DNA from: a virus
Taxonomy: Duplodnaviria > Caudoviricetes
Direction: 5' to 3' (one strand)
Length of the DNA stretch: 64,000 nt
IMG/VR virus record: IMGVR_UViG_3300021387_000090
Location: 1 to 64,000 of that record
In this document: piece by piece, positions 1 to 64,000 of the stretch
Layout of the letters: each line of letters opens with the position of its first letter
How positions within the stretch are numbered: position 1 is the first letter of the stretch
Translations under genes and position numbers: made by a program
The notes under the pieces: model-generated
Databases searched by the model: none
Told to the model about the DNA's origin: nothing
What the model saw: only the letters and a program-made list of their open reading frames with translations

Positions 1-882
1 GCAGATCAGGGTGCGGCAGATGATGTGACTGCAATGATTGAAGCTTTGCCAGAAAATCCTGATGCGAATGATCAATATACTGTTCAGGCAGCTAGAGATG
101 CTTATAACGGATTAACCGACGCTCAGAAAGAATTAGTTGAAGCTACTACTGTTTCTGCACTTGAAGATGCTGAAGAGGCTGTTGCCACTGACAAAGATGC
201 AATAGCTAAACGTGATGCTGGAGATGAACCCGCTACTCGTCGCAATAATGAGTTAACATACTCTGTTGTTATTAATGGTACTGTTAAACAGTTTTCAGTC
301 TCTCTTATTGAAAAATTAAATGCTCTTCGTGATCTTGTAAACAATACTTATTCTGAAGCAGATGATACTTGGTATGATGTTGACGCTTATGATGAGGATA
401 AATATGTACTTATGCATGATTATTGGAGAAACAAGCATTATCGTCAGGATTATACTGTACGGAATGATGTTTATTCTTTAAAAGGTGATCGGGTTGAAGT
501 ATTTGCTCAATTCTTGACTCAAGATGAAATTAACAGTTTGGCGAAGATGAAATCTAATTATGAACAAATTTGTAAGGATTTGGCTCAGTACCAAAAGAAG
601 GAACTTGTAAATTCTAAGGAATACTCTGCTATTGCTGAGAAAGAAGATTTTATTGCTGTCGTTGACGAAATTAATAATGGCATGAATGAAATGAGTTTCG
701 AAGAATTAAAAACAAATTTAGATAATATGTTATTAAATTTTGCCAAAAATGGCGAACTGAATATTGAGGCAATAGAAGAGAACAAGCCCGAAAACAAGAA
801 GTTCGCTCGTGTTGGATTAATTCCATCTGGTGCGAAGGGCAATCCTAAGAAGTCAAGATATGGCAATATTTTCAAAAGATAA
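1..882 (+). CDS. C-terminal part of putative prohead scaffold/protease protein (5'-truncated by window)
   Basis: Frame is open from base 1, so the GTG at 25 is probably not the start. The protein is acidic and helical and lies directly upstream of the decoration and capsid genes. Confidence 0.6.
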   Translation, partial: ADQGAADDVTAMIEALPENPDANDQYTVQAARDAYNGLTDAQKELVEATTVSALEDAEEAVATDKDAIAKRDAGDEPATRRNNELTYSVVINGTVKQFSVSLIEKLNALRDLVNNTYSEADDTWYDVDAYDEDKYVLMHDYWRNKHYRQDYTVRNDVYSLKGDRVEVFAQFLTQDEINSLAKMKSNYEQICKDLAQYQKKELVNSKEYSAIAEKEDFIAVVDEINNGMNEMSFEELKTNLDNMLLNFAKNGELNIEAIEENKPENKKFARVGLIPSGAKGNPKKSRYGNIFKR

Positions 883-909
883 ATAATAAAATTTTATATA
901 TTATTTAAT

Positions 910-935
910 AAGGCTGATATCAATCAGTCTTTTTT
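910..935 (+). terminator. intrinsic terminator-like hairpin
   Basis: aaggctgat-atca-atcagtctt followed by a T run. Confidence 0.55.
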
Positions 936-953
936 ATTTTAAAGAAAGGAGAA

Positions 954-1427
954 ATGAAACCAATGATTAGTTATCAGATTTCTAAACATATTTTTGGTTT
1001 CCCCTCAAAGATCGTATCTGGTTACGGTGGGGGACATATTTATAACATTAGACTGACCGCTGATACAGATAACTGCACTCTGGTTGGTCGTGGTAATTGG
1101 GTGGCTTTTGACGAGTATGCACAAGCTGCTGCTCCGAATACTTTTGCGGGTATTATTCGTGAACAGGCTGCTAATGGTAATTGGTACATTGAAGTAACCG
1201 CCGATACAGAAGCCCTGTTTGTTTATGACGCTCCTGTTATTGCTGAAGATTATAACAGTAAGTTTACTCTGGAGGAAAACTTCTACAACGAACAGGGTAA
1301 GACTGTTAAAGCTTATAGCTTGATTAAGGGCGACATTTTTGAAGTATCTCCTGCTGGCTTTACTGGCACTCCTGCAGCGGGTAAGACTGTGACGTTTTCT
1401 AATGGCAAGTATGTCGTTGGTAATTAA
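954..1427 (+). CDS. putative capsid decoration/cement protein
   Basis: 157 aa, beta-rich, GAAAGGAG RBS, immediately before the major capsid gene; codon usage (CTG, GGT, CGT) resembles the capsid gene. Confidence 0.55.
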   Translation: MKPMISYQISKHIFGFPSKIVSGYGGGHIYNIRLTADTDNCTLVGRGNWVAFDEYAQAAAPNTFAGIIREQAANGNWYIEVTADTEALFVYDAPVIAEDYNSKFTLEENFYNEQGKTVKAYSLIKGDIFEVSPAGFTGTPAAGKTVTFSNGKYVVGN

Positions 1428-1453
1428 TTTTTGTGGAAAGGAGGTAACTGATA

Positions 1454-2590
1454 ATGAATAAGAATCGTAAGTTGGTTTTTACAAATCATGTAGAAAAGGT
1501 TTTTTCTGCTTTGAATTATGACTATGATAGCGCTAAAAATCTGATGCTGGATCTCGCTCTCCACAAAGAAATCTTTGATGAGGATGGTAATAGAGTTTCC
1601 AAGCAGGATGCTAATGATAAGCTTCGTGAAATGGTTCTGAATATTTTTGAATTAGAGCCTCAGTTCTCCGAACGTGATTTCCATCGTGCCATGAAGCGTC
1701 ATGGACAGGAATGGTTCGAAGTTATTGAAGAGACTGTAGATGAGTACATTGCTTATGGTATGCGTGAGAATGAATTGTTCAATCAGTTGGTCAATGTTCG
1801 TTCTCGTGCTTTAGGCCAAGACAATCTGTTCTATGTGCCTGAAGATGATATTATTCTGAGTATTGCGAAGGTTGGTACTTCTCATCATGATTATATTCTT
1901 CAGAGATTGGGACAGGGTGAAACTTATGCTGTTCCTGTGGCTCGTTATGGTGCTGCTGTTGGAATGGAGCTGAACCGTTATATGGCGGGGCAGGAGGACT
2001 GGGATAAGTTAATTTCTACTCTTGCTCGTTCCTTTACTATGAAGCAGCAGGTTGAAATTTATAATCTGGCTATGAGCGCCGCCACAAAACTGCCTGTAAC
2101 TGCTGGCTTTGTTGGAACTGGTGCATTCAGTAATGCCACCAAGGCCGCTGTTGATGCGATTATTGAAAACGTATCCGCTGCTAACGATGGTGCTGAAGTT
2201 GTTGCCATTGGTACTCGTACTGCTCTGAAGAATTTTGCGAAGCTGGGTGATGTAAATTGGATTGCTCCTTCTATGAAGGAATCCGTTGCTCATACTGGCT
2301 TGTTAGGCGATTATGAGGGTACTGATCTGGTTGTTGTTGAACAGCGGTTTGCGGACAAGACTCTGACCACTAAGCTTTTTGATGATACTAAGATTCTGTT
2401 CCTTGCCAGGGGTGTAGATAACAAGTTGATTGATATGTTTACATATGGTGAGACTGAACTGGATGAGATTACGGAGAAGGGCGAAGAGCATGGTCGTTAT
2501 GATGATCTGGGTAAGTATGAGATTCAGATGTCTTGGGGTATGGCTGTTCGTGTTAAGAGGATGTTTGGTCAGTGGACTCTGACTGCGTAA
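1454..2590 (+). CDS. major capsid protein (HK97-fold, inferred)
   Basis: 378 aa, strong GAAAGGAGG RBS, position in head module, biased codon usage typical of highly expressed genes. Confidence 0.75.
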   Translation: MNKNRKLVFTNHVEKVFSALNYDYDSAKNLMLDLALHKEIFDEDGNRVSKQDANDKLREMVLNIFELEPQFSERDFHRAMKRHGQEWFEVIEETVDEYIAYGMRENELFNQLVNVRSRALGQDNLFYVPEDDIILSIAKVGTSHHDYILQRLGQGETYAVPVARYGAAVGMELNRYMAGQEDWDKLISTLARSFTMKQQVEIYNLAMSAATKLPVTAGFVGTGAFSNATKAAVDAIIENVSAANDGAEVVAIGTRTALKNFAKLGDVNWIAPSMKESVAHTGLLGDYEGTDLVVVEQRFADKTLTTKLFDDTKILFLARGVDNKLIDMFTYGETELDEITEKGEEHGRYDDLGKYEIQMSWGMAVRVKRMFGQWTLTA

Positions 2591-2623
2591 TCTCTTTAAA
2601 TAGGAATAAAAAGGAGAAATAAA

Positions 2624-3166
2624 ATGGTAAATTCTAAAGTAACATCTGTTCCTAAAAAGGCAGATAAAGAAGAAAAAATTGTAGAAGAAAGAAAAGTTGA
2701 AAAGAAGAAATTTAATCCAGAGGACGGTATTTCTTGTCGTTCGGTAACAGTTGGCGATCTTTGGTATGAGGGTACAAAGTCTCGTAATGTATATAATTGG
2801 GTTGATTATGGTGATGAAAATGAAGTAGAATATCGTGATCTTGCTGCTTTGGTTCGCAGTAGATCTACCTATGTATATGGCCCATTATTTGTTATTGAAG
2901 ATGAAGATTTTATTGCTGAATTTCCTCAATTACAAAAGTTTTATGATGAACAATATACGGTTGATGATTTAAAGGGCGTTTTGAAATTGAATGTTAATGA
3001 TATGGTTGATACTATCAAGACATTACCTCAGAGTGCGATTAATTCATTGAAAAATATTGCTTCTACTCAAGTGGCTTCTGGTCAATTGGATAGTCTTAAG
3101 AAGATCAAAGCTTTGGATGAAATTTTTGGTACAGAGTTAGATTTGCTTTCTTCTATTATAAATTAA
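2624..3166 (+). CDS. hypothetical head-module protein
   Basis: AAGGAG RBS; Lys/Glu-rich N-terminus and helical C-terminus; follows the capsid gene. Confidence 0.6.
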   Translation: MVNSKVTSVPKKADKEEKIVEERKVEKKKFNPEDGISCRSVTVGDLWYEGTKSRNVYNWVDYGDENEVEYRDLAALVRSRSTYVYGPLFVIEDEDFIAEFPQLQKFYDEQYTVDDLKGVLKLNVNDMVDTIKTLPQSAINSLKNIASTQVASGQLDSLKKIKALDEIFGTELDLLSSIIN

Positions 3167-3186
3167 TATCAAGGAGGTAATTACTA

Positions 3187-3660
3187 ATGGCCTCTATTGA
3201 TTATAATACTGTTTATCAAAGCTTCTACCCTAAAGTAGAAGCTTTTGATTTTTTAGAATTGGATGACCATACTGTCCATGAGTTTTTGTGTGATTGGATT
3301 CATGGTGCTGTACGTCCAACTTATATTCGTCAATTGTTTGATTCGGTAAAATTTGATGATGATGTCATGCGTTTTACTTATGAAATGTCTTATCCAATGG
3401 ATGAAAATGCAGATGAAGATTTTGTAATTGAATTACTAGCTTTAGGTCTGGGAATTCAATGGCTTACTCCACAATTAAATAGTTCTATCAATTTACGGCA
3501 AGTTTATAGTAGCAAAGAAGAAAAGTGGTATAGCCAAAGTCAGCAGATTTCTGCAATGCAGTCTCTTCTTTCATCTTGGAAAAAGGAGCAAAGGCGTATG
3601 ATATGCGATCGAGGATATATTCACAATGCTTATGTAAATGGAGTTAAATTAACCACATGA
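3187..3660 (+). CDS. putative head-tail adaptor
   Basis: AAGGAGG RBS, 157 aa helical protein, position between capsid and neck genes. Confidence 0.5.
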   Translation: MASIDYNTVYQSFYPKVEAFDFLELDDHTVHEFLCDWIHGAVRPTYIRQLFDSVKFDDDVMRFTYEMSYPMDENADEDFVIELLALGLGIQWLTPQLNSSINLRQVYSSKEEKWYSQSQQISAMQSLLSSWKKEQRRMICDRGYIHNAYVNGVKLTT

Positions 3661-4022
3661 TGATTGAACATAAGTATGGTGAATTTACAGAAAAGCAATT
3701 TGACGAATATAAAACCAAATTACACAAAAAATTATTTTGGTTACTGATATATAAAGATCCAAAAACAAAAGATCAATTCCCAAATGTTGATGATGAAGCA
3801 TTCGAACAATATTTCAATCATGTAATGCATGAGATTAATGGGTTGAATAGATTATTATTATATCCTGTAGAAATTTGTTCGATGATGAGTTTATTAGAAA
3901 GCGCTTTGGCTATTTCAAAAGAAAAGGATTTTAATTATAAGGCATATCGTAAGTTGGTATTAGATGCTCATGCTCTTGTAGATAAAATTCATGATAAGGA
4001 TGTGATTCAAAATGAACACTAA
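3657..4022 (+). CDS. hypothetical protein (neck region)
   Basis: ATGA overlap with the upstream gene. Confidence 0.6.
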   Translation: MMIEHKYGEFTEKQFDEYKTKLHKKLFWLLIYKDPKTKDQFPNVDDEAFEQYFNHVMHEINGLNRLLLYPVEICSMMSLLESALAISKEKDFNYKAYRKLVLDAHALVDKIHDKDVIQNEH

Positions 4023-5211
4023 TCAATATCTTTCTTATTTGTCTAAAAAGGGAGCTAACCTTGCTCAAGCAAGACGGCATCAGTCTGATATGGTTATAAA
4101 TTCTACTTGGTATGGTGATCCTACTTATAAGCGAGTATATTTGCTTACTAAGGAGGGATGGAAATGGGAAGATGTCAAATATCAATATCATCAGAGCCAA
4201 TCTGTTGCCAAAGATAATGTTGATTATTATCTGCAATTTAGGCCAAAAGTACATTATCCTATAGGAACATATGTGCTTATTCCTGATGATACAAGTCCTG
4301 AATTAAATCTTACTAAAGAAGAATTACTTGATCCTTTTAAACAACCCATTGAGAAAAGAACTCAATGGTGGTTAATTGTTGATAGAGATAATCAAAATGC
4401 ATATCCCAGATATAACGTATTGCAATGCAACTGGGAATTTAAATGGATTCATAATGGTAAAATTGAAAGTATATTTAGTATAATAAGATCTGCCAATAGT
4501 TACACCTCTGGTATATGGAGGGCAGAATTAACAGTTACGCTTGACAACCTTACGGGTTTTTGGGCACCAGATACAAATTTGGTATATGGCGATGCCAGAG
4601 AAAAATTGGGGTTGTCTGATACACGAACTATTGTACACAATCAAAGATTTTTATTAACTACAAATGATCTTGATCCCAAAGTATATACAGTAACTAAAGT
4701 AGTAGAGACATCTCCTCTTGGGTTATATAAGTATTCTGTTAAAGAGGATGAATATAATCCTAAAAGAGATAATATCGAGTTGAAGATTTGTGATTATTAT
4801 AATAATATGGGTGATCTTCAGTCTGAAGTTTCGGATTTGAATTTGACTAATAGAGAATTTCAGATTATCGAAATGATGAAATCAGAGAATGATGAATTAG
4901 TTCCTAATCCAACTAATACCACTATTCTCTCGCTTGGTAATACAATTTATTATCAAGCAAAGTTAGGGTTGGAATATGTTCCAGCTGTATGGGATATTCA
5001 ACTTAGGGATGATGGTGCTGAGTATGATTCAAAAGAAAAAGCACGTTTAGAGGGATTAATGAAATTGGTTCAATATGAAGGGAACGTAGTTTCTGTAAGA
5101 CCCGCTAAAGCGATGAGCCTCGTTGGAAAGCATTTTAATCTTATTGCTCGTCAGGATAATGGAAATTATATTTCTAGTGTAGAAGTGGAGGTGGGCGATT
5201 ATGAAACGTGA
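4012..5211 (+). CDS. putative head closure/neck protein with beta-rich C-terminal domain
   Basis: 399 aa, overlaps the upstream gene; call rests on synteny. Confidence 0.45.
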   Translation: MNTNQYLSYLSKKGANLAQARRHQSDMVINSTWYGDPTYKRVYLLTKEGWKWEDVKYQYHQSQSVAKDNVDYYLQFRPKVHYPIGTYVLIPDDTSPELNLTKEELLDPFKQPIEKRTQWWLIVDRDNQNAYPRYNVLQCNWEFKWIHNGKIESIFSIIRSANSYTSGIWRAELTVTLDNLTGFWAPDTNLVYGDAREKLGLSDTRTIVHNQRFLLTTNDLDPKVYTVTKVVETSPLGLYKYSVKEDEYNPKRDNIELKICDYYNNMGDLQSEVSDLNLTNREFQIIEMMKSENDELVPNPTNTTILSLGNTIYYQAKLGLEYVPAVWDIQLRDDGAEYDSKEKARLEGLMKLVQYEGNVVSVRPAKAMSLVGKHFNLIARQDNGNYISSVEVEVGDYET

Positions 5212-5815
5212 TTTAACAAATATCCGTAGAAATTTAGAGTCCACACAAAATAACGATATTATTTATCGTAAGGCTGTGATTGAAAAAGCCTTTTATGACG
5301 ATCCTGATTTGCTAGAAGTATTAGGCCAACGTGAAAAGCGTCCTTTAAATAAATATATTGATCCAGATCATCCTACTATTCAAGAAAAACAATTACGGCA
5401 AGAGATTGAAGAATATAATAAAAAGGTCGATTCAAAAAAGATTATTCCTTATTTGAAATTGAATGGCGTTCAAAAAGAAGTGAATAATTTTATTATGTTT
5501 GAAGTTCGAGATTATGAAGCCTCCGCGCTTAACAAGGTTATTAAGACGCAACAAGTTACTGTTATGTGTGTTGTTGCAGAGGAGGATATGGATACTGAAT
5601 ATGGTATTCAGCGAACAGATCTTCTTTCTTATATTGTAAAGGATCTTCTTCAATGGAGTAATTGTGCTGGATTACAATTAAAATGTGTTTCTGATTTTGA
5701 TGATATTGTAGATGATAGATATTATGCTAGGGTTTTAAGATTTGAATCTCTTCTTCCTAATACAATTTCGGGTCATAATATAGGGATGACGAACAAATAT
5801 GACAGACTCCCTTAA
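5201..5815 (+). CDS. putative tail terminator/completion protein
   Basis: GGAGGTG RBS; position upstream of the tail tube gene. Confidence 0.4.
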   Translation: MKRDLTNIRRNLESTQNNDIIYRKAVIEKAFYDDPDLLEVLGQREKRPLNKYIDPDHPTIQEKQLRQEIEEYNKKVDSKKIIPYLKLNGVQKEVNNFIMFEVRDYEASALNKVIKTQQVTVMCVVAEEDMDTEYGIQRTDLLSYIVKDLLQWSNCAGLQLKCVSDFDDIVDDRYYARVLRFESLLPNTISGHNIGMTNKYDRLP

Positions 5816-6695
5816 AGATCAGGCAATTAAAAGGCTCAAAGAAAAACACGAAGCGGAAGCTAAAACTGCGGAGCAAAAAGCTCAAGATAAAAATGTTTAT
5901 GATACTATTAAGGCTTCCAATGCTCGTGTAAATGAAAAGACCCAGAAACCACAGTATGAATTTGACAAGTTACAATTGTATTTTGGTGAGCCTTTTGCTT
6001 TAACGGAAAAAATTATAATAAATCAACCCACGGTTGGAGATTTGATTCGTTTAGGCGAAAAGGAAGTATATAGCGTGGTACATATTTTTACCGCAAATAC
6101 AACTTCGTATAGACTTGTTTTATGGGATATGGGGATCGATTGGTGTAAAATAACAGATTATGATCTGTTCCAATTACTTAGTCCTACATTGACTCAATCA
6201 TCTACTCAGTTTTTATTTGGGGATATAGATTTCTCAAAATTGCAGAGATATAAAAAAGTGGTAAACGATGAAGAGACAATTGTTTTATATGATCCTGAAC
6301 AAGATTTAGAGATTGATAAAACCACTTATGAAAAACTTGCTTGGTATGTACGGAATATGTTTAATATATTTCCCAAAAATGAATTTGCCAAGGGTAAATC
6401 AACGAAGCAATCTATTATTGAAGAAGATAGAATGAATTTTGAAAAGCATAAGAATGATAAATATCAGTCTACTCTTTTACCGCTTATATCTGCATGTTTA
6501 AATCATCCCGGTTTTAAATATTCTAAGAAAGAACTTCCTGATGTCGGCATTGTTGAATTTATGGACAGTGTTCAGCGTTTACAGATTTATGAGTCTAGTA
6601 CAGCCTTACTTAAGGGGGCTTACTCTGGATTCATGGATACAAGTAAGATTGATCAAAAACAGTTCGACTTTATGCGTGACATAGGTTCTAAATAA
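5799..6695 (+). CDS. hypothetical tail-region protein
   Basis: 298-aa ORF overlapping the upstream gene. Confidence 0.6.
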   Translation: MTDSLKDQAIKRLKEKHEAEAKTAEQKAQDKNVYDTIKASNARVNEKTQKPQYEFDKLQLYFGEPFALTEKIIINQPTVGDLIRLGEKEVYSVVHIFTANTTSYRLVLWDMGIDWCKITDYDLFQLLSPTLTQSSTQFLFGDIDFSKLQRYKKVVNDEETIVLYDPEQDLEIDKTTYEKLAWYVRNMFNIFPKNEFAKGKSTKQSIIEEDRMNFEKHKNDKYQSTLLPLISACLNHPGFKYSKKELPDVGIVEFMDSVQRLQIYESSTALLKGAYSGFMDTSKIDQKQFDFMRDIGSK

Positions 6696-6712
6696 TATAA
6701 GACACTTTTAAT

Positions 6713-6732
6713 GAGCTAAAGGCTCTTTTTTT
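6713..6732 (+). terminator. short intrinsic terminator-like hairpin
   Basis: gagct-aaa-ggctc followed by T7. Confidence 0.45.
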
Positions 6733-6766
6733 ATTTGAAAAATTCCAAAAAAGGAGGTACACCACT

Positions 6767-7830
6767 ATGGCATTTATGTTGGGTAGATGTTGCCCAGTTA
6801 AGCAGTAATGCTTAACTTCAAAGCCACTATATCGGTTAAAATCCAGAGATGGACAAGACCGAGGAAAGACTTCTTTTTATAAAGAAGAATCCGTAACGAC
6901 TACAGGATATATATGGTGACATATATATTGAAGTGGCTCCCCTATTGTCTCGTAGGGTGAATATATAGTCTGAACTCACACTATAATCTAAAAACGAAAT
7001 GTGAGAAGTAAGTAGAAATACTTACTCGCCTATTTTTTAATAGGTCATAAAAGTAACAGAAAATGGACATTATTGTCGATAGAGTACAATTTGCGTATGG
7101 TGAAAAGCTGGATGGAACTCCTGTTCTGCTGATGTCCCAGCTTTCCGATTTTACTGTTGATATTACTGCCGAATCCAAGGACGCTGTGGATGCACAGGGT
7201 ACTCTGGTTAAGCGGTTCTGGCAAGCCAAGACTGGTGAAGTAACTGCTACGAACGCCATGATTAATTTCTCCGCTCTGGCTGCACAGGGTGGTACTGATG
7301 CTGAACTGGCTTCTGCTGCTCAGAAGATTGTAATGCCTAAGATCTCCGTCGTTAAGAAGGGTGAGACTCTGGATATTACTGGTTTTGTTGATGGTTCTAT
7401 TCATGTTTCTGCTATGAATAGTTCTGGTGGTATGGGTCAGGAATATACTCTGACTGAGTATAACGTAACTACTGATACTACAACTGGTAAGACTACTCTG
7501 ACCCCTCCCACGACTGCTGGTATCGATCAGTACATTGTTAAGTATGATCGTGAAGTAGAGGTTGGTGCGAGAATTGTAAATGAATCTGATAAGTTCCCCG
7601 GAACTATCAAGCTGACGGTTAAGGCTCTTGCTATCGATCCTTGTGCCGTAGATACGCTGAAGGCTCTGTATATCACCTTCCCGTCCTTCCAGATCAGCCC
7701 TGAACTGTCTCTGTCTCTGACTACAGATACGACAGTTGACTTTAACGGAACTATTCAGACTGCGTATTGCGGTGGTACTGAAAAGGCTCTGTACATTATG
7801 ACTTGGGCCGATGATGATAGCGAGGAATAA
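6767..7830 (+). CDS. major tail (tube) protein, spliced: join(6767..6784,7066..7830), 260 aa starting MAFMLG-DIIVDRVQF
   Basis: A strong AAAGGAGG RBS precedes ATG 6767, whereas ATG 7063 has no RBS. Removing the group I intron joins the exons in frame. Size, Thr/Gly content and capsid-like codon bias fit a tail tube protein. Confidence 0.8.
6785..7065 (+). ncRNA. group I self-splicing intron (IA-like, no homing endonuclease), 281 nt
   Basis: P1: UGGGU(6780-84)/GCCCA(6792-96) with a U.G pair at the 5' splice site. P10: AUGUU(6787-91)/GACAU(7066-70). P2: 6797-6816 with GUAA loop. P3: AGCCACU(6822-28)/AGUGGCU(6932-38). P7: GACUA(6898-6902)/UAGUC(6966-70). P7.1, P8 and P9 hairpins are present, and the terminal base is G7065. 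Confidence 0.92.
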
Positions 7831-7866
7831 TACTGTATTGAATAGATAATGATTATAAGTTTATCG

Positions 7867-7897
7867 ATAAGAGCGGGTATTTTTAACCCGCTCTTAT
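7867..7897 (+). terminator. stable hairpin/terminator after tail tube gene
   Basis: ataagagcgggt-7 nt-acccgctcttat. Confidence 0.6.
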
Positions 7898-8096
7898 ATT
7901 GCTTTAAAAACGAAATATAGAACATTTAGATATTATGTAGTTATTAATATAATACTTTAGAATAACTAAAAAATAAAATGAAGAGCGAAAACAATTCGGA
8001 ATTATTATTCCATTTAATATAGAGCAACATTAACGAGGAGACGTATTGTCTCCTATTTTATTATAAGCAAATATAGAATTATAAAGAAAAGGAGAC

Positions 8097-8432
8097 ATGA
8101 TTATGGCTACAAGTATTAAATATAATCGGAAATGTGTAATTTGTGGAAAAACTTATTCATTTTGTAATACGGGATGTGCAGAGGATAAAGACAAACCCTC
8201 TTGGATGACTGTATTTCATGATGATAATTGTAGGGAAATTTATTATACCTGTGCAAATTATGAAGTGGGACATTATGGTACAAAGGATCAAGCTAAGAAG
8301 AAGCTGAAGAAGCTTGATCTTACTAATAAAGAAAGCTTTAATCCAGTAGTTCAGGACTGGATTGATGATATTATGGGAACCGCTAAACCTGCTGAAGAGA
8401 GCGAATATACGTCAGACAGTTTAGAGGATTAA
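8097..8432 (+). CDS. small Cys-rich, putative Zn-binding protein
   Basis: CVICG...C...C...HDDNC motif; AAAGGAG RBS. Confidence 0.65.
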   Translation: MIMATSIKYNRKCVICGKTYSFCNTGCAEDKDKPSWMTVFHDDNCREIYYTCANYEVGHYGTKDQAKKKLKKLDLTNKESFNPVVQDWIDDIMGTAKPAEESEYTSDSLED

Positions 8433-8525
8433 TGTTAATCAAACAATATTTTAGTATTTGACAGTGATTATTAAATAAACCGTATAAGATATAATACGGA
8501 CTACAATTATATACCGAATACAATT

Positions 8526-8566
8526 AGGGGTATAGTTACTGTCAAAAGTAGCTATACCCCTTTTTT
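8526..8566 (+). terminator. intrinsic terminator
   Basis: aggggtatagttact-gtcaaa-agtagctatacccct followed by a T run. Confidence 0.7.
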
Positions 8567-8624
8567 GCTCCAAATGAGCATAACTGAATATAACAAATAT
8601 ACCGGAATAGAAGGAGAACAAAAA

Positions 8625-9227
8625 ATGGTTTATACAGATATTAATGACATTCAAGGAGAATATGGTTTAATATTGTCAGACCCTCCTTGGCAAATAAAAA
8701 AAGCCAAAAGGAAGAGTAGACCCAATTCAAGCATGAGTCCTATTGATTATCCAACAATGGATTTAAACGACATTAAGGATCACTTATTAAAAATAACAGA
8801 GCATAGTTCTTCAAATGCTATTATGTTTTTGTGGACAATAGAAAGTCAATTATATAATGCTTTATCCATATTAAATGAATTGGGTTGGAAGAAGCATGTT
8901 GTAATGATTTGGAGTAAAGGTCGAGGAATGGCTCCCGCTTTTTCAGTACGCTTTACTCATGAATATCTAATATATGCTTATAGGGGTAAATTTGAACGAC
9001 CAATAAAAGAAATGCAAGGTAAGTTTGGTACAGTATTTACTGGTATATCTCATAAGCATAGTGAGAAGCCTCAAGAGGTTTATGAAATGATTGAAGCTAT
9101 GTATCCAAGCAAAAAAAAAATAGAGATGTACGCCAGATTAGCTCGTCAGGGTTGGGACAGTTTTGGCAACGAAGTAAATGCAGGAGGTGAAGAAAATGAA
9201 AGTAAAGTCGAATCTTCATCCTCGTGA
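8625..9227 (+). CDS. MT-A70 family N6-adenine methyltransferase
   Basis: DPPW catalytic motif, YPTM, FLWT, HSEKP, EMYAR...GWDSFGNE. ATG 8625 after GAAGGAG is preferred to TTG 8565. Confidence 0.85.
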   Translation: MVYTDINDIQGEYGLILSDPPWQIKKAKRKSRPNSSMSPIDYPTMDLNDIKDHLLKITEHSSSNAIMFLWTIESQLYNALSILNELGWKKHVVMIWSKGRGMAPAFSVRFTHEYLIYAYRGKFERPIKEMQGKFGTVFTGISHKHSEKPQEVYEMIEAMYPSKKKIEMYARLARQGWDSFGNEVNAGGEENESKVESSSS

Positions 9228-9417
9228 TTATTCTATTAAAGAGGTATATAGGATTGTTAATCAAGAACAAGCCAAGCGTTTTATGAAGCATGGTTGCTAT
9301 CCCATAGATATGTATCCCAGTTTTGATAAAGAGGGACGGAGTATTATTGTTTTTGTTTTTCTTAAAGAGGATTCAGAAGAATTAAAAAAACTTTGGGATA
9401 ATTATAAATTGGAATAA
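9196..9417 (+). CDS. hypothetical protein
   Basis: AGGAGGTG RBS before ATG 9196; overlaps the end of the MTase gene. Confidence 0.65.
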   Translation: MKVKSNLHPRDYSIKEVYRIVNQEQAKRFMKHGCYPIDMYPSFDKEGRSIIVFVFLKEDSEELKKLWDNYKLE

Positions 9418-9430
9418 GGAAATTGTAAGG

Positions 9431-9688
9431 ATGGAAACAAAATTTTTAGATAAAAAAGTTCGCAAATTTATAATTGCGGCACTCTCCTCTCCCATTACTT
9501 ATTTATATAAGAAACCCGGTGAATATGAGTATAGATTTTTTAAAAACATTGAGCGGGCTACAAAATTTCTGGAGAGATTTGATGCTGAAATTTTTTTAAA
9601 GGAATATTATGAGGCAACAGGCGATGACAATTTAGAGATGTTGGTTATTCCTGTTGATATCAGTTATGAACTAATCAGAGAAGAATAA
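9431..9688 (+). CDS. hypothetical protein
   Basis: ORF in operon context with AAGGA RBS. Confidence 0.6.
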   Translation: METKFLDKKVRKFIIAALSSPITYLYKKPGEYEYRFFKNIERATKFLERFDAEIFLKEYYEATGDDNLEMLVIPVDISYELIREE

Positions 9689-9710
9689 ACCATTTTAGGA
9701 GGATAAGGAA

Positions 9711-10103
9711 ATGAAATTTACACCGTTAGATACAAAGGAACAAGGAAATTGCAATTTAGATAGAGTGATGATTCTTTTTGGCAATGATAATTGCGTTATT
9801 GAATATATTACCGATTTTAATATTGATTATAATAAATTATCAGAATCTAGTATTTCAATAACTTTTCATGGCATTCATCCACAATTAATTGAAATGCAAA
9901 ATTCAAAGCAACGAATTCATTACATAAAATTTGTGGGACGTTTTACTCCGCTAAAATATTATCAAGAAGCTAAAGGTAGTATTACTCAATCATTCATTCT
10001 TAATATACCGTGTGACATGCAAATTGATAATTTTGAAATTAGTGGTGATATAGATGATGTATGTCCTGAATCTATTATTACTTTTATTGGAGATATGTGG
10101 TAA
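9711..10103 (+). CDS. hypothetical protein
   Basis: AGGAGG RBS. Confidence 0.6.
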   Translation: MKFTPLDTKEQGNCNLDRVMILFGNDNCVIEYITDFNIDYNKLSESSISITFHGIHPQLIEMQNSKQRIHYIKFVGRFTPLKYYQEAKGSITQSFILNIPCDMQIDNFEISGDIDDVCPESIITFIGDMW

Positions 10104-10558
10104 GGTCGGTGAAATATGAAATGAAGACAATTAAATTAGTATTGGATCGTGATGTTATAGATAGATATAATGAGTACTATTTTGAACAACATCCACGAGC
10201 AAAAAAGAAACCTATTGAACAACCTTATCATCCATCAATTAATGTATGGTCAATTCTTCCAAGAATACAAATGAATGCTTTGAAACAAAAATGGAAGGAT
10301 TTTGGAGTTTGGTGGATTAATGATCTTGGATATAATGATATGAAATTAGACAGTTTTGATTTGGTTCAAACTGTCTTTTTTAGTACAAAAAGGCGGCATG
10401 ATACTGATAATACAACGCCTAAATTTTTAGTTGATTCATTTACAGAATCAGGTTTTATAGTAGACGATGATGAAAAGCATTTACATAGTCTTACATTAAA
10501 AACTGGGTATGATAAAGAGAACCCAAGAACTGAACTGGAATTTATTATAGGTAATTGA
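10097..10558 (+). CDS. RusA-like Holliday junction resolvase/endodeoxyribonuclease
   Basis: PSIN, RRHDTDN..PK..VD....G.IVDDD and NPRTE motifs characteristic of the RusA family. Confidence 0.75.
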   Translation: MVRSVKYEMKTIKLVLDRDVIDRYNEYYFEQHPRAKKKPIEQPYHPSINVWSILPRIQMNALKQKWKDFGVWWINDLGYNDMKLDSFDLVQTVFFSTKRRHDTDNTTPKFLVDSFTESGFIVDDDEKHLHSLTLKTGYDKENPRTELEFIIGN

Positions 10559-10577
10559 ACATAAGGAGGAAATTATT

Positions 10578-11198
10578 ATGGCTGATAAAGACAACGAAAA
10601 AATCTATGTTATGGATTTTATTAGGAAATATAACGATTTAAATTCAGAGAAAGCAAAAGAAGCGTACTTCTCTTCTATTTTGAAAGAAAATGTATATGTA
10701 CCATATATTAACAAAATGGCGGTTATTGATACTTTATTGCAATCTGCTCATACAGTAGGTAACAAAGTCATTTATAACACACCAAAGGAATTCCAAATGT
10801 ACACTTTTACTCTTATTTTGACTTATACTAATCTTGATTTTGGTAAGGATGCAAATACCAATAAGATTTTTGACGAATTGAATAAATATGGTTTAATGGA
10901 TAAATTGATCAATGCAATTGGTGAAAAAAACGAAGTTGATGTTAATGAGTTTGCTTCATTGTTTAAGATGGCAAAAGATGATTTTATGATGAATTTTGCT
11001 AAGACAAATTTGGACAATGAAGCTATTGTTAATGCTGTTGGTGCGGGAATTATGCAAGGTATGATGTCAATTATGGATTCTATTAAAACCGCTTTTGAAG
11101 ATCCTGAAACGCAAAAAATACTTAATGAATATTTATCACAGCAAAGAATGGACACTGCTTCTAATGAAGCTGTGAATAAGATTTTATCAATGAATTGA
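10578..11198 (+). CDS. hypothetical protein, possible tail assembly chaperone
   Basis: AAGGAGG RBS; helical; lies upstream of the tape measure. Confidence 0.5.
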   Translation: MADKDNEKIYVMDFIRKYNDLNSEKAKEAYFSSILKENVYVPYINKMAVIDTLLQSAHTVGNKVIYNTPKEFQMYTFTLILTYTNLDFGKDANTNKIFDELNKYGLMDKLINAIGEKNEVDVNEFASLFKMAKDDFMMNFAKTNLDNEAIVNAVGAGIMQGMMSIMDSIKTAFEDPETQKILNEYLSQQRMDTASNEAVNKILSMN

Positions 11199-11248
11199 TT
11201 GCTATTATAATATTTTTTGATAACTTAGCATAAATGCTATGTTTTATA

Positions 11249-11292
11249 AAAACCAGTTGGAAGAGATTCCGCTCCTTCCTTCTGGTTTTTTG
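11249..11292 (+). terminator. terminator-like stem-loop
   Basis: aaaaccag...ctggtttt with an inner ggaag/cttcc stem and a T run. Confidence 0.45.
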
Positions 11293-11335
11293 ATTGTGAA
11301 AGTTGAGCAAACTCAAGAAAGGAGGGCGATTTAAT

Positions 11336-11905
11336 ATGTTAGATACATCGGTACTAATACAGAAGTTAATGCCTATTATTGAAAAAATATGTTCAGAATG
11401 TAATATCGATTTGGCACAATATCAGATGAAATACGCAAAAAAAATTATACGATCATCAATTCGTCAATTTTATGCTGCGTATACTCCGGCATTTTATCAT
11501 AGAAGATATAGTTTATATCAAATGGCTCGTCCTGTAATTGAGGAAGAGCTTTTTTATATTTTATTGGGTGGGGATCTGTCAGGTTTCTCTCATAGAATTG
11601 ATGAAAATTATATTTATGTAAATTCGTTTAAAGAGGGATTTCATGGTGGGGCCATTTCAGGGAAGTATCATCCTAACAAAGGCACACCTTATTGGCGTAC
11701 ACCACATCCTGATTATACAAGTTGGGGGTGGCCAGCTAGTCAAACAACTTCTCCATATAATTATTTGACTACTGAATGGAATAGCTTTTTACAAAAACAT
11801 ACATCAATAGCCCATCGATTAGTAATAACCAAAGTAGTACGAAATTATCAAGCAGAGATAGCTGCAATTATTTATGAGTTTTTAAGACAAGAGGGGGTAG
11901 TTTAA
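11336..11905 (+). CDS. putative neck/tail component
   Basis: GAAAGGAGG RBS before ATG 11336; Y..Y.P..Y.R..L motif seen in siphovirus virion proteins; abuts the tape measure. Confidence 0.5.
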   Translation: MLDTSVLIQKLMPIIEKICSECNIDLAQYQMKYAKKIIRSSIRQFYAAYTPAFYHRRYSLYQMARPVIEEELFYILLGGDLSGFSHRIDENYIYVNSFKEGFHGGAISGKYHPNKGTPYWRTPHPDYTSWGWPASQTTSPYNYLTTEWNSFLQKHTSIAHRLVITKVVRNYQAEIAAIIYEFLRQEGVV

Positions 11906-14900
11906 ATGGCAGAAAAAATAAAAGGAATGGAGCCAGTTTCTGCGAATGAAGTTGGTCGAGCATTGGCAGATATAATCAATCCTGTATTAGCGGATGCTCA
12001 AAAAAGGGGCAAAGGAAAAGCAGAGGTTGAATTAAATATTAAACAAACTACCTCTGGTGGCGATCAAGTAAGAAAAGATTTAAAAAAAACGCAAAAGGCG
12101 CTTGATGAAGTAGCTAAAGCCAGAAAAGCTTTATCAAAAAGTCTTGAAAAAAAATCTGGTTTTGATCGTATTATAAGTTTTGCTTCGCCAGATCAAATTA
12201 AAGAGAGAATTCTTGGTTCGTTAAGCGCATATAATGATCTTCGGTTTAAATATCCAAAACAGAATAAAAAAGACGCACCAAAGTCGCAAATGAGTGCAGT
12301 AGTTACAGATATTTGGAATCAAATTAATTCTTACCAAGCTGTAATGGGCAATTCAAAAACAGCGCTTAGTGATTTATCTGCTTATGTGCAAGAACAAATT
12401 AAAGATGATACTGATATTAAAGAAAAAGATTTATTTGATACTTTCCTTAGAGAAAATTCTAACACGGTACGATCAACAGTCGCACAGTACATAGAGGATT
12501 ATAAAAATGCTTTACTAGTGGGTATTAAAGATGGCGAAAAAACATTGGTTAAATATGTTAAAAACGCCGCAGAAAAGATCAACAGTGATAAAGCAGGAAA
12601 GAAAAATTTTGTTCCAATAGATATTGATCGATTAGAAAAGGATTATTTAGATTTTGATACAGTATTTGAAGATGAAGAAGTAATAAAAGAATTACAGAAA
12701 AACTTGCAAGGTCGAGACGCAGGTAAGTGGACGAATAAAATTATACAAGATGCTGTTACGGCAAGAAAAAATAGAATAGAGCAATTAAAAAAATACTTTA
12801 TTTCAGCTGAAGAAGCGGAAAAGAAAATTGTCAGTTTGATAAAATTGCAGAAAGATCAATCAGAAATTGCCGAAGAACTTACTGCGAAATTTGATGCAGA
12901 GGATATTTCTCAAAAAGAAATAGATGAGATTAACAATCAATTATCTAGCATTGATGAAACAATTAATCAATTATTATCAAATAAATTTAAATACATAGCC
13001 GCTCAATTGGCAATGGGGAATAATAAAATTTTAGAACTTGATAAAGCGACTGACGAGAGTAATGATTATTCATATTCATATTATTTAAAACAGAATTTTA
13101 AAGATATTGGGGAACTTAGAGATTCTATAATTCATGATATATTTGATATTTCACAATTAAAATCTTCTATTTCTGGTAATCAACTCTCACTTTCCGTAAA
13201 AGAAAATGCTTTTTTAATGGACGAAGCAGATTTAGCATTACAAAAATTAAGGGCTGAATTTATCAAGGGTGCGATTCCAGATATAGATTCCTTTGTAAAG
13301 ATTATTCAAAAAGAATATACTACAGAATTCGAAAAAACTTGGAATATTGATAAGAATGGTAAATTCGGTCCGATACATGGTGGAGAAGCGAATGAAGTAT
13401 TTGGGAATTTTAATGAAACGGCTAATTTACAATCTAATTGGCATACTCACAGTACCACGCCCGTGCCCTCAGCTATAACACGAAAAAAAGAGGGGGATTG
13501 GTTTACTTGGTTAAATAAAGCTATTACTTCCAATGAAACTTTTGGGCAAAAAAATGTTATCCCGTATTTTGGTATTAGGGGCAAAGATTATTCGGTAATT
13601 GTAGATTTCAGTGATATAAAGCCTAAAGATAAAGCTGGCCTATATGATGATTTTAAGAAGTTTGAATATCCCGAGGGTGATTGGCGTAAAGATTGGATGG
13701 GTGTTTTAGAGACACAAAAGGATATTTTTAGAAAACGTGGATATGATCCCGAAAAAATAATCCAAGTATTTAAAAACTCTGAATTAGATGCGATGACCAA
13801 TGAATCTATTCAACAGACATTGGATCTTAGTAAAGCTTTAATACAGGCTCGACAAGACGCTCTTAATGCTGTTCAGGTTACTACTAAAGCTATAAAAGAG
13901 CAAAAAGCAGAAGCAAAACCGTCAACTCCCAATCCTTCTACTCAACGTCACTCTCCTTCTTTGCCATCCAAGCCTCAACAAACTCCTGCACCTCAAATAA
14001 AGCAAGAAGCCGAAGCACGACAAGAAAATGCCGAAGCTGCTCGTGAAGAAGCAAAAGCTGTCGAAGAGAGTAATGAGAAAAAATTTGTACCTTATTCTAA
14101 AAAAGATGTTCTTGAAGTTGTTAATTCAAAAAAGGAAAAAGCAAGAAAATTTCCTCAACATATTTTTAAGAAGTACGGGGTTCAAGAGAGTGATAGTTTA
14201 GAGGAAACTTTAGCTAGTTATATTTCTGCTATGGAAGATTATAAAGAAGAACGAGACGAGGAAAACGCAAGATTAATCAAATTAGTAACAACTTCTTATA
14301 ATCAAATAATGCAAAAACAATTTGAAAGCGGTAAAGGAGAAGTACCAAAAGACTTCCCTTTCAAAGATCGAAAATTTGCAGAAGGGGCGGTTACCTATTT
14401 AAATTATCAAAACGCAGAAAAGTACTTTAACGAAGCTATTGAGAATTTGAAGCAACAGATTGAAGCCGCAAAGCAAGCAATTCCTACACCAGAGGAGGTT
14501 CAAGAAGAGGTAAACGCTGTTGTCTCTGATGAGATAAGTACAGTTTCAAATCCTCCTGCTCCCCGAGATATAATGGGGCCATTTCGTGCGCTTACAAAAG
14601 AAATGATTGAGTCCAGATTAGAGCAAATGGATTCAATGTTTGAAGATCCTAACAAAATAATAGAATATTATCATTTGCCTACAAATAAAAAAAATAAAAC
14701 ATATAAAGAAGTTTGGCAACGAGCATTAAAAAAAGTAACTAATTATTTTGATTATGATAAAGAAATTGAAAAATTAATTGAAGATTCTAAAGATTCTACA
14801 AAGGAATATGGAGGTTATGAAGCAGCAAGCTGGGTTATGGATCCTTCATTGCTGACAGAGCGTTTACAATTTCTCAAAGATGAATTAGTTCGAATTAAAT

Positions 14901-17900
14901 ATTTAGAGGAGGTTGTATCTGGTTTTGCGTCTGAATATAAAGCCCTTAATCTCTCTGAAATTACTTCTCTTATTGACGAGCATTCTATTTCAATTCCTGA
15001 TCCAGATGAATTATTTGCTAGTTATGGTGTCACTTCTGAAAATCGATCAATAGAAACTTTACTTGAAGCAGAACAAAAGTTTATTGAAGAAAGAGCAGAA
15101 CAACAAGCTGAAATAGAAAACAAGCTTGTTGAATTGTATAATACTTTAGCTAAAGAGGGTGAAAATCCTTTTGAAGACGCACGTTTTCTTCAACTTGCTG
15201 GGGATTATCAATTTTTCCAAAAGGGTGCTGATCTTTTTATAGAAGAAATTGAACATGTTAGAGAAGAAATTCAGCGTGATGCTGAAATGAGTCGTGAACG
15301 AATTCGTAATGCTATAGATGAACGGTTAAGAGATATTGTTGTTGATGAAGAACAGCCTTCCATTGAGCGTGGTGAATTATTAGAATTAGCAGAACAAAGA
15401 AAACAAGCCACAGAGAACATAGCAATAGAACAAAAAGCGGAGGCAGAGAAACTTGAAAGTAATTCTGCTGTAATTAATCAAGAACGACAAGCCACTGACG
15501 GCTTACGAAATTCTACTAATGCAGCAACTGAAGCTTCTAAACAGCATACTGCTTCAATGGCGCAAGAAGCTGCTCAAGTAGAAAATTTGAAAAATGCCGC
15601 TCAACAAGCTGCCGATTCGATGAAAGGTCTCAACAATGCAAAACAAGAATCGGCTTTTAGTGGTGGAAATGGTGCCGTACCTCCTACAGGTGGAGGTGGT
15701 AGTACCCCTCCTCCTACTTCTCCTCCGCCAACAAACGGTAGTTCTGGTAATGGTCCGAATGGACCAAACGGTCCGTCTAATGAGGATTTAGAAAAATTAT
15801 TAGCGACTATTAATAGTATCACTAATGAATTACGAGAATTGCAACGGCTTGAACAAGAAGCTTCTACCAATCCTCAACCTTTTACAGATTATGCTTTTGA
15901 AATTGAAAAAGCTAAAGAACAATTACGCTTATATAAATTAGAATTAGAAGATTTACTTCAAACAAAATTTCATTCTTCTTCTAATGATCTTTCCGATATA
16001 AATTTCTTAAATCAGTTTTCATATAGTGCTAAACAAAATAGTGCATTTCAAAGCGGTTTAGGTGACATGCAAAAAGCAGGAAGTGATCTTGGTATTACTT
16101 ATATGCAACAAGCCAAAGCAGTATTTACACAATACATAGAAGAATTTCAAAGATACCTTTCTATGATGGAAGGAAATACTACTGGAAACTTTGATGCGTC
16201 ATTAGAAGAACAAAGACAAACGGTTTTACGTTTGCAAAACGCCTATCAATCATTGTATTCTGAAATGCAAAAAATGAGTTCATCGGGAATGGCAAAAATT
16301 GATTTTGCAACCTTTGAGAATGGAATGCAAAGTCTTTTTGATACGGCAAATAAGTTAGAATCTACAGATAGTAAAGAAAAAATAATTGATTCATACATTG
16401 AAAAAATCGCAAGCTTAAGAGAGCAATTTAGGAATATGGGTGATTCTGCCCCTACTGGTTTTATAAGTTCTTTAGATTTAATGAAATCAGAATTGCAAAG
16501 TTTAAAAGAACAAATACAGCAAGGAACCATTACTTGGAATGAATTTCATAAAGCAATGATGTCTGGTGGATATTCTACCGATTTAGGTAAAATGGATAGT
16601 TTTCTTAATATCCAACCAATTATTGATCAATTTGAGGGCGTAGCTAATGATCGTATTCCTGAATTTACCAAAGAGTTAGAAAGTTTAAAGCAAAAGTTTG
16701 CAGAACTTATGAGTACTACCGATCCTAAACGAATAAAGGAATTAAGCAATGAAATGCTTGGATTGGTAAAACAACTTACTGATTTGGACAAAATAATTGT
16801 TCATGATACTGGTAAAGGGACTTTATTTGACGTAGGCCAAATTAAATCTATTGATGATATGCGTCAAAAGATGGATGCTTTTGCTCAAAGTGCTAAGTTA
16901 GGTAGTTTACAGAGCCAAAAATTATCAACAGATGGTAAAACCTTAACTAGAATTTATCAAGATGCCTCTGGAAGAGTGTATGAGCTTAAAGGAAGAATTG
17001 ATGAAGAAACGCAAGCTTGGAGAGCAAATTTACAGACAAAATCTAATGTAAATAATTTTTTAAAAGGATTTAGTTCTAGTTTTGTGGGATTGGCTAAAAA
17101 TTTGACAATGTTTGTGTCTGTTGGACGTTTGGCGATGAAAGTGCGTCAAGAGTTTTCTAAAGGATTAAATACTTTTAAAGAATATGATAAAACATTAACT
17201 CAAATTAGTTATACAATGAATTTAACTAAATCTGAATTAAGTGATCTTGGTCAATCTGCAGTTAATATGGCTAAAGATTTATCTATGTCATTATCTAATG
17301 CCGAGGCAGTGTTTCAGATTTATGCTAACATGAATACAACGGCTGAAGAAATTCAGAAAACAGCTAAACCTACAGTAATTTTAAGTAACTTATCTGGCGT
17401 TGATGCATCTAAAGCTGCTGATGAAGTTCAGGGTATTTTACAACAGTTTAATATGCTGAAGGACTCTGAAGAAGATGTAGCAGATGTTTCTATGCATATT
17501 GTTGACGTTTTAGATAATATTTCTGCCAATGTCGCAATGGACTACGCCAAGGGAATTGATGTAATTACTCAAGCTGTTACTGCAACGGGTCAGGTAGCCT
17601 ATGATGCTGGCATGTCGTTTGAACAATTAGCCGCTATTTCTGCTAAAGTTGCAGAACGTACTCGTGAAGATGGTTCTACTATTGGCAATGCTTTAAAAAC
17701 AATTATTACTCGTACTTCTAAAGTTGGTAAAATGCCACAGTATTCTGATGAAGTTGATAATGAAACTTTGTCAAAAGCGTCAGAATCTTTATCTGCTGTT
17801 GGTATTAAAGTATATGAAGCCAATGGTGAAATGCGAAGTATGATTGATATTCTTAGTGATCTTCGTGAAAAGTGGGACGGCTTAAGCGATGCTCAGAAAA

Positions 17901-20900
17901 GTAATATTGCTTTTAATATTGCCGCTACTAGACAAACTTCTAAATTTAAGAATATTCTTGAAGCATGGAATGATGCCATGTCTCTTGCCAAAGAAGCAAC
18001 TACGGCACAAGGCAATGCATTAGCAAATCAGGAAAAATTTCAAGAATCTTTTGCAGGAAAGACTCAAGAAATCCGTACTCAGATGGACGCATTTTGGATT
18101 AATTTCTTTAATTCAGATGCCGTTGATAATATATTGGATTTTGTAATTAATCTTACTGAAGCTTTTAATGGATTAGCAGATGCTATTTCTCCTGTTGGTG
18201 CTTTATTAACTACTGTTTTTGGTGGAATAGTAGTTAAAAGTATTAGTAGTGGTCTTTATCAAGGTATCATTGGTGCTTTTGGTGCTTCTGGATTAAAAAA
18301 AGCAATAATTAAAGCTTTTGCAAGCTTTAAATTTAATTCTTTGTTAAAACAAGGAATGGACGATGGTACAATTGAACAAACAATGAAAAATAGGTTTTCT
18401 AGTTTGGGATTAGCAAATTATACTAAAGCGACTTTACAAGCAGAATTAGCAGGAAAATCTTTGTTAAAGACATTGGGATTAACTGCACTTGGTATTGCGG
18501 CTGTTACTGCGGGTGTTTATCTTGGGGTGAAGGCATATCAAAGATTCGGTATGTCAACAGATCTTATTATTAAACGTAATAATAAACTAATTGAATCACA
18601 GAAGAAAATTGCCAAACAACATCAAGAAGTTATAGATGAAAACAATAAAAATGCTGATTCTTTACAAAATTTATTAGAAAAATATGAAGAAGCTGAAATT
18701 GGTTCTCAAGATTATTATAATATTCGTGCGCAAATTGCTGAACAATTTCCGAATTTAATTACTGGATACGATTCTGAAGGTAGGGCTATTATTGCTAATA
18801 CTGAATTAATTCGTCAACAAATTGAAGCATATCGAAACTTGTCTGTAGCCGAGCAAGAAGCAATGAGAGAAGAAGCGGGGGAAAATATTGATAAGGCTAT
18901 CAATGGTGAAAAAACAGGCTTTTGGATGTTTGGCACTGGTGATAATGGTGTTAAAACACTTATTGCACAAAGAAACAAGGATATTGCAAGTTTAAAGGAA
19001 CTTGATGACACTGAGGAAAAGTGGCAAAAAGATCATGATCGTCTTATAAGAGAGATGAACGATACCACTCTTTCTATGAGAGATCGTACTAGGGCTAGAG
19101 AAGAATACGAGATGTTGGGGCCGTCACCCAAAGAGGCAAATGATCTCTTACGAGAAGGGTATCAAAGTTCAATAAAAGAAGCTAATACACAGTTATCCAC
19201 TTTACATTCCTATTTTAAAAGCCAATATGCATTAATTGCAGGTGATTTATCAGATCTTTCTACTGATCAAATCAGTGCTATGGATCAATTAGAACAATTG
19301 ATGTCTCGTTATTTTGAGAATGGATCTGATTTTTCTGATGCCGCTGATAGTATTAAGCATATGGGTGATATGCAAGCAAAAAATTTGTCTGACTTAATTT
19401 CATCTTTATTAACTCCAGATTTATCAAACATTAATGTTCAAGAATATAAAGAAGTTATGGAAGAAAGACTCCAAAGCGTCTATTCATTACTTCAAAAATA
19501 TATGAATGCAGATGATTATGCTGAATTAGTATATCAAATGGACATAAATGGTGGTGCAGAGCGTATAGAGCAACAAATTGAAAGCATTGTTTCGAATGTA
19601 AATTATCAAAACATCGCCCAAAAATTAGGAATTAATTTGGAAGAAGTTTTAAATGGATTAAATGTTAAAGAATTAAATATATTTGATCCAGATGCTTTCT
19701 TTTCAGAACAAGTACAAAGACAAATTTATTCTAAATGGGGAAATGTTATTAAGAATCTTAATAATGTTACTCTCCTTAGTTTACAAGACATAGATTGGAA
19801 CTCAATTTTAGCTTCTGCGGGTTCATATGCTAATATTGCTGACATTGCTAATCAAATAATTAGTACGGGTATATTGGGCGATCCAGAAAAGATAACTATT
19901 CCTATACAAGCAGCTATTGATAAAATGGCTGAATGGGGTTGGATTGTTGATGATACTGCCGAGGGGATTAAAAATCAGTTTGATTTAATACAATCTTCTA
20001 TCTCAGAATCTCTTAGTAATCTTTCAAAATCTTATGATATTTATAATACAGCTATAACTGAATCAAATAAAAACGGTTATCTATCTCAAGAAACGTATTC
20101 AGAATTAATAGCAAGAAATGCTGAATATGCAGACGCTATCACTGAAACTGCTTCTGGGCTTACTTTGGATACTAAAAAAATGAGAAACCTCAATCGTGAG
20201 GAAAAGAAAGGTATTCAAAAAAAGCTTACTAAAGAAAGAATTGATCTTGCTAACCAATATGATAAGAATACAAAGAAAATCGAAGAATACAGCAAAGAAT
20301 TAGTCAAAGCCCAAACCGAAGAACGCAAGAATGAGTTAACAAATTTTATTAATAATTTACTCGATTCTAATAGTGCTATTGAATCTAACATCGGCTCTTT
20401 AAGAGATCTGCAAAATCAATTGAATGCTACTGGTACAGCATGGGATGAGTGGCAAAAGGCTCAAAATTCTGGAAACCCCTCTGATAGATATTTTGAAGCA
20501 GGAAAAGGATTTGATGCTTGGGAAGAACTGCGTAAAAAAGGGTTAACAGGTACTGATGATTATCAGAGTTTCGTAAGATTACTCACTGGATTGGAAAATG
20601 AAGAAACTGTTACTTCTAAAGAGACTGCAAAATTTATGGAGTATCTTAACAAACGGTATTTTACCGAAGATCGTAGTGGGTTACAGAATCTTTATGATGA
20701 TATTGAAGCAGTTTATAAAGAAAACGGTTTAGAGTCATTAATTCTTGAGAACGGCGAACTTGATATTACTAATACCAAAATGATTGCCAAATTATTATCA
20801 GAGAAATACCAAAAAAAATATGGTAAGAACTCTGGTCTTACGGCTGAAGCTTTAGAAATATTGCTTGGAGCTGGCTCTGATTTTAATATGGGTGATCCTT

Positions 20901-23900
20901 TATCAGATGGGACGTATTCAGATAACATTGAAAAACTAAAAGAGAATCTTGAGCAATTACAAGAACTCCAAGCAAAAGAAGATCCTAATTCTAAGGAATG
21001 GCAAGAATGGCAAGAAATCATTAATGAAGTTAATAATGAACTTCGTGAAATGGAGATTCTTCAAAACACTGTGATGGATCAAGATAAAATGACTGATTTG
21101 CTTGGAAAAGCAAATCAATTTGGTTATAGAGATCCAACTACTGGAGAGCAAAAAACTTTATCTGCTAAATTAGTATATAAAGATGTTGAAGAAGCTACTG
21201 AAGATTTGGTTCAATTTGAAGAAGCCCGTAGACAACTTCTTGAAAAGAAAGAATTGAATGGCGGTATCCTTTCTGAAGAAGATCAAGCAAGCTTAGATGC
21301 GATTAGTGCTATTCTTTCATATATTCTTGGACAAAAGCAACAGTTTGAACAGCCTTGGGTTATGTCTGTAGATACTAGTCAATTAGATGCGAAAACTGGT
21401 GCTTTTATAAGCAAATTAAAAGAATATTATAAAACCGTAGAACTGATCCAACAATTGAAAGAACAGGGTAATTTAGGAACCACTGAAGGTCAGGCTGAAT
21501 TAGAGAAGTCTAAACAATTACTTGAAGAAATTCGGCAATTAGATAAAGAATCTGGGGGACAATTATCTGCTTCTATAGGTTTAGAGCTTAATGAAGGAAA
21601 TATTCCTGATCAACTTAAATCTATCTTTGGTTTTAAAGACGGAGAAGCGGTCAATGGTAAATTGACAGTTGTTATTGATGAAGATGCATTCAATCTTAGT
21701 CATACGCCTGTTGATGATTGGATTACCAAAGTAGAGTCAGAAAATGTTGGAATTACTATTGTTTTTAAAGATGCTCAAGGTAATGATATTACTAGTTTGG
21801 TGTTGGGGCAACATAGTATTATAAATAGAGGAGGTGTTGGGGCAGGTGGTATATTTGGTCTTCCTCCAAAAGCCAATTCTAATTCTAATCCTGGCTCTAA
21901 TAATAATTCTTATAATAATCAAAACACGACTACTGCTGAGATCCCTCTTCTTGAAAAGAGCGTATCTCTTAGTGAGAAATCAAAACGTCATCAAAAAAAT
22001 TATCAACAGCAACAACAACAACAATATGATGATGAAATATATAATGCGGCCTTAAGAGTATATGAGGCCGCAGAAGACGCTACCAAACGAGGGTTGGGGG
22101 AAGTTGCTCAAAAGGATCTTCAAGATTGGTTACAGATCTTAGAAGAAGGTGATGGCGGTACTGAGAAAGCTTCTGAATCTGTAAAGCAAAAAATCAGAGA
22201 ATTGTTTTTAGGATTGGATGTCGATGACCCTAATGCTATTGCAAACCCTGTGAAAGAAACTGAAAAGGCGGCTGATGCATTAGCGAAAGCTACGAATAAC
22301 TTAAGCAAAGAGCAAGATACTAATAACGAAAAGCAAAAAGAATATAATAAGGAATTAGAAAAAACAATTAACCTATCTAACGAGAGGGACGATATAGGGA
22401 CTCAATCTCGTGGGGACACAACTCAAATAATAACGGATCCATATGTAGGGCCTATGTCAGAGCCAGAACCAGAGCCAATAGGATATGGTCATGGTGCGAA
22501 AATTAAAGTTGACGTTGAAGCCGAAGCAGAAGAAGGGTCTGGCAAAGAAGCTGTAGAAGAAATCAAAAAAGAAGTTGATTCTTCACCTACGGTTGAAGTA
22601 AAACCTGAATTTGACTATTCTTCTCTTTCAGGTAATGAACAGCAACTTTATGATGAAGCTAAAGAATTTGTAGAATATGGCGAAGAGTCATTTAAGGTTT
22701 GGTATAACCAACACTTAGAAGAAATTCGTAATGCATCTACTGAATTACAAAATGCAATCAACGAGTTGTTAAACGGTGGGTCTGAGGGATCTAATGGTCA
22801 AACCGCAGAGGTGGAAGTTGGTGTTACGGTTCCAGATAATGCCGCTGAACAATTGTCTGGTGATATTGGCACTGTAGATGTAGAAACACAATTTAAATCA
22901 CCTACAGTACCAACAAATGAAATTGATTCTGGAAGTACTTATACTCTTGATACTTCTGATGCTGAAAAAGGATTAGATAATATTGTAGAAGGTGCGGAAG
23001 ATGTTGAAACAGCAATTGGCAACGCTTCAAAAAAACAATTGGGTGATGTGGGGACGCCTATAACCCGTCAACAATTAGATGATACAATCACCAAACTTAC
23101 TAGTGTTGGAAATACTACAGATGAAGTATCTACACACAATATTGGAGATTTAGGCGCTATCGCTGCTTCTTCGTATATGAGTACGCTTGACTCAGACATA
23201 AAAAATGTTGGAACTGATTTTGATAGTTTAAATCGAACCGCTACTCTTACATTAAATATAAAAACCAATGGGAGTGTCCCTGAAGGTGGGACTATAAGTA
23301 GCACAGGCGGGACAGGTAATTATAAAGGCACTGCTTCTTTTGCTCACGGTACTTGGTCATTTGGTCAAGCGTTCGCTAAAGGTAACATTGGAGCGCCCAG
23401 AAGTGAAGAAGCATTAGTTGGTGAACTTGGCCCTGAAATGCGTGTACGTGGTTCTCGTTGGGAGTTACTGGGGCAAAATGGCCCCGAGTTCCGTGATATC
23501 AGGAAAAATGACATAGTTTTTGACGCAGACCAGACCGCTGATCTTCTCTCCCGAGGGAAAACAGATAGACGAGGTAAGGCTTTTGCTCATGGTACTAGTG
23601 GAACGGCTTATGGAAGGTTTAAACGAAATCCTGATGATGCAGGTGGAAGTTCTAGTAATTCTGGTTCAAGTGGTAGCAAAGGTAATAGTGGTAACACAGG
23701 TAATAATAACGGTAATAACAATACTGAAAAAGAAACCAAATCTGCACTTGATACCCTTAAAGAAGGTTGGGGTAGAATAATTGATTGGGTTGCTGTAAAA
23801 CTTGAAGATTATAGCAGACGAGTGGATAAGTTGATGTCTAAAGCTGAACGCACTTGGACTAAACTTGAAGTTCGTGATAAATATTATGATCGTGCCATTC

Positions 23901-26900
23901 GTAAAATAGATGCTTCTATTAAAATTACCAGTAAAGGTGCTGATCGTTATAGTAGACGAGCCGAGGGTGTTTTGCGTCAAGGGAAAAATGCTATTGGTAC
24001 GAAGAGTTCTGATGCTCGAAAAGCACAAAAAGAAATTGATGAAGCAGTAGCTTTAATTAAAGCCGGTGGTAATGTTAAACATATCAAGACATATTCTGAA
24101 GATGCCAAGACTGTTATTGATGAATATCAGAAATGGTATGATCTTGCAAGAGATACGCAAGATAAGCTTGATGAACTTGAAGATCAGCGTCATGAATTAG
24201 AGAAGTCAAGAATTGAATTGTTAACTAATCGTTTTGATAGTAAAATCAATCATATTTCTTCTAAAGCAGAACGAGTGCAATCACAGATATCTGCACTTGA
24301 ATCTATGGATATGTTTGCTGATTCTAAACAGTATGAGCAAATTAATAAGTATAATCAGCAACAAATCAATCTTTATAATCAACAGATTGCAGCCTTTGAA
24401 AAAGGACAATCAAAAGTTGCGAAATATAGTGAAGATTGGTATGAATATCAAGACAGTATTGATTCTGCTAGAGCATCTATAGATGACTTAACTACTTCAA
24501 TGATTGAAAATGCTATGTCAGCGGCTCAACTTCATACTCAATTAGCGCAATTGAAGAATGAGAAGCTTGATAAGCAAAATGATATTCTTGATGCAAAGAT
24601 TGAACGTGATCAATTAGGTATTATAGATAGAAGGGGCATTACTGCCAAAGGACTTAATGTTCGTTCTTATGTTTATCAAAAGAATGCCAACACAGGACAA
24701 AAGGTTGCTAATTTGCGAACAGCAAATAATAGTAATGCGACTAATGTTCGTAATGCTACTAATAATCTTGCCAATGCTAAACAAACTAAAGAATACTCTG
24801 CTCTAATGAAGCAGATTGTTAGCGCCGCAAATGGTACAGATGAAATCCCTTCAAATTTAGTTTCTAAGATTTTCAGTGCTTTACAAGCAGATCCTAGCAA
24901 CACTACTCTTCAGTCCTTCTATAGGAAAGTTTTAGATTACAATGCTGCAATCAAAGCTTATGTACAGGGTCAATATGATTATGAGATGGCCCAGATTCAG
25001 GCTAAAGCGGATGCACAAGCCAATGCTGAAGCTATGAAGAGTAATCGTCAAGCTAGACGAGATGCTAGGAATGAAAAGGCTGAAAATTTGTATAATGTAA
25101 CTGCTAACTTATTTGAAAATGATAATGGTACAAATTTTGGCTATGGTCAATCAAAACGTGATGCAGAGGCAACAAAGATTGGTTTAAACAATAAAGCAGA
25201 TGATAAATATGTTAAAGAAGTATTGTCCGATCTTAGATCTACAACTAATAAAAATAATTCTGCTATTACTAAAGAATTAAATAAGAAAGGCAGTGTAAAC
25301 AAAAAGGGATATAAGCAAGCATTAAAGAATGCTCAAACTGCAATGAGTAGTGGCAAGCTTATTAGCGATGGTGATATTAATGTTATTCAAAAATACAATC
25401 CTGAATTAGCTGCTCAATTATTGATGTATAATTTCCAAGTAGGTGATGCTGAAGAAGCAAAATTAGAGCAAGCTACAAATTATGCGGCGAATAATGCTCG
25501 TTTGAATGAACTTACTAATGAGAAGTATGAAAAGCGAAAGAGTATTGCGGATAATAGGATTGAGCGGAATGATGCTTATATAGAGAATGGTACTTCAGAT
25601 ACTGAGAGAAACAAGTATTTATCTAAAAATAATCATCAAATAGATAATAAACTTAAGGAGAATTATGATCGTACCGAAGAATTCTTAGATCAAAGAGATA
25701 CTGCTGCTAAGAGAGTCAATAGACAAATCAAAAAAACAGATCTTGAGAGTATGCCTAAACATTATCGACAAGCTGTTGATCATGCTTTGAAAGATATTAA
25801 AAATGGATATTCTATTGGTGATGAATTCTTAGAAATAATTGCAGATGGTTATCAAAAGGGATATATAAGTTATACATTATATAAATCCTTTATTGATTAC
25901 AAAGAAGCCAATGAGTGGTATCGTCAATCAAAATATGCTCAAGAATTAGAGGCTCAGACTTTAAAGAAGCAGAAAGCACAAAATTCTGTTAAGATGCTTC
26001 AAAATATTGCTACCGAGCATGAACGTAGACGGGCAACAAGAACTAGAGGTCGTGCGGGAGAAAATATTAGAGGGATCACTGGTTATAATCGTAATGGTAC
26101 TAATGCTACTGCGGCTAATAGATCTTTCGCCCAAACAATGGGACATTATACAAATGTTGCTGATATTGAAGATGATATTATGACCGCTACAGAAAATTAT
26201 GCTGATGCATATCAAGAGTATCAGAAATTGAAAGATAAATTTGCTGAACAATATAAAGCTGGTGCTTTTGAAGAAGGTAGCGATGAATGGCATGAGCAAC
26301 TTGATATAATTGAAAATGCTCGTCAAAATATGGATGGGTTTGTCCAAAGCATTGAAGAATTGAAAGTTGAAATGCGAGATCTGGAATGGCAAAAGTTTGA
26401 TGATATGATGGCATCTATCAAAAGACTGAATGCTGAGTATGAGTATTTCCAAGGTTTGATCGCTAATGAAACTTTCTTTGACGAGGATAATAGAGGACAT
26501 ATTACTCGTTATGGTATGGCTGCGGGTTTGTTGCATAAAGAAGCATATCAAACTGATTTAAGCGAGGCATTAAAGTATCGTGATGAACTGATTGAATTGA
26601 ATGCACAAATTGAAGCAGGTATTAAGAACGGTGGTCTTGATGGAACTTCTAAAGATGTTATTGAGCGTCAAAGACAATTAACAGACGCTATTCGTGAGTC
26701 TGTAAATGCTGCTGAATCTGAGAAACAAGCTTTAATTGATTTGGTTCGTCAAGGTTATGAGGCACAACTCTCCGCTCTTAACAAATCAATTTCCAAATAC
26801 AAGGATCTGAAAGATGCTGAAAAAGAAGCCTATGATTATCAGAAAGATATTACTGAACAAACAAAGAATATTACTAATCTGCAAAAGCAATTGGCAGCAT

Positions 26901-27808
26901 TCGAGGGTAATACTTCTGAAGAATCTATTGCGACCGTGCAGAAACTGCAAGCTGATTTAGAGCAAGCTGAAAGTGATCTTCAAGATAAGCAATATGAAAA
27001 GTACTTATCTGATGCGCAAGATATGCTTGATGATCTTTCTAATAATTTCCAAGAGTGGATTGAATATTATATGAAAGATCGTGATCAGGTATTTGACGAT
27101 ATGCTGGAAGAACTGCGTGGTATTTCTTCTCATCTTGGAGATAATTTAGGAACTCTTTATCGTAATTCTAAAGATACAATGGATTTGTTAAAGGGTGTAG
27201 AAACTAACTATTTTGGAGATAAAAGCAATGAAACTCTTCAAACGCTCTCCAATGATGTTAAAATTGGTTTAATGGATATTAAGAATGATAAAACCAATCT
27301 TAATGATAAAGTTGTGAGTGGAATTGAAGAAGGATTCGAGAAAGTTGTAAATAAACAAGAATGGCGAGAATCTACTGAAAAGCAAATTAATAAGAAAGGA
27401 TACGCTTCAGGTAGTAAGAAGATTCTTTCTGATCAGCTTGCATGGACGCAAGAAAATGGTACAGAGGCTATTTATCGTAAATCTGATGGTGCTATTCTTA
27501 CACCTCTTGGTGCAGGTGATATGGTCTTCACTCATGCTATGACAGAACAATTATGGGAGTTGGCAAATATGAATATTCCTAATATGATTAAAGATTCGTT
27601 TGCACAACCTGTTGTTCAAAATCAGCAAGATGTTGTTATGAGTCCTAATACTAATATTCAGATGAATATTACTTTACCGAACGTGAAGAACTATGATGAG
27701 TTTAAACAAGCTATGCTTAATGATAAGCAATTCCAGAATGGTATACAAGCTATGACTTTAGGAGCCGCTATGGGACATAATTCATTAAGTAAGTTGAAGT
27801 ATTCGTAA
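11906..27808 (+). CDS. giant tail tape measure protein (5300 aa)
   Basis: TP901-type core at ~17180-18070 (EQLAAISAKVAERTREDGSTIGNALKTI), hydrophobic segments, extensive coiled coil, and LVGELGPE and GYASG..AWTQENG motifs typical of tape measure C-termini. Confidence 0.9.
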   Translation: MAEKIKGMEPVSANEVGRALADIINPVLADAQKRGKGKAEVELNIKQTTSGGDQVRKDLKKTQKALDEVAKARKALSKSLEKKSGFDRIISFASPDQIKERILGSLSAYNDLRFKYPKQNKKDAPKSQMSAVVTDIWNQINSYQAVMGNSKTALSDLSAYVQEQIKDDTDIKEKDLFDTFLRENSNTVRSTVAQYIEDYKNALLVGIKDGEKTLVKYVKNAAEKINSDKAGKKNFVPIDIDRLEKDYLDFDTVFEDEEVIKELQKNLQGRDAGKWTNKIIQDAVTARKNRIEQLKKYFISAEEAEKKIVSLIKLQKDQSEIAEELTAKFDAEDISQKEIDEINNQLSSIDETINQLLSNKFKYIAAQLAMGNNKILELDKATDESNDYSYSYYLKQNFKDIGELRDSIIHDIFDISQLKSSISGNQLSLSVKENAFLMDEADLALQKLRAEFIKGAIPDIDSFVKIIQKEYTTEFEKTWNIDKNGKFGPIHGGEANEVFGNFNETANLQSNWHTHSTTPVPSAITRKKEGDWFTWLNKAITSNETFGQKNVIPYFGIRGKDYSVIVDFSDIKPKDKAGLYDDFKKFEYPEGDWRKDWMGVLETQKDIFRKRGYDPEKIIQVFKNSELDAMTNESIQQTLDLSKALIQARQDALNAVQVTTKAIKEQKAEAKPSTPNPSTQRHSPSLPSKPQQTPAPQIKQEAEARQENAEAAREEAKAVEESNEKKFVPYSKKDVLEVVNSKKEKARKFPQHIFKKYGVQESDSLEETLASYISAMEDYKEERDEENARLIKLVTTSYNQIMQKQFESGKGEVPKDFPFKDRKFAEGAVTYLNYQNAEKYFNEAIENLKQQIEAAKQAIPTPEEVQEEVNAVVSDEISTVSNPPAPRDIMGPFRALTKEMIESRLEQMDSMFEDPNKIIEYYHLPTNKKNKTYKEVWQRALKKVTNYFDYDKEIEKLIEDSKDSTKEYGGYEAASWVMDPSLLTERLQFLKDELVRIKYLEEVVSGFASEYKALNLSEITSLIDEHSISIPDPDELFASYGVTSENRSIETLLEAEQKFIEERAEQQAEIENKLVELYNTLAKEGENPFEDARFLQLAGDYQFFQKGADLFIEEIEHVREEIQRDAEMSRERIRNAIDERLRDIVVDEEQPSIERGELLELAEQRKQATENIAIEQKAEAEKLESNSAVINQERQATDGLRNSTNAATEASKQHTASMAQEAAQVENLKNAAQQAADSMKGLNNAKQESAFSGGNGAVPPTGGGGSTPPPTSPPPTNGSSGNGPNGPNGPSNEDLEKLLATINSITNELRELQRLEQEASTNPQPFTDYAFEIEKAKEQLRLYKLELEDLLQTKFHSSSNDLSDINFLNQFSYSAKQNSAFQSGLGDMQKAGSDLGITYMQQAKAVFTQYIEEFQRYLSMMEGNTTGNFDASLEEQRQTVLRLQNAYQSLYSEMQKMSSSGMAKIDFATFENGMQSLFDTANKLESTDSKEKIIDSYIEKIASLREQFRNMGDSAPTGFISSLDLMKSELQSLKEQIQQGTITWNEFHKAMMSGGYSTDLGKMDSFLNIQPIIDQFEGVANDRIPEFTKELESLKQKFAELMSTTDPKRIKELSNEMLGLVKQLTDLDKIIVHDTGKGTLFDVGQIKSIDDMRQKMDAFAQSAKLGSLQSQKLSTDGKTLTRIYQDASGRVYELKGRIDEETQAWRANLQTKSNVNNFLKGFSSSFVGLAKNLTMFVSVGRLAMKVRQEFSKGLNTFKEYDKTLTQISYTMNLTKSELSDLGQSAVNMAKDLSMSLSNAEAVFQIYANMNTTAEEIQKTAKPTVILSNLSGVDASKAADEVQGILQQFNMLKDSEEDVADVSMHIVDVLDNISANVAMDYAKGIDVITQAVTATGQVAYDAGMSFEQLAAISAKVAERTREDGSTIGNALKTIITRTSKVGKMPQYSDEVDNETLSKASESLSAVGIKVYEANGEMRSMIDILSDLREKWDGLSDAQKSNIAFNIAATRQTSKFKNILEAWNDAMSLAKEATTAQGNALANQEKFQESFAGKTQEIRTQMDAFWINFFNSDAVDNILDFVINLTEAFNGLADAISPVGALLTTVFGGIVVKSISSGLYQGIIGAFGASGLKKAIIKAFASFKFNSLLKQGMDDGTIEQTMKNRFSSLGLANYTKATLQAELAGKSLLKTLGLTALGIAAVTAGVYLGVKAYQRFGMSTDLIIKRNNKLIESQKKIAKQHQEVIDENNKNADSLQNLLEKYEEAEIGSQDYYNIRAQIAEQFPNLITGYDSEGRAIIANTELIRQQIEAYRNLSVAEQEAMREEAGENIDKAINGEKTGFWMFGTGDNGVKTLIAQRNKDIASLKELDDTEEKWQKDHDRLIREMNDTTLSMRDRTRAREEYEMLGPSPKEANDLLREGYQSSIKEANTQLSTLHSYFKSQYALIAGDLSDLSTDQISAMDQLEQLMSRYFENGSDFSDAADSIKHMGDMQAKNLSDLISSLLTPDLSNINVQEYKEVMEERLQSVYSLLQKYMNADDYAELVYQMDINGGAERIEQQIESIVSNVNYQNIAQKLGINLEEVLNGLNVKELNIFDPDAFFSEQVQRQIYSKWGNVIKNLNNVTLLSLQDIDWNSILASAGSYANIADIANQIISTGILGDPEKITIPIQAAIDKMAEWGWIVDDTAEGIKNQFDLIQSSISESLSNLSKSYDIYNTAITESNKNGYLSQETYSELIARNAEYADAITETASGLTLDTKKMRNLNREEKKGIQKKLTKERIDLANQYDKNTKKIEEYSKELVKAQTEERKNELTNFINNLLDSNSAIESNIGSLRDLQNQLNATGTAWDEWQKAQNSGNPSDRYFEAGKGFDAWEELRKKGLTGTDDYQSFVRLLTGLENEETVTSKETAKFMEYLNKRYFTEDRSGLQNLYDDIEAVYKENGLESLILENGELDITNTKMIAKLLSEKYQKKYGKNSGLTAEALEILLGAGSDFNMGDPLSDGTYSDNIEKLKENLEQLQELQAKEDPNSKEWQEWQEIINEVNNELREMEILQNTVMDQDKMTDLLGKANQFGYRDPTTGEQKTLSAKLVYKDVEEATEDLVQFEEARRQLLEKKELNGGILSEEDQASLDAISAILSYILGQKQQFEQPWVMSVDTSQLDAKTGAFISKLKEYYKTVELIQQLKEQGNLGTTEGQAELEKSKQLLEEIRQLDKESGGQLSASIGLELNEGNIPDQLKSIFGFKDGEAVNGKLTVVIDEDAFNLSHTPVDDWITKVESENVGITIVFKDAQGNDITSLVLGQHSIINRGGVGAGGIFGLPPKANSNSNPGSNNNSYNNQNTTTAEIPLLEKSVSLSEKSKRHQKNYQQQQQQQYDDEIYNAALRVYEAAEDATKRGLGEVAQKDLQDWLQILEEGDGGTEKASESVKQKIRELFLGLDVDDPNAIANPVKETEKAADALAKATNNLSKEQDTNNEKQKEYNKELEKTINLSNERDDIGTQSRGDTTQIITDPYVGPMSEPEPEPIGYGHGAKIKVDVEAEAEEGSGKEAVEEIKKEVDSSPTVEVKPEFDYSSLSGNEQQLYDEAKEFVEYGEESFKVWYNQHLEEIRNASTELQNAINELLNGGSEGSNGQTAEVEVGVTVPDNAAEQLSGDIGTVDVETQFKSPTVPTNEIDSGSTYTLDTSDAEKGLDNIVEGAEDVETAIGNASKKQLGDVGTPITRQQLDDTITKLTSVGNTTDEVSTHNIGDLGAIAASSYMSTLDSDIKNVGTDFDSLNRTATLTLNIKTNGSVPEGGTISSTGGTGNYKGTASFAHGTWSFGQAFAKGNIGAPRSEEALVGELGPEMRVRGSRWELLGQNGPEFRDIRKNDIVFDADQTADLLSRGKTDRRGKAFAHGTSGTAYGRFKRNPDDAGGSSSNSGSSGSKGNSGNTGNNNGNNNTEKETKSALDTLKEGWGRIIDWVAVKLEDYSRRVDKLMSKAERTWTKLEVRDKYYDRAIRKIDASIKITSKGADRYSRRAEGVLRQGKNAIGTKSSDARKAQKEIDEAVALIKAGGNVKHIKTYSEDAKTVIDEYQKWYDLARDTQDKLDELEDQRHELEKSRIELLTNRFDSKINHISSKAERVQSQISALESMDMFADSKQYEQINKYNQQQINLYNQQIAAFEKGQSKVAKYSEDWYEYQDSIDSARASIDDLTTSMIENAMSAAQLHTQLAQLKNEKLDKQNDILDAKIERDQLGIIDRRGITAKGLNVRSYVYQKNANTGQKVANLRTANNSNATNVRNATNNLANAKQTKEYSALMKQIVSAANGTDEIPSNLVSKIFSALQADPSNTTLQSFYRKVLDYNAAIKAYVQGQYDYEMAQIQAKADAQANAEAMKSNRQARRDARNEKAENLYNVTANLFENDNGTNFGYGQSKRDAEATKIGLNNKADDKYVKEVLSDLRSTTNKNNSAITKELNKKGSVNKKGYKQALKNAQTAMSSGKLISDGDINVIQKYNPELAAQLLMYNFQVGDAEEAKLEQATNYAANNARLNELTNEKYEKRKSIADNRIERNDAYIENGTSDTERNKYLSKNNHQIDNKLKENYDRTEEFLDQRDTAAKRVNRQIKKTDLESMPKHYRQAVDHALKDIKNGYSIGDEFLEIIADGYQKGYISYTLYKSFIDYKEANEWYRQSKYAQELEAQTLKKQKAQNSVKMLQNIATEHERRRATRTRGRAGENIRGITGYNRNGTNATAANRSFAQTMGHYTNVADIEDDIMTATENYADAYQEYQKLKDKFAEQYKAGAFEEGSDEWHEQLDIIENARQNMDGFVQSIEELKVEMRDLEWQKFDDMMASIKRLNAEYEYFQGLIANETFFDEDNRGHITRYGMAAGLLHKEAYQTDLSEALKYRDELIELNAQIEAGIKNGGLDGTSKDVIERQRQLTDAIRESVNAAESEKQALIDLVRQGYEAQLSALNKSISKYKDLKDAEKEAYDYQKDITEQTKNITNLQKQLAAFEGNTSEESIATVQKLQADLEQAESDLQDKQYEKYLSDAQDMLDDLSNNFQEWIEYYMKDRDQVFDDMLEELRGISSHLGDNLGTLYRNSKDTMDLLKGVETNYFGDKSNETLQTLSNDVKIGLMDIKNDKTNLNDKVVSGIEEGFEKVVNKQEWRESTEKQINKKGYASGSKKILSDQLAWTQENGTEAIYRKSDGAILTPLGAGDMVFTHAMTEQLWELANMNIPNMIKDSFAQPVVQNQQDVVMSPNTNIQMNITLPNVKNYDEFKQAMLNDKQFQNGIQAMTLGAAMGHNSLSKLKYS

Positions 27809-27820
27809 CTAATAATCTTT

Positions 27821-27859
27821 ATAAGGCCGAGGATGAAAATCTTCGGCCTTATTTTTTTT
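27821..27859 (+). terminator. intrinsic terminator
   Basis: ataaggccgaggat-GAAA-atcttcggccttat followed by a T run. Confidence 0.8.
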
Positions 27860-27883
27860 ACAAAATAAGAAAGGAGGGAGAAA

Positions 27884-30800
27884 ATGTCAAAACTGTCTTT
27901 TACGAAAGATAATAGAATTGAAGATTTTACTTTTATTATTGCTAGGAAAGATTTTTATAAGCATGGAATTATCAAAGGGACTGACGTTAATTATAAATCA
28001 AATTTTAATGGCCCTGATGAAATATCATTAAGGGTTTATAAAAACGATGTCTTGGCAGACAATTTATGGGATCGTATAAATGATTATAATATTCTTATTG
28101 TCCCTGAATTAGGTGATGATGGCTTCTTTGAAATGGATGTTGATTTAAATGAAGATAGTGAGGGACTGTCTAAAACAATTACTGGGACATCACTGGCTGA
28201 AGCTGAATTATCTCATTCAAAAATTTATAATTATGAAGTTAACACAGAAGCGGAACGAATTAATGATAAAGAATGGAATGCTAATTATCTTACTGTTTTG
28301 TATAGGGATCTAAGTCAATATGAAAGCGATCCAGATCAATATAAGAAAATGAAGCATGTTTCGTTATTGCATCGTTTACTTGACAAGTTACCTAATTATA
28401 CAATAGCTCATGTAGATGCTACTCTTCTCTCTCTGACTGAATGGTATCAATTTTCATGGGATGATACGGATGTATATAGTATTTTAACTGGTGATGTTGC
28501 AGAACAATATCATGTTTATTTTAAATTTAATTCACGATATAGAACAATATCTGTTTATGATTTATATTCCGTCTGTAATAATGATAACTGTAGTTATAGG
28601 ACAAAAATGTTAGAAGATCGTAATATCACCACTCGCTATCGTGGTGATTTTAGAGATAAATGTCCTTATTGTGGGTCAACAAATGTGACCAATGGATATG
28701 GTAAATTTACGAAAATTTTAGTTTCAAAAGATAATTTAACTACTTCGGCCTCTGTAGCTTCTAATAAGGATTCATTAATTAACTCTTTTAAAATTAAAAG
28801 TGGCGATGATCTCATGGACGCTGCAGTAATGAATCAAAATCCAAATGGCAGTAATTATATTTATCAGTTTTCCGAAGAAAACAAAGCTGAAATGCCACCA
28901 GAACTGGTAAGTACATTAGAGGCATATAATGTTGAGTATGATAAATACTATAATGGTGATGTAGCGTCTGGTAAAGGTATATATAGTTTTACTTCTGCTC
29001 AGATAAGCGCATATAATGCATTGATAGATAGAATTACTGGTCATTTTACTGAAAAAACTTTAAAAGATTTTATTAAATTAAAATCGCCATATATAGGTTA
29101 TCAGTCATTGGCGGCTCAATATTATTCAGTATTAGATTTACTGGCATTTTTTGAAACTTCAATGACTCCAGATGTTGAAACGAATCATGATTCTTTGGAA
29201 TATACAAAAGCATTACTTGAAGCTGATGGTGCATTAACTCCTTTAGCAGTTATGGATCCTTCATCTTCTTATCAAAATAATATTGAAAATGCGGTTTTAC
29301 AAAGTGCGAATTGTATAATCAATACTGCTTTATATGATTTAAAGGTAAATACGAATAGTTGGACTCATGCTTCTTCTCAAAGTGGAACTGGAACTTGGAA
29401 GGGTACTATTACTATTGAGACAATTGAATATAAAAATACCGAAGAAGCTGCTGAAAATACAACCACTACAAAAGAATTAACATTGACAATTACTGGTGAT
29501 GTTACAACTTATGTAAAACAACGAGTTGAAAAATTAATTGCTCGTAAGGATGCTAAAATCAAACCTCTTACTGATCTTACTGAATTTGCTATTGAATCTG
29601 ATTCTCCTGAAGCACAAGCGGCCTATAAAGAACAATTACATTATTATAGTTTAAATATTTTGGAAAAGATTGTAGAACCCGCTTTTGAAGATGTATTAAG
29701 TATTGTACAAGATTCTGGTAATAGAATTAATGAGTTGTATTATAAAATTTATTATGATAGAACGCAATTCATTCAAGATGAAATTGTGAGACGACAAAAA
29801 GAAGTAAATCTGATAAAGTCTATCAAAGATATATTTGATACATATAGAAATGCAACTAAAAATGCTCTTAACTTCCAGAATTTCTTAGGAACAGATCTTT
29901 ATAATATGTTCTGTAACTATCGTAGAGAGGATACTTATAGCAATCAAAATTATATTTCTGACACGTTAACCAACAATGAAATCATGCGTAGGGCGGGTGA
30001 CCTTTTAGATACTGCGCAGAAAGAATTATATAAAGCTTCTAATCTTCAATTTGAAGTAAGTGGCAGTTTAAACAACCTTTTAGCGCTGCCTGAGTTTGCT
30101 CCTATTCGTGACGAATTTGAAGTTGGTAATTGGATACATATGAGCGTTGCTGATAAGATTTACAATCTTCGGTTACTCTCCTATCAGATTAATTTTAACG
30201 AGTTACAAAGTATAGATGTTGAATTTTCTACCGTAGAAAAAATATGGAGCGGTGCGTCTGATATTCAATCCGTTCTTAAATCTGCGGGTAGTATTGCAGG
30301 ATCGTATAGTAATACGCAATCACAAGTAAGACAATATGCAGATCCTGTCGCACAGGTTAAAGGATGGGTTGATAAAGGACTTGAAGCTACTAAGACAAAA
30401 TTTGTAGATGATAATACTACACAGGAAATTGTTTATGATTCCAGTGGCTTCTATGCTAGAGGATATGATGAAATAACTGGTACTTATCTTAAGCAACAAA
30501 TTAAGATCAATAAAAATGGTTTATATACTACCAAGAATAACTGGAAAACAATAGATGCTGGCATTGGTGCCATTTCTTATTACAATCCTGATAATGGTGA
30601 ATATATAGATGATTATGGCGTAATTGCTAAAACCGTTGTTGGCAAATTATTTTTAGGTGAAAAGCTTAAGATATATAGTGGTGATGGCACATCTGTTGCT
30701 AAAATGACAATGGATGGTAATGGATTGGTTGTTACTAATGGTACGGCTAGTGTCAAGATTGATCCTAATGCCAGTAACATATTTCAGATATTAAAAGGTA

Positions 30801-33100
30801 ATTTGCCTACATTATATGCGGATACTCAAGGTAATATTACTTTGACAGGTGCTGTAACGGCTACTTCGTTGGATCTTACGACTAATAATGTTAAGATTGG
30901 TGCATCTAGTGTAAACGGTTTGGCTACAGTGGCTACATCTGGTAAAGCTTCAGATCTAAGTGGGCTGGCTACAGTAGCAACTTCAGGGAAACTATCAGAT
31001 CTTGACGGTAGTGGGAGCATTTTATATCGTGGGGATATTTCAATAACAGAATCTACTTCAGAAAATGTTACAACAACAACCTTTAAATATTACGATACAT
31101 CTGGTAATCTAGTTACTAAAACAACTAAAACCAATTCTGCGGGTAAATATGTATTATTAGATATTCCGAAAGGTACTTTACCTGATGATGGAGCCACTAG
31201 TAGCAGTACTACAGGTATTATGATTAGTACTGCTGGACTGCTTAAAGCTAGCAATGCATTAATATATGGTACGGTTTATGCTCATGATGGCATATTTACT
31301 GGGAAATTATATGCTAATGGTGGATACATTGGTAATAATGCAACTAATAAAATAGCCATTGGCACTAATACTACTAATGCGGCTATATATTCTGGTACTC
31401 ATTCTTCTTATAATTCGGCAACTAATGGTTTTTATATTGGTGCTGATTATATTTCTTTAGGAAATGGGGCAAAAGTATGGTTCAAAAACGATGGCACTTT
31501 TAGTTTAGGTGGTGGGTCAATTACATATAACGGCTCGACTCTTAGTTTTGGAAGCGGGGTAACTATTTCTTGGACACAAATTACTGATAAATCTAATGTT
31601 GCAAATAAAAGTGATATTCCAACTGATGTTAATCAATTATCTGATGCTAGTGGTCAAAAATGGAGTACAACTGTTGGTAATAATTGGATAAAAACTTCAT
31701 CTGTTTATGCTCAAAATTTGCAAGTAAATTCAGCTAAAATTCAAGGAACTATTACAGCAGATGCAGTTGTAGCCAATATTTCTATATCCTCTCCTACTAT
31801 CACTGGTGGAAGTATTGGAATAGGTACAAAAGTAAATAATGTTTATCCTTTCCAAGTTACTAGTAGTGGAGTATTAACTGCAACTGGAGCAATGATATCT
31901 GGCGATATTACGGCAACAAATTTAACCGCTACTAACACAGGAACAATTGGGCCTTGGAATTTAAGTAGTAGTGGATTAGCCAAAGGCAATTTAATAAAAA
32001 TAACCAAAGAAGAATTATTTTTATCCACAAATCAGAATAAAGCCCAAGATTCTATATATTTAAAAGTGGGCGGTGGAAGAAATTGTATTTCTGTATTTGG
32101 TAATAAAGCAGACGATTCAGCGGCAGTAGGGAATCATATACATTTAGGATGGCTTAATCATATTGATGATGTAACTGGTCAAAAGGAAAGTGATTATACT
32201 TATGCGGGTTGGGGTGTTTATTGTTCAACAGATTTAAATTTGATTAGTAATTCCATTGTAAAAATTCATTTGTCGAGTGGTAGTAACAGTATATTAGATA
32301 CAGAGTATATTAGACTTTCAAGGCTTACTGGTGTTATGATTGGTTCAAATGTTGACGTAGAAATAAATAGCAATAAAGACGTAAGTATAAGTGGTACAAA
32401 TAATGTATCTGTATCAAGTGACAAAAATGCTTCATTGCATGGAACTACTACCTCTATTTCTGGAAATACAATTAATCTTAGTGCTTCAAAAGAATTGTCA
32501 ATAGATTCTTTATATACGGGTCTTATTAGCTTTTCTAGTAATTATTTAGACACAAATACATTACAAAACAGAAAAATAGAAATCGCCATTGATGGTGATA
32601 AGCAATCACTTCGTCCTAGATTAAATGCAACGTCATCTGTTACTGGCTATTATTTAGGAACTGCTAATTTTCGGTGGGATACAATTTACGCAAAAAATAG
32701 TACTATATCCACATCCGATCAAAAGGATAAAGATATTTTAGGTGATATTCCTTTCGCTAAACAATTGATTATGTCTTTACAACCTAAAACTTATATGTGG
32801 AAAGATGGAGATCATAGGCGAACTCGTATGGGGTTTGTTGCACAGGATGTAGCTTCTTCATGTAAAAATATGAACGAGAATCTTGCGCTATTTACGGCTT
32901 CATATATACCAGATCCTGAGTTAGGTGAAAATGATCCTATTTTGGATCAGGACTATTTTGGCGAAAATGTAGATGATAATAAATTAATATGGGGCTTATC
33001 TTATCATGAATTTATTGCCCCTATGGTTGCTGTGATTCAACAGCAACAACAAGATATTGATACTTTAAAGCAAGAAATAAAACTCCTTAAAGGAGAATAA
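27884..33100 (+). CDS. tail tip/hub (Tal-like) protein fused to a fibre, with C-terminal peptidase S74 chaperone
   Basis: Follows the tape measure; FEVGNWIH..LRLLSY hub-like segment; CNNDNC/CPYCG Zn-ribbon; beta-rich fibre region; TSDQKDK...GFVAQDV...LSYHEFIAP. Confidence 0.75.
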   Translation: MSKLSFTKDNRIEDFTFIIARKDFYKHGIIKGTDVNYKSNFNGPDEISLRVYKNDVLADNLWDRINDYNILIVPELGDDGFFEMDVDLNEDSEGLSKTITGTSLAEAELSHSKIYNYEVNTEAERINDKEWNANYLTVLYRDLSQYESDPDQYKKMKHVSLLHRLLDKLPNYTIAHVDATLLSLTEWYQFSWDDTDVYSILTGDVAEQYHVYFKFNSRYRTISVYDLYSVCNNDNCSYRTKMLEDRNITTRYRGDFRDKCPYCGSTNVTNGYGKFTKILVSKDNLTTSASVASNKDSLINSFKIKSGDDLMDAAVMNQNPNGSNYIYQFSEENKAEMPPELVSTLEAYNVEYDKYYNGDVASGKGIYSFTSAQISAYNALIDRITGHFTEKTLKDFIKLKSPYIGYQSLAAQYYSVLDLLAFFETSMTPDVETNHDSLEYTKALLEADGALTPLAVMDPSSSYQNNIENAVLQSANCIINTALYDLKVNTNSWTHASSQSGTGTWKGTITIETIEYKNTEEAAENTTTTKELTLTITGDVTTYVKQRVEKLIARKDAKIKPLTDLTEFAIESDSPEAQAAYKEQLHYYSLNILEKIVEPAFEDVLSIVQDSGNRINELYYKIYYDRTQFIQDEIVRRQKEVNLIKSIKDIFDTYRNATKNALNFQNFLGTDLYNMFCNYRREDTYSNQNYISDTLTNNEIMRRAGDLLDTAQKELYKASNLQFEVSGSLNNLLALPEFAPIRDEFEVGNWIHMSVADKIYNLRLLSYQINFNELQSIDVEFSTVEKIWSGASDIQSVLKSAGSIAGSYSNTQSQVRQYADPVAQVKGWVDKGLEATKTKFVDDNTTQEIVYDSSGFYARGYDEITGTYLKQQIKINKNGLYTTKNNWKTIDAGIGAISYYNPDNGEYIDDYGVIAKTVVGKLFLGEKLKIYSGDGTSVAKMTMDGNGLVVTNGTASVKIDPNASNIFQILKGNLPTLYADTQGNITLTGAVTATSLDLTTNNVKIGASSVNGLATVATSGKASDLSGLATVATSGKLSDLDGSGSILYRGDISITESTSENVTTTTFKYYDTSGNLVTKTTKTNSAGKYVLLDIPKGTLPDDGATSSSTTGIMISTAGLLKASNALIYGTVYAHDGIFTGKLYANGGYIGNNATNKIAIGTNTTNAAIYSGTHSSYNSATNGFYIGADYISLGNGAKVWFKNDGTFSLGGGSITYNGSTLSFGSGVTISWTQITDKSNVANKSDIPTDVNQLSDASGQKWSTTVGNNWIKTSSVYAQNLQVNSAKIQGTITADAVVANISISSPTITGGSIGIGTKVNNVYPFQVTSSGVLTATGAMISGDITATNLTATNTGTIGPWNLSSSGLAKGNLIKITKEELFLSTNQNKAQDSIYLKVGGGRNCISVFGNKADDSAAVGNHIHLGWLNHIDDVTGQKESDYTYAGWGVYCSTDLNLISNSIVKIHLSSGSNSILDTEYIRLSRLTGVMIGSNVDVEINSNKDVSISGTNNVSVSSDKNASLHGTTTSISGNTINLSASKELSIDSLYTGLISFSSNYLDTNTLQNRKIEIAIDGDKQSLRPRLNATSSVTGYYLGTANFRWDTIYAKNSTISTSDQKDKDILGDIPFAKQLIMSLQPKTYMWKDGDHRRTRMGFVAQDVASSCKNMNENLALFTASYIPDPELGENDPILDQDYFGENVDDNKLIWGLSYHEFIAPMVAVIQQQQQDIDTLKQEIKLLKGE
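30917..31003 (+). repeat. 15-aa tandem duplication GLATVATSGK(A/L)SDL
   Basis: Two adjacent copies with synonymous divergence. Confidence 0.8.
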
Positions 33101-33103
33101 TTA

Positions 33104-33523
33104 ATGGAACAAAAGGAGGAAAATACCATGGAATTAAAGGGTGTTAGAATTTTAGAGATTAATGATGTTTTCGGAAAGATTGCAAATGCTGATGTTGATA
33201 TTAAAACAGCTATTTGTATAGCTAATAATCTTAAGGTTCTTGAAACGCCTGTGAAGATTTTACGGGATAAGCAGAGAGATTTACTTGATAAGTACGGTGA
33301 GAAGGATGCCGATGGTAATCTTGTAGAAGTAGACAATGGTATCAGGATTACCAATATGGCTGAATTTGTGCCTCAGATGGAAGAGATCATGGGTACGGAT
33401 ATTGAAGTAGATCTGAAGAAAATTAAATTATCAGCATTGGAAAATATAAAGATTTCAGCAAATGATATTCGTGTTTTGAATGGAATCATTGAAGATGAGG
33501 AAGACACCAAAACCGAAGAATAA
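33104..33523 (+). CDS. hypothetical tail protein/chaperone
   Basis: LLDKYGEKDADGNL motif common in phage tail-region proteins; the start may instead be ATG 33128 after AAGGAGG. Confidence 0.6.
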   Translation: MEQKEENTMELKGVRILEINDVFGKIANADVDIKTAICIANNLKVLETPVKILRDKQRDLLDKYGEKDADGNLVEVDNGIRITNMAEFVPQMEEIMGTDIEVDLKKIKLSALENIKISANDIRVLNGIIEDEEDTKTEE

Positions 33524-33542
33524 AGAAAGGGTTAAATAAATT

Positions 33543-34352
33543 ATGTATGCTACAGATTTTGAATTTGATGGCAAACGGCTGTCTGACTTTGGATATGTCA
33601 TAGCGTCTTTTGATGATAGCGGTGACGGGGCAGCAATGTCGGGTGCGAACATTAGTCTGTCCACATCTTCAAGTCTGGGGAATGAGCGTTTTGATTTATT
33701 TAATGTGACCTACAATGAGCCATATACTATTACTTTTACAATCATGAAAGATCCGTGTATATCTGGCGATCAAGAAGATATGTATTTATCTCCTATTGAA
33801 GTATCTGCTTTACAAAGATGGTTATGTAGGAAAAATCATTATTGTAAATTTAAAATAGATCAAGACGAATATGAAAACATATATTGGATGGGTACATTTA
33901 CAAGCCAACAGTATGTTATGAATGGGCATATTATTGGTTTGGAATTAACCTTTACTGCTGATAGTCCTTATGGACATATTGATAAAATAAATTTGGATTA
34001 TACCGTTTCTGCAAATGGAAATTTTGTAGTTGTGGATGCTTCGGAAGAAGAAGGGTATATTTATCCGAATTTGGTAATCAAATTAAATTCAGCAGGAAAT
34101 TTAACAATTACGAATTCTAGAGATACAAAAATCACAAGGATAAATAATTGTACAGCGAATGAAACTATCACAATTGATGGTGAGCATTTAATTATAAAGA
34201 CTTCAGTGTCTGGTCACGATCTTGGGAAAGATTTCAATTATATTTTCCCAAGGATCATAAACACTGTTGAAGACGTAACTAATACATTTAATAGTAATCT
34301 TGCATGTTCTGTTAAGATGACTTACGCTCCAGCTATTAAGACTGGTATTTAA
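33543..34352 (+). CDS. distal tail protein (Dit)-like
   Basis: DFEFDGKRLSDFG, LQRWL, LTFTADSPYG, YIYP motifs typical of Dit. Confidence 0.75.
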   Translation: MYATDFEFDGKRLSDFGYVIASFDDSGDGAAMSGANISLSTSSSLGNERFDLFNVTYNEPYTITFTIMKDPCISGDQEDMYLSPIEVSALQRWLCRKNHYCKFKIDQDEYENIYWMGTFTSQQYVMNGHIIGLELTFTADSPYGHIDKINLDYTVSANGNFVVVDASEEEGYIYPNLVIKLNSAGNLTITNSRDTKITRINNCTANETITIDGEHLIIKTSVSGHDLGKDFNYIFPRIINTVEDVTNTFNSNLACSVKMTYAPAIKTGI

Positions 34353-34368
34353 GAAAGTAGGTGAGAAC

Positions 34369-35334
34369 ATGATTGTAACACATAATATTAATTTGGATCT
34401 AAGATCTGAATATATGTTAGGAATTAAAATACCACAGTATACTAAAGATTCACATAAATTAGTGGTTACTGTAAGCGATAATGGGACACCGAAGACTTTT
34501 AATATCAGTAATGAAACAGCTAAGTTTAAAGCGAATACTCCGGGTGAACATTATTATTATTTGGATACTACATTGACTGCAAATAATATTACTATCACTT
34601 TACCAAAAGAGATAAGCGCTTTTGCAGGACGAGTTCAAGCTTTGTTTGAGATCAGTAATAGCGCAGAAAATAGTATCCAAGCTACTATGAAGTTCTATAT
34701 TATAGTAACTCCTAGTGCTTATGATGAAGATGCTGTAGTAAACTCTGATATTTTTACATCATTAACACAACGATTAAATCAAGTAGATGCTTTAATTACA
34801 ACAGCGAATACTAAATTAGCCTCTTTAAACCGCTCAATTAATGAAATGAATACGTTATTAACAACCACTGAAAGAAATGTAACACAAAAAATGGCTGAAG
34901 TCGATACTACTGTTTCAAATAAAATGTCTAGCGTTGATAATACTATTACTGCTAAAATGTCTTCTGTGGATACTACTGTTTCAAATAAAATGGATGCTGT
35001 GGATACTGTAGTAGATAATAAATTAGACAGTTATGATACAGCAATTGCTGATAAGATTGCAGATGTTAATACTACTTTAACGGACGCTGAAACTGCCGTT
35101 GACAATAAACTAGATGAAATAGATGCCACAGCAACTCAGAGATTATCAGCTTTCGATACGCAAGTACAAAATAAGCTTGACAATATTGATACTTTGGTTC
35201 AAGCAAAGACAGCAGAAATGGACGCTCTATTAGCAGAACTTGATAGTACAACCACAAGTTTAGATTGGCTCAATAGTACAGATAAAATAATTGATTCTAA
35301 AATTGTTGATAGAGGGGTGAATGATAATGAATGA
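34369..35334 (+). CDS. BppU-like baseplate upper protein with coiled coil
   Basis: INLDL..KIPQY.KDSHKLVVTVSDNG...AFAGRVQALFEI N-terminal domain; follows Dit. Confidence 0.7.
   Translation: MIVTHNINLDLRSEYMLGIKIPQYTKDSHKLVVTVSDNGTPKTFNISNETAKFKANTPGEHYYYLDTTLTANNITITLPKEISAFAGRVQALFEISNSAENSIQATMKFYIIVTPSAYDEDAVVNSDIFTSLTQRLNQVDALITTANTKLASLNRSINEMNTLLTTTERNVTQKMAEVDTTVSNKMSSVDNTITAKMSSVDTTVSNKMDAVDTVVDNKLDSYDTAIADKIADVNTTLTDAETAVDNKLDEIDATATQRLSAFDTQVQNKLDNIDTLVQAKTAEMDALLAELDSTTTSLDWLNSTDKIIDSKIVDRGVNDNE
34888..35085 (+). repeat. six 33-nt (11-aa) tandem repeats, consensus KMSSVDTTVSN
   Basis: aaaatggctgaagtcgatactactgtttcaaat / aaaatgtcttctgtggatactactgtttcaaat and related copies; hendecad coiled-coil periodicity. 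Confidence 0.8.
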
Positions 35335-35929
35335 ACAGACTAGATTTTTTACGACTCAAAAATATAAAATTGCTGGGAATGTTGCAACGGGAGTTATTAA
35401 CGAAAATGATTTTGTTATAACAACTGATACACATGAGTTATATTTTGTAGATTCTCAGAAAAATATTATTCCTATTACAACAACTAAGGAATTAATTGGA
35501 TTAGAGAATGTCACTAATACTAGGCAGATAAATGGTCGAGCCTCTGGTACTGTACCAAATCATGTTGTGGTATGGGGTGCAAACGGTTACACCGTAGAAG
35601 ATAGTGGATTTACTATTGCGTCCAATGTTCCCGCAAATGCAAAATTTACAGATACAACCTATGGACTTGCTACTATTTATGGTAGTGGATTAATGTCTGG
35701 GTTTGATAAAGAAAAATTGAACGGTATTGAAGAAGGTGCAAAGGCCAATGTACGTTCAGATTGGAACGCTACAACTGGTGATGCAGTTATTTTAAATAAG
35801 CCCACTATTCCTACTGATAATGCAGAATTGACTAATGGTGCTGGGTATATTACACAGGAGCAAGCATCTGCTTTAATTACAGAAATTATTGAAAATATGA
35901 ATGGTGATAATTTGGAGTATGGATCTTAA
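35321..35929 (+). CDS. tail fibre adaptor protein
   Basis: VPANAKFTDTTY, GLMS..DKEKLNGIEEGA, SDWN, ILNKPTIP, LTNGAGYIT fibre motifs. Confidence 0.7.
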   Translation: MIMNEQTRFFTTQKYKIAGNVATGVINENDFVITTDTHELYFVDSQKNIIPITTTKELIGLENVTNTRQINGRASGTVPNHVVVWGANGYTVEDSGFTIASNVPANAKFTDTTYGLATIYGSGLMSGFDKEKLNGIEEGAKANVRSDWNATTGDAVILNKPTIPTDNAELTNGAGYITQEQASALITEIIENMNGDNLEYGS

Positions 35930-35949
35930 CTAGATAAGGAGGTGGTTAA

Positions 35950-38631
35950 ATGTCTCAAAAGGTATTAATTACTAAACAAAAATTAGATGATTTAGCGAAC
36001 GCCATCGCTTATAAAAGTGGAAGATCAGGTGCAATGACTATAAATGAAATGAGTAATGTCGTTGCAGATATTAAAACTAATCCAGAGTTACAAGAAAAAA
36101 GCGTATCACCTACTGAATCAACTATTATAGTAACTGCTGATAATGGATATGATGGATTATCAGAAGTCACAGTGAATGGAATAAATTCAGAATATGTTGG
36201 AAGTAACATACCTAGAAGAACTATTACTGATTTAAATGGAGAATATGAAAATAGCGAATATCATGTAAATGTGCCAAATGGATATTATGCAAACGATCTT
36301 GCTTATGAAGTGGCATCTGGTGTTGAAGGAACGCCTAGTGCTATAAAAGGGGAAGTAGATAATCATATTATAACTATTACGCCCTCTGTAACTAATACCG
36401 AAGGATATATTTTAGGAGGGACAAAGAGTGGTAGTGCTGTAACTGTTAGTGTAGATGAATTGGTATCTGGCACTCAAACTGTTAATGAAAATGGAACGTA
36501 TGATGTAATCTCTTTGGCTGAAATGGTTGTAGATGTTGAAGCAAGCAGCGATGAAGCTTCAATTGTTGATGGAATAGCAATGAAAGCTTATAGTAATGCA
36601 ATTGGAAGAAGTGCGAGTTTTGTTGCTGATGAAGTATTTATGTCTAATAGTATAATAACTATTGCTAGTTTTCCTTTAGCATCTGATATTGGAGTGAGCG
36701 CATTTTGGAGTTGTCCAAATTTACAAAAAGTGGATTGCGCCTCTGTTATGCATATTAGAAGTAGTGCTTTTGAATATTGTTCGAACTTGAGTACAATAAA
36801 TGTTCCAAATGTTCGTTATATAGATCAAGAATGCTTCTATGGTTGTTCTTTATTATCCGAAATAAGCTTTCCAAATTTGTTAAGTGCTGGGGGTAATGCT
36901 TTTGGATATTGTAATAACTTATCATCTGTAAACCTTCCAATGTTAACCAGTGCGGAAGCAGGACTATTTAATGGATGTAGGAATTTAAGTAATTTAACTC
37001 TTCCTGCACTAACCACAATACCATCATATTTTGCAAATTATAATTCGGGGCTTATGTCCATCTCATTCCCCGCAGCTTCATATATTGGAGCAAGTGCCTT
37101 TACTCAAGATAGCAATTTAACAAACATAAATATACCTATTACTACTTATATTGGTTCGTCTGCGTTCGCATATTGTTCAAAATTAACAGAAATAAATTTT
37201 TCAATGGTCACACAAATAGGAGAAGCCGCATTTTATCAATGTTCTGCATTAACAACTGCTAGTTTACCGATTGTTGAAACAATTGAAACAGGTGCTTTTA
37301 GTGCTTGTTATCAATTGTCAAACATTTATATGCCTTTGGTAAATTATATTGGTGATTATGCTTTTGCTAACTGTATGCAATTAACATCTTTTAACGGCCC
37401 CCAAGTTTCAACTATTAGAGATTTTGCTTTTGCGGGTTGTTCCAATTTAACGAGTGTTAATCTTCCAAATGTTTCGGGAATACCCAGTAGTTGTTTTCAA
37501 CAATGTTCTAAGTTGGAAACGGTGAATTTATCTACGGGTTACGGTATAGGGGATTATGCATTTGCTGGGTGTCGAAGTTTAACTTCTATATTTGCTCCGA
37601 ATTTAGCATATATTGGAAGTTGGGCATTTCGAGATTGTATTAACTTATCAGTTGCTGATTTTTCATCAGTTACTCAAATTTCCAGTTATGCATTTATGTA
37701 TTGTAATAATTTAACCACTGTTAGTTTTCCTCTTTTAAGTGAATTGAAATCAAGTGTTTTTGCTGATTGTTATAATTTAACAAATATAAATTTACCAAAC
37801 CTTGAATCAATTGGAGATCGTGCTTTTAGTGGTTGCTCTTCATTAAAAAATGTGTCATTTCCTTCTGTATCATATGTAGGCATTGCTGCTTTTGGTTCGT
37901 GCTTGTCTCTAGTTAGTGTAAATCTTCCTGTAGCTACTACAATTAGCAATGCAGCCTTTAATGGGTGCCGAAATTTAACAACGGTAAGCTTGCCCATGGT
38001 TACGGCGCTTGGTTCCAAAGTGTTTCAAGGTTGCTCTAATTTGTCTACGTTGTCTTTCCCGGCTCTTACGACAATTAGTGGTAATACATTCATAGGAAAT
38101 CAAGATATTGTTAATCTGGACTTTTCGATAGTTACAACAATTTCTAGTTATGCTTTTCAGGGATGTACAAAATTATCAAAGATAGTTGCACCTCTTTTAA
38201 CACTAATTGGGTCATTTGGTTTTAGTAACTGTATTAATTTAAACGATCTATCTTTCCCGGCATTAACAACTATTAGTGCAAGTGCTTTTGCTTATTGTTT
38301 TGCACTTAGTAATGTAAATTTCCCCAAAGTTACGACTATTTATAATAATGCCTTTGAACATTGTTCAAGTTTAACAGAGATTAGTCTTCCCACTGTTCAG
38401 TATATTGGAACAGGCGTTTTTAGTCAATGTCAGAATCTTATTTCAGTAAATTTAGTAGGTATATCTTCAGTTCCTACTCTTGCTAATATTAATGTTTTTC
38501 AATCTACGCCAATGAGTATATCTATATATACAAGTGGTTATGGTAGTATTTATGTTCCAGCAAGTTTATATTCTAATTTCCTGACCGCTCAATATTGGTC
38601 ATATTATAGCAACAGAATGGTTTCTGTTTAA
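35950..38631 (+). CDS. BspA/TpLRR-type leucine-rich repeat virion protein
   Basis: About 27 repeats of ~22 aa (IG..AF..C..L..V.LP), C-cap IYVPASLY...W, phage fibre-type N-terminus LDDLANAI..K.G. Confidence 0.9.
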   Translation: MSQKVLITKQKLDDLANAIAYKSGRSGAMTINEMSNVVADIKTNPELQEKSVSPTESTIIVTADNGYDGLSEVTVNGINSEYVGSNIPRRTITDLNGEYENSEYHVNVPNGYYANDLAYEVASGVEGTPSAIKGEVDNHIITITPSVTNTEGYILGGTKSGSAVTVSVDELVSGTQTVNENGTYDVISLAEMVVDVEASSDEASIVDGIAMKAYSNAIGRSASFVADEVFMSNSIITIASFPLASDIGVSAFWSCPNLQKVDCASVMHIRSSAFEYCSNLSTINVPNVRYIDQECFYGCSLLSEISFPNLLSAGGNAFGYCNNLSSVNLPMLTSAEAGLFNGCRNLSNLTLPALTTIPSYFANYNSGLMSISFPAASYIGASAFTQDSNLTNINIPITTYIGSSAFAYCSKLTEINFSMVTQIGEAAFYQCSALTTASLPIVETIETGAFSACYQLSNIYMPLVNYIGDYAFANCMQLTSFNGPQVSTIRDFAFAGCSNLTSVNLPNVSGIPSSCFQQCSKLETVNLSTGYGIGDYAFAGCRSLTSIFAPNLAYIGSWAFRDCINLSVADFSSVTQISSYAFMYCNNLTTVSFPLLSELKSSVFADCYNLTNINLPNLESIGDRAFSGCSSLKNVSFPSVSYVGIAAFGSCLSLVSVNLPVATTISNAAFNGCRNLTTVSLPMVTALGSKVFQGCSNLSTLSFPALTTISGNTFIGNQDIVNLDFSIVTTISSYAFQGCTKLSKIVAPLLTLIGSFGFSNCINLNDLSFPALTTISASAFAYCFALSNVNFPKVTTIYNNAFEHCSSLTEISLPTVQYIGTGVFSQCQNLISVNLVGISSVPTLANINVFQSTPMSISIYTSGYGSIYVPASLYSNFLTAQYWSYYSNRMVSV

Positions 38632-38659
38632 AATATTGTGAATACGAGGATAATCAAAG

Positions 38660-39631
38660 ATGAAATTACAAATATTAATTCCACATTATAAGGAAAATCC
38701 AGAAGAAATTAAACCACTTCTTGATTCTATTGCTCTTCAGCAGTCAATAGACTTCAAGGAGGTTGGTATAATTATTGCATATGATGGTGAAGAGGCTACT
38801 CCTCTTCCTGTTTGGGATAATTATCCATTTGAGGTAAAACATCTGCATATGCCGCACCAAGGAGTCAGCGCTACGAGAAACGCCGCTCTTGATGCGGCTA
38901 CAGCAGACTATGTTATGTTTTGCGATGCTGATGATATGTTTTGTCATGTGTGTGGTCTTTATATTATATTTAATGAAATGAAGACTGGATTTGATACACT
39001 GGTAAGTGTGTTTATTGAGGAAACAAGACACCCAGAAACGAAAGAACCTATGTATATCAATCATGATATGGACTCTACTTTTGTTCATGGCAAAGTTCAT
39101 AGAAGGGCATATCTGATTGATCGAAATATTAGATTCAATCCAAAACTTACAATTCATGAAGATAGTTATTTTAATATATTGGCACAAAATTTAACTGATA
39201 ATGCTAAATATTGTCCTACGCCTTTTTATCTTTGGAAGTGGCGTGATGCGAGTGTGTGTAGGCATGATAAAAATTACATTTTAAAGACTTACAATAATAT
39301 GCTTGATTCTAATGATGCTTTGGTTAACGAGTTTATGCTTCGTGGTAAAGCGGATAAAGCAAAGTTTTATGTAGGTTTTATGATTTTTGATGCTTATTAC
39401 ACAATGAATAAAAAGGAATGGATTGATCAAGAAAATCAAAAATACCGTAATGCAGTTGAATTGCGATTCTCTGAATACTTTAAAAAATATAAAAGTAAAT
39501 GGAATCAAATTTCAGAAACAGATAAAATGATGATCTCTAATGGAGTTAGAACTAGATCTGTTTCTGAAGGTATGCCAATGGAGAGTATTACAATCAATGC
39601 ATGGTTGGAACATATTGAGCATATAAAATAA
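38660..39631 (+). CDS. family 2 (GT-A) glycosyltransferase
   Basis: ILIPHY, GVSATRNAALDAATADYVMFCDADD (DxD motif), IHED. Confidence 0.88.
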   Translation: MKLQILIPHYKENPEEIKPLLDSIALQQSIDFKEVGIIIAYDGEEATPLPVWDNYPFEVKHLHMPHQGVSATRNAALDAATADYVMFCDADDMFCHVCGLYIIFNEMKTGFDTLVSVFIEETRHPETKEPMYINHDMDSTFVHGKVHRRAYLIDRNIRFNPKLTIHEDSYFNILAQNLTDNAKYCPTPFYLWKWRDASVCRHDKNYILKTYNNMLDSNDALVNEFMLRGKADKAKFYVGFMIFDAYYTMNKKEWIDQENQKYRNAVELRFSEYFKKYKSKWNQISETDKMMISNGVRTRSVSEGMPMESITINAWLEHIEHIK

Positions 39632-39680
39632 CTATTTATTTGTATGAAGCAAAAATAATATAAAAAAGGAGGGATGATAA

Positions 39681-42600
39681 GTGCCTTCTAATTTTAGTGA
39701 TTTATTAAATAATGGAATTGTCAGCAATGATGAAGTAACCCCAACAGTTAATAGTAATAGATTAATGGCGGCTACAGATACTATTGCTGATGATACTGAA
39801 GAATGGACTAGAATAGTGAATGGTGTATATGAGTGGTATGATGAGTACACTGATGATCAAGGGCTGTCTACGGTTGATGCGAACAAACTTGTAACATTAG
39901 CGCCCAATCAAACCAATATCACGCAAGAAAGCAATTCACAATATATCAGTTTTAGAATGCAAAGATATTATGATGGCGTTGATCTTACTCAGATGACCAT
40001 TCGTTTTTATATCGTTAATTCTAAGAATGAGGGATATATTCTGCCAGCTTGTAATGTGTCGTATAATCAGAATTATATTAAATTTCATATGCTTGTAAAC
40101 GATGCTATGACACAAGTTGCTGGCACATTGAAATTTGAAATACAGGCTAGTGGTACGACTTCTGCGGGTACATACCGCTGGAAGACGAGATCTAATTCTC
40201 AATTAACTGTATTAGAAGCGTTATCTTATGATGATTTAATTGAGCCTAGTGATGGTTGGCAATCTTATCTGATTCAAATTGATAATGCAGTATCACAGGC
40301 TGAGACTGCTGCGCATACTGCTGAACAAGCGGTTGAATCTGTATCTGAAAAATTAGATGAATTTGATCAAGAAAAAGATAATGTAACTGCTGCTGTTGAG
40401 GAGAATGTCCGAAATGACATGAACGATACTATTGCCAATGCGCTTAGTACTGCACTAGATGATTATTATACGAAAGATGAAGTAGACAGTAAAGCTACAA
40501 ATCTTACTGTTAACTATAATACTAGCACTCATGTAATGACTTTCTTAGATAATGGTACACAATTCGCAGAATATGATTTGTCACAAGATCCTTCTCAGAC
40601 ATGGACATCTAATTTTAGAGAAAATGCTATTGCATCTGATATTCAATCTGCTATTAATACCGCTTTAAATAATTATTATACTAAAGCAGAAATTGATGAC
40701 AGCTTATTAACCATTAATTCTGCAATCGATGCATTAGAAGCGAAGTTGGATGGTGACGATTATTATACTGCGTCTGAAGTAGATGCTAAAGTAGCAACAA
40801 AAGCGGATTCTTCTACCGTTACAGCTATCCAAAATCAAATGAATGAAATTGCTTCTACAGCAAATTCAAATAAATCTAATATTACAACTATTGGTACTAA
40901 GATAGCTGAGTTAGAAGACGCAATTGCTGATATTGATACTTCCGAGTCTGCTATTAAGTATTATATCACTTATGATACTGATGATAGCTTAAGTGATGCT
41001 GAGAAATATATGCTGACTCTTTGGACATATGAAGGGGATGAATTTGTTCGTTCTAATGCCACTGCTGTTTGTGCAGTAAAGGTTGTCGGAGGTGGTGGAG
41101 GTGGACAATCTTCCTCTTCTACTATTACAATCTCCTATATTACAACGACTCCTGTTATTGTAAGGACGGGATCCAATATTGTATTACAATATCATTATCG
41201 TTCTGTAGATACTTCTGGGGTAGATATTGGTGGTACTGCTACATGGAGAATTGGCAACACTATTATTGGTACTCAAGTATTGACATCTAATACAGATAAT
41301 GAATTTGATGTAACGAATTTTGTTTCTTTGGGTACACAAAAAGTAACCTTAAGTATTACAGATGATAATGGTACTCTTGCTACTCGTGTTTGGACAGTAC
41401 AAGTTGTAGATGTACGATTGGAATCTAGTTTTAATGATACTTTTACTTATCCTATGGGGCCAATAAGTTTTGACTATACACCTTATGGAAGTATTAGTAA
41501 AGTGGTTCATTTCAAACTTGATGGTAATGAAATTGGAACTGTAACAACAACCTCTTCTGGTTTGCCAATGGGATTTGATATTCCTACACAAACTCATGGG
41601 GCGCATTTGTTGGATGCTTATATTACAGCAACAATTAGTGGAACTGATATTGAAACGGATCATATTTATAAAGATATTATTTGGTATAATGAGAATTCTA
41701 CTATTCCTGTAATTGGTGTTAATACACAAAATATTACTGCACAACAGTATGATACCAATAATATTACTTATACGGTATATGATCCTAATACAGAAACTCC
41801 TACTGTAACTTTTGCAGTTGACGGTGAACCTATTGCTACAAATATTGTAACGAATGGTGCGCATATTTGGAGTTATAAAGGTACTGTAGTTGGTAATCAT
41901 GTTTTAACTATTACTTGTCGTGATGTTATTAAAACTATTAATCTTACTGTCACAAAATTAGATATTGATATTGAACCTATTACCGCTAATTTGCAATTGG
42001 ATTTTAATCCTACTGGAATGAGTAATAACAGTGCTGATCGTTTGTGGTCAAATGGTACTTATCATATGTCAGTATCAGATAATTTTGATTGGGTAAATGG
42101 TGGATATCAGCTTGATGAAAACGGTGATCAATATTTTGGTATTAAAGCGGGAACTACTGCAACTTTTGATTACAAATTATTTGGTGATGATGCTAAACGT
42201 AATGGTAAGGAATTCAAGTTGGTCTTTAAAGTAGCAAATGTACGGGATATTGACACTACATGGATGTCTTGTATGGGAACAACTGGTACTGCTAATGTGG
42301 GTATATATATGAAGCCTCATGAGGCATATATTAATTCAAGTACCAATACTTTAATGTCTCCCATTGCCGAGGAGGACATTATTGAGTTTGAATTTAATAT
42401 AGCTAAAGATACTGCCAACATTCCTATGGTTATGACTTATGAAGATGGTGTAGCCCTTCGTCCTAAAGTGTATGGTTCTGATGATTCTTTTACTCAAGAT
42501 ACGCCTACGGATATTGTATTTGGATCTACTGAGTGCGATATTCGAATTTATAGAATGAAATGCTATAACTCTTCTCTTTCTGACAGTAATATTTTAACGA

Positions 42601-45600
42601 ACTTTATTGCTGATGCTAGAAATGCTGAAGAAATGGTAAATCGTTATGATCGTAACCAAATTTATGATGAGAATAACAATTTGACCCCTGATAGCGTTGC
42701 AGAAGCTTGTCCTCAATTAAGAGTGATAAAAATTGATTGTCCTCATTTTACTAACGATAAAAAAGATAAAGTAGCAGACACTACCATCGAGTATATCTAT
42801 CGTGATGGTGATCCTGTATTGGATAACTGGATTGCTACTGGTGCTTCGCACAGCGGACAGGGGACAACTAGTAATGAGTATGCTGCTGCTGGACGAAATT
42901 TGGATCTGATAATGAATACAGATACTACGGTGATTACACTTGGTGATGGAACTACAACTGCAAGTAAGATTAGTTTAACTCGTACTTCAGTGCCTGTTAA
43001 CTACTTAAATGTGAAGGTGAATATTGCCAGTTCTGAAAATGCTAACAATGCTTTGTTACAAAAGAGATACGACAGATACTTACCATATGTAAGTGAGCCT
43101 AAAAAAGCAGATCCTAAAGTAAAGAACACGATGGAGTTTTATAACTGTGTAATCTTTGTGCGTGAGAACGATTCTGATCTTACTACTCATAGAGAATATG
43201 ATGATACTGATTGGCATTTTTATGCTATTGGCAATGTTGGTGATTCTAAGAAGACAGATAAAACTCGTGTTGTAGACTCTTCTGACCCTAAAGAATTCTG
43301 TGTGGAAATAATGGATAATACTTTCCCGAATTCGACATTCCCCGGTGGTACAGAAGCCTTAGCAAACTTGGACGCTGACACCTTTAGTGAAAAGACTGGT
43401 GAAACTTATGGTCTTCGGTATGAGTATAAGAATATAACCACCGAAGAACATGAAGCTAATCTTGAAGCTTTTAGAGATTTCTATAGATTTGTAGTTAATT
43501 CAACAGATCAGGAATTCCATGATAATCTTGGAGATTATTTCGTGTTAGATTCTGCTCTTTATTTCTATCTTTATACTCTGCAATGGACAATGATTGATAA
43601 CCGTGCAAAGAACACTTTCTGGTGGAGACATAAATGTGAAGATGGTGAATATAGATTTGAATTCTGGGGATACGATTTTGACTCGGGCCTCGGAATCAAC
43701 AATTCGGGCGAGATGACAATGCCTTATGGCAGAGAAGATATGGATTATCGAACAGAAGGAGATCCTAATTCTGGGTATATCTTTAACGCCGCTGAATCCA
43801 CATTCTTCTGTCGTGTGAGAGATTTGTTCCAGACTGAACTACAAGCCATGTATCTGACTTGTGAATCAAACAATGCTTGGAATCCCGAAAGTATGATTCA
43901 AGAGTTTGATAATTGGCAAGCACAATTCCCTGAAGAATTATGGAGATTAGATATTACCAATAAATATATCAATTCTTATCTTGGAAAGGGTAGATTCTAC
44001 TCTGCTACACCTCGTTTCTTAACTACCATGATGAATGGACGTAAGAAATATCATAGACGGCAGTTTATCAGGGATCAAGTAATGTATATGGCAACTAAAT
44101 GGTATGGTAGTTATGCTACGTCTGATCAGATCATGTTTAGATGTAACACACCCACATCTGCTGTTGTTTCTCCTGATTATACTCTGCATTTGACACCTTA
44201 CGCAGATATGTATTTGTCTGTAATGTTTGGTGCGACTTCTAGAAAACAGGTTCGTGCAAAAGCTGGCATTGAATATACTATTACTTGTCCTCTTACAACG
44301 ATGGATGATACAGCGGTGCTGATTTATGGCGCCTCTAGGATTCAATCTGTGGGTGATTTAAGTACTTGTTATGTACATGATAATGATTTCTCAAAAGCCG
44401 TAAAGCTTCGTTCTTTGACAATTGGTAGTACTATAGAGGGATACAACAATGTATTCTTGACTACTCTTAATTTAGGTAATAATGCGTTATTACAAACTCT
44501 TGACATTAGAAATAATCCTAATCTGACAGGAACTTTAAATCTGTCTGGATGCCCTAGCCTAGAAACTTTACAGGCTACTGGAACAAGTTTGACTGGTGTT
44601 ATATTTGCAGATGGTGGTAAAATTAAGACAGCTTATTTACCTGCAATAAATTCTTTGACAATAAAGAATTTGTTATATTTAACCACTTTGTCATTAGCGG
44701 GGTATAATAATTTGTCAAGGATTGTGGCAGAAAATTGCCCTACTGTTGATCTAATTGCAATTATTACGAACGCCACTGCATTAACAAGATTAAGGGCTAC
44801 ACAGGTTGATTGGACAGTAGTTGACAATTGGTTGAAACCATTATTGAATCTTTCAGGCGTGGATGCGTCTGGTTATGATACAACGAAATCTGTATTAACT
44901 GGTACTGCTCATTTAGCGGCTACAGATACCTTTACTCTGAATGAATATAACACACAATGGCCTGATTTGGTTATTGATGTACCACCTTCAGCAGTATTAC
45001 AAGCCTATACCGTAACCTTTAAGAATCCTGAAATAGATCCTGAAAAAAAGGTTCTTGATGTACAACATATTATTGAAGGTGAGAATGCTGTAGATCCTAT
45101 TACTCGTGCGGTTAATCCTATTGCTATTCCCACTATGGTTGTTTATCTGGAAGATGGAAAAACCATTGCTAAAGACTATACATTTACTGGATGGGATTTA
45201 GCATTAACCAATATTAGGAGTAATCGTACAATTACAGCAGTTTATGATGAATCAGAACATCAATATACTGTACGGTTTTTAGATTTGGATAATACTGTAT
45301 TAGAAACTATTCAAGCACCTTACGGCTCTAGTGTTGAATATTCTGGTACAACGCCTGTATACACCAAGCAAGAGTCCTCTTATGTATATAATTTATTTGA
45401 GGGTTGGGATAGTTATCCTATTGTAACAGGAGACATTGATATTAAGGCAAAATATCAAACTTATCGTTATAACGAAGAAGAATTGAATAATATGAGTTTA
45501 TCACAAATGACCCCTACTCAAATTTATTCCATCCTTCAGAACAAACGGAGTGGTGCATTACCAATAACCATTAATTCTAAAGATAGTATTAGTTTTAAGG

Positions 45601-46763
45601 TAGGTATTGATTATGAATATGATAATGTTGAGTCTGTAGAACTCTTCCAAACTGAAAGAACTTTTAACGGCACATCGAATGATTATTATGATACAGAAAT
45701 TGCTTTATTAGATAATGATTCTGATTGGACGTTGGTTATTGATTATAAATGGGATTCTACTGCTGCAAATAATAGCGTTTTATTCCAATGTTATCAAGGC
45801 TATGGTTCTAATGGTTTTAGATTTAGAAATACAAGTGGCTATAAGGTCATTTGGGGAACTAATAATTTATCTGTAGGTGCTGTAAATACTAGAGATATGA
45901 TCGTATTACGACATCTTGCTGGCAATAATACATTGCATATTTATTCTGGTAATCTGCCTAATGAAACTATTTTCTATAATACATTATCTGCGACTCGAAG
46001 CGTAACAACCAATAATGCAACTCTTGTATTTGGGGCTTCTATCGATGATGATGGTGCTGTGAGTTCTTATGCTAAAGGGACTATTTATTCTGCCAAACTT
46101 TATTATGCTGATCTTGGCGATAAAGCTTGTCGAGATATGGTATTATGGCCTAGAGAAACTATTACCGCTGAAATGGCGGGATTTAGAAGATATTACTTGG
46201 CTGATGGTTCTGGTGCAAGAAGCAATATGACTTTCTTAGGTAGTCATTTGCTGTCCAACCCTATGAATGTAATGTCTGGGGGAAGTAATGTGGGTGGATG
46301 GCTTGTTACTCCTAATAGAAGAATTTTAAACAATAGATTCTATAATGCTATTCCTATTTTATGGAGACAGTTAATTAAGCAAGTTCAGATTTCTGCCAAT
46401 ACAGGACACATTGAAACAGCAACTAACGAAACAAATGCGGAAGTAACTACAGGTGCATGTTACATTGCTCTTCCGTCTATTTTATCATTAAATGCTAACT
46501 ATGATCGAATACCATATAACTTGGAAGCGGGTGAGCCTGATGCTTATGGTAATTATACCATCGATTATGTTCTTACCAACGAAAATAGAATGAGATATTA
46601 TCCTGACGGAACTTTAGGAAAATATGCTACAAGATCTGCCATGCCTAATTATAACTATACATGGTTTTATATTGTAGGCACTGATAATTATTATGCCGCT
46701 GGTTCTGAAGATTATTGGTCACCTTCAGGTGATATGGGTATATGTATCGAGTTTTCAATTTAA
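39681..46763 (+). CDS. giant multidomain tail protein: BppU-like N-terminus, coiled coil, Ig/LamG-like, CotH-kinase-like, LRR, B-repeat-like and C-terminal C-type-lectin-like domains
   Basis: GTG start after AAGGAGG. Motifs: YYTK.E.D repeats; IDNRAKN...YDFDSGLG; L..LNL...L..LD LRRs; YTFTGWD/FEGWD; SNVGGW...TRS...GICIEFSI terminus. Confidence 0.75.
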
Positions 46764-46772
46764 TATATTATT

Positions 46773-46802
46773 TCAAGGCGTATCTTTTATGATACGCCTT
46801 GA
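46773..46802 (+). other. perfect 12-bp hairpin just after the stop codon
   Basis: tcaaggcgtatc-ttttat-gatacgccttga; lacks a clear U tract. Confidence 0.6.
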
Positions 46803-46826
46803 CTTGTTATAAAGGAGATTGACCCT

Positions 46827-47159
46827 ATGATTAAGTATTTTAAAATTATTTGGAATCGTAATGTAATTGATTTATTGCATTATGATGAATTAGTTGGGCC
46901 AACATATATCAAATTTCAAGAGGTTCATGGAATCCCACTGCGATGTGGGAAAGTGGATGCTCAAGGATTTCTATCTGATTATGATAAGATTTATAATACA
47001 AGTGATTTGTTGCCATTTCCTTCTAATAATATGTATCCTACTGTTACCTTAGAAGAAATTTCTGAAAATGAATATAATGGTATTAAGAGTAAAGATTTTA
47101 AAACCGCTCAACAAATTAGGGAAGATTTCTTAATAGAGTTGTTAGAAAGGGGTTTTTGA
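46827..47159 (+). CDS. hypothetical tail protein (XkdW-like position)
   Basis: AAAGGAG RBS; precedes an XkdX-like gene. Confidence 0.6.
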   Translation: MIKYFKIIWNRNVIDLLHYDELVGPTYIKFQEVHGIPLRCGKVDAQGFLSDYDKIYNTSDLLPFPSNNMYPTVTLEEISENEYNGIKSKDFKTAQQIREDFLIELLERGF

Positions 47160-47160
47160 T

Positions 47161-47313
47161 ATGGAAAAAGACGTTATTAAATATGATGATACTGTCATTA
47201 CTCTTAAATCCTTGTACGAACAAAAGCGAATTGATAAAACAAAAGTCCAACTATTATTTGCAAGTAAAAAAATTACGTTGGAAGAATATGAATATATAAT
47301 TAACGAGAAATAA
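47161..47313 (+). CDS. XkdX-like small protein (50 aa), absent from the ORF track
   Basis: MEKDVIKYDDTVITLKSLYEQKRIDKTKVQLLFASKKITLEEYEYIINEK; KIT.EEY..I motif; GAAAGGGG RBS; fills the intergenic gap. Confidence 0.75.
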   Translation: MEKDVIKYDDTVITLKSLYEQKRIDKTKVQLLFASKKITLEEYEYIINEK

Positions 47314-47329
47314 GAAAGGAGGATGTACT

Positions 47330-48010
47330 ATGAATACATATCTGTTTCAAAATGATAACAGTATCATTCTTACAGAGTCTACTGGTGCAATTACAGAACG
47401 TAGTAATTCTGTTGATACATTAAGAATTGTCGTACCTAAATTATATAATGAGACATTCGATATGAGTGAATTCAGTGGGCTTTTTGAATACAAACTGCCT
47501 ATTAGTAATGCATCTGGTCTGTTCGAATTGGTACTTGCAGATGATAATTATAAAGAAGATTATTTATTGTATACCCTTCCTGATACTGTATTAACTACTG
47601 ATCTTACTAAAGAAGTTGGGAATGTTGAATTTAGTTTAACATTCGCAAAAGCTGAATTAGATGAAGAGGGCAATACGATTGAAAGGATCCGTCAAAGTGC
47701 TGGTCATGCAATTTTAAAGATTATTCCTATTGCAAGTTGGTTAACTCCTTCTGATAAAGAGATATCTACGCTTGCTTCAATGTATATTGAAAATAAGAAA
47801 GTTGCTCTGGCTCTTGCTGATCTTGCCGCTACATTGGGCAATACCAAATTAGATGATTTAGTTGTAAATACTGATGATAATAGATTGTATGGTACGGCAA
47901 ATGGTGCTATTACTGGTGAGGGCGTTGATTTAGCAACACTGAATCAAATCTTAGTTAGACTTGGTGGTTCTGCTGCGGATAATGGTAATATTCATATTCA
48001 GCAAATCTAA
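47330..48010 (+). CDS. second BppU-like baseplate protein
   Basis: DTLRIVVPKLY...LTKEVGNVEFSLTF resembles the BppU N-domain. Confidence 0.55.
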   Translation: MNTYLFQNDNSIILTESTGAITERSNSVDTLRIVVPKLYNETFDMSEFSGLFEYKLPISNASGLFELVLADDNYKEDYLLYTLPDTVLTTDLTKEVGNVEFSLTFAKAELDEEGNTIERIRQSAGHAILKIIPIASWLTPSDKEISTLASMYIENKKVALALADLAATLGNTKLDDLVVNTDDNRLYGTANGAITGEGVDLATLNQILVRLGGSAADNGNIHIQQI

Positions 48011-48024
48011 AGGAAGGTGATTTT

Positions 48025-48918
48025 ATGGCAATGGACTATAGATCACATTCTAGATTTTTCTTCACGGATTATCGAAGAATACAAGATGCAATAAATGCAG
48101 GAACAATTAATCAATGGGACATTGTATTATGTTCTGATACACAAGAAATGCTTCTTGTCGGTGAAAATTTTGATTTAATTCCTATTCATTCTAAGGTATA
48201 TCGATTTGTTAGTGTATCTGATGCTGAAACATATCTAAACACTGCAACAGATAGTTATCAAGGTCAGATTGTTTCAATTCTTGATACAACATCTGGTACA
48301 TATAAAGCTTATATGGTAAATGGCAGCACAGGACATTATTATGTTACTGCTATCAGTGTTTATAATGCCTCAGATATTAATTACAACGAAATTGGAAATC
48401 GTCCTATAGAACAATTATATGGAGACATTGAGCATCCTGTAGTGCTTTCATCTTTAGAAAATGGATTTTATAAAGTCCATGGTGCATATAAAGTAAGCAC
48501 TAAATTAATTACAATTTTTCAAAGTGATGGGAATCATGTTATTGTAGTAAATCATAACGAACCTGAGTCTGAAGAAAATACTGAAACTACTAGTATTAAA
48601 GTAATTACAGATGCCTCAATAACAGATTATATTGTCAATAACACTGACACTGTTATTGAGAGAAATAATTATGCTACAAAGCAATGGGTTGAATCTCAGG
48701 GATATATTACTGATGCTGACTTTGATGCAAAAATTCAAGCATTGGATATTATGACCAGAGAAAATGCCGAAGCGTATATTCAAGAATTAATTCGTGAAGG
48801 TGTGGAAAATATAGTAACTGAAATGTTTGATGATCAATTTAACGAAAGATTTGACACAAGATTAGATATAAAGATGCAAGCAGAAGATAATAGTTCTATC
48901 CAAAACTTGTTTAATTAA
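48025..48918 (+). CDS. tail fibre adaptor protein
   Basis: N-terminus similar to the 35321 protein; YQGQIVSI, YNEIGNRP and YATKQWV fibre motifs. Confidence 0.65.
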   Translation: MAMDYRSHSRFFFTDYRRIQDAINAGTINQWDIVLCSDTQEMLLVGENFDLIPIHSKVYRFVSVSDAETYLNTATDSYQGQIVSILDTTSGTYKAYMVNGSTGHYYVTAISVYNASDINYNEIGNRPIEQLYGDIEHPVVLSSLENGFYKVHGAYKVSTKLITIFQSDGNHVIVVNHNEPESEENTETTSIKVITDASITDYIVNNTDTVIERNNYATKQWVESQGYITDADFDAKIQALDIMTRENAEAYIQELIREGVENIVTEMFDDQFNERFDTRLDIKMQAEDNSSIQNLFN

Positions 48919-48954
48919 ATCCTCAAGCTTAATTAAGTAGAAGGAGGTAACTAT

Positions 48955-49587
48955 ATGGCTAAATATATTTCGTTAGATAATCTAACTACATATGATGGTC
49001 TAATAAAACAATTGATAACAACGACACATGCGCAGTCTATTCAAACTGTAGCATTGTCTAATGATAACACACAACTTTTATTTTATAAAGAGTCTGAACC
49101 GCTGAGTGCGGGTGCATCTCCTGCTTATAGTATTACAATTCCTCATCAAAGCTTGGATGCATTAATGCGGAAAGTAATTTCTGCTACGAGTGGGAACATT
49201 GCTGTTTTTGATGCTAATGGTGCGGTGATTGATGGTAATGTCGCATTAAACGATCTCGTTACCGAAACAGAGGTGCAAACTATTGTTAACCAAGCAGTAG
49301 CCGCCGCTAATATGATTCAGGCTCAAATTGTAGAAACATTGCCCGATCCTGCAACTGCGAGTTCAAATATTATTTATCTGATTAAAGATAATGCATCAGG
49401 TGCTGATGATAAGTATAAAGAATATATGCTTATTAGTGGTACAATGACAATGATTGGGGACACAGGAGTCGATCTGACTGGCTATGCTACTGAACAGTAT
49501 GTAAATGACCGTATTGCGGCTTTGAATATTCCTGACATTCAAGCGGCAACTACTGCGGAAATTCAGGCGTTATTTACGACACCTTAA
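48955..49587 (+). CDS. tail fibre/adaptor protein
   Basis: IVETLP...NIIYLI...YKEYM..IG..VDLTGYAT motif common in fibre proteins. Confidence 0.7.
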   Translation: MAKYISLDNLTTYDGLIKQLITTTHAQSIQTVALSNDNTQLLFYKESEPLSAGASPAYSITIPHQSLDALMRKVISATSGNIAVFDANGAVIDGNVALNDLVTETEVQTIVNQAVAAANMIQAQIVETLPDPATASSNIIYLIKDNASGADDKYKEYMLISGTMTMIGDTGVDLTGYATEQYVNDRIAALNIPDIQAATTAEIQALFTTP

Positions 49588-49631
49588 TTTAAGGAATAAT
49601 TAAGAATATTATAAGAAAGGAGGATTCTCAT

Positions 49632-49916
49632 ATGGCAAGTTCTGCGGATGCCAACAAATATATTAATCTTCCGGGGTTAGAAACATATACTGAGGAAATC
49701 AAGAAATTAATTCGACAAATGATTAATGAATCCTCTGATGATTTTGAAATAGTTACTGCGGATACTTATTTAGAGTTCCCACTTATTGGTAACGAAGATA
49801 AATTATATATCGACTCTGGGGCAAATAAGACTTATAGATGGGATGATACGAATTTAAAGTATTATTGTGTTGGAAGTGATTATGATGATATTTCTCAGAT
49901 CGATGGAACTTTTTAA
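49632..49916 (+). CDS. small fibre adaptor protein
   Basis: FPLIGNEDKLYID...YRWD motif; ends in IDGTF. Confidence 0.65.
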   Translation: MASSADANKYINLPGLETYTEEIKKLIRQMINESSDDFEIVTADTYLEFPLIGNEDKLYIDSGANKTYRWDDTNLKYYCVGSDYDDISQIDGTF

Positions 49917-49933
49917 AGAAAGGAGTATGAACG

Positions 49934-51535
49934 ATGGCTAATACTACTCTCAAGTCAAGAATAGTTTTATGTTCAAAAACTTCTACACAATGGGCACAAT
50001 CAGCTAATGCGTCTCTCGTACCGTTAAAGGGTGAGATCTGTGTAGAAACATTTACTGATGCCGCCCCAAAAATAAAAATTGGTGATGGTACAACTACTTT
50101 TGCCAATTTGCCATATGCAACTTTAACAGAAGCTGAAATTCGTTCTATTGTTAATCAGGCCGCATATAATTTGCAACCCGCTACTTCAAGTGTACTTGGT
50201 GGCGTAATGATTGGTTCTAATGTTGATGTTGCCTCTAATGGTACGATTAGTATTAAAGATGCTTCAACCTCTCAAAAGGGTGTTGTTCAATTGAATGATG
50301 CTATTAATAGTACATCTACTACGCAAGCTGCCACTGCGAATGCTGCTAAGAAAGCTTATGATCGTGGTAGTACTGGTATTACTAATGCGGCAACAGCACA
50401 AGCGGCAGCAGAAGCGGCTCAACAGGCGGCTGATCAGGCTCAAGATACCGCTGATGCCAAGATTGGCAGTGTTACTTTAAGTGGTGGCACTAATAACGGC
50501 ACTTTGAAATTAACTGTTGATGGTACTGCTACAGACAACATTGCCGTTACAGGGCTTGGGTCTGCAGCCTATACTGCGACTACTGCTTATGCTACTTCGG
50601 CTCAAGGTACAAAAGCTGATAATGCTATGCCGAAGTCTGGTGGTACTTTTACAGGCGCTGTAACACTGAATGCAGATCCTACCGCCAATCTTGGTGCGGC
50701 TACTAAGCAGTATGTTGATACGCAGATTACAAGTAAAATTAGCGCATCCGATGCTATGGTGTTTAAAGGCACTTTAGGTAGTGGTGGTACTGTAACCGCT
50801 GTTCCCACGACTGGTGTAGTTAAGGGCGATACTTATAAGGTTATTACGGCTGGCACATGGGCGGGTTCAGCTTGCAAAGTTGGTGATCTGTTAATCGCTT
50901 TAAATAGTGGTGCAATTACTGCTAATACAGATAACTGGGCCTATGTACCTTCTGGCGATGAGGCCATTACTACTATTAAATATAGTACCACAACACAGAA
51001 CTTAACGACATCTGCTCAGACTGGTGCTATCACCGTTGGTGAAGCCGCCACAAAGCAAGTCGATACAAGTATTTCTGCGGCTTCTACTTCCACTAAACTG
51101 CCCACATCAGCGGCTGTTGCAAGTTTTGTCGAGGGTAAGGGATACGTTACTACAGACAACAAAGTAACTAATACTCTGAACACTACTACAAAAGCATACG
51201 TCACTGGTACGACTAGTGCTACAACTAATACTGGTGGACAGGTATTTGATACTGGCGTTTATCTTGATACTACAGCAGGTACTTTACATGCTACTAAAAT
51301 GACAGCTACTACATTTGAAGGTGGATTAACTGGTAAAGCAACATCTGCGGGTGCGGCAGATACAGCGGGGAAATTAGCCTCAAGTGTGAATGTAAAAGCA
51401 ACTGGAAAAGCTAGTGGTTCTACAACAACTTTTGATGGTTCTAGTGAATTGCAAGTAAATATTACGTCTTTTGACTCCGCAGGATTAACTCAAACTAGCG
51501 GAGACTATTTAATTCTAGACGGCAATTTTGGTTAA
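49934..51535 (+). CDS. tail fibre protein with Mtd/hyaluronidase-type N-terminal domain
   Basis: PLKGE...KIKIGDG...LPY; ASTSQKGVVQL, GGTFTG and ATKQYVD fibre repeats; very Thr/Ala-rich. Confidence 0.8.
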   Translation: MANTTLKSRIVLCSKTSTQWAQSANASLVPLKGEICVETFTDAAPKIKIGDGTTTFANLPYATLTEAEIRSIVNQAAYNLQPATSSVLGGVMIGSNVDVASNGTISIKDASTSQKGVVQLNDAINSTSTTQAATANAAKKAYDRGSTGITNAATAQAAAEAAQQAADQAQDTADAKIGSVTLSGGTNNGTLKLTVDGTATDNIAVTGLGSAAYTATTAYATSAQGTKADNAMPKSGGTFTGAVTLNADPTANLGAATKQYVDTQITSKISASDAMVFKGTLGSGGTVTAVPTTGVVKGDTYKVITAGTWAGSACKVGDLLIALNSGAITANTDNWAYVPSGDEAITTIKYSTTTQNLTTSAQTGAITVGEAATKQVDTSISAASTSTKLPTSAAVASFVEGKGYVTTDNKVTNTLNTTTKAYVTGTTSATTNTGGQVFDTGVYLDTTAGTLHATKMTATTFEGGLTGKATSAGAADTAGKLASSVNVKATGKASGSTTTFDGSSELQVNITSFDSAGLTQTSGDYLILDGNFG

Positions 51536-51596
51536 TTAATAATAAAGGAAGAAAAAGGAATAATATGAACATAACATTTTTGAATGATAAGACAAT

Positions 51597-51634
51597 AAGA
51601 GGTGAGATTATAAAAACAATTTCACCTCTTTTTA
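51597..51634 (+). terminator. terminator-like hairpin (a second follows at ~51649-51690)
   Basis: aagaggtga...tcacctctt followed by a T run. Confidence 0.5.
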
Positions 51635-51730
51635 ATTTATGAAAAATCAAAGAAGTTTTGAAAATCCTTAATTCCTCAAACTTCTTTTTTATATATAAAC
51701 GAACGTATAAAAATGAAAGGAGGATGACAC

Positions 51731-54700
51731 ATGGCTGATACGACACTTAAAGTACGCATGACTGCAGCAAGAAAAACTGAGTCAGAGTGGAACGTTACTA
51801 CAATCATTCCCAAAGAGAATGAGGTACTTTACACCAAGGGCGGGTTACACGATGGCGAATATAAGATCGGGGATGGAACCCATAGATGGTCTGATCTTGA
51901 TTACATAAAACCATCTTATACTTATCCCGAATTAGAACCATTGATGACCAAAACCTACAATAATGTAATTTGTACGGCAAATTCAGATCCTGCAGGATAT
52001 TTATATTTTATGACCATAAAACCTAATAATTATAATACGGCTTGGACAATAAGATATAGAGTCCATGCTACTATAGCGGGTGTTACTGGTGGATATCAAG
52101 ATTCAGAAGTACTTATAGAAGGAACACGAAACACTTATTTGGCATATAGTACTTATAATGCAGTTAATAATACTTCTTATAGGCCCTATTATTATCATAT
52201 GTATTTTGCCGCTAATGAAACAGGACAAGCAAATAATTATCCTCATCTACTTGGCTTTAGATTTCAATCATCTTATAATCCTGCGACAACGGCAAATTCT
52301 CGTACTATTGTAATTGAAATTTTAGAATATAAAAATTGTACCCTGACTTTTTTAGATACTATGAAGTTATTCGCTGATATGCCGGGGTCTAATTCTACTA
52401 ACTATGGTAATACCAGTAGTGGAGCAAACGCAACTCGTTATAGTTTTGATGGTACGACTCAGGGTTGGACATTTGTTGGAGATAGAAATACTTATCCATA
52501 TTTATTATCAGCTTATTACACAAGACCTTATGCGGGTGTAAATGGTACAAAACAATATAGTTTAGCTATGGAAGATTCTGTTGGGAGGCTTCAAAGTTTT
52601 ACTACTACGCATGGTACAGGAACAAGTAAAGCAAAAAACACACAAGGTTTTAGACTTGGTAGAATGTATTATCTTAATTCTTCTGGCAATTATACGGAAG
52701 GACAACAATTTGGTAATGATGTATCAAGAGTATTCCAATCTGATATGGACTTACGGTATTCAACTAATTGTGGAACAACTCTAACTGCATTTAAGCCTGT
52801 ATATATAGTAGGTACTGTTAACCCTATTACTAATCTATTTTATTTAGATGATACATGGTGGACACAAACATTGCCCACATCTGAAGACGGTAAAATATAT
52901 ATTTATATTGGTTGTCCTTATGATACTTATCGCTTAACTTTTGAAGGTTATCACGATCCTGTTTGGTATAAAGATGGGGCGATAAGACCTTTTTATGGAA
53001 ATACATTAAATGTTGAGCAATTACAGGAAATGAGAGATAGCGTCATAGAAGATTCCACTCCCTATTTATTTAGACCTTCTGCTAATGGGAATAATATCGG
53101 AGATAGAGAATACCCGGAAATTATTGGCGGTACGGTGGCGTGGAATCAGCATGTTACTTTTTCTCAGGCAACTTATACCGAAAAAGGGCTTACAATCAAA
53201 AGAAATGCAGATGGAACTATTGAAATAAGCGGAACAGCAACTGAAGATTGGTACAGCAATATCGGAAATACGGTAACTTCTTTTCTCAACCATAAGATTT
53301 TGATAAAAGGATGCCCGTCGGGAGGTTCTTCTTCGACATATTCAATGCGTGATGGATACACAGCAGGTGACAAATATAAAGATTTTGGCGACGGTAATAT
53401 CGTTGTCGGTAAAGCAAATTTCATCATTCAGATTATAGTGGGAAGAGGAACAGCATTGTCTACACCGATTATCTTTAAACCGCAAGCATTCGACCTCACC
53501 GCCATGTTCGGCACATCCATCGCAGACCAAGCCTACGCAATGGAGCAGGCAACAGCCAAGAGTGGAATTGCATGGCTTAAGTCGATGGGATTTTTTACCG
53601 CAGACTACTACCCGTATGATGCCGGGACGCTGAAGAGCGTGGAGGGGTTGGCATCGCACGATATGATTGGGTTTAATCAGTGGGATGAAGAGTGGGAAAG
53701 CGGATATTATGACGCAAACGGTCAACCTGTGACAAATTCCTTAACCATTCGTTCAAAAAATTACATTGAAGTAATGCCCGACACAGCATATTTTTTTAAA
53801 GCAACAAGCGGAACAAACAACCGAATTTGTTATTTTGACGTAGACAAAAATTTTATTTACAGAACCGATTTGCGTACGCCTGATACCGCATTCACGACTC
53901 CGACTAATTGCCGGTTCGTCATGTTCCATAATGACGGCACAACCTACAGCAACGACATCTGCATCAACCTCTCCGACCCCGCCAAAAACGGTACATACGA
54001 ACCATACGAAAAGCACAGCTACCCTCTCGACAGCACACTCACGCTCCGGGGTATTCCGAAACTGGTTGACGGGAAGTTGCAGCATGATGGGGATAGGTAT
54101 GCGAGTGATGGGACGGTGACGAGAAGGTATGGCGTGGTGGTGTATGACGGATCAGCAGACGAAACATGGGTTTATGAATCCTCAAATAGGCATTTTTACA
54201 TTGGTCTTGACAACGTAAAGCGGTCAAATGACTATGAAAAGTGCATGGTGTCCAACATCAAGGTCGCATCGAAGGCTTATTCGTGGAGTGCTGATGCAGT
54301 CCCGATGGTGTCTGCGTATGGAAACACTTCGGCGTATCCCGGCAAAAACTGGATATATATTAAACCGAACACTGATTCCGTGACAGATGTTGCGACATTT
54401 AGAACATGGCTTTCTGCCAACCCTGTTACGGTTGTCTACGAACTCGCCACCCCCACAACTGAAACAGCACAGCCTTTCCAGTCTCCACAAATTGTAGATG
54501 ATTTCGGGACAGAAGAGTATGTTATCGCTAATACTGTGGATGTACCGATTCCTGTTGGGCATAATACGAAATACGAATTAAAAACAGGTATCACAACTCA
54601 TGGCGAAGTGGTTGACGCTGGAGTACTGAATTCTTTTTATACTATGATTAAAAATGAATTTGTTTCTACTAAGGGTGACATTATGACTGGCCCTTTGACA

Positions 54701-57103
54701 TTAGATGCAGATCCCACTTTAGCAATGCAACCTGCAACTAAAAAATATGTAGATCAAAAAATAGGGACTGCATATGAGTCAAAAGATGCTGAACAAAATG
54801 GAACCGAAGTATCTCTCGTAACGACTGGTGAAAAATATAATTGGAATCAAAAGACAACTACAAGTTTTACTCCTACATTAAGTACTGGAACTAAAATCGG
54901 GACAATTACTATTAATGGAACTGCAACAGACTTATATTGTCAGACAAATACAAACATATTAACTGGTGTGAAAGGTAGTGCTGAATCTACTTATAGAACT
55001 GGCAATGTGAATTTAACGCCTGTGAATATTGGTGCGCTTGCGCTTACTGGTGGGACGCTGACAGGAAGTGTTACTATTGGGCAAACTACTGATACTGCTG
55101 TAAGAACTATGGCAGTGCAGAATTCGCTTAGTAATGTAGCATTAGCTGTCGGTGGGGATGGAAAACACGGTATTTTTTCGAACACTAAGGGCGATTGGCT
55201 GCTGTATGCAACGAAAGACGCAAATAGTACTAATTCAACACTTTATGTACCAAGACCACTTAGCGTTTCTGGACTTACTAGTGTAAGTAACAATGTCATA
55301 GCTACAGCAAGCGACACGAGTGAGCGGTATTTTCGAGCGGTTAACAGTAACGGATCTATCGAACTAAACGCATCAGCCGGGAACAAGGGCGTGTATGATC
55401 GTAGCGGTGGAAGATGGATCATGTATCTAGCTACCAATAGTGCGGCAGACACGGCGGTAATAATACCGAGAGGTTTGCAAGTTGGCGAAGCCGGGATAAA
55501 TGGGTACATTGAACTGTACCATGCTACCCCCTATATTGATTTTCATTATGGTAGAAGTACCGCAGATTATACAACAAGACTCATTGAAAATGCATCTGGT
55601 GTACTGACAATTGAAGGAAGGCTTTATAATTCAAGAGTACCGGGTTCTTGGGTTGCTGCAATAAAAACCGCAGCATTAACAGTTAATATGGCTTCAACTA
55701 CAAGCACAAGTGCAGCTATAAGTGGTATGACCATAAGAACTAAAAATGGTTATATTAGTTTAGATACTATTCCAACTACTGATGATAATTTATATATACA
55801 TTATATTTCCACCGCTAATTATAATGCAGGAACTAATACAGTTTCTGCGGCGAAAGTAAGTTGTAATATTACAGGTCATGCCGATGGCGATCTTCCTTTA
55901 ACAGGTGGGTCATTGACAGGAAACCTTTTTGTCAGCGCTTCAGACACCAGTGAGCGACAAGTTAGCATATCTAATTCTTTAGGACACGTATATCTCGATG
56001 TAAGTACCTCTGGTAATCATGGTTTATATTCTGGCACAAAAGGCGGTTGGATCATTTATTGTACTAAGGATGCTAGCTCAACGAATTCATGGGCATACAT
56101 ACCTAGAGCATTAAATGTATCAGGTCATATACATTCTAGTAATGAAATTCATTCTGGTGGTAAATCCACATCTCAGGACGGTCACGCTGGTGCAATTTTA
56201 AGTGGCGGTGGTCATTTATATTTACAACAAGGCGCTACGGGGAGCAATATCTACTTCATTTGGGGGGCTGGTAAAACAATAACGTCAAGAATTTACGAAT
56301 CTGCAAGTGGGACCCTTACAGCAAGCGGAAATTGGGATGTTGGGGGAAAAATACATGCAACTGGTAATATTACTTCCACAGCTCATGTATCTTGCGGTGG
56401 TAAAGAAAGTGGAGGAGATGGAAATCCTGGTTGTTTTATGAATAATGGTGGTTCTTTCTTTATTACTGGGCCAGCAAATAGCGGAGGCACAATTTTCTTC
56501 CACTATAATAAAGCTACCTCAAATACATCCAAAATATATGAATCATCATCTGGAACTATTAAAGTTGATGCATATTTATGGGGGAAGAACTCTAGTGGTG
56601 GATCGCATATAGTTGTTACTACAGTAGATACAGATAATCAGAAAGTAGCGTACTTGTCTACTAATACAACCGCATTGTATGTAAATGCAAGACATGGTGG
56701 TTCTTCTTATGCTAATAAGAGTGTCACCCTTTCTTCCTCTGATGTTCGTTTAAAAACCAATATCGCAGATTCTACTATCAATGCTTTAGACGTTATAAAC
56801 AAGATCCGTATCAGAGAATTTGATTGGACAGATGAACGTGAAGATAAGCATCAAGTCATTGGTATGGTTGCTGATGAGATCGAGAAACTGGATAAGAAGT
56901 TTGCGGTCGGTGGTGGATATACTGAAGATGGGTGCATGAATATCAAGAGTGTAGATACTTTCTATTTGACTGGGTATTTGACAAAAGGTATTCAGGAATT
57001 GAATGGAAAGGTTGACGGTCACGATGATAGGATTGCCGCATTAGAGAGGGAAAATAAAGAACTGCGGAAAGAGATTGAAGAATTGAAAAAAGAAATAGCT
57101 TAA
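51731..57103 (+). CDS. large mosaic tail fibre/receptor-binding protein with C-terminal S74 chaperone
   Basis: N-terminal YKIGDG..WSDL.Y domain; internal repeats; SSDVRLK...GMVADE followed by coiled coil. Confidence 0.8.
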   Translation: MADTTLKVRMTAARKTESEWNVTTIIPKENEVLYTKGGLHDGEYKIGDGTHRWSDLDYIKPSYTYPELEPLMTKTYNNVICTANSDPAGYLYFMTIKPNNYNTAWTIRYRVHATIAGVTGGYQDSEVLIEGTRNTYLAYSTYNAVNNTSYRPYYYHMYFAANETGQANNYPHLLGFRFQSSYNPATTANSRTIVIEILEYKNCTLTFLDTMKLFADMPGSNSTNYGNTSSGANATRYSFDGTTQGWTFVGDRNTYPYLLSAYYTRPYAGVNGTKQYSLAMEDSVGRLQSFTTTHGTGTSKAKNTQGFRLGRMYYLNSSGNYTEGQQFGNDVSRVFQSDMDLRYSTNCGTTLTAFKPVYIVGTVNPITNLFYLDDTWWTQTLPTSEDGKIYIYIGCPYDTYRLTFEGYHDPVWYKDGAIRPFYGNTLNVEQLQEMRDSVIEDSTPYLFRPSANGNNIGDREYPEIIGGTVAWNQHVTFSQATYTEKGLTIKRNADGTIEISGTATEDWYSNIGNTVTSFLNHKILIKGCPSGGSSSTYSMRDGYTAGDKYKDFGDGNIVVGKANFIIQIIVGRGTALSTPIIFKPQAFDLTAMFGTSIADQAYAMEQATAKSGIAWLKSMGFFTADYYPYDAGTLKSVEGLASHDMIGFNQWDEEWESGYYDANGQPVTNSLTIRSKNYIEVMPDTAYFFKATSGTNNRICYFDVDKNFIYRTDLRTPDTAFTTPTNCRFVMFHNDGTTYSNDICINLSDPAKNGTYEPYEKHSYPLDSTLTLRGIPKLVDGKLQHDGDRYASDGTVTRRYGVVVYDGSADETWVYESSNRHFYIGLDNVKRSNDYEKCMVSNIKVASKAYSWSADAVPMVSAYGNTSAYPGKNWIYIKPNTDSVTDVATFRTWLSANPVTVVYELATPTTETAQPFQSPQIVDDFGTEEYVIANTVDVPIPVGHNTKYELKTGITTHGEVVDAGVLNSFYTMIKNEFVSTKGDIMTGPLTLDADPTLAMQPATKKYVDQKIGTAYESKDAEQNGTEVSLVTTGEKYNWNQKTTTSFTPTLSTGTKIGTITINGTATDLYCQTNTNILTGVKGSAESTYRTGNVNLTPVNIGALALTGGTLTGSVTIGQTTDTAVRTMAVQNSLSNVALAVGGDGKHGIFSNTKGDWLLYATKDANSTNSTLYVPRPLSVSGLTSVSNNVIATASDTSERYFRAVNSNGSIELNASAGNKGVYDRSGGRWIMYLATNSAADTAVIIPRGLQVGEAGINGYIELYHATPYIDFHYGRSTADYTTRLIENASGVLTIEGRLYNSRVPGSWVAAIKTAALTVNMASTTSTSAAISGMTIRTKNGYISLDTIPTTDDNLYIHYISTANYNAGTNTVSAAKVSCNITGHADGDLPLTGGSLTGNLFVSASDTSERQVSISNSLGHVYLDVSTSGNHGLYSGTKGGWIIYCTKDASSTNSWAYIPRALNVSGHIHSSNEIHSGGKSTSQDGHAGAILSGGGHLYLQQGATGSNIYFIWGAGKTITSRIYESASGTLTASGNWDVGGKIHATGNITSTAHVSCGGKESGGDGNPGCFMNNGGSFFITGPANSGGTIFFHYNKATSNTSKIYESSSGTIKVDAYLWGKNSSGGSHIVVTTVDTDNQKVAYLSTNTTALYVNARHGGSSYANKSVTLSSSDVRLKTNIADSTINALDVINKIRIREFDWTDEREDKHQVIGMVADEIEKLDKKFAVGGGYTEDGCMNIKSVDTFYLTGYLTKGIQELNGKVDGHDDRIAALERENKELRKEIEELKKEIA

Positions 57104-57130
57104 TATGCATAAGAAAGGAGGTTTGATAAA

Positions 57131-58591
57131 ATGTCAGAAGTAACTATTGATGCACGAATATTAATGAATTGTCATACTGAGGCAGAATGGCAGACAACAA
57201 ATCCCATACCGAAAAACCGGGAATTATGCATTTCGACAGATAAAAATTATGGTCTTTATAAGATAGGCGATGGCGTACATACTTGGTCACAACTACCTTA
57301 TGTTTTACAAGATTTTGCAACGGGCACTACCCAAAACAAGACTACTGCGAATGATTATAACCTTTTATTTACTTCAAATGAAGTTTTGGAGGGTGAGTAT
57401 CAACCTACTAGTACATCAGGTGATTTAAGATTCCACACCTATATAAAAGGTAATTTAACAAAGGGTAGCCTTATTGCCAAAGGATACGAAGATGCGTACT
57501 ACACTGATACATATACTCCTGTGTCTGATGATCCTTTAGAAGTCTTGCCACCTATAACTCAAAATACATATTTTCCTGTAGCAGTAAGTTCTTTAATGAA
57601 TGAACAAAAAACTGGTAGTTCAAATGAAAAAGATCGAGTAGGTGTGCTTACGCTTAAAAATGGAAATGTAGACAATGCTTCTTCTATGGCATCTTCTCAG
57701 ATAATTGCAACTACAAATGGTGGCGTAAAAATTAGTGAAAACCAAGGTAGTACAAGTGGTGTCACTATAAGAAATAATGGTACTATTACATTAACGGATT
57801 CCAATGGTAACACTCTTCCAATCTCTGTACCTGCGTCAGATGCTTCAACTGTATACCTTCGTGGTGATGGTACTTGGAGTACTGTTAGTGGAGGTAGTGG
57901 ATCTTCTTTACAAAATCTTGTAGATGGTTCTGCTACTGGTTCTGTAAGAGGGATAGGTACAACAGCAGAAAGTGATACTTATACTATTGGTTCATATGCT
58001 TTTTCAGAGGGTTATTACACAAAAGCTTCAGGTAATTACAGCCATGCGGAGGGAGAATATACTACTTCTCAACGCAAATCTCAAACAACTATAGGTAGAT
58101 ATAATATTTTAGATACAACAAATTCTGAGATTTTTAATTATGGTTCTTATGCATTTATCATAGGAAATGGTACAGCAGATGATGCCAGATCAAATGCTTT
58201 AACTGTAGATTGGGACGGTAATGTCACTGCAACCACTTTTGTGCAGTCCTCAGATAAACGACTTAAAGATAACATTGAAAGTCTTGACAATAATTACGAG
58301 CGATTCTTTATGAATCTTCAACCATCTACATTTACTTTAAAACAAGATGAAACCAATAAAACACACATTGGCTTTATTGCACAAGATGTTGAGCAAGCTT
58401 TAATTAATTCAGAGTTAACAAAAGATGATTTTGCTGGATTAGTTACACAAGAAAACGGGGAGGATGAAAGTTATTATTTGTGTTATGATGAGTTTATCTC
58501 CTTAAATACACATATGATACAGAAACTATATCAACGGATTGAACAGCTTGAAGATAGAATCAAAGAGTTGGAATCCTCAACTGCTAAATAA
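57131..58591 (+). CDS. tail fibre protein with S74 chaperone
   Basis: YKIGDG..WSQLPY N-terminus; YLRGDGTW; ASGNYSHAEG (YadA-head-like); SSDKRLK...GFIAQDV. Confidence 0.8.
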   Translation: MSEVTIDARILMNCHTEAEWQTTNPIPKNRELCISTDKNYGLYKIGDGVHTWSQLPYVLQDFATGTTQNKTTANDYNLLFTSNEVLEGEYQPTSTSGDLRFHTYIKGNLTKGSLIAKGYEDAYYTDTYTPVSDDPLEVLPPITQNTYFPVAVSSLMNEQKTGSSNEKDRVGVLTLKNGNVDNASSMASSQIIATTNGGVKISENQGSTSGVTIRNNGTITLTDSNGNTLPISVPASDASTVYLRGDGTWSTVSGGSGSSLQNLVDGSATGSVRGIGTTAESDTYTIGSYAFSEGYYTKASGNYSHAEGEYTTSQRKSQTTIGRYNILDTTNSEIFNYGSYAFIIGNGTADDARSNALTVDWDGNVTATTFVQSSDKRLKDNIESLDNNYERFFMNLQPSTFTLKQDETNKTHIGFIAQDVEQALINSELTKDDFAGLVTQENGEDESYYLCYDEFISLNTHMIQKLYQRIEQLEDRIKELESSTAK

Positions 58592-58602
58592 GGAGACAAA
58601 TT

Positions 58603-59097
58603 ATGAACGGATTAATATCACAAATAATGGCATCAAGTTCGCCATTCGTAATTATCATCTTATCTGTCCTCATAACATTTTTATTAATTAAAGAATTATA
58701 TTCAGCACTTAAATGGATCAAAGATCGGTTTGATGGATATCATAATATTCAAAACAATAAAGAAAACGCCGCTGAAGAGATCGAACAAAGGATTAAAACT
58801 TTAGAAGATCATGATGAGTGGCAGTATAAAAAGCTGAATGAATTAGGCGATCAAGTACAAGAAATTATTGGCTTAACTAAAGAAATTCAAGCCACACAGT
58901 CGAAGATGATTATAGACACTTACAAGGGGTCGATTTTTAGGATTTACCATGACGCTTCTAAAAATAAATATATATCTCAAACGGAACTCGATAGATTTAT
59001 TGATCTTTGCTCAATCTATAAAGCCGCTGGTGGAGATGGTGTAGTAGATGAAAAGATTTATCCAGAGGTCATGGCTCTACCTATCAACAACGGTTAA
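58603..59097 (+). CDS. putative holin/lysis-associated membrane protein
   Basis: One N-terminal transmembrane segment, coiled coil, YKAAGGDG motif; first gene of the lysis cassette. Confidence 0.55.
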   Translation: MNGLISQIMASSSPFVIIILSVLITFLLIKELYSALKWIKDRFDGYHNIQNNKENAAEEIEQRIKTLEDHDEWQYKKLNELGDQVQEIIGLTKEIQATQSKMIIDTYKGSIFRIYHDASKNKYISQTELDRFIDLCSIYKAAGGDGVVDEKIYPEVMALPINNG

Positions 59098-59127
59098 AAG
59101 GAATAAAACATAAAGGAGGATACAATT

Positions 59128-59538
59128 ATGTTAGAAACAATTTTAGGTATCGTAATTAAGAATGTATTAGAAATTGTAGCTGCGGTTATTTCTGTATTGG
59201 TCGCAGGTATCGTTATTCCATGGATTAAGACTGAAATGGTTCCTTTCTTGAAAGAAAAGAGATTGTACAACATTGTATCAATTGGTGTCAATGCTGCTGA
59301 AAAGCTTGCTGAAGGTACTGAGATGAGCGGTCTTGATAAGAAAGCATATGTTATTCATTATCTGCAAAGCAAAGGTATTATGATTACAGAAGAAGTTGAG
59401 GCTTTTATTGAGTCTGCTTGTTATGATTTAGATCTGATTGCAGACGCAGGAAAGAAAGCTTTTGATGAAAATGATGATATCGAAGGTGACGAGCCTGAAG
59501 ACTTAGACATTGATAATACAGAACTGGTAATGGGTTGA
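59128..59538 (+). CDS. LL-H-type holin
   Basis: N-terminal transmembrane segment, V.AAE, G..KKAYV, IESA motifs. Confidence 0.75.
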   Translation: MLETILGIVIKNVLEIVAAVISVLVAGIVIPWIKTEMVPFLKEKRLYNIVSIGVNAAEKLAEGTEMSGLDKKAYVIHYLQSKGIMITEEVEAFIESACYDLDLIADAGKKAFDENDDIEGDEPEDLDIDNTELVMG

Positions 59539-59551
59539 TAATAATAGAATT

Positions 59552-59582
59552 AAGAGAGGCTGAAAAGCCTCTCTTCTTTCTT
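59552..59582 (+). terminator. intrinsic terminator
   Basis: aagagaggct-GAAA-agcctctctt followed by a pyrimidine run. Confidence 0.65.
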
Positions 59583-59670
59583 ACAAAATTTATCTATACT
59601 TATTTATTCTAATTGAACAAACAACTTAAATTCTTAATTCTATATCTATGAAAGAAAGGAGCGTGACAGT

Positions 59671-60624
59671 ATGGCTATCACAGAAAAAGATATTACTATT
59701 TGTGGTCATGGTGGCGGTAGACCTTCTCTTAAAGTAATGACAAATTATTTTCAAACCAGATATAATTCTATTGCTCCAAACGGAAAGCATAAAGGAATTA
59801 TAGTGGTTAGACGTTTAAAAGGAATGACAGATAAGAAGCGTCAGGAATTTCATGATGCTTATAAGATTATTTTAGGCAGAAACTATTATAGCCAAGATAG
59901 GCGGTATTATGTTTACACTAAATATAGAGATGGGTATTATTATAGCGATTGTTCTTCTAGTTATTGCGCAGCTTTAAAGCGTATTGGATATAATATTAGT
60001 CTGTTGAGTACAGCGGGTATTTATTGGTCTGATTTGTTTGAGGATGTTCCTGTTAAAATCGAGAATGGACATATCATGAATCCTGAAATTTTAAAGGTTG
60101 GAGATGCATTATTGTTTGTGGGGAATGATCCTTCTAGGCCCCGTCAAATCGGGCATATCGAATCTGTCTACGAAATTAAAGGAAAAGTAGTTTATAAGGA
60201 AGATTCTTCTACTACCACACCTACTACAACAACATCTTCCTCTACTTCGACAGCTACCTCTACTTCTTATCTTGGCATTGTAACTGCGTCTGCGTTGAAT
60301 GTACGTTCTGATGCGGGGACTAACAACAGTATTGTAAAAACGGTCAAGAATGGGCAGCCTGTCTATATAACGAAAGTAAAGGATGGATGGGGCTATATTG
60401 GATATGGTTGGGTAAGTTTGAAGTATATTTCAAAGAAGTCTTCTATTACTGGTAAGGTAACCGCATCTGCATTGAATGTCCGTAAGGCTCCTATTAACGG
60501 AGATATTAAAAGGGCTATTAAGAACGGTACGAAGGTTACGATCACCAAATTCAACGAAGAAAATACTTGGGCTTATGACTCAATTACAAAAGGTTGGGTA
60601 AGCCTGAAGTTCATCAAGTTTTAA
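59671..60624 (+). CDS. endolysin, NlpC/P60-like peptidase with two SH3b domains
   Basis: SDCSS...GDALLF...GHIE; Ser/Thr linker; two VTASALNVR...GWVSLK domains. Confidence 0.8.
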   Translation: MAITEKDITICGHGGGRPSLKVMTNYFQTRYNSIAPNGKHKGIIVVRRLKGMTDKKRQEFHDAYKIILGRNYYSQDRRYYVYTKYRDGYYYSDCSSSYCAALKRIGYNISLLSTAGIYWSDLFEDVPVKIENGHIMNPEILKVGDALLFVGNDPSRPRQIGHIESVYEIKGKVVYKEDSSTTTPTTTTSSSTSTATSTSYLGIVTASALNVRSDAGTNNSIVKTVKNGQPVYITKVKDGWGYIGYGWVSLKYISKKSSITGKVTASALNVRKAPINGDIKRAIKNGTKVTITKFNEENTWAYDSITKGWVSLKFIKF

Positions 60625-60638
60625 GGAGGGAACAGGAA

Positions 60639-61505
60639 ATGAGTTTGACTAAAGACGAATTGAATGTTCTGATCAATATTATAGGGGCTGTAGAGACTGG
60701 AGGACAGGTATATGGTGCTGGACGCTATGACGATTTTACTCCAGCCTACGCAAATTCCTATTCTGAGCATGGAATTACCATTGGTAAGTACCAACACTAT
60801 GCCAACGAAGCTAAAGCATTGCTTTTACGCATCCAGAAAGCTGATTCTAATCTTTTTAACAAACTAGATACGGAAGGTATAGGGTCTGATCTAAGAGTCC
60901 GTAATTGGGGCTATTACAAGATCCTGAAAGGATCCGCTAAAGCCAAGTGTATCCAGAAGATCATCTCAACTGAAGTTGGGAAACGTGTTCAGGATGAAAT
61001 GGTAGCAGAGCAAATGCAGACTTTTGCTGCTGAAGCTGAAAGACTCGGCGTAACAGATCATCAAGCCCAATGTATGGTATGTAACTACAGACATCAGGGC
61101 GGGTTGGGTGCTGTCAAACGTATTCTTGCCAAAGCCGAAAAGCCTTATACACTTGACAGTTTATACGAAGCAAGCAAGTCTGATACTGGCAATCAGGTTG
61201 GAGCATATAAAACCAGACAAAAATTTGTATACGAATCTCTGAAGAAATATTGGCCTGAAGAAGAAGAGCCTGTTCGTAGGTTCGGAAAGGACTTTAAGAG
61301 GTTCTTCAAAGTATCTGGCACAAGCGCGTTGAATTATAGAGAAGACGCTGGCAAGCAGTATCCTGTATTGGGGGTTTTACAAGAAGACGATCTGGTTTCC
61401 TGTACTGGATGGTTTAAAAAAGTGAATGGTGTGAAATGGTTAGAGATTAATCGTGACGGTAAAATAGGATATGCTTCTTCAAAATATCTCACTAAGATAG
61501 GCTAA
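60639..61505 (+). CDS. second endolysin, lysozyme-like with SH3b domain
   Basis: ATG 60639 after AAGGAGG; AVETGG...ITIGKYQ...RHQGG; C-terminal ALNYRE...GYASSKYL. Confidence 0.7.
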   Translation: MSLTKDELNVLINIIGAVETGGQVYGAGRYDDFTPAYANSYSEHGITIGKYQHYANEAKALLLRIQKADSNLFNKLDTEGIGSDLRVRNWGYYKILKGSAKAKCIQKIISTEVGKRVQDEMVAEQMQTFAAEAERLGVTDHQAQCMVCNYRHQGGLGAVKRILAKAEKPYTLDSLYEASKSDTGNQVGAYKTRQKFVYESLKKYWPEEEEPVRRFGKDFKRFFKVSGTSALNYREDAGKQYPVLGVLQEDDLVSCTGWFKKVNGVKWLEINRDGKIGYASSKYLTKIG

Positions 61506-61509
61506 AATT

Positions 61510-61551
61510 AAAAAGGGGTATTACATTGATAAAATGTAATACCCCTTTTTT
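61510..61551. terminator. bidirectional intrinsic terminator
   Basis: aaaaaggggtattacatt...aatgtaataccccttttt between convergent genes. Confidence 0.85.
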
Positions 61552-61560
61552 GCTCTAAAC

Positions 61561-61830
61561 TTATTTCAACAATTCTTCCAGTTGCTCTAAAGTTACACCT
61601 TTCGCCTTTATAAATTTAGCGATCTTCTTTTGTTCTTCTTCTTGTTGTTTACGCAATTCTGCGTTATCTAATAATTCTAATTCTTCTTTTAATCCTTTAA
61701 TAGTTTCTTTCGCATCAAGCAATTTTTTCTCAAGACTCGCAGCCTTATTCTCCATAATTTCAATTTTGGCAAGTAAGGCAGTCTTCTTATCTCTTCTGAT
61801 TCTTTTCTTAGTCTCTTCTTCAAGTGCCAT
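61561..61830 (-). CDS. small basic coiled-coil protein (89 aa)
   Basis: AAAGGAGG RBS, own promoter and terminator. Confidence 0.8.
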   Translation of the reverse strand: MALEEETKKRIRRDKKTALLAKIEIMENKAASLEKKLLDAKETIKGLKEELELLDNAELRKQQEEEQKKIAKFIKAKGVTLEQLEELLK

Positions 61831-61856
61831 AAGGCAAGCCCTCCTTTATGTCTTTG

Positions 61857-61885
61857 ATTATAGAAGAGATCTGTAATAATGTCAA
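61857..61885 (-). promoter_or_regulatory. perfect consensus sigmaA promoter
   Basis: Minus strand TTGACA (61885-80), 17-nt spacer, TATAAT (61862-57). Confidence 0.85.
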
Positions 61886-61894
61886 GAATAAAAT

Positions 61895-61950
61895 TAAAGT
61901 ACATACATAAAATCATAAACCATCGCTTATGGTTTTATGTATGTACTTTA
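61895..61950. repeat. 24-bp inverted repeat, 8-nt loop, one mismatch
   Basis: taaagtacatacataaaatcataa / ttatggttttatgtatgtacttta. Confidence 0.9.
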
Positions 61951-62000
61951 TTAAGAATGCCAAGGCTACTTCCTCCTTTCTATTTTGTCATTTTTCTTAT

Positions 62001-62214
62001 TTGAGTCACAATGACCCAAATAAGACCTATAAAACGACTCAAGTAATTTAAAAAAGCATTGTAAATAAAGGAGTTTTAAGGGGATTAAAATCGTTCGAAT
62101 CCCTTCTGGCGTATTAGAATTATACAAATATGGGTTGATTTTCAAGCCATTTCAAGGGTTTTTAAGGGTTTTCTATCACTTGCTTATGATTTTCCTGACC
62201 CAACAGTGACTCAG
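62001..62214 (+). mobile_element. attP: tRNA 3'-end core (62093-62113) flanked by TGACYCA arm-type repeats
   Basis: GTTCGAAT-CCCTT-CTGGCGT-A matches tRNA positions 53-73. Repeats lie at 62001-08 (inverted), 62012-19, 62035-42, 62196-203 and 62207-14. The site abuts the integrase 3' end. Confidence 0.75.
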
Positions 62215-62223
62215 CCCATTTTG

Positions 62224-63480
62224 TTAATAATTTATGGCGTTACCAATGGTGTCTTTAGCTTCGATACTCTCAGTAACATTAAAGCGATAGAATTTTTTCG
62301 TTGTTTCTATATCTGTGTGCCCCATTTGGTTAATGATCAGAGTCTCATCTACATGATTTTGAAATAATGTAGAAGCATAGGTTTTTCGAGCCTTATGCAT
62401 GGCTCTTGGTTCAATGCCAACCGCTACACAGATTCGCTTTAATTTGTTGCTGAGAGTATCTGCTTTTATACGATTTCCGTCTTTACTAGTAAAGACATAT
62501 TCAGTATCAGGATTGATTTCTCGCAGACGTTTCATAATCTGTTGAGCCTGTGAAGTAAGAATTACATCTCTTACACCAGCTTTTGTTTTAGGGACATCTC
62601 GTACTTGATAATGATATCCATCTTCATCTCTAAAACACTCTTCAGTACGATGGACATACACAGAACCATCAAATACATCTTCCCACTTCAAAGCAACAAT
62701 TTCACCGATCCTCATACCAGTATAAAAACCTAGCAGAATACCATAGCTAATCACTGACTCAGCATGAACATCAATATATCTCTTGATTTTTTCGATCTCT
62801 TCTTTATTAAAGATTTGTTTTTTTAACACAGGATCTGCAAAATATGAACGAAGATTCAAGCTTTTAAAAAACAATTCTGGAGAAAAATTTAATTTGTGAG
62901 ATCTTCCATAATAGTTTAAAGCACCCCGAAGAATCGTTCTTAATCCACTATAAGCTTTTGCAGTAAGATCAAGAGTATCGATCCTCTCCAAAATAAAATC
63001 TTCTAATTCAATCTCTGTCAAAGTCCCAACGTCCTTATTAAACATTTCAGTGTCATCAAAAAACCTGTGAAAATCAAGAGTGTATCGATTTGCTGTTTGC
63101 AGTTTAAATTTATTACGCTTTTTTCCCATTTGAATTTTATAATCAATCCATTCAGGAATGAGTTCACCAATAATAGTTTTGGTACGGCGCTTATAAAATT
63201 CAATAATTAAATCTTCTAATTCTTCTTTAGTTTTTTTTCGTTTCTTCACCCTCTTTTCTGATCCATCATCGCTCGGCAAATAAGTCATCCAACATCCTGT
63301 TGAACTATTTGTAATAGCGTACTTGTGCATTGAGAGATAATATTCTCTTTCAGCTTTTTCCATAATTTCAGTAGCCTTGGCATCTGTAATTATACCATTT
63401 TTTGAGGATAAAATCAAATCATTCTTTAATTCTCCCAATAGATTTTTTGTCTCGTCTCTAGCATTAAAATAATCGTTCAA
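62224..63480 (-). CDS. int: tyrosine recombinase (phage integrase)
   Basis: TGMRIGE (R), PKT (K), HKAR (HxxR), MGH, FY (Y); TTG start after AGGTGGTG. Confidence 0.92.
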   Translation of the reverse strand: MNDYFNARDETKNLLGELKNDLILSSKNGIITDAKATEIMEKAEREYYLSMHKYAITNSSTGCWMTYLPSDDGSEKRVKKRKKTKEELEDLIIEFYKRRTKTIIGELIPEWIDYKIQMGKKRNKFKLQTANRYTLDFHRFFDDTEMFNKDVGTLTEIELEDFILERIDTLDLTAKAYSGLRTILRGALNYYGRSHKLNFSPELFFKSLNLRSYFADPVLKKQIFNKEEIEKIKRYIDVHAESVISYGILLGFYTGMRIGEIVALKWEDVFDGSVYVHRTEECFRDEDGYHYQVRDVPKTKAGVRDVILTSQAQQIMKRLREINPDTEYVFTSKDGNRIKADTLSNKLKRICVAVGIEPRAMHKARKTYASTLFQNHVDETLIINQMGHTDIETTKKFYRFNVTESIEAKDTIGNAINY

Positions 63481-63495
63481 ACAATCACCACCTAA

Positions 63496-63807
63496 TTACT
63501 CTGTCTTTTCTAATTGCTTCTTTTCTCGCCATTTTCGTAAAGCTTCCCCAGCATTAGGATTGCCACCTTTTCCAGTTTTCACACTATTTCTCAACGAAAA
63601 TAACTTCTTAGGCGCTTTGTATTTTTTAGCTACAATCTTATTTTCTTGATCTCGAATCGTTTCAATTAATTCCCAAGTATCAGGATATTCTTTAACTTTA
63701 CGATCAAGTTTTGTCATCTGAGTAGAATCTGATGTATAAACGATCATGTAATCATCAGAACGCATGAAATTAACAAGTGTTTCCTGCTCATTTACTGGAA
63801 TCGACAT
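63496..63807 (-). CDS. hypothetical protein
   Basis: AGGAG RBS; EQET...VYTSD motif; directly upstream of int. Confidence 0.7.
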   Translation of the reverse strand: MSIPVNEQETLVNFMRSDDYMIVYTSDSTQMTKLDRKVKEYPDTWELIETIRDQENKIVAKKYKAPKKLFSLRNSVKTGKGGNPNAGEALRKWREKKQLEKTE

Positions 63808-63873
63808 TTTATTTACTCCTATTTGTAGTAGAAAGGGGCCATGTATTAATGACCCCTCATATTTAAATTGTAT

Positions 63874-64000
63874 TTACTGCACTCCCGTACTTCCAAAGCC
63901 ACCTCTGGTTGCATTACTATCTAGATTATCAACGGTCTTAAAGAATATTTCTGGCTGAATTTTCTGGATTCTAAACTGGCAGATTCTATCGTTTTTATGA
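63874..64000 (-). CDS. dut: dUTPase, C-terminal fragment (truncated by window)
   Basis: ...KNDRICQFRIQKIQP...RGGFGSTGVQ*, motifs IV and V of trimeric dUTPases. Confidence 0.85.
   Translation of the reverse strand, partial: HKNDRICQFRIQKIQPEIFFKTVDNLDSNATRGGFGSTGVQ

Follow-up and report, generated by a model that had tools for sequence, protein, structure and literature searches.

Group I introns in the td, nrdB and nrdD genes of phage T4 and in bnrdE and bnrdF of phage SPbeta interrupt genes of nucleotide metabolism, and most of them carry homing endonuclease genes. Tail tube genes, too, are known to harbour group I introns in phages (PMC11878797, PMC2504315), and the arrangement described below is therefore less unusual than the original prediction implied. 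In the Staphylococcus phage Twort, three self-splicing group I introns interrupt orf142 (Landthaler and Shub 1999), which, according to a later account, was subsequently recognised as the tail tube gene (PMC11878797). In prophages of the Bacillus cereus group, introns of this class reside in tail tube, tape-measure and terminase genes, and the group I introns of bacteria and prophages generally have stop codons early on, in P1 or P2 (Tourasse and Kolsto 2008, PMC2504315).

The locus analysed here adds an SPbeta-like group of gut and rumen phages to those with a group I intron in the tail tube gene. The window, i.e. the whole analysed stretch of 64,000 nt, corresponds to positions 1 to 64,000 of the IMG/VR record IMGVR_UViG_3300021387_000090, which at 154,699 bp and with terminal repeats represents the complete genome of an uncultured gut/rumen phage, whose DNA is present in ruminant gut samples. 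Positions 6785-7065 are, with high probability, a functional protein-less self-splicing intron of group I (IA-like, of the phage type), inserted between codons 6 and 7 of a tail tube gene of the YomU type. The gene and its immediate surroundings comprise the following elements:

6713-6732, plus strand: terminator-like hairpin and T-run closing the upstream gene (ORF 5799-6695), seen in the sequence
6752-6757, plus strand: Shine-Dalgarno sequence AGGAGG, 9 nt 5' of the ATG, identical in the intron-less relative L001
6767-6784, plus strand: exon 1, the ATG and five codons, encoding MAFMLG (sequence, homologues, alignment with L001)
6785-7065, plus strand: ORF-less group I intron of 281 nt, ending in omega-G7065 (RF00028, gap in L001, helices)
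7063-7065, plus strand: intron-terminal ATG, in frame with exon 2 and without a ribosome-binding site, the false start used by gene callers (ORF list, gene calls)
7066-7830, plus strand: exon 2 of the tail tube gene, 254 codons and the stop, opening with DIIVDR (ORF, homologues, fold)
7867-7897, plus strand: terminator-like hairpin 3' of the tube gene, seen in the sequence

The boundaries of the intron are given by comparison with L001, whose DNA is 81-83% identical to the window in the flanks over 5 kb, and which aligns with one clean gap of 281 nt at GGGT/GACATT, the ribosome-binding site and exon 1 being identical. This exact gap fixes the intron at 6785-7065, in phase 0. The protein family provides a second view of the same junction. 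The search revealed 347 relatives, and the N-termini were read in the 120 listed among them, which are mostly about 260 aa long. Nearly all of these 120 open with MAF-x-L-(G/D)-D-I-I-V-D-R, in agreement with the start MAFxLGDxIVDR that the original prediction had anticipated for intron-less homologues. The closest among the matches listed, P0001, is 95% identical, 260 aa long and opens with MAFMLGDIIVDR; the spliced product of the window's gene would have the same length. Three N-terminal residues, F3, D11 and R12, do not vary across the aligned family, and M1, L5 and D7 hardly do; therefore, the residues encoded by exon 1 are under selection.

Beyond the preceding gene, whose last position is 6695, the strong ribosome-binding site and the ATG at 6767 that had been predicted to encode MAFMLG are indeed present, the former as AGGAGG at 6752-6757. 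Read without splicing, the frame from this ATG runs into TAA at 6806-6808 and yields a peptide of 13 aa, exactly as foreseen, with an intron-coded part that is not conserved. The next long ORF begins at ATG 7063 and encodes 255 aa. That this ATG is in frame with exon 2 and devoid of a ribosome-binding site had also been claimed correctly: no GGAG or GAGG was found 5' of it, in comparison with 70 of the 124 long ORFs genome-wide that are preceded by one of these motifs, and with 3.7% of random positions. We have rejected ATG 7063 as the main translation start, because it has no ribosome-binding site and because the conserved N-terminus would go missing; given its presence in frame at the end of the intron, unspliced RNA may nonetheless yield some truncated protein. 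Since the last three bases of the intron form this codon, gene callers report an intact-looking gene of 255 aa, as the original prediction had it, and the corresponding form (P0121) is present in the NCBI, ENA and Logan gene calls. Owing to the combination of a truncated call and a missed ribozyme, the true conserved N-terminus has been lost from the databases.

The ribozyme itself can be assigned helix by helix. The block from the P3 5' strand to P6a occupies 6822-6892, the catalytic core, including J8/7, occupies 6898-6970, and the peripheral 3' helices occupy 6975-7045:

6786-6797, plus strand: internal guide sequence (helix check), the sole segment fully rewritten in copies at other sites
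6798-6815, plus strand: P2 hairpin, with a GUAA loop that holds the in-frame TAA 6806-6808; two compensatory pair changes relative to L013
6822-6827, plus strand: P3, 5' strand (Rfam alignment, helix check)
6832-6837/6857-6862, plus strand: P4 (Rfam alignment, helix check)
6842-6845/6850-6853, plus strand: P5, with a GAGA loop (Rfam alignment, helix check)
6863-6865/6890-6892, plus strand: P6 (Rfam alignment, helix check)
6870-6876/6881-6887, plus strand: P6a (Rfam alignment, helix check)
6898-6902/6966-6970, plus strand: P7, catalytic core (Rfam alignment; compensatory change of A-U to G-C)
6907-6915/6920-6928, plus strand: P7.1, catalytic core, with a GUGA loop (Rfam alignment)
6933-6938, plus strand: P3, 3' strand, catalytic core (Rfam alignment)
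6940-6944/6953-6957, plus strand: P8, catalytic core (Rfam alignment; compensatory changes)
6975-6980/7000-7005, plus strand: P9, peripheral 3' helix (full covariation in L250)
7007-7014/7019-7026, plus strand: P9.1, peripheral 3' helix, with a GAAA loop (full covariation in L250)
7028-7034/7039-7045, plus strand: P9.2, peripheral 3' helix (helix check)

The final 6 nt of exon 1 (6779-6784) constitute the 5' strand of P1, which pairs with 6792-6797 over 6 bp and places the wobble U6784.G6792 at the 5' splice site, after U6784. P10 is formed by 6786-6791 and exon 2 positions 7066-7071, again over 6 bp. All pairs are canonical in P1, P10, P2, P3, P4, P5, P6/P6a, P7, P7.1, P8, P9, P9.1 and P9.2, and thus the helices named in the original prediction, together with the U.G pair at the splice site and the terminal G7065, could all be located. 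The Infernal comparison with a group I model over the intron region, which had been suggested as a check, returned a match to RF00028 that spans model positions 1-253, with the J8/7-P7 consensus typical of the class. Its score of 32.8 bits (E 1.1e-6, with the 501 nt of 6650-7150 scanned alone) lies below the gathering cut-off of 50 bits, a value set for curation rather than on biological grounds; the intron was not reported in Rfam scans of the whole window at both thresholds or in the scan of its own genome. The match and the exact gap relative to L001 together bear out the prediction of an ORF-less group I intron at these splice sites. The region is also unusually stable (MFE z-score -6.96, with none of 100 shuffled sequences equally stable). 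No sense-strand ORF of at least 30 aa exists within 6785-7065, and an endonuclease gene was neither found in the intron nor noticed among the neighbouring genes.

The host gene encodes, according to the modelled fold and the Pfam name of its homologues, an SPbeta YomU-type siphovirus tail tube protein. PF27173 (YomU_Tube) is recorded, as a precomputed annotation, for most of the homologues, including the 95%-identical P0001, and the neighbouring gene corresponds to YomW. PHROG 2729, a family of virion structural proteins, matches the tube protein with an E-value of 6e-15, and the family profile compared to the PDB matches solved tail tube protein(s) with an E-value of 4e-4. An AlphaFold2 model of P0001 (pLDDT 84.8) exhibits the tail tube fold in a Foldseek comparison, its best PDB matches being the tail tube proteins 8xkn, 8ygm and those of JBD30, Chi and YSD1 (E 1e-13 to 1e-10). 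Of these, 8xkn and 8ygm, the latter entitled 'The cryo-EM Structure of SPR', give E-values of about 1e-13 and TM scores of 0.65-0.71. The earlier label "major tail protein" is thus right by both the profile search and the fold match. Relatives of the tube gene occur in genomes or bins labelled Lachnospiraceae, Faecalimonas, Ruminococcus and other Clostridia, and one in a bin labelled Parabacteroides goldsteinii, while the phage GenBank collection yielded no match at the level of either DNA or protein. Further downstream, the window contains one unbroken ORF of 5300 aa (11906-27808, plus strand), followed by ORFs of 1738 aa and 2360 aa; the first of these could encode a giant tape-measure or fibre protein.

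The most informative relatives of the intron are found in L012-L014 (3300021254_000934, 3300021387_000175 and 3300021431_000081), phages of 136-156 kb whose tube protein is 76% identical to that of the window. They carry a sister copy of the intron, 83% identical over 276 nt and scoring 31.5 bits against RF00028, at a different site (site 2) located about 48 codons downstream, between the conserved motifs GTLV and KRFWQ, in phase 2 (GU/A). Site 1 is empty in L012-L014 and site 2 is empty in the phage of the window, and the P1/P10 guide differs between the two copies, each fitting its own site. Outside the guide, five of the compared helix pairs, in P2, P7 and P8, have changed on both sides and are still paired; apparent breaks in P6a turned out to be a register shift of the alignment, the helix being canonical when read alone.

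Additional members of the lineage, L250, L248, L249 and L247, were found with a shared 31-mer of P4-P5. L250 contains an ORF-less intron, 74% identical, in a tape-measure gene; L248 has an intron of about 1.4 kb at the same tape-measure site, with an ORF in the P6a loop; and L249 also has an ORF in the P6a loop. In L247 (about 7000-8200) an intron of the same lineage was observed with an ORF in the P6 region. L248, L249 and L250 have the same 3' end, GTAACAGA...G, and the 5' exons of all copies of the lineage end alike, in (U)GG(G)U. A check of the individual helices for covariation between the window copy, L013 (83%) and L250 (74%) showed all 14 of them to be canonical in each of the three, with sequence differences among them in P1, P2, P3, P6a, P7, P7.1, P8, P9, P9.1 and P9.2; in L250 the helices P2, P3, P7.1, P9 and P9.1 have an entirely different sequence and are fully paired. 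An exact 24-mer of P7.1/P3' matches only the three sister loci, blastn of the intron revealed no second close copy in its own genome, and tblastn found there no homologue of the tape-measure exons of L248 and L250. A search with the pattern of the intron end joined to exon 2 gave one match in viral contigs and 32 in metagenome contigs, all of which we judge to be due to chance, none of the 32 encoding a tube homologue.

The 90%-identity cluster of the tube protein contains nine distinct sequences, eight of them of the 260-aa intron-less form, the ninth being the truncated 255-aa call from the window. The phages can therefore do without the intron, and its sporadic occurrence is typical of a selfish element rather than of a regulatory device. 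It is best read as an ORF-less member of a selfish lineage that resides in tube and tape-measure genes of related phages of Clostridia. As no endonuclease is encoded in the intron or was noticed nearby, present-day mobility would require either a factor acting in trans or reverse splicing. It is tempting to consider that the ORF-less lineage moves among conserved sites of tail genes by reverse splicing directed by its guide, without an endonuclease of its own, the sites being codons 6/7 of the tube gene here, codons 54/55 of the tube gene in the sister phages, and the tape-measure genes of L248 and L250; we regard this scenario as tentative and on balance rather unlikely. If it were true, phage populations would keep both the before and the after states of an ectopic group I intron transposition.

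Introns are by no means confined to these two sites of the tube gene. Two short ENA contigs (L005:1-144 and L006:1-175), whose tube protein is about 51% identical, contain a differently built intron at site 1, which scores 41 and 30 bits although its 5' part is missing from both contigs, has two hairpins between P7 and P3' and ends in an in-frame ATG. In L245 (about 2107-2418), a Lachnospiraceae bin from sheep, the tube homologue is interrupted near codon 196, adjoining an invariant DPC motif, by about 310 nt of inserted sequence, which we presume to be another intron. A distant tube homologue in L170 (about 29% identical) contains two group I introns, at 7362-7682 and 7810-8154, with scores of 61 and 60 bits, i.e. 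above the Rfam cut-off; they lie near codons 223 and 252, close to the 3' end of the gene, and are split by an exon of about 90-130 nt. Taken across the protein family and the distant sister clade, introns occupy at least five positions of the tube gene, and the three sites in the close family are all within invariant protein motifs. Elsewhere in the genome of the window's phage (G000), a type-II tRNA-Leu(UAA) at 95075-95455 (minus strand), not called by ARAGORN, is apparently split between U34 and A35 by a 297-nt group I intron (RF00028, 27.8 bits), at the classic position of the cyanobacterial and plastid intron. Two other matches to RF00028, at 141622-141880 (plus strand, 43 bits) and 67030-67321 (minus strand, 40 bits), contain internal ORFs, of which the one in the match near 67 kb has clear motifs of an HNH endonuclease.

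From the sequence and structure of the element, its covariation, its exact insertion and the identity of the host gene, we infer that it splices and that production of the tube protein depends on splicing. In the pre-mRNA, the only ribosome-binding site would be that of the 18-nt exon 1, and because this exon is so short, the ribosome-binding region adjoins the exonic strand of P1. The guide at 6786-6797 is predicted to pair with the end of exon 1 in P1, with the U.G pair at U6784, and with the beginning of exon 2 in P10. An external guanosine would cut after U6784, omega-G7065 would dock, and the exons would be ligated as TTGGGT/GACATT. The spliced mRNA would then be translated into a tube protein of 260 aa opening with MAFMLGDIIVDR, whereas ribosomes on the unspliced RNA would make only the 13-aa peptide and halt in the loop of P2.

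In four sequencing runs, of which the RNA run from the source sample gave no contig of the locus at all, no contig spanning this junction was present. A 251-nt contig from a sheep metatranscriptome that covers only the interior of the intron (6820-7053) was considered as evidence of splicing and rejected, as its 5' end differs and it represents another member of the family. The contigs of the phage in the source DNA run (X1) extend into the intron from either flank (6500-6932 and 7005-7900), with no change of depth, and break inside it. A 134-nt contig of the core (6903-7034) has a depth of about 150x, compared to 22x for the phage, indicating that the core of the intron is a multi-copy repeat in the source metagenome. 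We note that an intron lineage that behaves as a metagenome repeat can fragment assemblies.

The multi-copy core and the contigs that break within it could suggest that the 281-nt insert is not an intron at all, but a MITE-like repeat or an assembly chimera. This we find hardly conceivable, given that the insert matches the group I model over its full length, that its guide is complementary to both exons, that it is in frame and its removal restores the conserved N-terminus, and that phage contigs of the source run reach into it from both sides at the depth of the flanks. It is also highly improbable that the intron is a dead relic, which no longer splices and whose host makes the tube protein as the 255-aa form from ATG 7063, without the first five residues. 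Such a reading would profit from the fact that this ATG is in frame and accepted by gene callers, and from the unrelated-looking intron at the same site in L005 and L006, which ends in an in-frame ATG as well. However, ATG 7063 has no Shine-Dalgarno sequence, while a strong one, conserved in the intron-less relative, precedes exon 1, and among the residues lost would be F3, which is invariant, and L5, which is nearly so. Moreover, the core is intact and differs from its relatives by compensatory changes, which points to ongoing selection on the structure, and both P1 and P10 match the insertion site exactly.

A splicing intron could, on the other hand, have been co-opted as a gate that ties the synthesis of the tube protein to the level of GTP or Mg, to the growth state or to late timing, in which case translation initiation and the formation of P1 would compete through the 18-nt exon 1. 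The 5' splice site, 18 nt past the start codon, may well lie within reach of the initiating ribosome, and the terminator-like hairpins on both sides suggest that the tube gene may be its own transcription unit. Yet phages with nearly identical tube proteins dispense with the intron (eight of the nine proteins of the cluster), the same intron at other sites and in other genes of relatives follows the pattern of a selfish element, and early stops in P1 and P2 are general among bacterial and prophage group I introns (PMC2504315). Hence we consider a regulatory role quite unlikely, if somewhat less so than loss of splicing, and favor a functional selfish intron.

The case does not change the known picture of phage introns. 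What is particular to it is the 18-nt exon 1, the false start formed by the last three bases of the intron, and the fact that the intron is missed by default gene callers and by Rfam. In addition, copies of one ORF-less group I intron at two sites of the same gene, in which only the guide has been rewritten, provide natural material on intron relocation. The introns of T4 and SPbeta share with the tube intron the ribozyme class, extra helices of the P7.1 type, the U.G pair at the 5' splice site, the terminal G and early in-frame stops. In contrast to them, the tube intron has no ORF and resides within a virion gene. The introns of the B. cereus-group prophages, going by their description, resemble it in that they are in frame and reside in genes for late structural proteins, tail tube and tape measure among them, their stops within the first 27 nt end translation in P1/P2, and related introns are common to different genes and phages (PMC2504315). 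The hosts differ, being here uncultured gut/rumen phages of Clostridia, as does the family of the tube protein. With Twort orf142 (PMC11878797), the locus shares the location of a group I intron in a tail tube gene carried by a large phage of Firmicutes and an abundant late structural protein that relies, here presumably, on ribozyme splicing. However, the tube protein of Twort, a myovirus, is unrelated, and its gene contains three introns, whose splicing was demonstrated by experiment, whereas here a single intron, with splicing predicted from its sequence, interrupts the tube gene of an SPbeta YomU-type siphovirus directly behind the start codon.

Follow-up and report, generated by a model that had tools for sequence, protein, structure and literature searches.

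Most fibre genes of metagenomic phages carry no annotation. The window analyzed here, a stretch of 64,000 nt from a 155-kb phage, contains a cluster of consecutive fibre genes and raises the question whether their products are joined through matching ends. A preliminary description of the locus had claimed that short terminal peptides dock successive fibre segments in gene order. This docking reading is supported by sequence comparison and structure modelling, and it appears likely that trimeric fibre segments follow each other in gene order and are linked end to end by non-covalent contacts between matched termini.

Tail and head motifs of the fibre genes

C-terminal tails (t) and N-terminal heads (h) were assigned to the following genes:
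gp47330: 47330..48010, + strand; 226 aa, precedes the putative chain; C-terminus GNIHIQQI
gp48025: 48025..48918, + strand; 297 aa; h0-type head 48025-48159; t1 tail SSIQNLFN 48892-48915
gp48955: 48955..49587, + strand; 210 aa; h1 head 48961-49017; knob domain; t1 tail TAEIQALFTTP 49552-49584
gp49632: 49632..49916, + strand; 94 aa, putative converter; h1 head 49656-49712; knob 49743-49877; t2 tail YDDISQIDGTF 49881-49913
gp49934: 49934..51535, + strand; 533 aa, candidate middle fibre segment; Mtd_N-type h2 head 49934-50119; Phage_fiber_2 repeats; t2 tail DYLILDGNFG 51503-51532
gp51731: 51731..57103, + strand; 1790 aa, candidate distal fibre; h2 head 51731-51910; Peptidase_S74 56738-56890; t2 tail absent
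gp57131: 57131..58591, + strand; 486 aa, candidate second terminal fibre; h2 head 57131-57310; Peptidase_S74; no t2 tail directly upstream

The termini quoted in the preliminary description for five neighbouring fibre genes were all recovered at their positions, and each tail type is indeed followed by the same head type both times, the t1 tails of gp48025 and gp48955 by h1 and the t2 tails of gp49632 and gp49934 by h2. The t1 tail reads (E/S)-I-Q-x-L-F in these two proteins and acidic-I-x-x-L-F in its general form. The h1 head follows the pattern KYI-x-L..L-x-TY...IK-x-LI or, more loosely, K-Y-(I/L)..L..Y...IK. The N-terminus of gp48955 is MAKYISLDNLTTYDGLIKQLI, and in gp49632, which ends in ISQIDGTF, KYINLPGLETYTEEIKKLI begins at residue 9. 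The two h1 heads of the window share 11 of 19 residues, only five of which are encoded by the same codon. This points to selection at the protein level rather than to a recent DNA duplication. A recent duplication or a recombination linker was rejected as the cause on the basis of these codons and of the differing intergenic spacers.

The t2 tail is I/L-D-G-x-F in gp49632 and gp49934, and its general form is hydrophobic-hydrophobic-x-G/C-G-(N/S/T)-A; the D-G-x-F of the window deviates from the common G-G-x-A. The tail matches within the window comprise only 4-5 residues and are not significant alone, so that their significance derives from conservation among orthologues and from co-occurrence in other phages. 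Orthologues of gp48025 end in ..SEIANMFNN, ..QEIIGLFNN and ..QDIRDIFVT, and both the h1 head and the t1 tail of gp48955 are kept in 15 relatives with 40-79% identity (consensus tail ATEADIRALFA). The h0-type head of gp48025 is also found in the loci L016, L133, L140 and P0190-P0204. Upstream of it, gp47330 has no Pfam or PHROG matches; it is syntenic in L003, L004 and L006, where its tail is kept as ..GN(V/I)K(V/I)Q(I/N)(F/I). It may be a proximal anchor carrying a third class of tail (t0).

The h2 head is a KIGDG domain of the Mtd_N type (Pfam PF18454). Scores for gp49934 (16.5 bits) and gp57131 (22.7 bits) lie below the curated cut-off of 26.3 bits, and gp51731 has no Mtd_N match at E 0.1 or better. 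All three are recognized by our own h2 HMM (gp49934 8e-27, gp51731 1.6e-24, gp57131 2e-25). The three window heads are part of alignment A2 together with L015:9497, to which Pfam assigns 42.8 bits for Mtd_N, and the profile of this alignment matches the chains of the HylP hyaluronidases with a best E of 2.6e-12, which indicates homology to Mtd_N at the profile level. Trimeric beta-prism folding, exemplified by PDB 1YU0, is a further mark of this family. Of 255 h2 domains across the loci, 250 are N-terminal and the other five are miscalled starts or tandem heads; all three window heads begin at residue 1. A tblastn search of the phage collection with a 93-residue h2 head yielded no match at E 1e-3, but the full 322-residue protein did give matches. 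The DNA pattern KIGDG..TW was discarded as a probe of viral contigs, as it returned glutaredoxin-like genes and not fibres.

The KIGDG-headed fibre gp57131, downstream of gp51731, is the third of its kind and had been missed in the preliminary description. The window thus holds three h2 heads versus two t2 tails. Behind its head, gp49934 carries Phage_fiber_2 repeats (PF03406, 45.4 bits, cut-off 22 bits) that align with tail fibre protein S of PDB entry 5YVQ. In gp51731 (39.1 bits, residues 1670-1720) and gp57131 (53.6 bits, residues 374-425) a Peptidase_S74 domain (PF13884, cut-off 22 bits), an intramolecular chaperone, lies near the fibre C-terminus. It is followed in gp51731 by a C-terminal coiled coil; since this protein lacks a t2 tail, it would terminate a chain.

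The putative converter family and a modelled joint

The description of gp49632 as converter-like, with a type-1 head and a type-2 tail, holds: both ends are present, and in a blind sample of its knob-and-t2 relatives an h2 gene was immediately next in 5/5. The protein belongs to a large family without annotation, with 478 representative relatives of mostly 70-230 aa that share the plan of a variable head, a knob and a C-terminal ..GSDY.DI..I.GG.A (t2). A Foldseek search of the PDB with the gp49632 model found no match at E 0.001 or better; weak, non-significant knob matches were to CBA120 TSP3 and podophage tail proteins (probability 0.54-0.69, E >1). By sequence, the PDB contains no comparable complex, and only isolated HylP trimers match.

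The AF2 monomers of gp49632 (pLDDT 69; knob 87, tail 51-54) and gp48955 (pLDDT 61; N-terminal 25 residues <50, C-terminal region ~61-66, knob ~80) were rejected as a view of the joints because confidence is too low at the termini. The docking claim was assessed for type 2 on a 3:3 model of gp49632 with the head of gp49934. Its ipSAE values of 0.83, 0.83 and 0.77 compare with 0.01 for the best control, although relatives of a true partner can also score high. Partner pLDDT is 86-89 and the runs share >=88% of contacts. In a benchmark the same mark was reached by 58/80 solved complexes and 2/110 mismatched pairs, counts that are only a rough guide here owing to our own alignments and the 3:3 set-up. 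The controls were passed, and the predicted interface brings together the gp49632 tail and the first strand of the gp49934 head, through residues 64-65 and 84-94 of gp49632 and residues 1-14, 28 and 30-31 of gp49934. The 94-residue gp49632 and ~100 residues of gp49934 make a small complex that is tractable for structural biology.

Recurrence of the pairings in other phages

Co-occurrence in adjacent genes was analyzed in 106 loci picked through h2 or knob, and proved far from random. A t2-type C-terminus was located upstream of 170/234 h2 genes, compared with 67/974 other genes (t2->h2 170, t2 alone 67, h2 alone 64, neither 907 pairs; odds ratio 36, Fisher 7e-96, a P-value that overstates independence because the loci are mutually related). 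After removal of duplicates 108, 57, 48 and 727 pairs remained, with an odds ratio of 29. The loose t2 pattern matches ~7% of other genes. The pairs connect 11 upstream with 17 downstream body clusters in 29 combinations. The rule was found in phages of Streptococcus, Xylella, Arthrobacter, Bacteroides and Bordetella: a ..MILDGGS tail precedes HylP in S. pyogenes Javan498, Xylella phage Sano has the t2-type tail ..YVLDGGGA, Arthrobacter phage Paella shows two consecutive t2->h2 joints, PhiCrAssBcn20 follows the rule, and in Bordetella BPP-1 Bbp9 ends in ..LADLGGIA and is followed by Mtd. Tail and head order is kept in the syntenic loci L003, L004, L006, L007, L008, L138 and L141 despite differing bodies, including L006, where the converter has 384 aa.

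This breadth bears on the alternative that the motifs do no more than mark conserved borders of modules, for instance caps for folding or trimerization inherited via cassette duplication and recombination, with no contact between tail and head. In its favour, mosaicism of fibre genes is known, the presence of both h1 and t1 in gp48955 is what a duplicated module would show, and single-linkage clustering places most bodies in a few large clusters. However, gp48025 has t1 without h1 and gp49632 combines h1 with t2. In addition, the pairing survives a change to unrelated bodies and is found in phages whose hosts belong to different bacterial phyla, the conserved residues are encoded by differing codons, the motifs are strictly terminal, and the tail sits on the head in the 3:3 model. 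Boundaries without contact are thus unlikely to explain the pattern.

About a quarter of the h2 genes have no adjacent t2 tail. Examples are gp57131 in the window and genes of S-CAM8, Gordonia phage Patio and L004, the last with two small genes between t2 and h2. Such h2 genes, and the three heads versus two tails of the window, would fit a situation in which tail and head have a common binding partner, for example a baseplate hub or an assembly chaperone, and are adjacent because proteins sharing a hub are co-regulated. Against this, the tail gene comes first and the head gene follows at once, with a median gap of 24 nt; chains of two or three joints in a row occur; no candidate third partner co-varies; and the contacts in the model are direct. 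Binding to a third component instead of to each other is accordingly an improbable reading, and direct docking of tail on head is preferred.

For type 1, an upstream t1-type tail was found in 4/4 sampled h1-headed relatives (blind sample), and Javan105, MT837651, L139 and L140 provide additional t1->h1 cases; all were identified by eye. Pattern-based t1 counts are underestimates, since AEIQALF and similar tails escaped the first t1 pattern; with some tails missed in this way, no cross-class pair (t1->h2 or t2->h1) was seen in the sampled loci. The t1 tail and the h1 head are both predicted to be helical, and their recurrence in independent phages suggests, at the level of sequence, that they contact each other. 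PDB sequence searches with gp49934 and a gp48955 profile returned fibre-repeat and coiled-coil matches only.

The modular fibre bodies would also suit an origin of the pairs by gene fission: one long fibre gene of an ancestor would have broken up between its domains, into parts that either retain or have lost the capacity to assemble. The sampled proteins contain no t2-h2 or t1-h1 junction within a single chain, t2 was seen only at C-termini with no internal copy in 17 large multi-knob proteins, and the longer relatives of gp48955 that were searched share the knob only and include no fused t1-h1 form. Fission remnants are thus a very improbable account. As split pieces would still need docking for a working fibre, it is an origin story more than a rival mechanism.

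Proposed assembly and comparison with known fibres

In the proposed type-2 joint the plug would be the t2 tail, some 11 residues at the C-terminus of the upstream protein. In the model it packs on the first beta-strand and a nearby loop of h2, the Mtd_N-type domain at the N-terminus of the downstream trimer, and each tail contacts two head subunits. The view that short terminal peptides dock hence fits the t2 tail, but the type-2 socket is a domain of roughly 60 residues. In the type-1 joint a C-terminal t1 peptide would pair with an N-terminal h1 segment. The converter gp49632 would adapt a t1 end for the docking of h2-headed fibres, giving a presumed chain gp47330 -> gp48025 -> gp48955 -> gp49632 -> gp49934 -> gp51731, whose trimer stoichiometry and proximal anchor we infer. 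Docking in gene order agrees with the motifs, their co-occurrence and the one modelled joint; it does not account for the head of gp57131, which has no tail partner. This protein may be an alternative h2-headed terminal fibre, and assembly may branch or be heterogeneous instead of forming one simple chain.

The same pairings across very different phages make it most likely that the end motifs clip fibre proteins end to end. As a tentative extension, which we consider quite possible, tailed phages of many lineages with hosts in Actinomycetota, Bacillota, Bacteroidota and Pseudomonadota might share a combinatorial docking code. It would comprise at least three plug-socket classes (t0/h0, t1/h1, t2/Mtd_N), non-crossing in our sample, that join a C-terminal peptide to the N-terminal module of the next product and are switched by 70-230-residue converters with variable head, knob and t2 tail. 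Fibre assembly order and branching could then be read from sequence alone. If the joints are real, segment order, the attachment point of receptor-binding modules and small 'hypothetical' adaptors become readable from termini, the exchange of very different distal modules on a conserved proximal fibre is explained, and Mtd_N, long presumed to be an attachment domain, gains a defined partner.

In the long tail fibre of T4 the consecutive genes of gp34-gp35-gp36-gp37 encode successive segments that are joined end to end in gene order. The proposed chain resembles this arrangement in its genes and in one modelled joint. T4 differs in using a monomeric hinge protein and dedicated chaperones, whereas the window has short reusable tail classes, a portable N-terminal domain and distal fibres with their own S74 chaperone. 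Sequence searches of Pfam, PHROG and the PDB did not connect the fibre proteins of the window to T4 gp34-gp37 or to the gp9 and gp10 sockets, and Foldseek returned no knob match at E 0.001 or better. The CBA120 and G7C tailspikes, with T4 gp10-like docking domains, and the gp37 adaptor of K1-5 and SP6, with N-terminal docking peptides, likewise attach exchangeable receptor-binding proteins through small docking modules. There, however, the spike plugs in with its N-terminus and the adaptor supplies the socket domain, whereas in the window the plug would be the C-terminal peptide of the upstream protein.

A close likeness to the type-2 joint is offered by Mtd of BPP-1, the founder of Pfam Mtd_N (PF18454), which has the same N-terminal head domain and lies on Bbp9, an upstream protein with a t2-type tail. 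BPP-1 has a single joint and no converter protein; the window heads score below the Pfam cut-off and its tails read D-G-x-F versus G-G-x-A. The BPP-1 literature, as far as accessible, does not describe the partner motif on the fibre, and no paper describing the tail motif was found in our literature search. In the crAss001 atlas the fibre joints were left unresolved. The N-termini of the streptococcal prophage hyaluronidase fibres HylP1-3 (PDB 2C3F, 2DP5, 6X3M) match the h2 profile with E 2.6e-12 to 5e-9, and in Javan498 the protein with the ..MILDGGS end, an 'endopeptidase', lies directly upstream of HylP. These fibres were solved as isolated homotrimers in which the joint is not visible, and, being enzymes built around a triple-stranded beta-helix, they contrast with the Phage_fiber_2 repeats or S74-capped fibres of the window. 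The matched termini are a probable docking code, and this code would be a new variant of known modular fibre assembly.

Matched termini of consecutive fibre genes

The termini quoted in the preliminary description, which proposed that short terminal peptides dock successive fibre segments in gene order, are all present at the named genes. In the window, each tail type is followed by the same head type both times: a type-1 tail (t1, (E/S)-I-Q-x-L-F type) by a type-1 head (h1, KYI..TY..IK type), and a type-2 tail (t2, D-G-x-F or G-G-x-A type) by an Mtd_N-type KIGDG head (h2).

Fibre proteins (named by gene start) and their termini
gp48025: C-terminus SSIQNLFN (t1)
gp48955: h1 head KYISLDNLTTYDGLIKQLI from residue 3; C-terminus TAEIQALFTTP (t1)
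gp49632 (94 aa, the converter): h1 head KYINLPGLETYTEEIKKLI from residue 9; C-terminus YDDISQIDGTF (t2)
gp49934: N-terminal Mtd_N-like KIGDG domain (h2); C-terminus DYLILDGNFG (t2)
gp51731: N-terminal Mtd_N-like KIGDG domain (h2); no t2 tail
gp57131 (486 aa; 57131-58591), after gp51731: Mtd_N-type h2 head, capped by a Peptidase_S74 chaperone (S74)

Tail matches of four or five residues within the window prove nothing by themselves. The h1 heads of gp48955 and gp49632 are identical at 11 of 19 residues, only five of these 11 share a codon, and the intergenic spacers among these fibre genes are unrelated to one another. The likeness is thus maintained at the protein level, and a recent DNA repeat as its source is ruled out. 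The previously overlooked gp57131 is a third h2-headed fibre, and the gene ahead of it lacks a t2 tail; with three h2 heads and two t2 tails, this phage may have alternative or competing distal fibres.

Tails of a third class (t0; ..ALTWQEG, ..SLTLTEF, ..SLAIIEF) are followed by heads of the type M-A-L-V-x-F...Y.....K-D-x-x-T-L-Y-F..D...I-Y-x-G (h0). Since gp48025 has a head of this class and adjoins gp47330, which comes first, the chain probably starts at gp47330, one gene earlier than originally described. An h0-type head is common to gp35321 and gp48025. The 2360-aa tail protein at 39681-46763 ends in ..GICIEFSI, resembling ..SLAIIEF and ..SLTLTEF; neither of the two small genes that follow (46827-47313) has an h0 head. 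At related locus L006 (12054-18704), tails ..DTLVFTIS and ..GTVTYSPS lie ahead of heads M-A-D-T-Q-H-L-I-S-H-I-T-L-P-S-G-T-T-Y-E-I-K-D and ..I-S-T-V-T-L-P-D-G-S-L-H-E-I-G, a possible further pair class whose head type also occurs at L015:6760 and L015:7495.

Pairing of tails and heads across phages

An HMM of the h2 head was built, and 106 loci were gathered via the gp48955 knob or the h2 head, never via the tail. In these, 250 of 255 h2 domains begin within the first 15 residues, the five exceptions being miscalled starts or tandem heads. The t2 pattern was sought in the last 16 residues of the upstream protein for genes at most 300 nt apart.

Co-occurrence of t2 tails and h2 heads in adjacent genes
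Upstream t2 pattern: next gene with h2, 170; without h2, 67
No upstream t2 pattern: next gene with h2, 64; without h2, 907

The pairing is non-random, as the preliminary description implied (odds ratio 36; 29 after removal of identical tails, with counts of 108, 57, 48 and 727), although P-values are inflated because the loci are related. The bodies in these pairs fall into 11 clusters on the upstream side and 17 on the downstream side, combined in 29 ways. In its general form the tail is ..D-x-L-I-L-N-G-G-(S/T/N)-A, of which the D-G-x-F of the window is a local variant; the gp49632 family links both forms (e.g. ..LINGGSSSSFE in its relative P0038).

Examples of t2 tails followed by h2 heads
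S. pyogenes prophage Javan498: ..MILDGGS, then HylP hyaluronidase
Xylella phage Sano: ..YVLDGGGA
Arthrobacter phage Paella: ..VVDGGTP, then ..SIDGGTP, two consecutive joints
crAss-like PhiCrAssBcn20: the rule holds
Bordetella BPP-1: tail fibre Bbp9 ends ..LADLGGIA, with Mtd, after which Mtd_N is named, directly next

Exceptions include cyanophage S-CAM8 and Gordonia phage Patio, as well as gp57131 of the window.

Outside the lineage of the window, the t1-h1 pairing occurs twice in Streptococcus prophage Javan105 (..ITNIELEELLK before MATKYLDNNGLLYVWKKIK.. and ..ITNEEIDVFFV before MAKKFLSKEGLDRFYEKIK..), twice in the faecal phage fragment MT837651, and, with different bodies, in L139 and L140. 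A t1-type tail lies upstream of the h1-headed converter in all four cases sampled, two being from the lineage of the window. No cross-class pair (t1 before h2, t2 before h1) was seen in the loci examined, and longer relatives yielded no fused t1-h1 form. Both motifs are predicted, with low confidence, to be helical, and we infer that the t1 tail contacts the h1 head. A t1/h1-like pairing in unrelated proteins was observed at L018:42-1362, where three small consecutive proteins show tails ..ENIDFSNIL and ..GNIDFANYFK, then heads MGYISKEYLTTQFQNFADRI and MGFVSKQYLQTQFTNFATRI.

Fifteen relatives of gp48955 (40-79% identity) retain head and tail (consensus ..ATEADIRALFA) around a variable middle, most with an additional coiled coil. 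The full order of two t1-h1 and two t2-h2 joints is retained in syntenic contigs. In L006 a 384-residue protein with an h1 head and a ..LVLDGS.. tail takes the place of the converter, and the gene after it has h2. The I-I-D-G motif of the L003 converter is hidden beneath a C-terminal extension, and neither of the two genes that follow has h2; a gene with both h2 and t2 and a further h2 gene lie downstream, beyond an integrase gene. There, RHH and tyrosine-integrase genes (14463-15749) sit within the fibre cluster directly ahead of these two genes, which may reflect a fibre cassette switch or an insertion. The syntenic L138 (logan SRR27608084 contig, 161,617 bp) has in-frame TAG in several fibre genes and translates correctly only with TAG as Gln; this relative is possibly a member of the window's lineage with a recoded stop codon.

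Exhaustive searching from gp49632 yielded 478 representative proteins (E 0.001 or better), mostly of 70-230 residues, sharing the knob and a C-terminal ..Y-Y-C-V-G-S-D-Y-x-D-I-x-I-I-N-G-G-N-A, with highly variable N-termini (h1, h0, h2 and many others); gp49632 matched nothing in Pfam or PHROGs. Five diverse members were sampled blind to their neighbours: all are directly followed by an h2 gene, which in four itself ends in t2 and precedes another h2 gene. One of the five sits within a myovirus-type baseplate cluster (L135). Among 17 large multi-knob proteins, the knob-plus-tail motif occurs only once, at the extreme C-terminus of P0128. The archaeal Methanobrevibacter smithii tailed virus 1 (PP537965.1) encodes a 549-aa protein matching the gp48955/Javan105-family knob (tblastn E 7e-9).

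Structure model of the proposed gp49632-gp49934 joint

Three copies of gp49632 were modelled with three of gp49934 residues 1-100, using own alignments and three controls. The cognate docking proposed earlier was recovered in prediction, the gp49632 tail being placed on the gp49934 head with ipSAE of 0.83, 0.83 and 0.77 (best control, 0.01), partner pLDDT of at least 86 and run-to-run contact agreement of at least 88%. When the tool was calibrated, 58 of 80 solved complexes and 2 of 110 mismatched pairs scored this high; these counts are only rough here because of the own alignments and 3:3 set-up. Confident contacts join gp49632 residues 64-65 and 84-94, the latter exactly the t2 tail, to gp49934 residues 1-14, 28 and 30-31, and each tail contacts two head chains. 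The only PDB entries with an h2 head by sequence are isolated HylP trimers, so no solved complex was seen that the model could have memorised, although a divergent cryo-EM example is possible. The model supports binding of the gp49632 tail to the gp49934 head. The monomer model has a confident knob (pLDDT 87) and a poorly defined tail (51-54), which would fit ordering of the tail on binding.

Gene setting and proposed assembly

The window comes from a complete virus record of 154,699 bp with direct terminal repeats; its G+C content is about 34% and the + strand carries all large genes. These include:
11906-27808, +, upstream of the baseplate genes: unusually long ORF of 5300 codons, presumably the tape-measure protein
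DUF6558 distal tail protein
several fibre proteins of 1700 to 2400 residues

The chain genes lie in the distal portion of the tail module, immediately ahead of the lysis genes. Between gp49934 and gp51731, a gap of 195 nt (51536-51730) contains a GC-poor hairpin and then a T run (AGAGGTGAGA...TCACCTCTTTTT), resembling an intrinsic terminator; gp51731, the distal fibre, may form its own transcription unit.

Most simply, these genes would encode a segmented fibre that clips together in gene order, from gp47330 through gp48025, gp48955, gp49632 and gp49934 to gp51731. The S74-capped gp51731 and gp57131 would be terminal modules, gp57131 either competing for a t2 site or being located elsewhere. 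In the literature searched, the converter family appears undescribed, as do the particular C-terminal partner of Mtd_N and the breadth of that partner. Among known systems, fibre segments of T4 assemble in gene order, and CBA120, G7C and K1-5 mount exchangeable spikes on adaptors.
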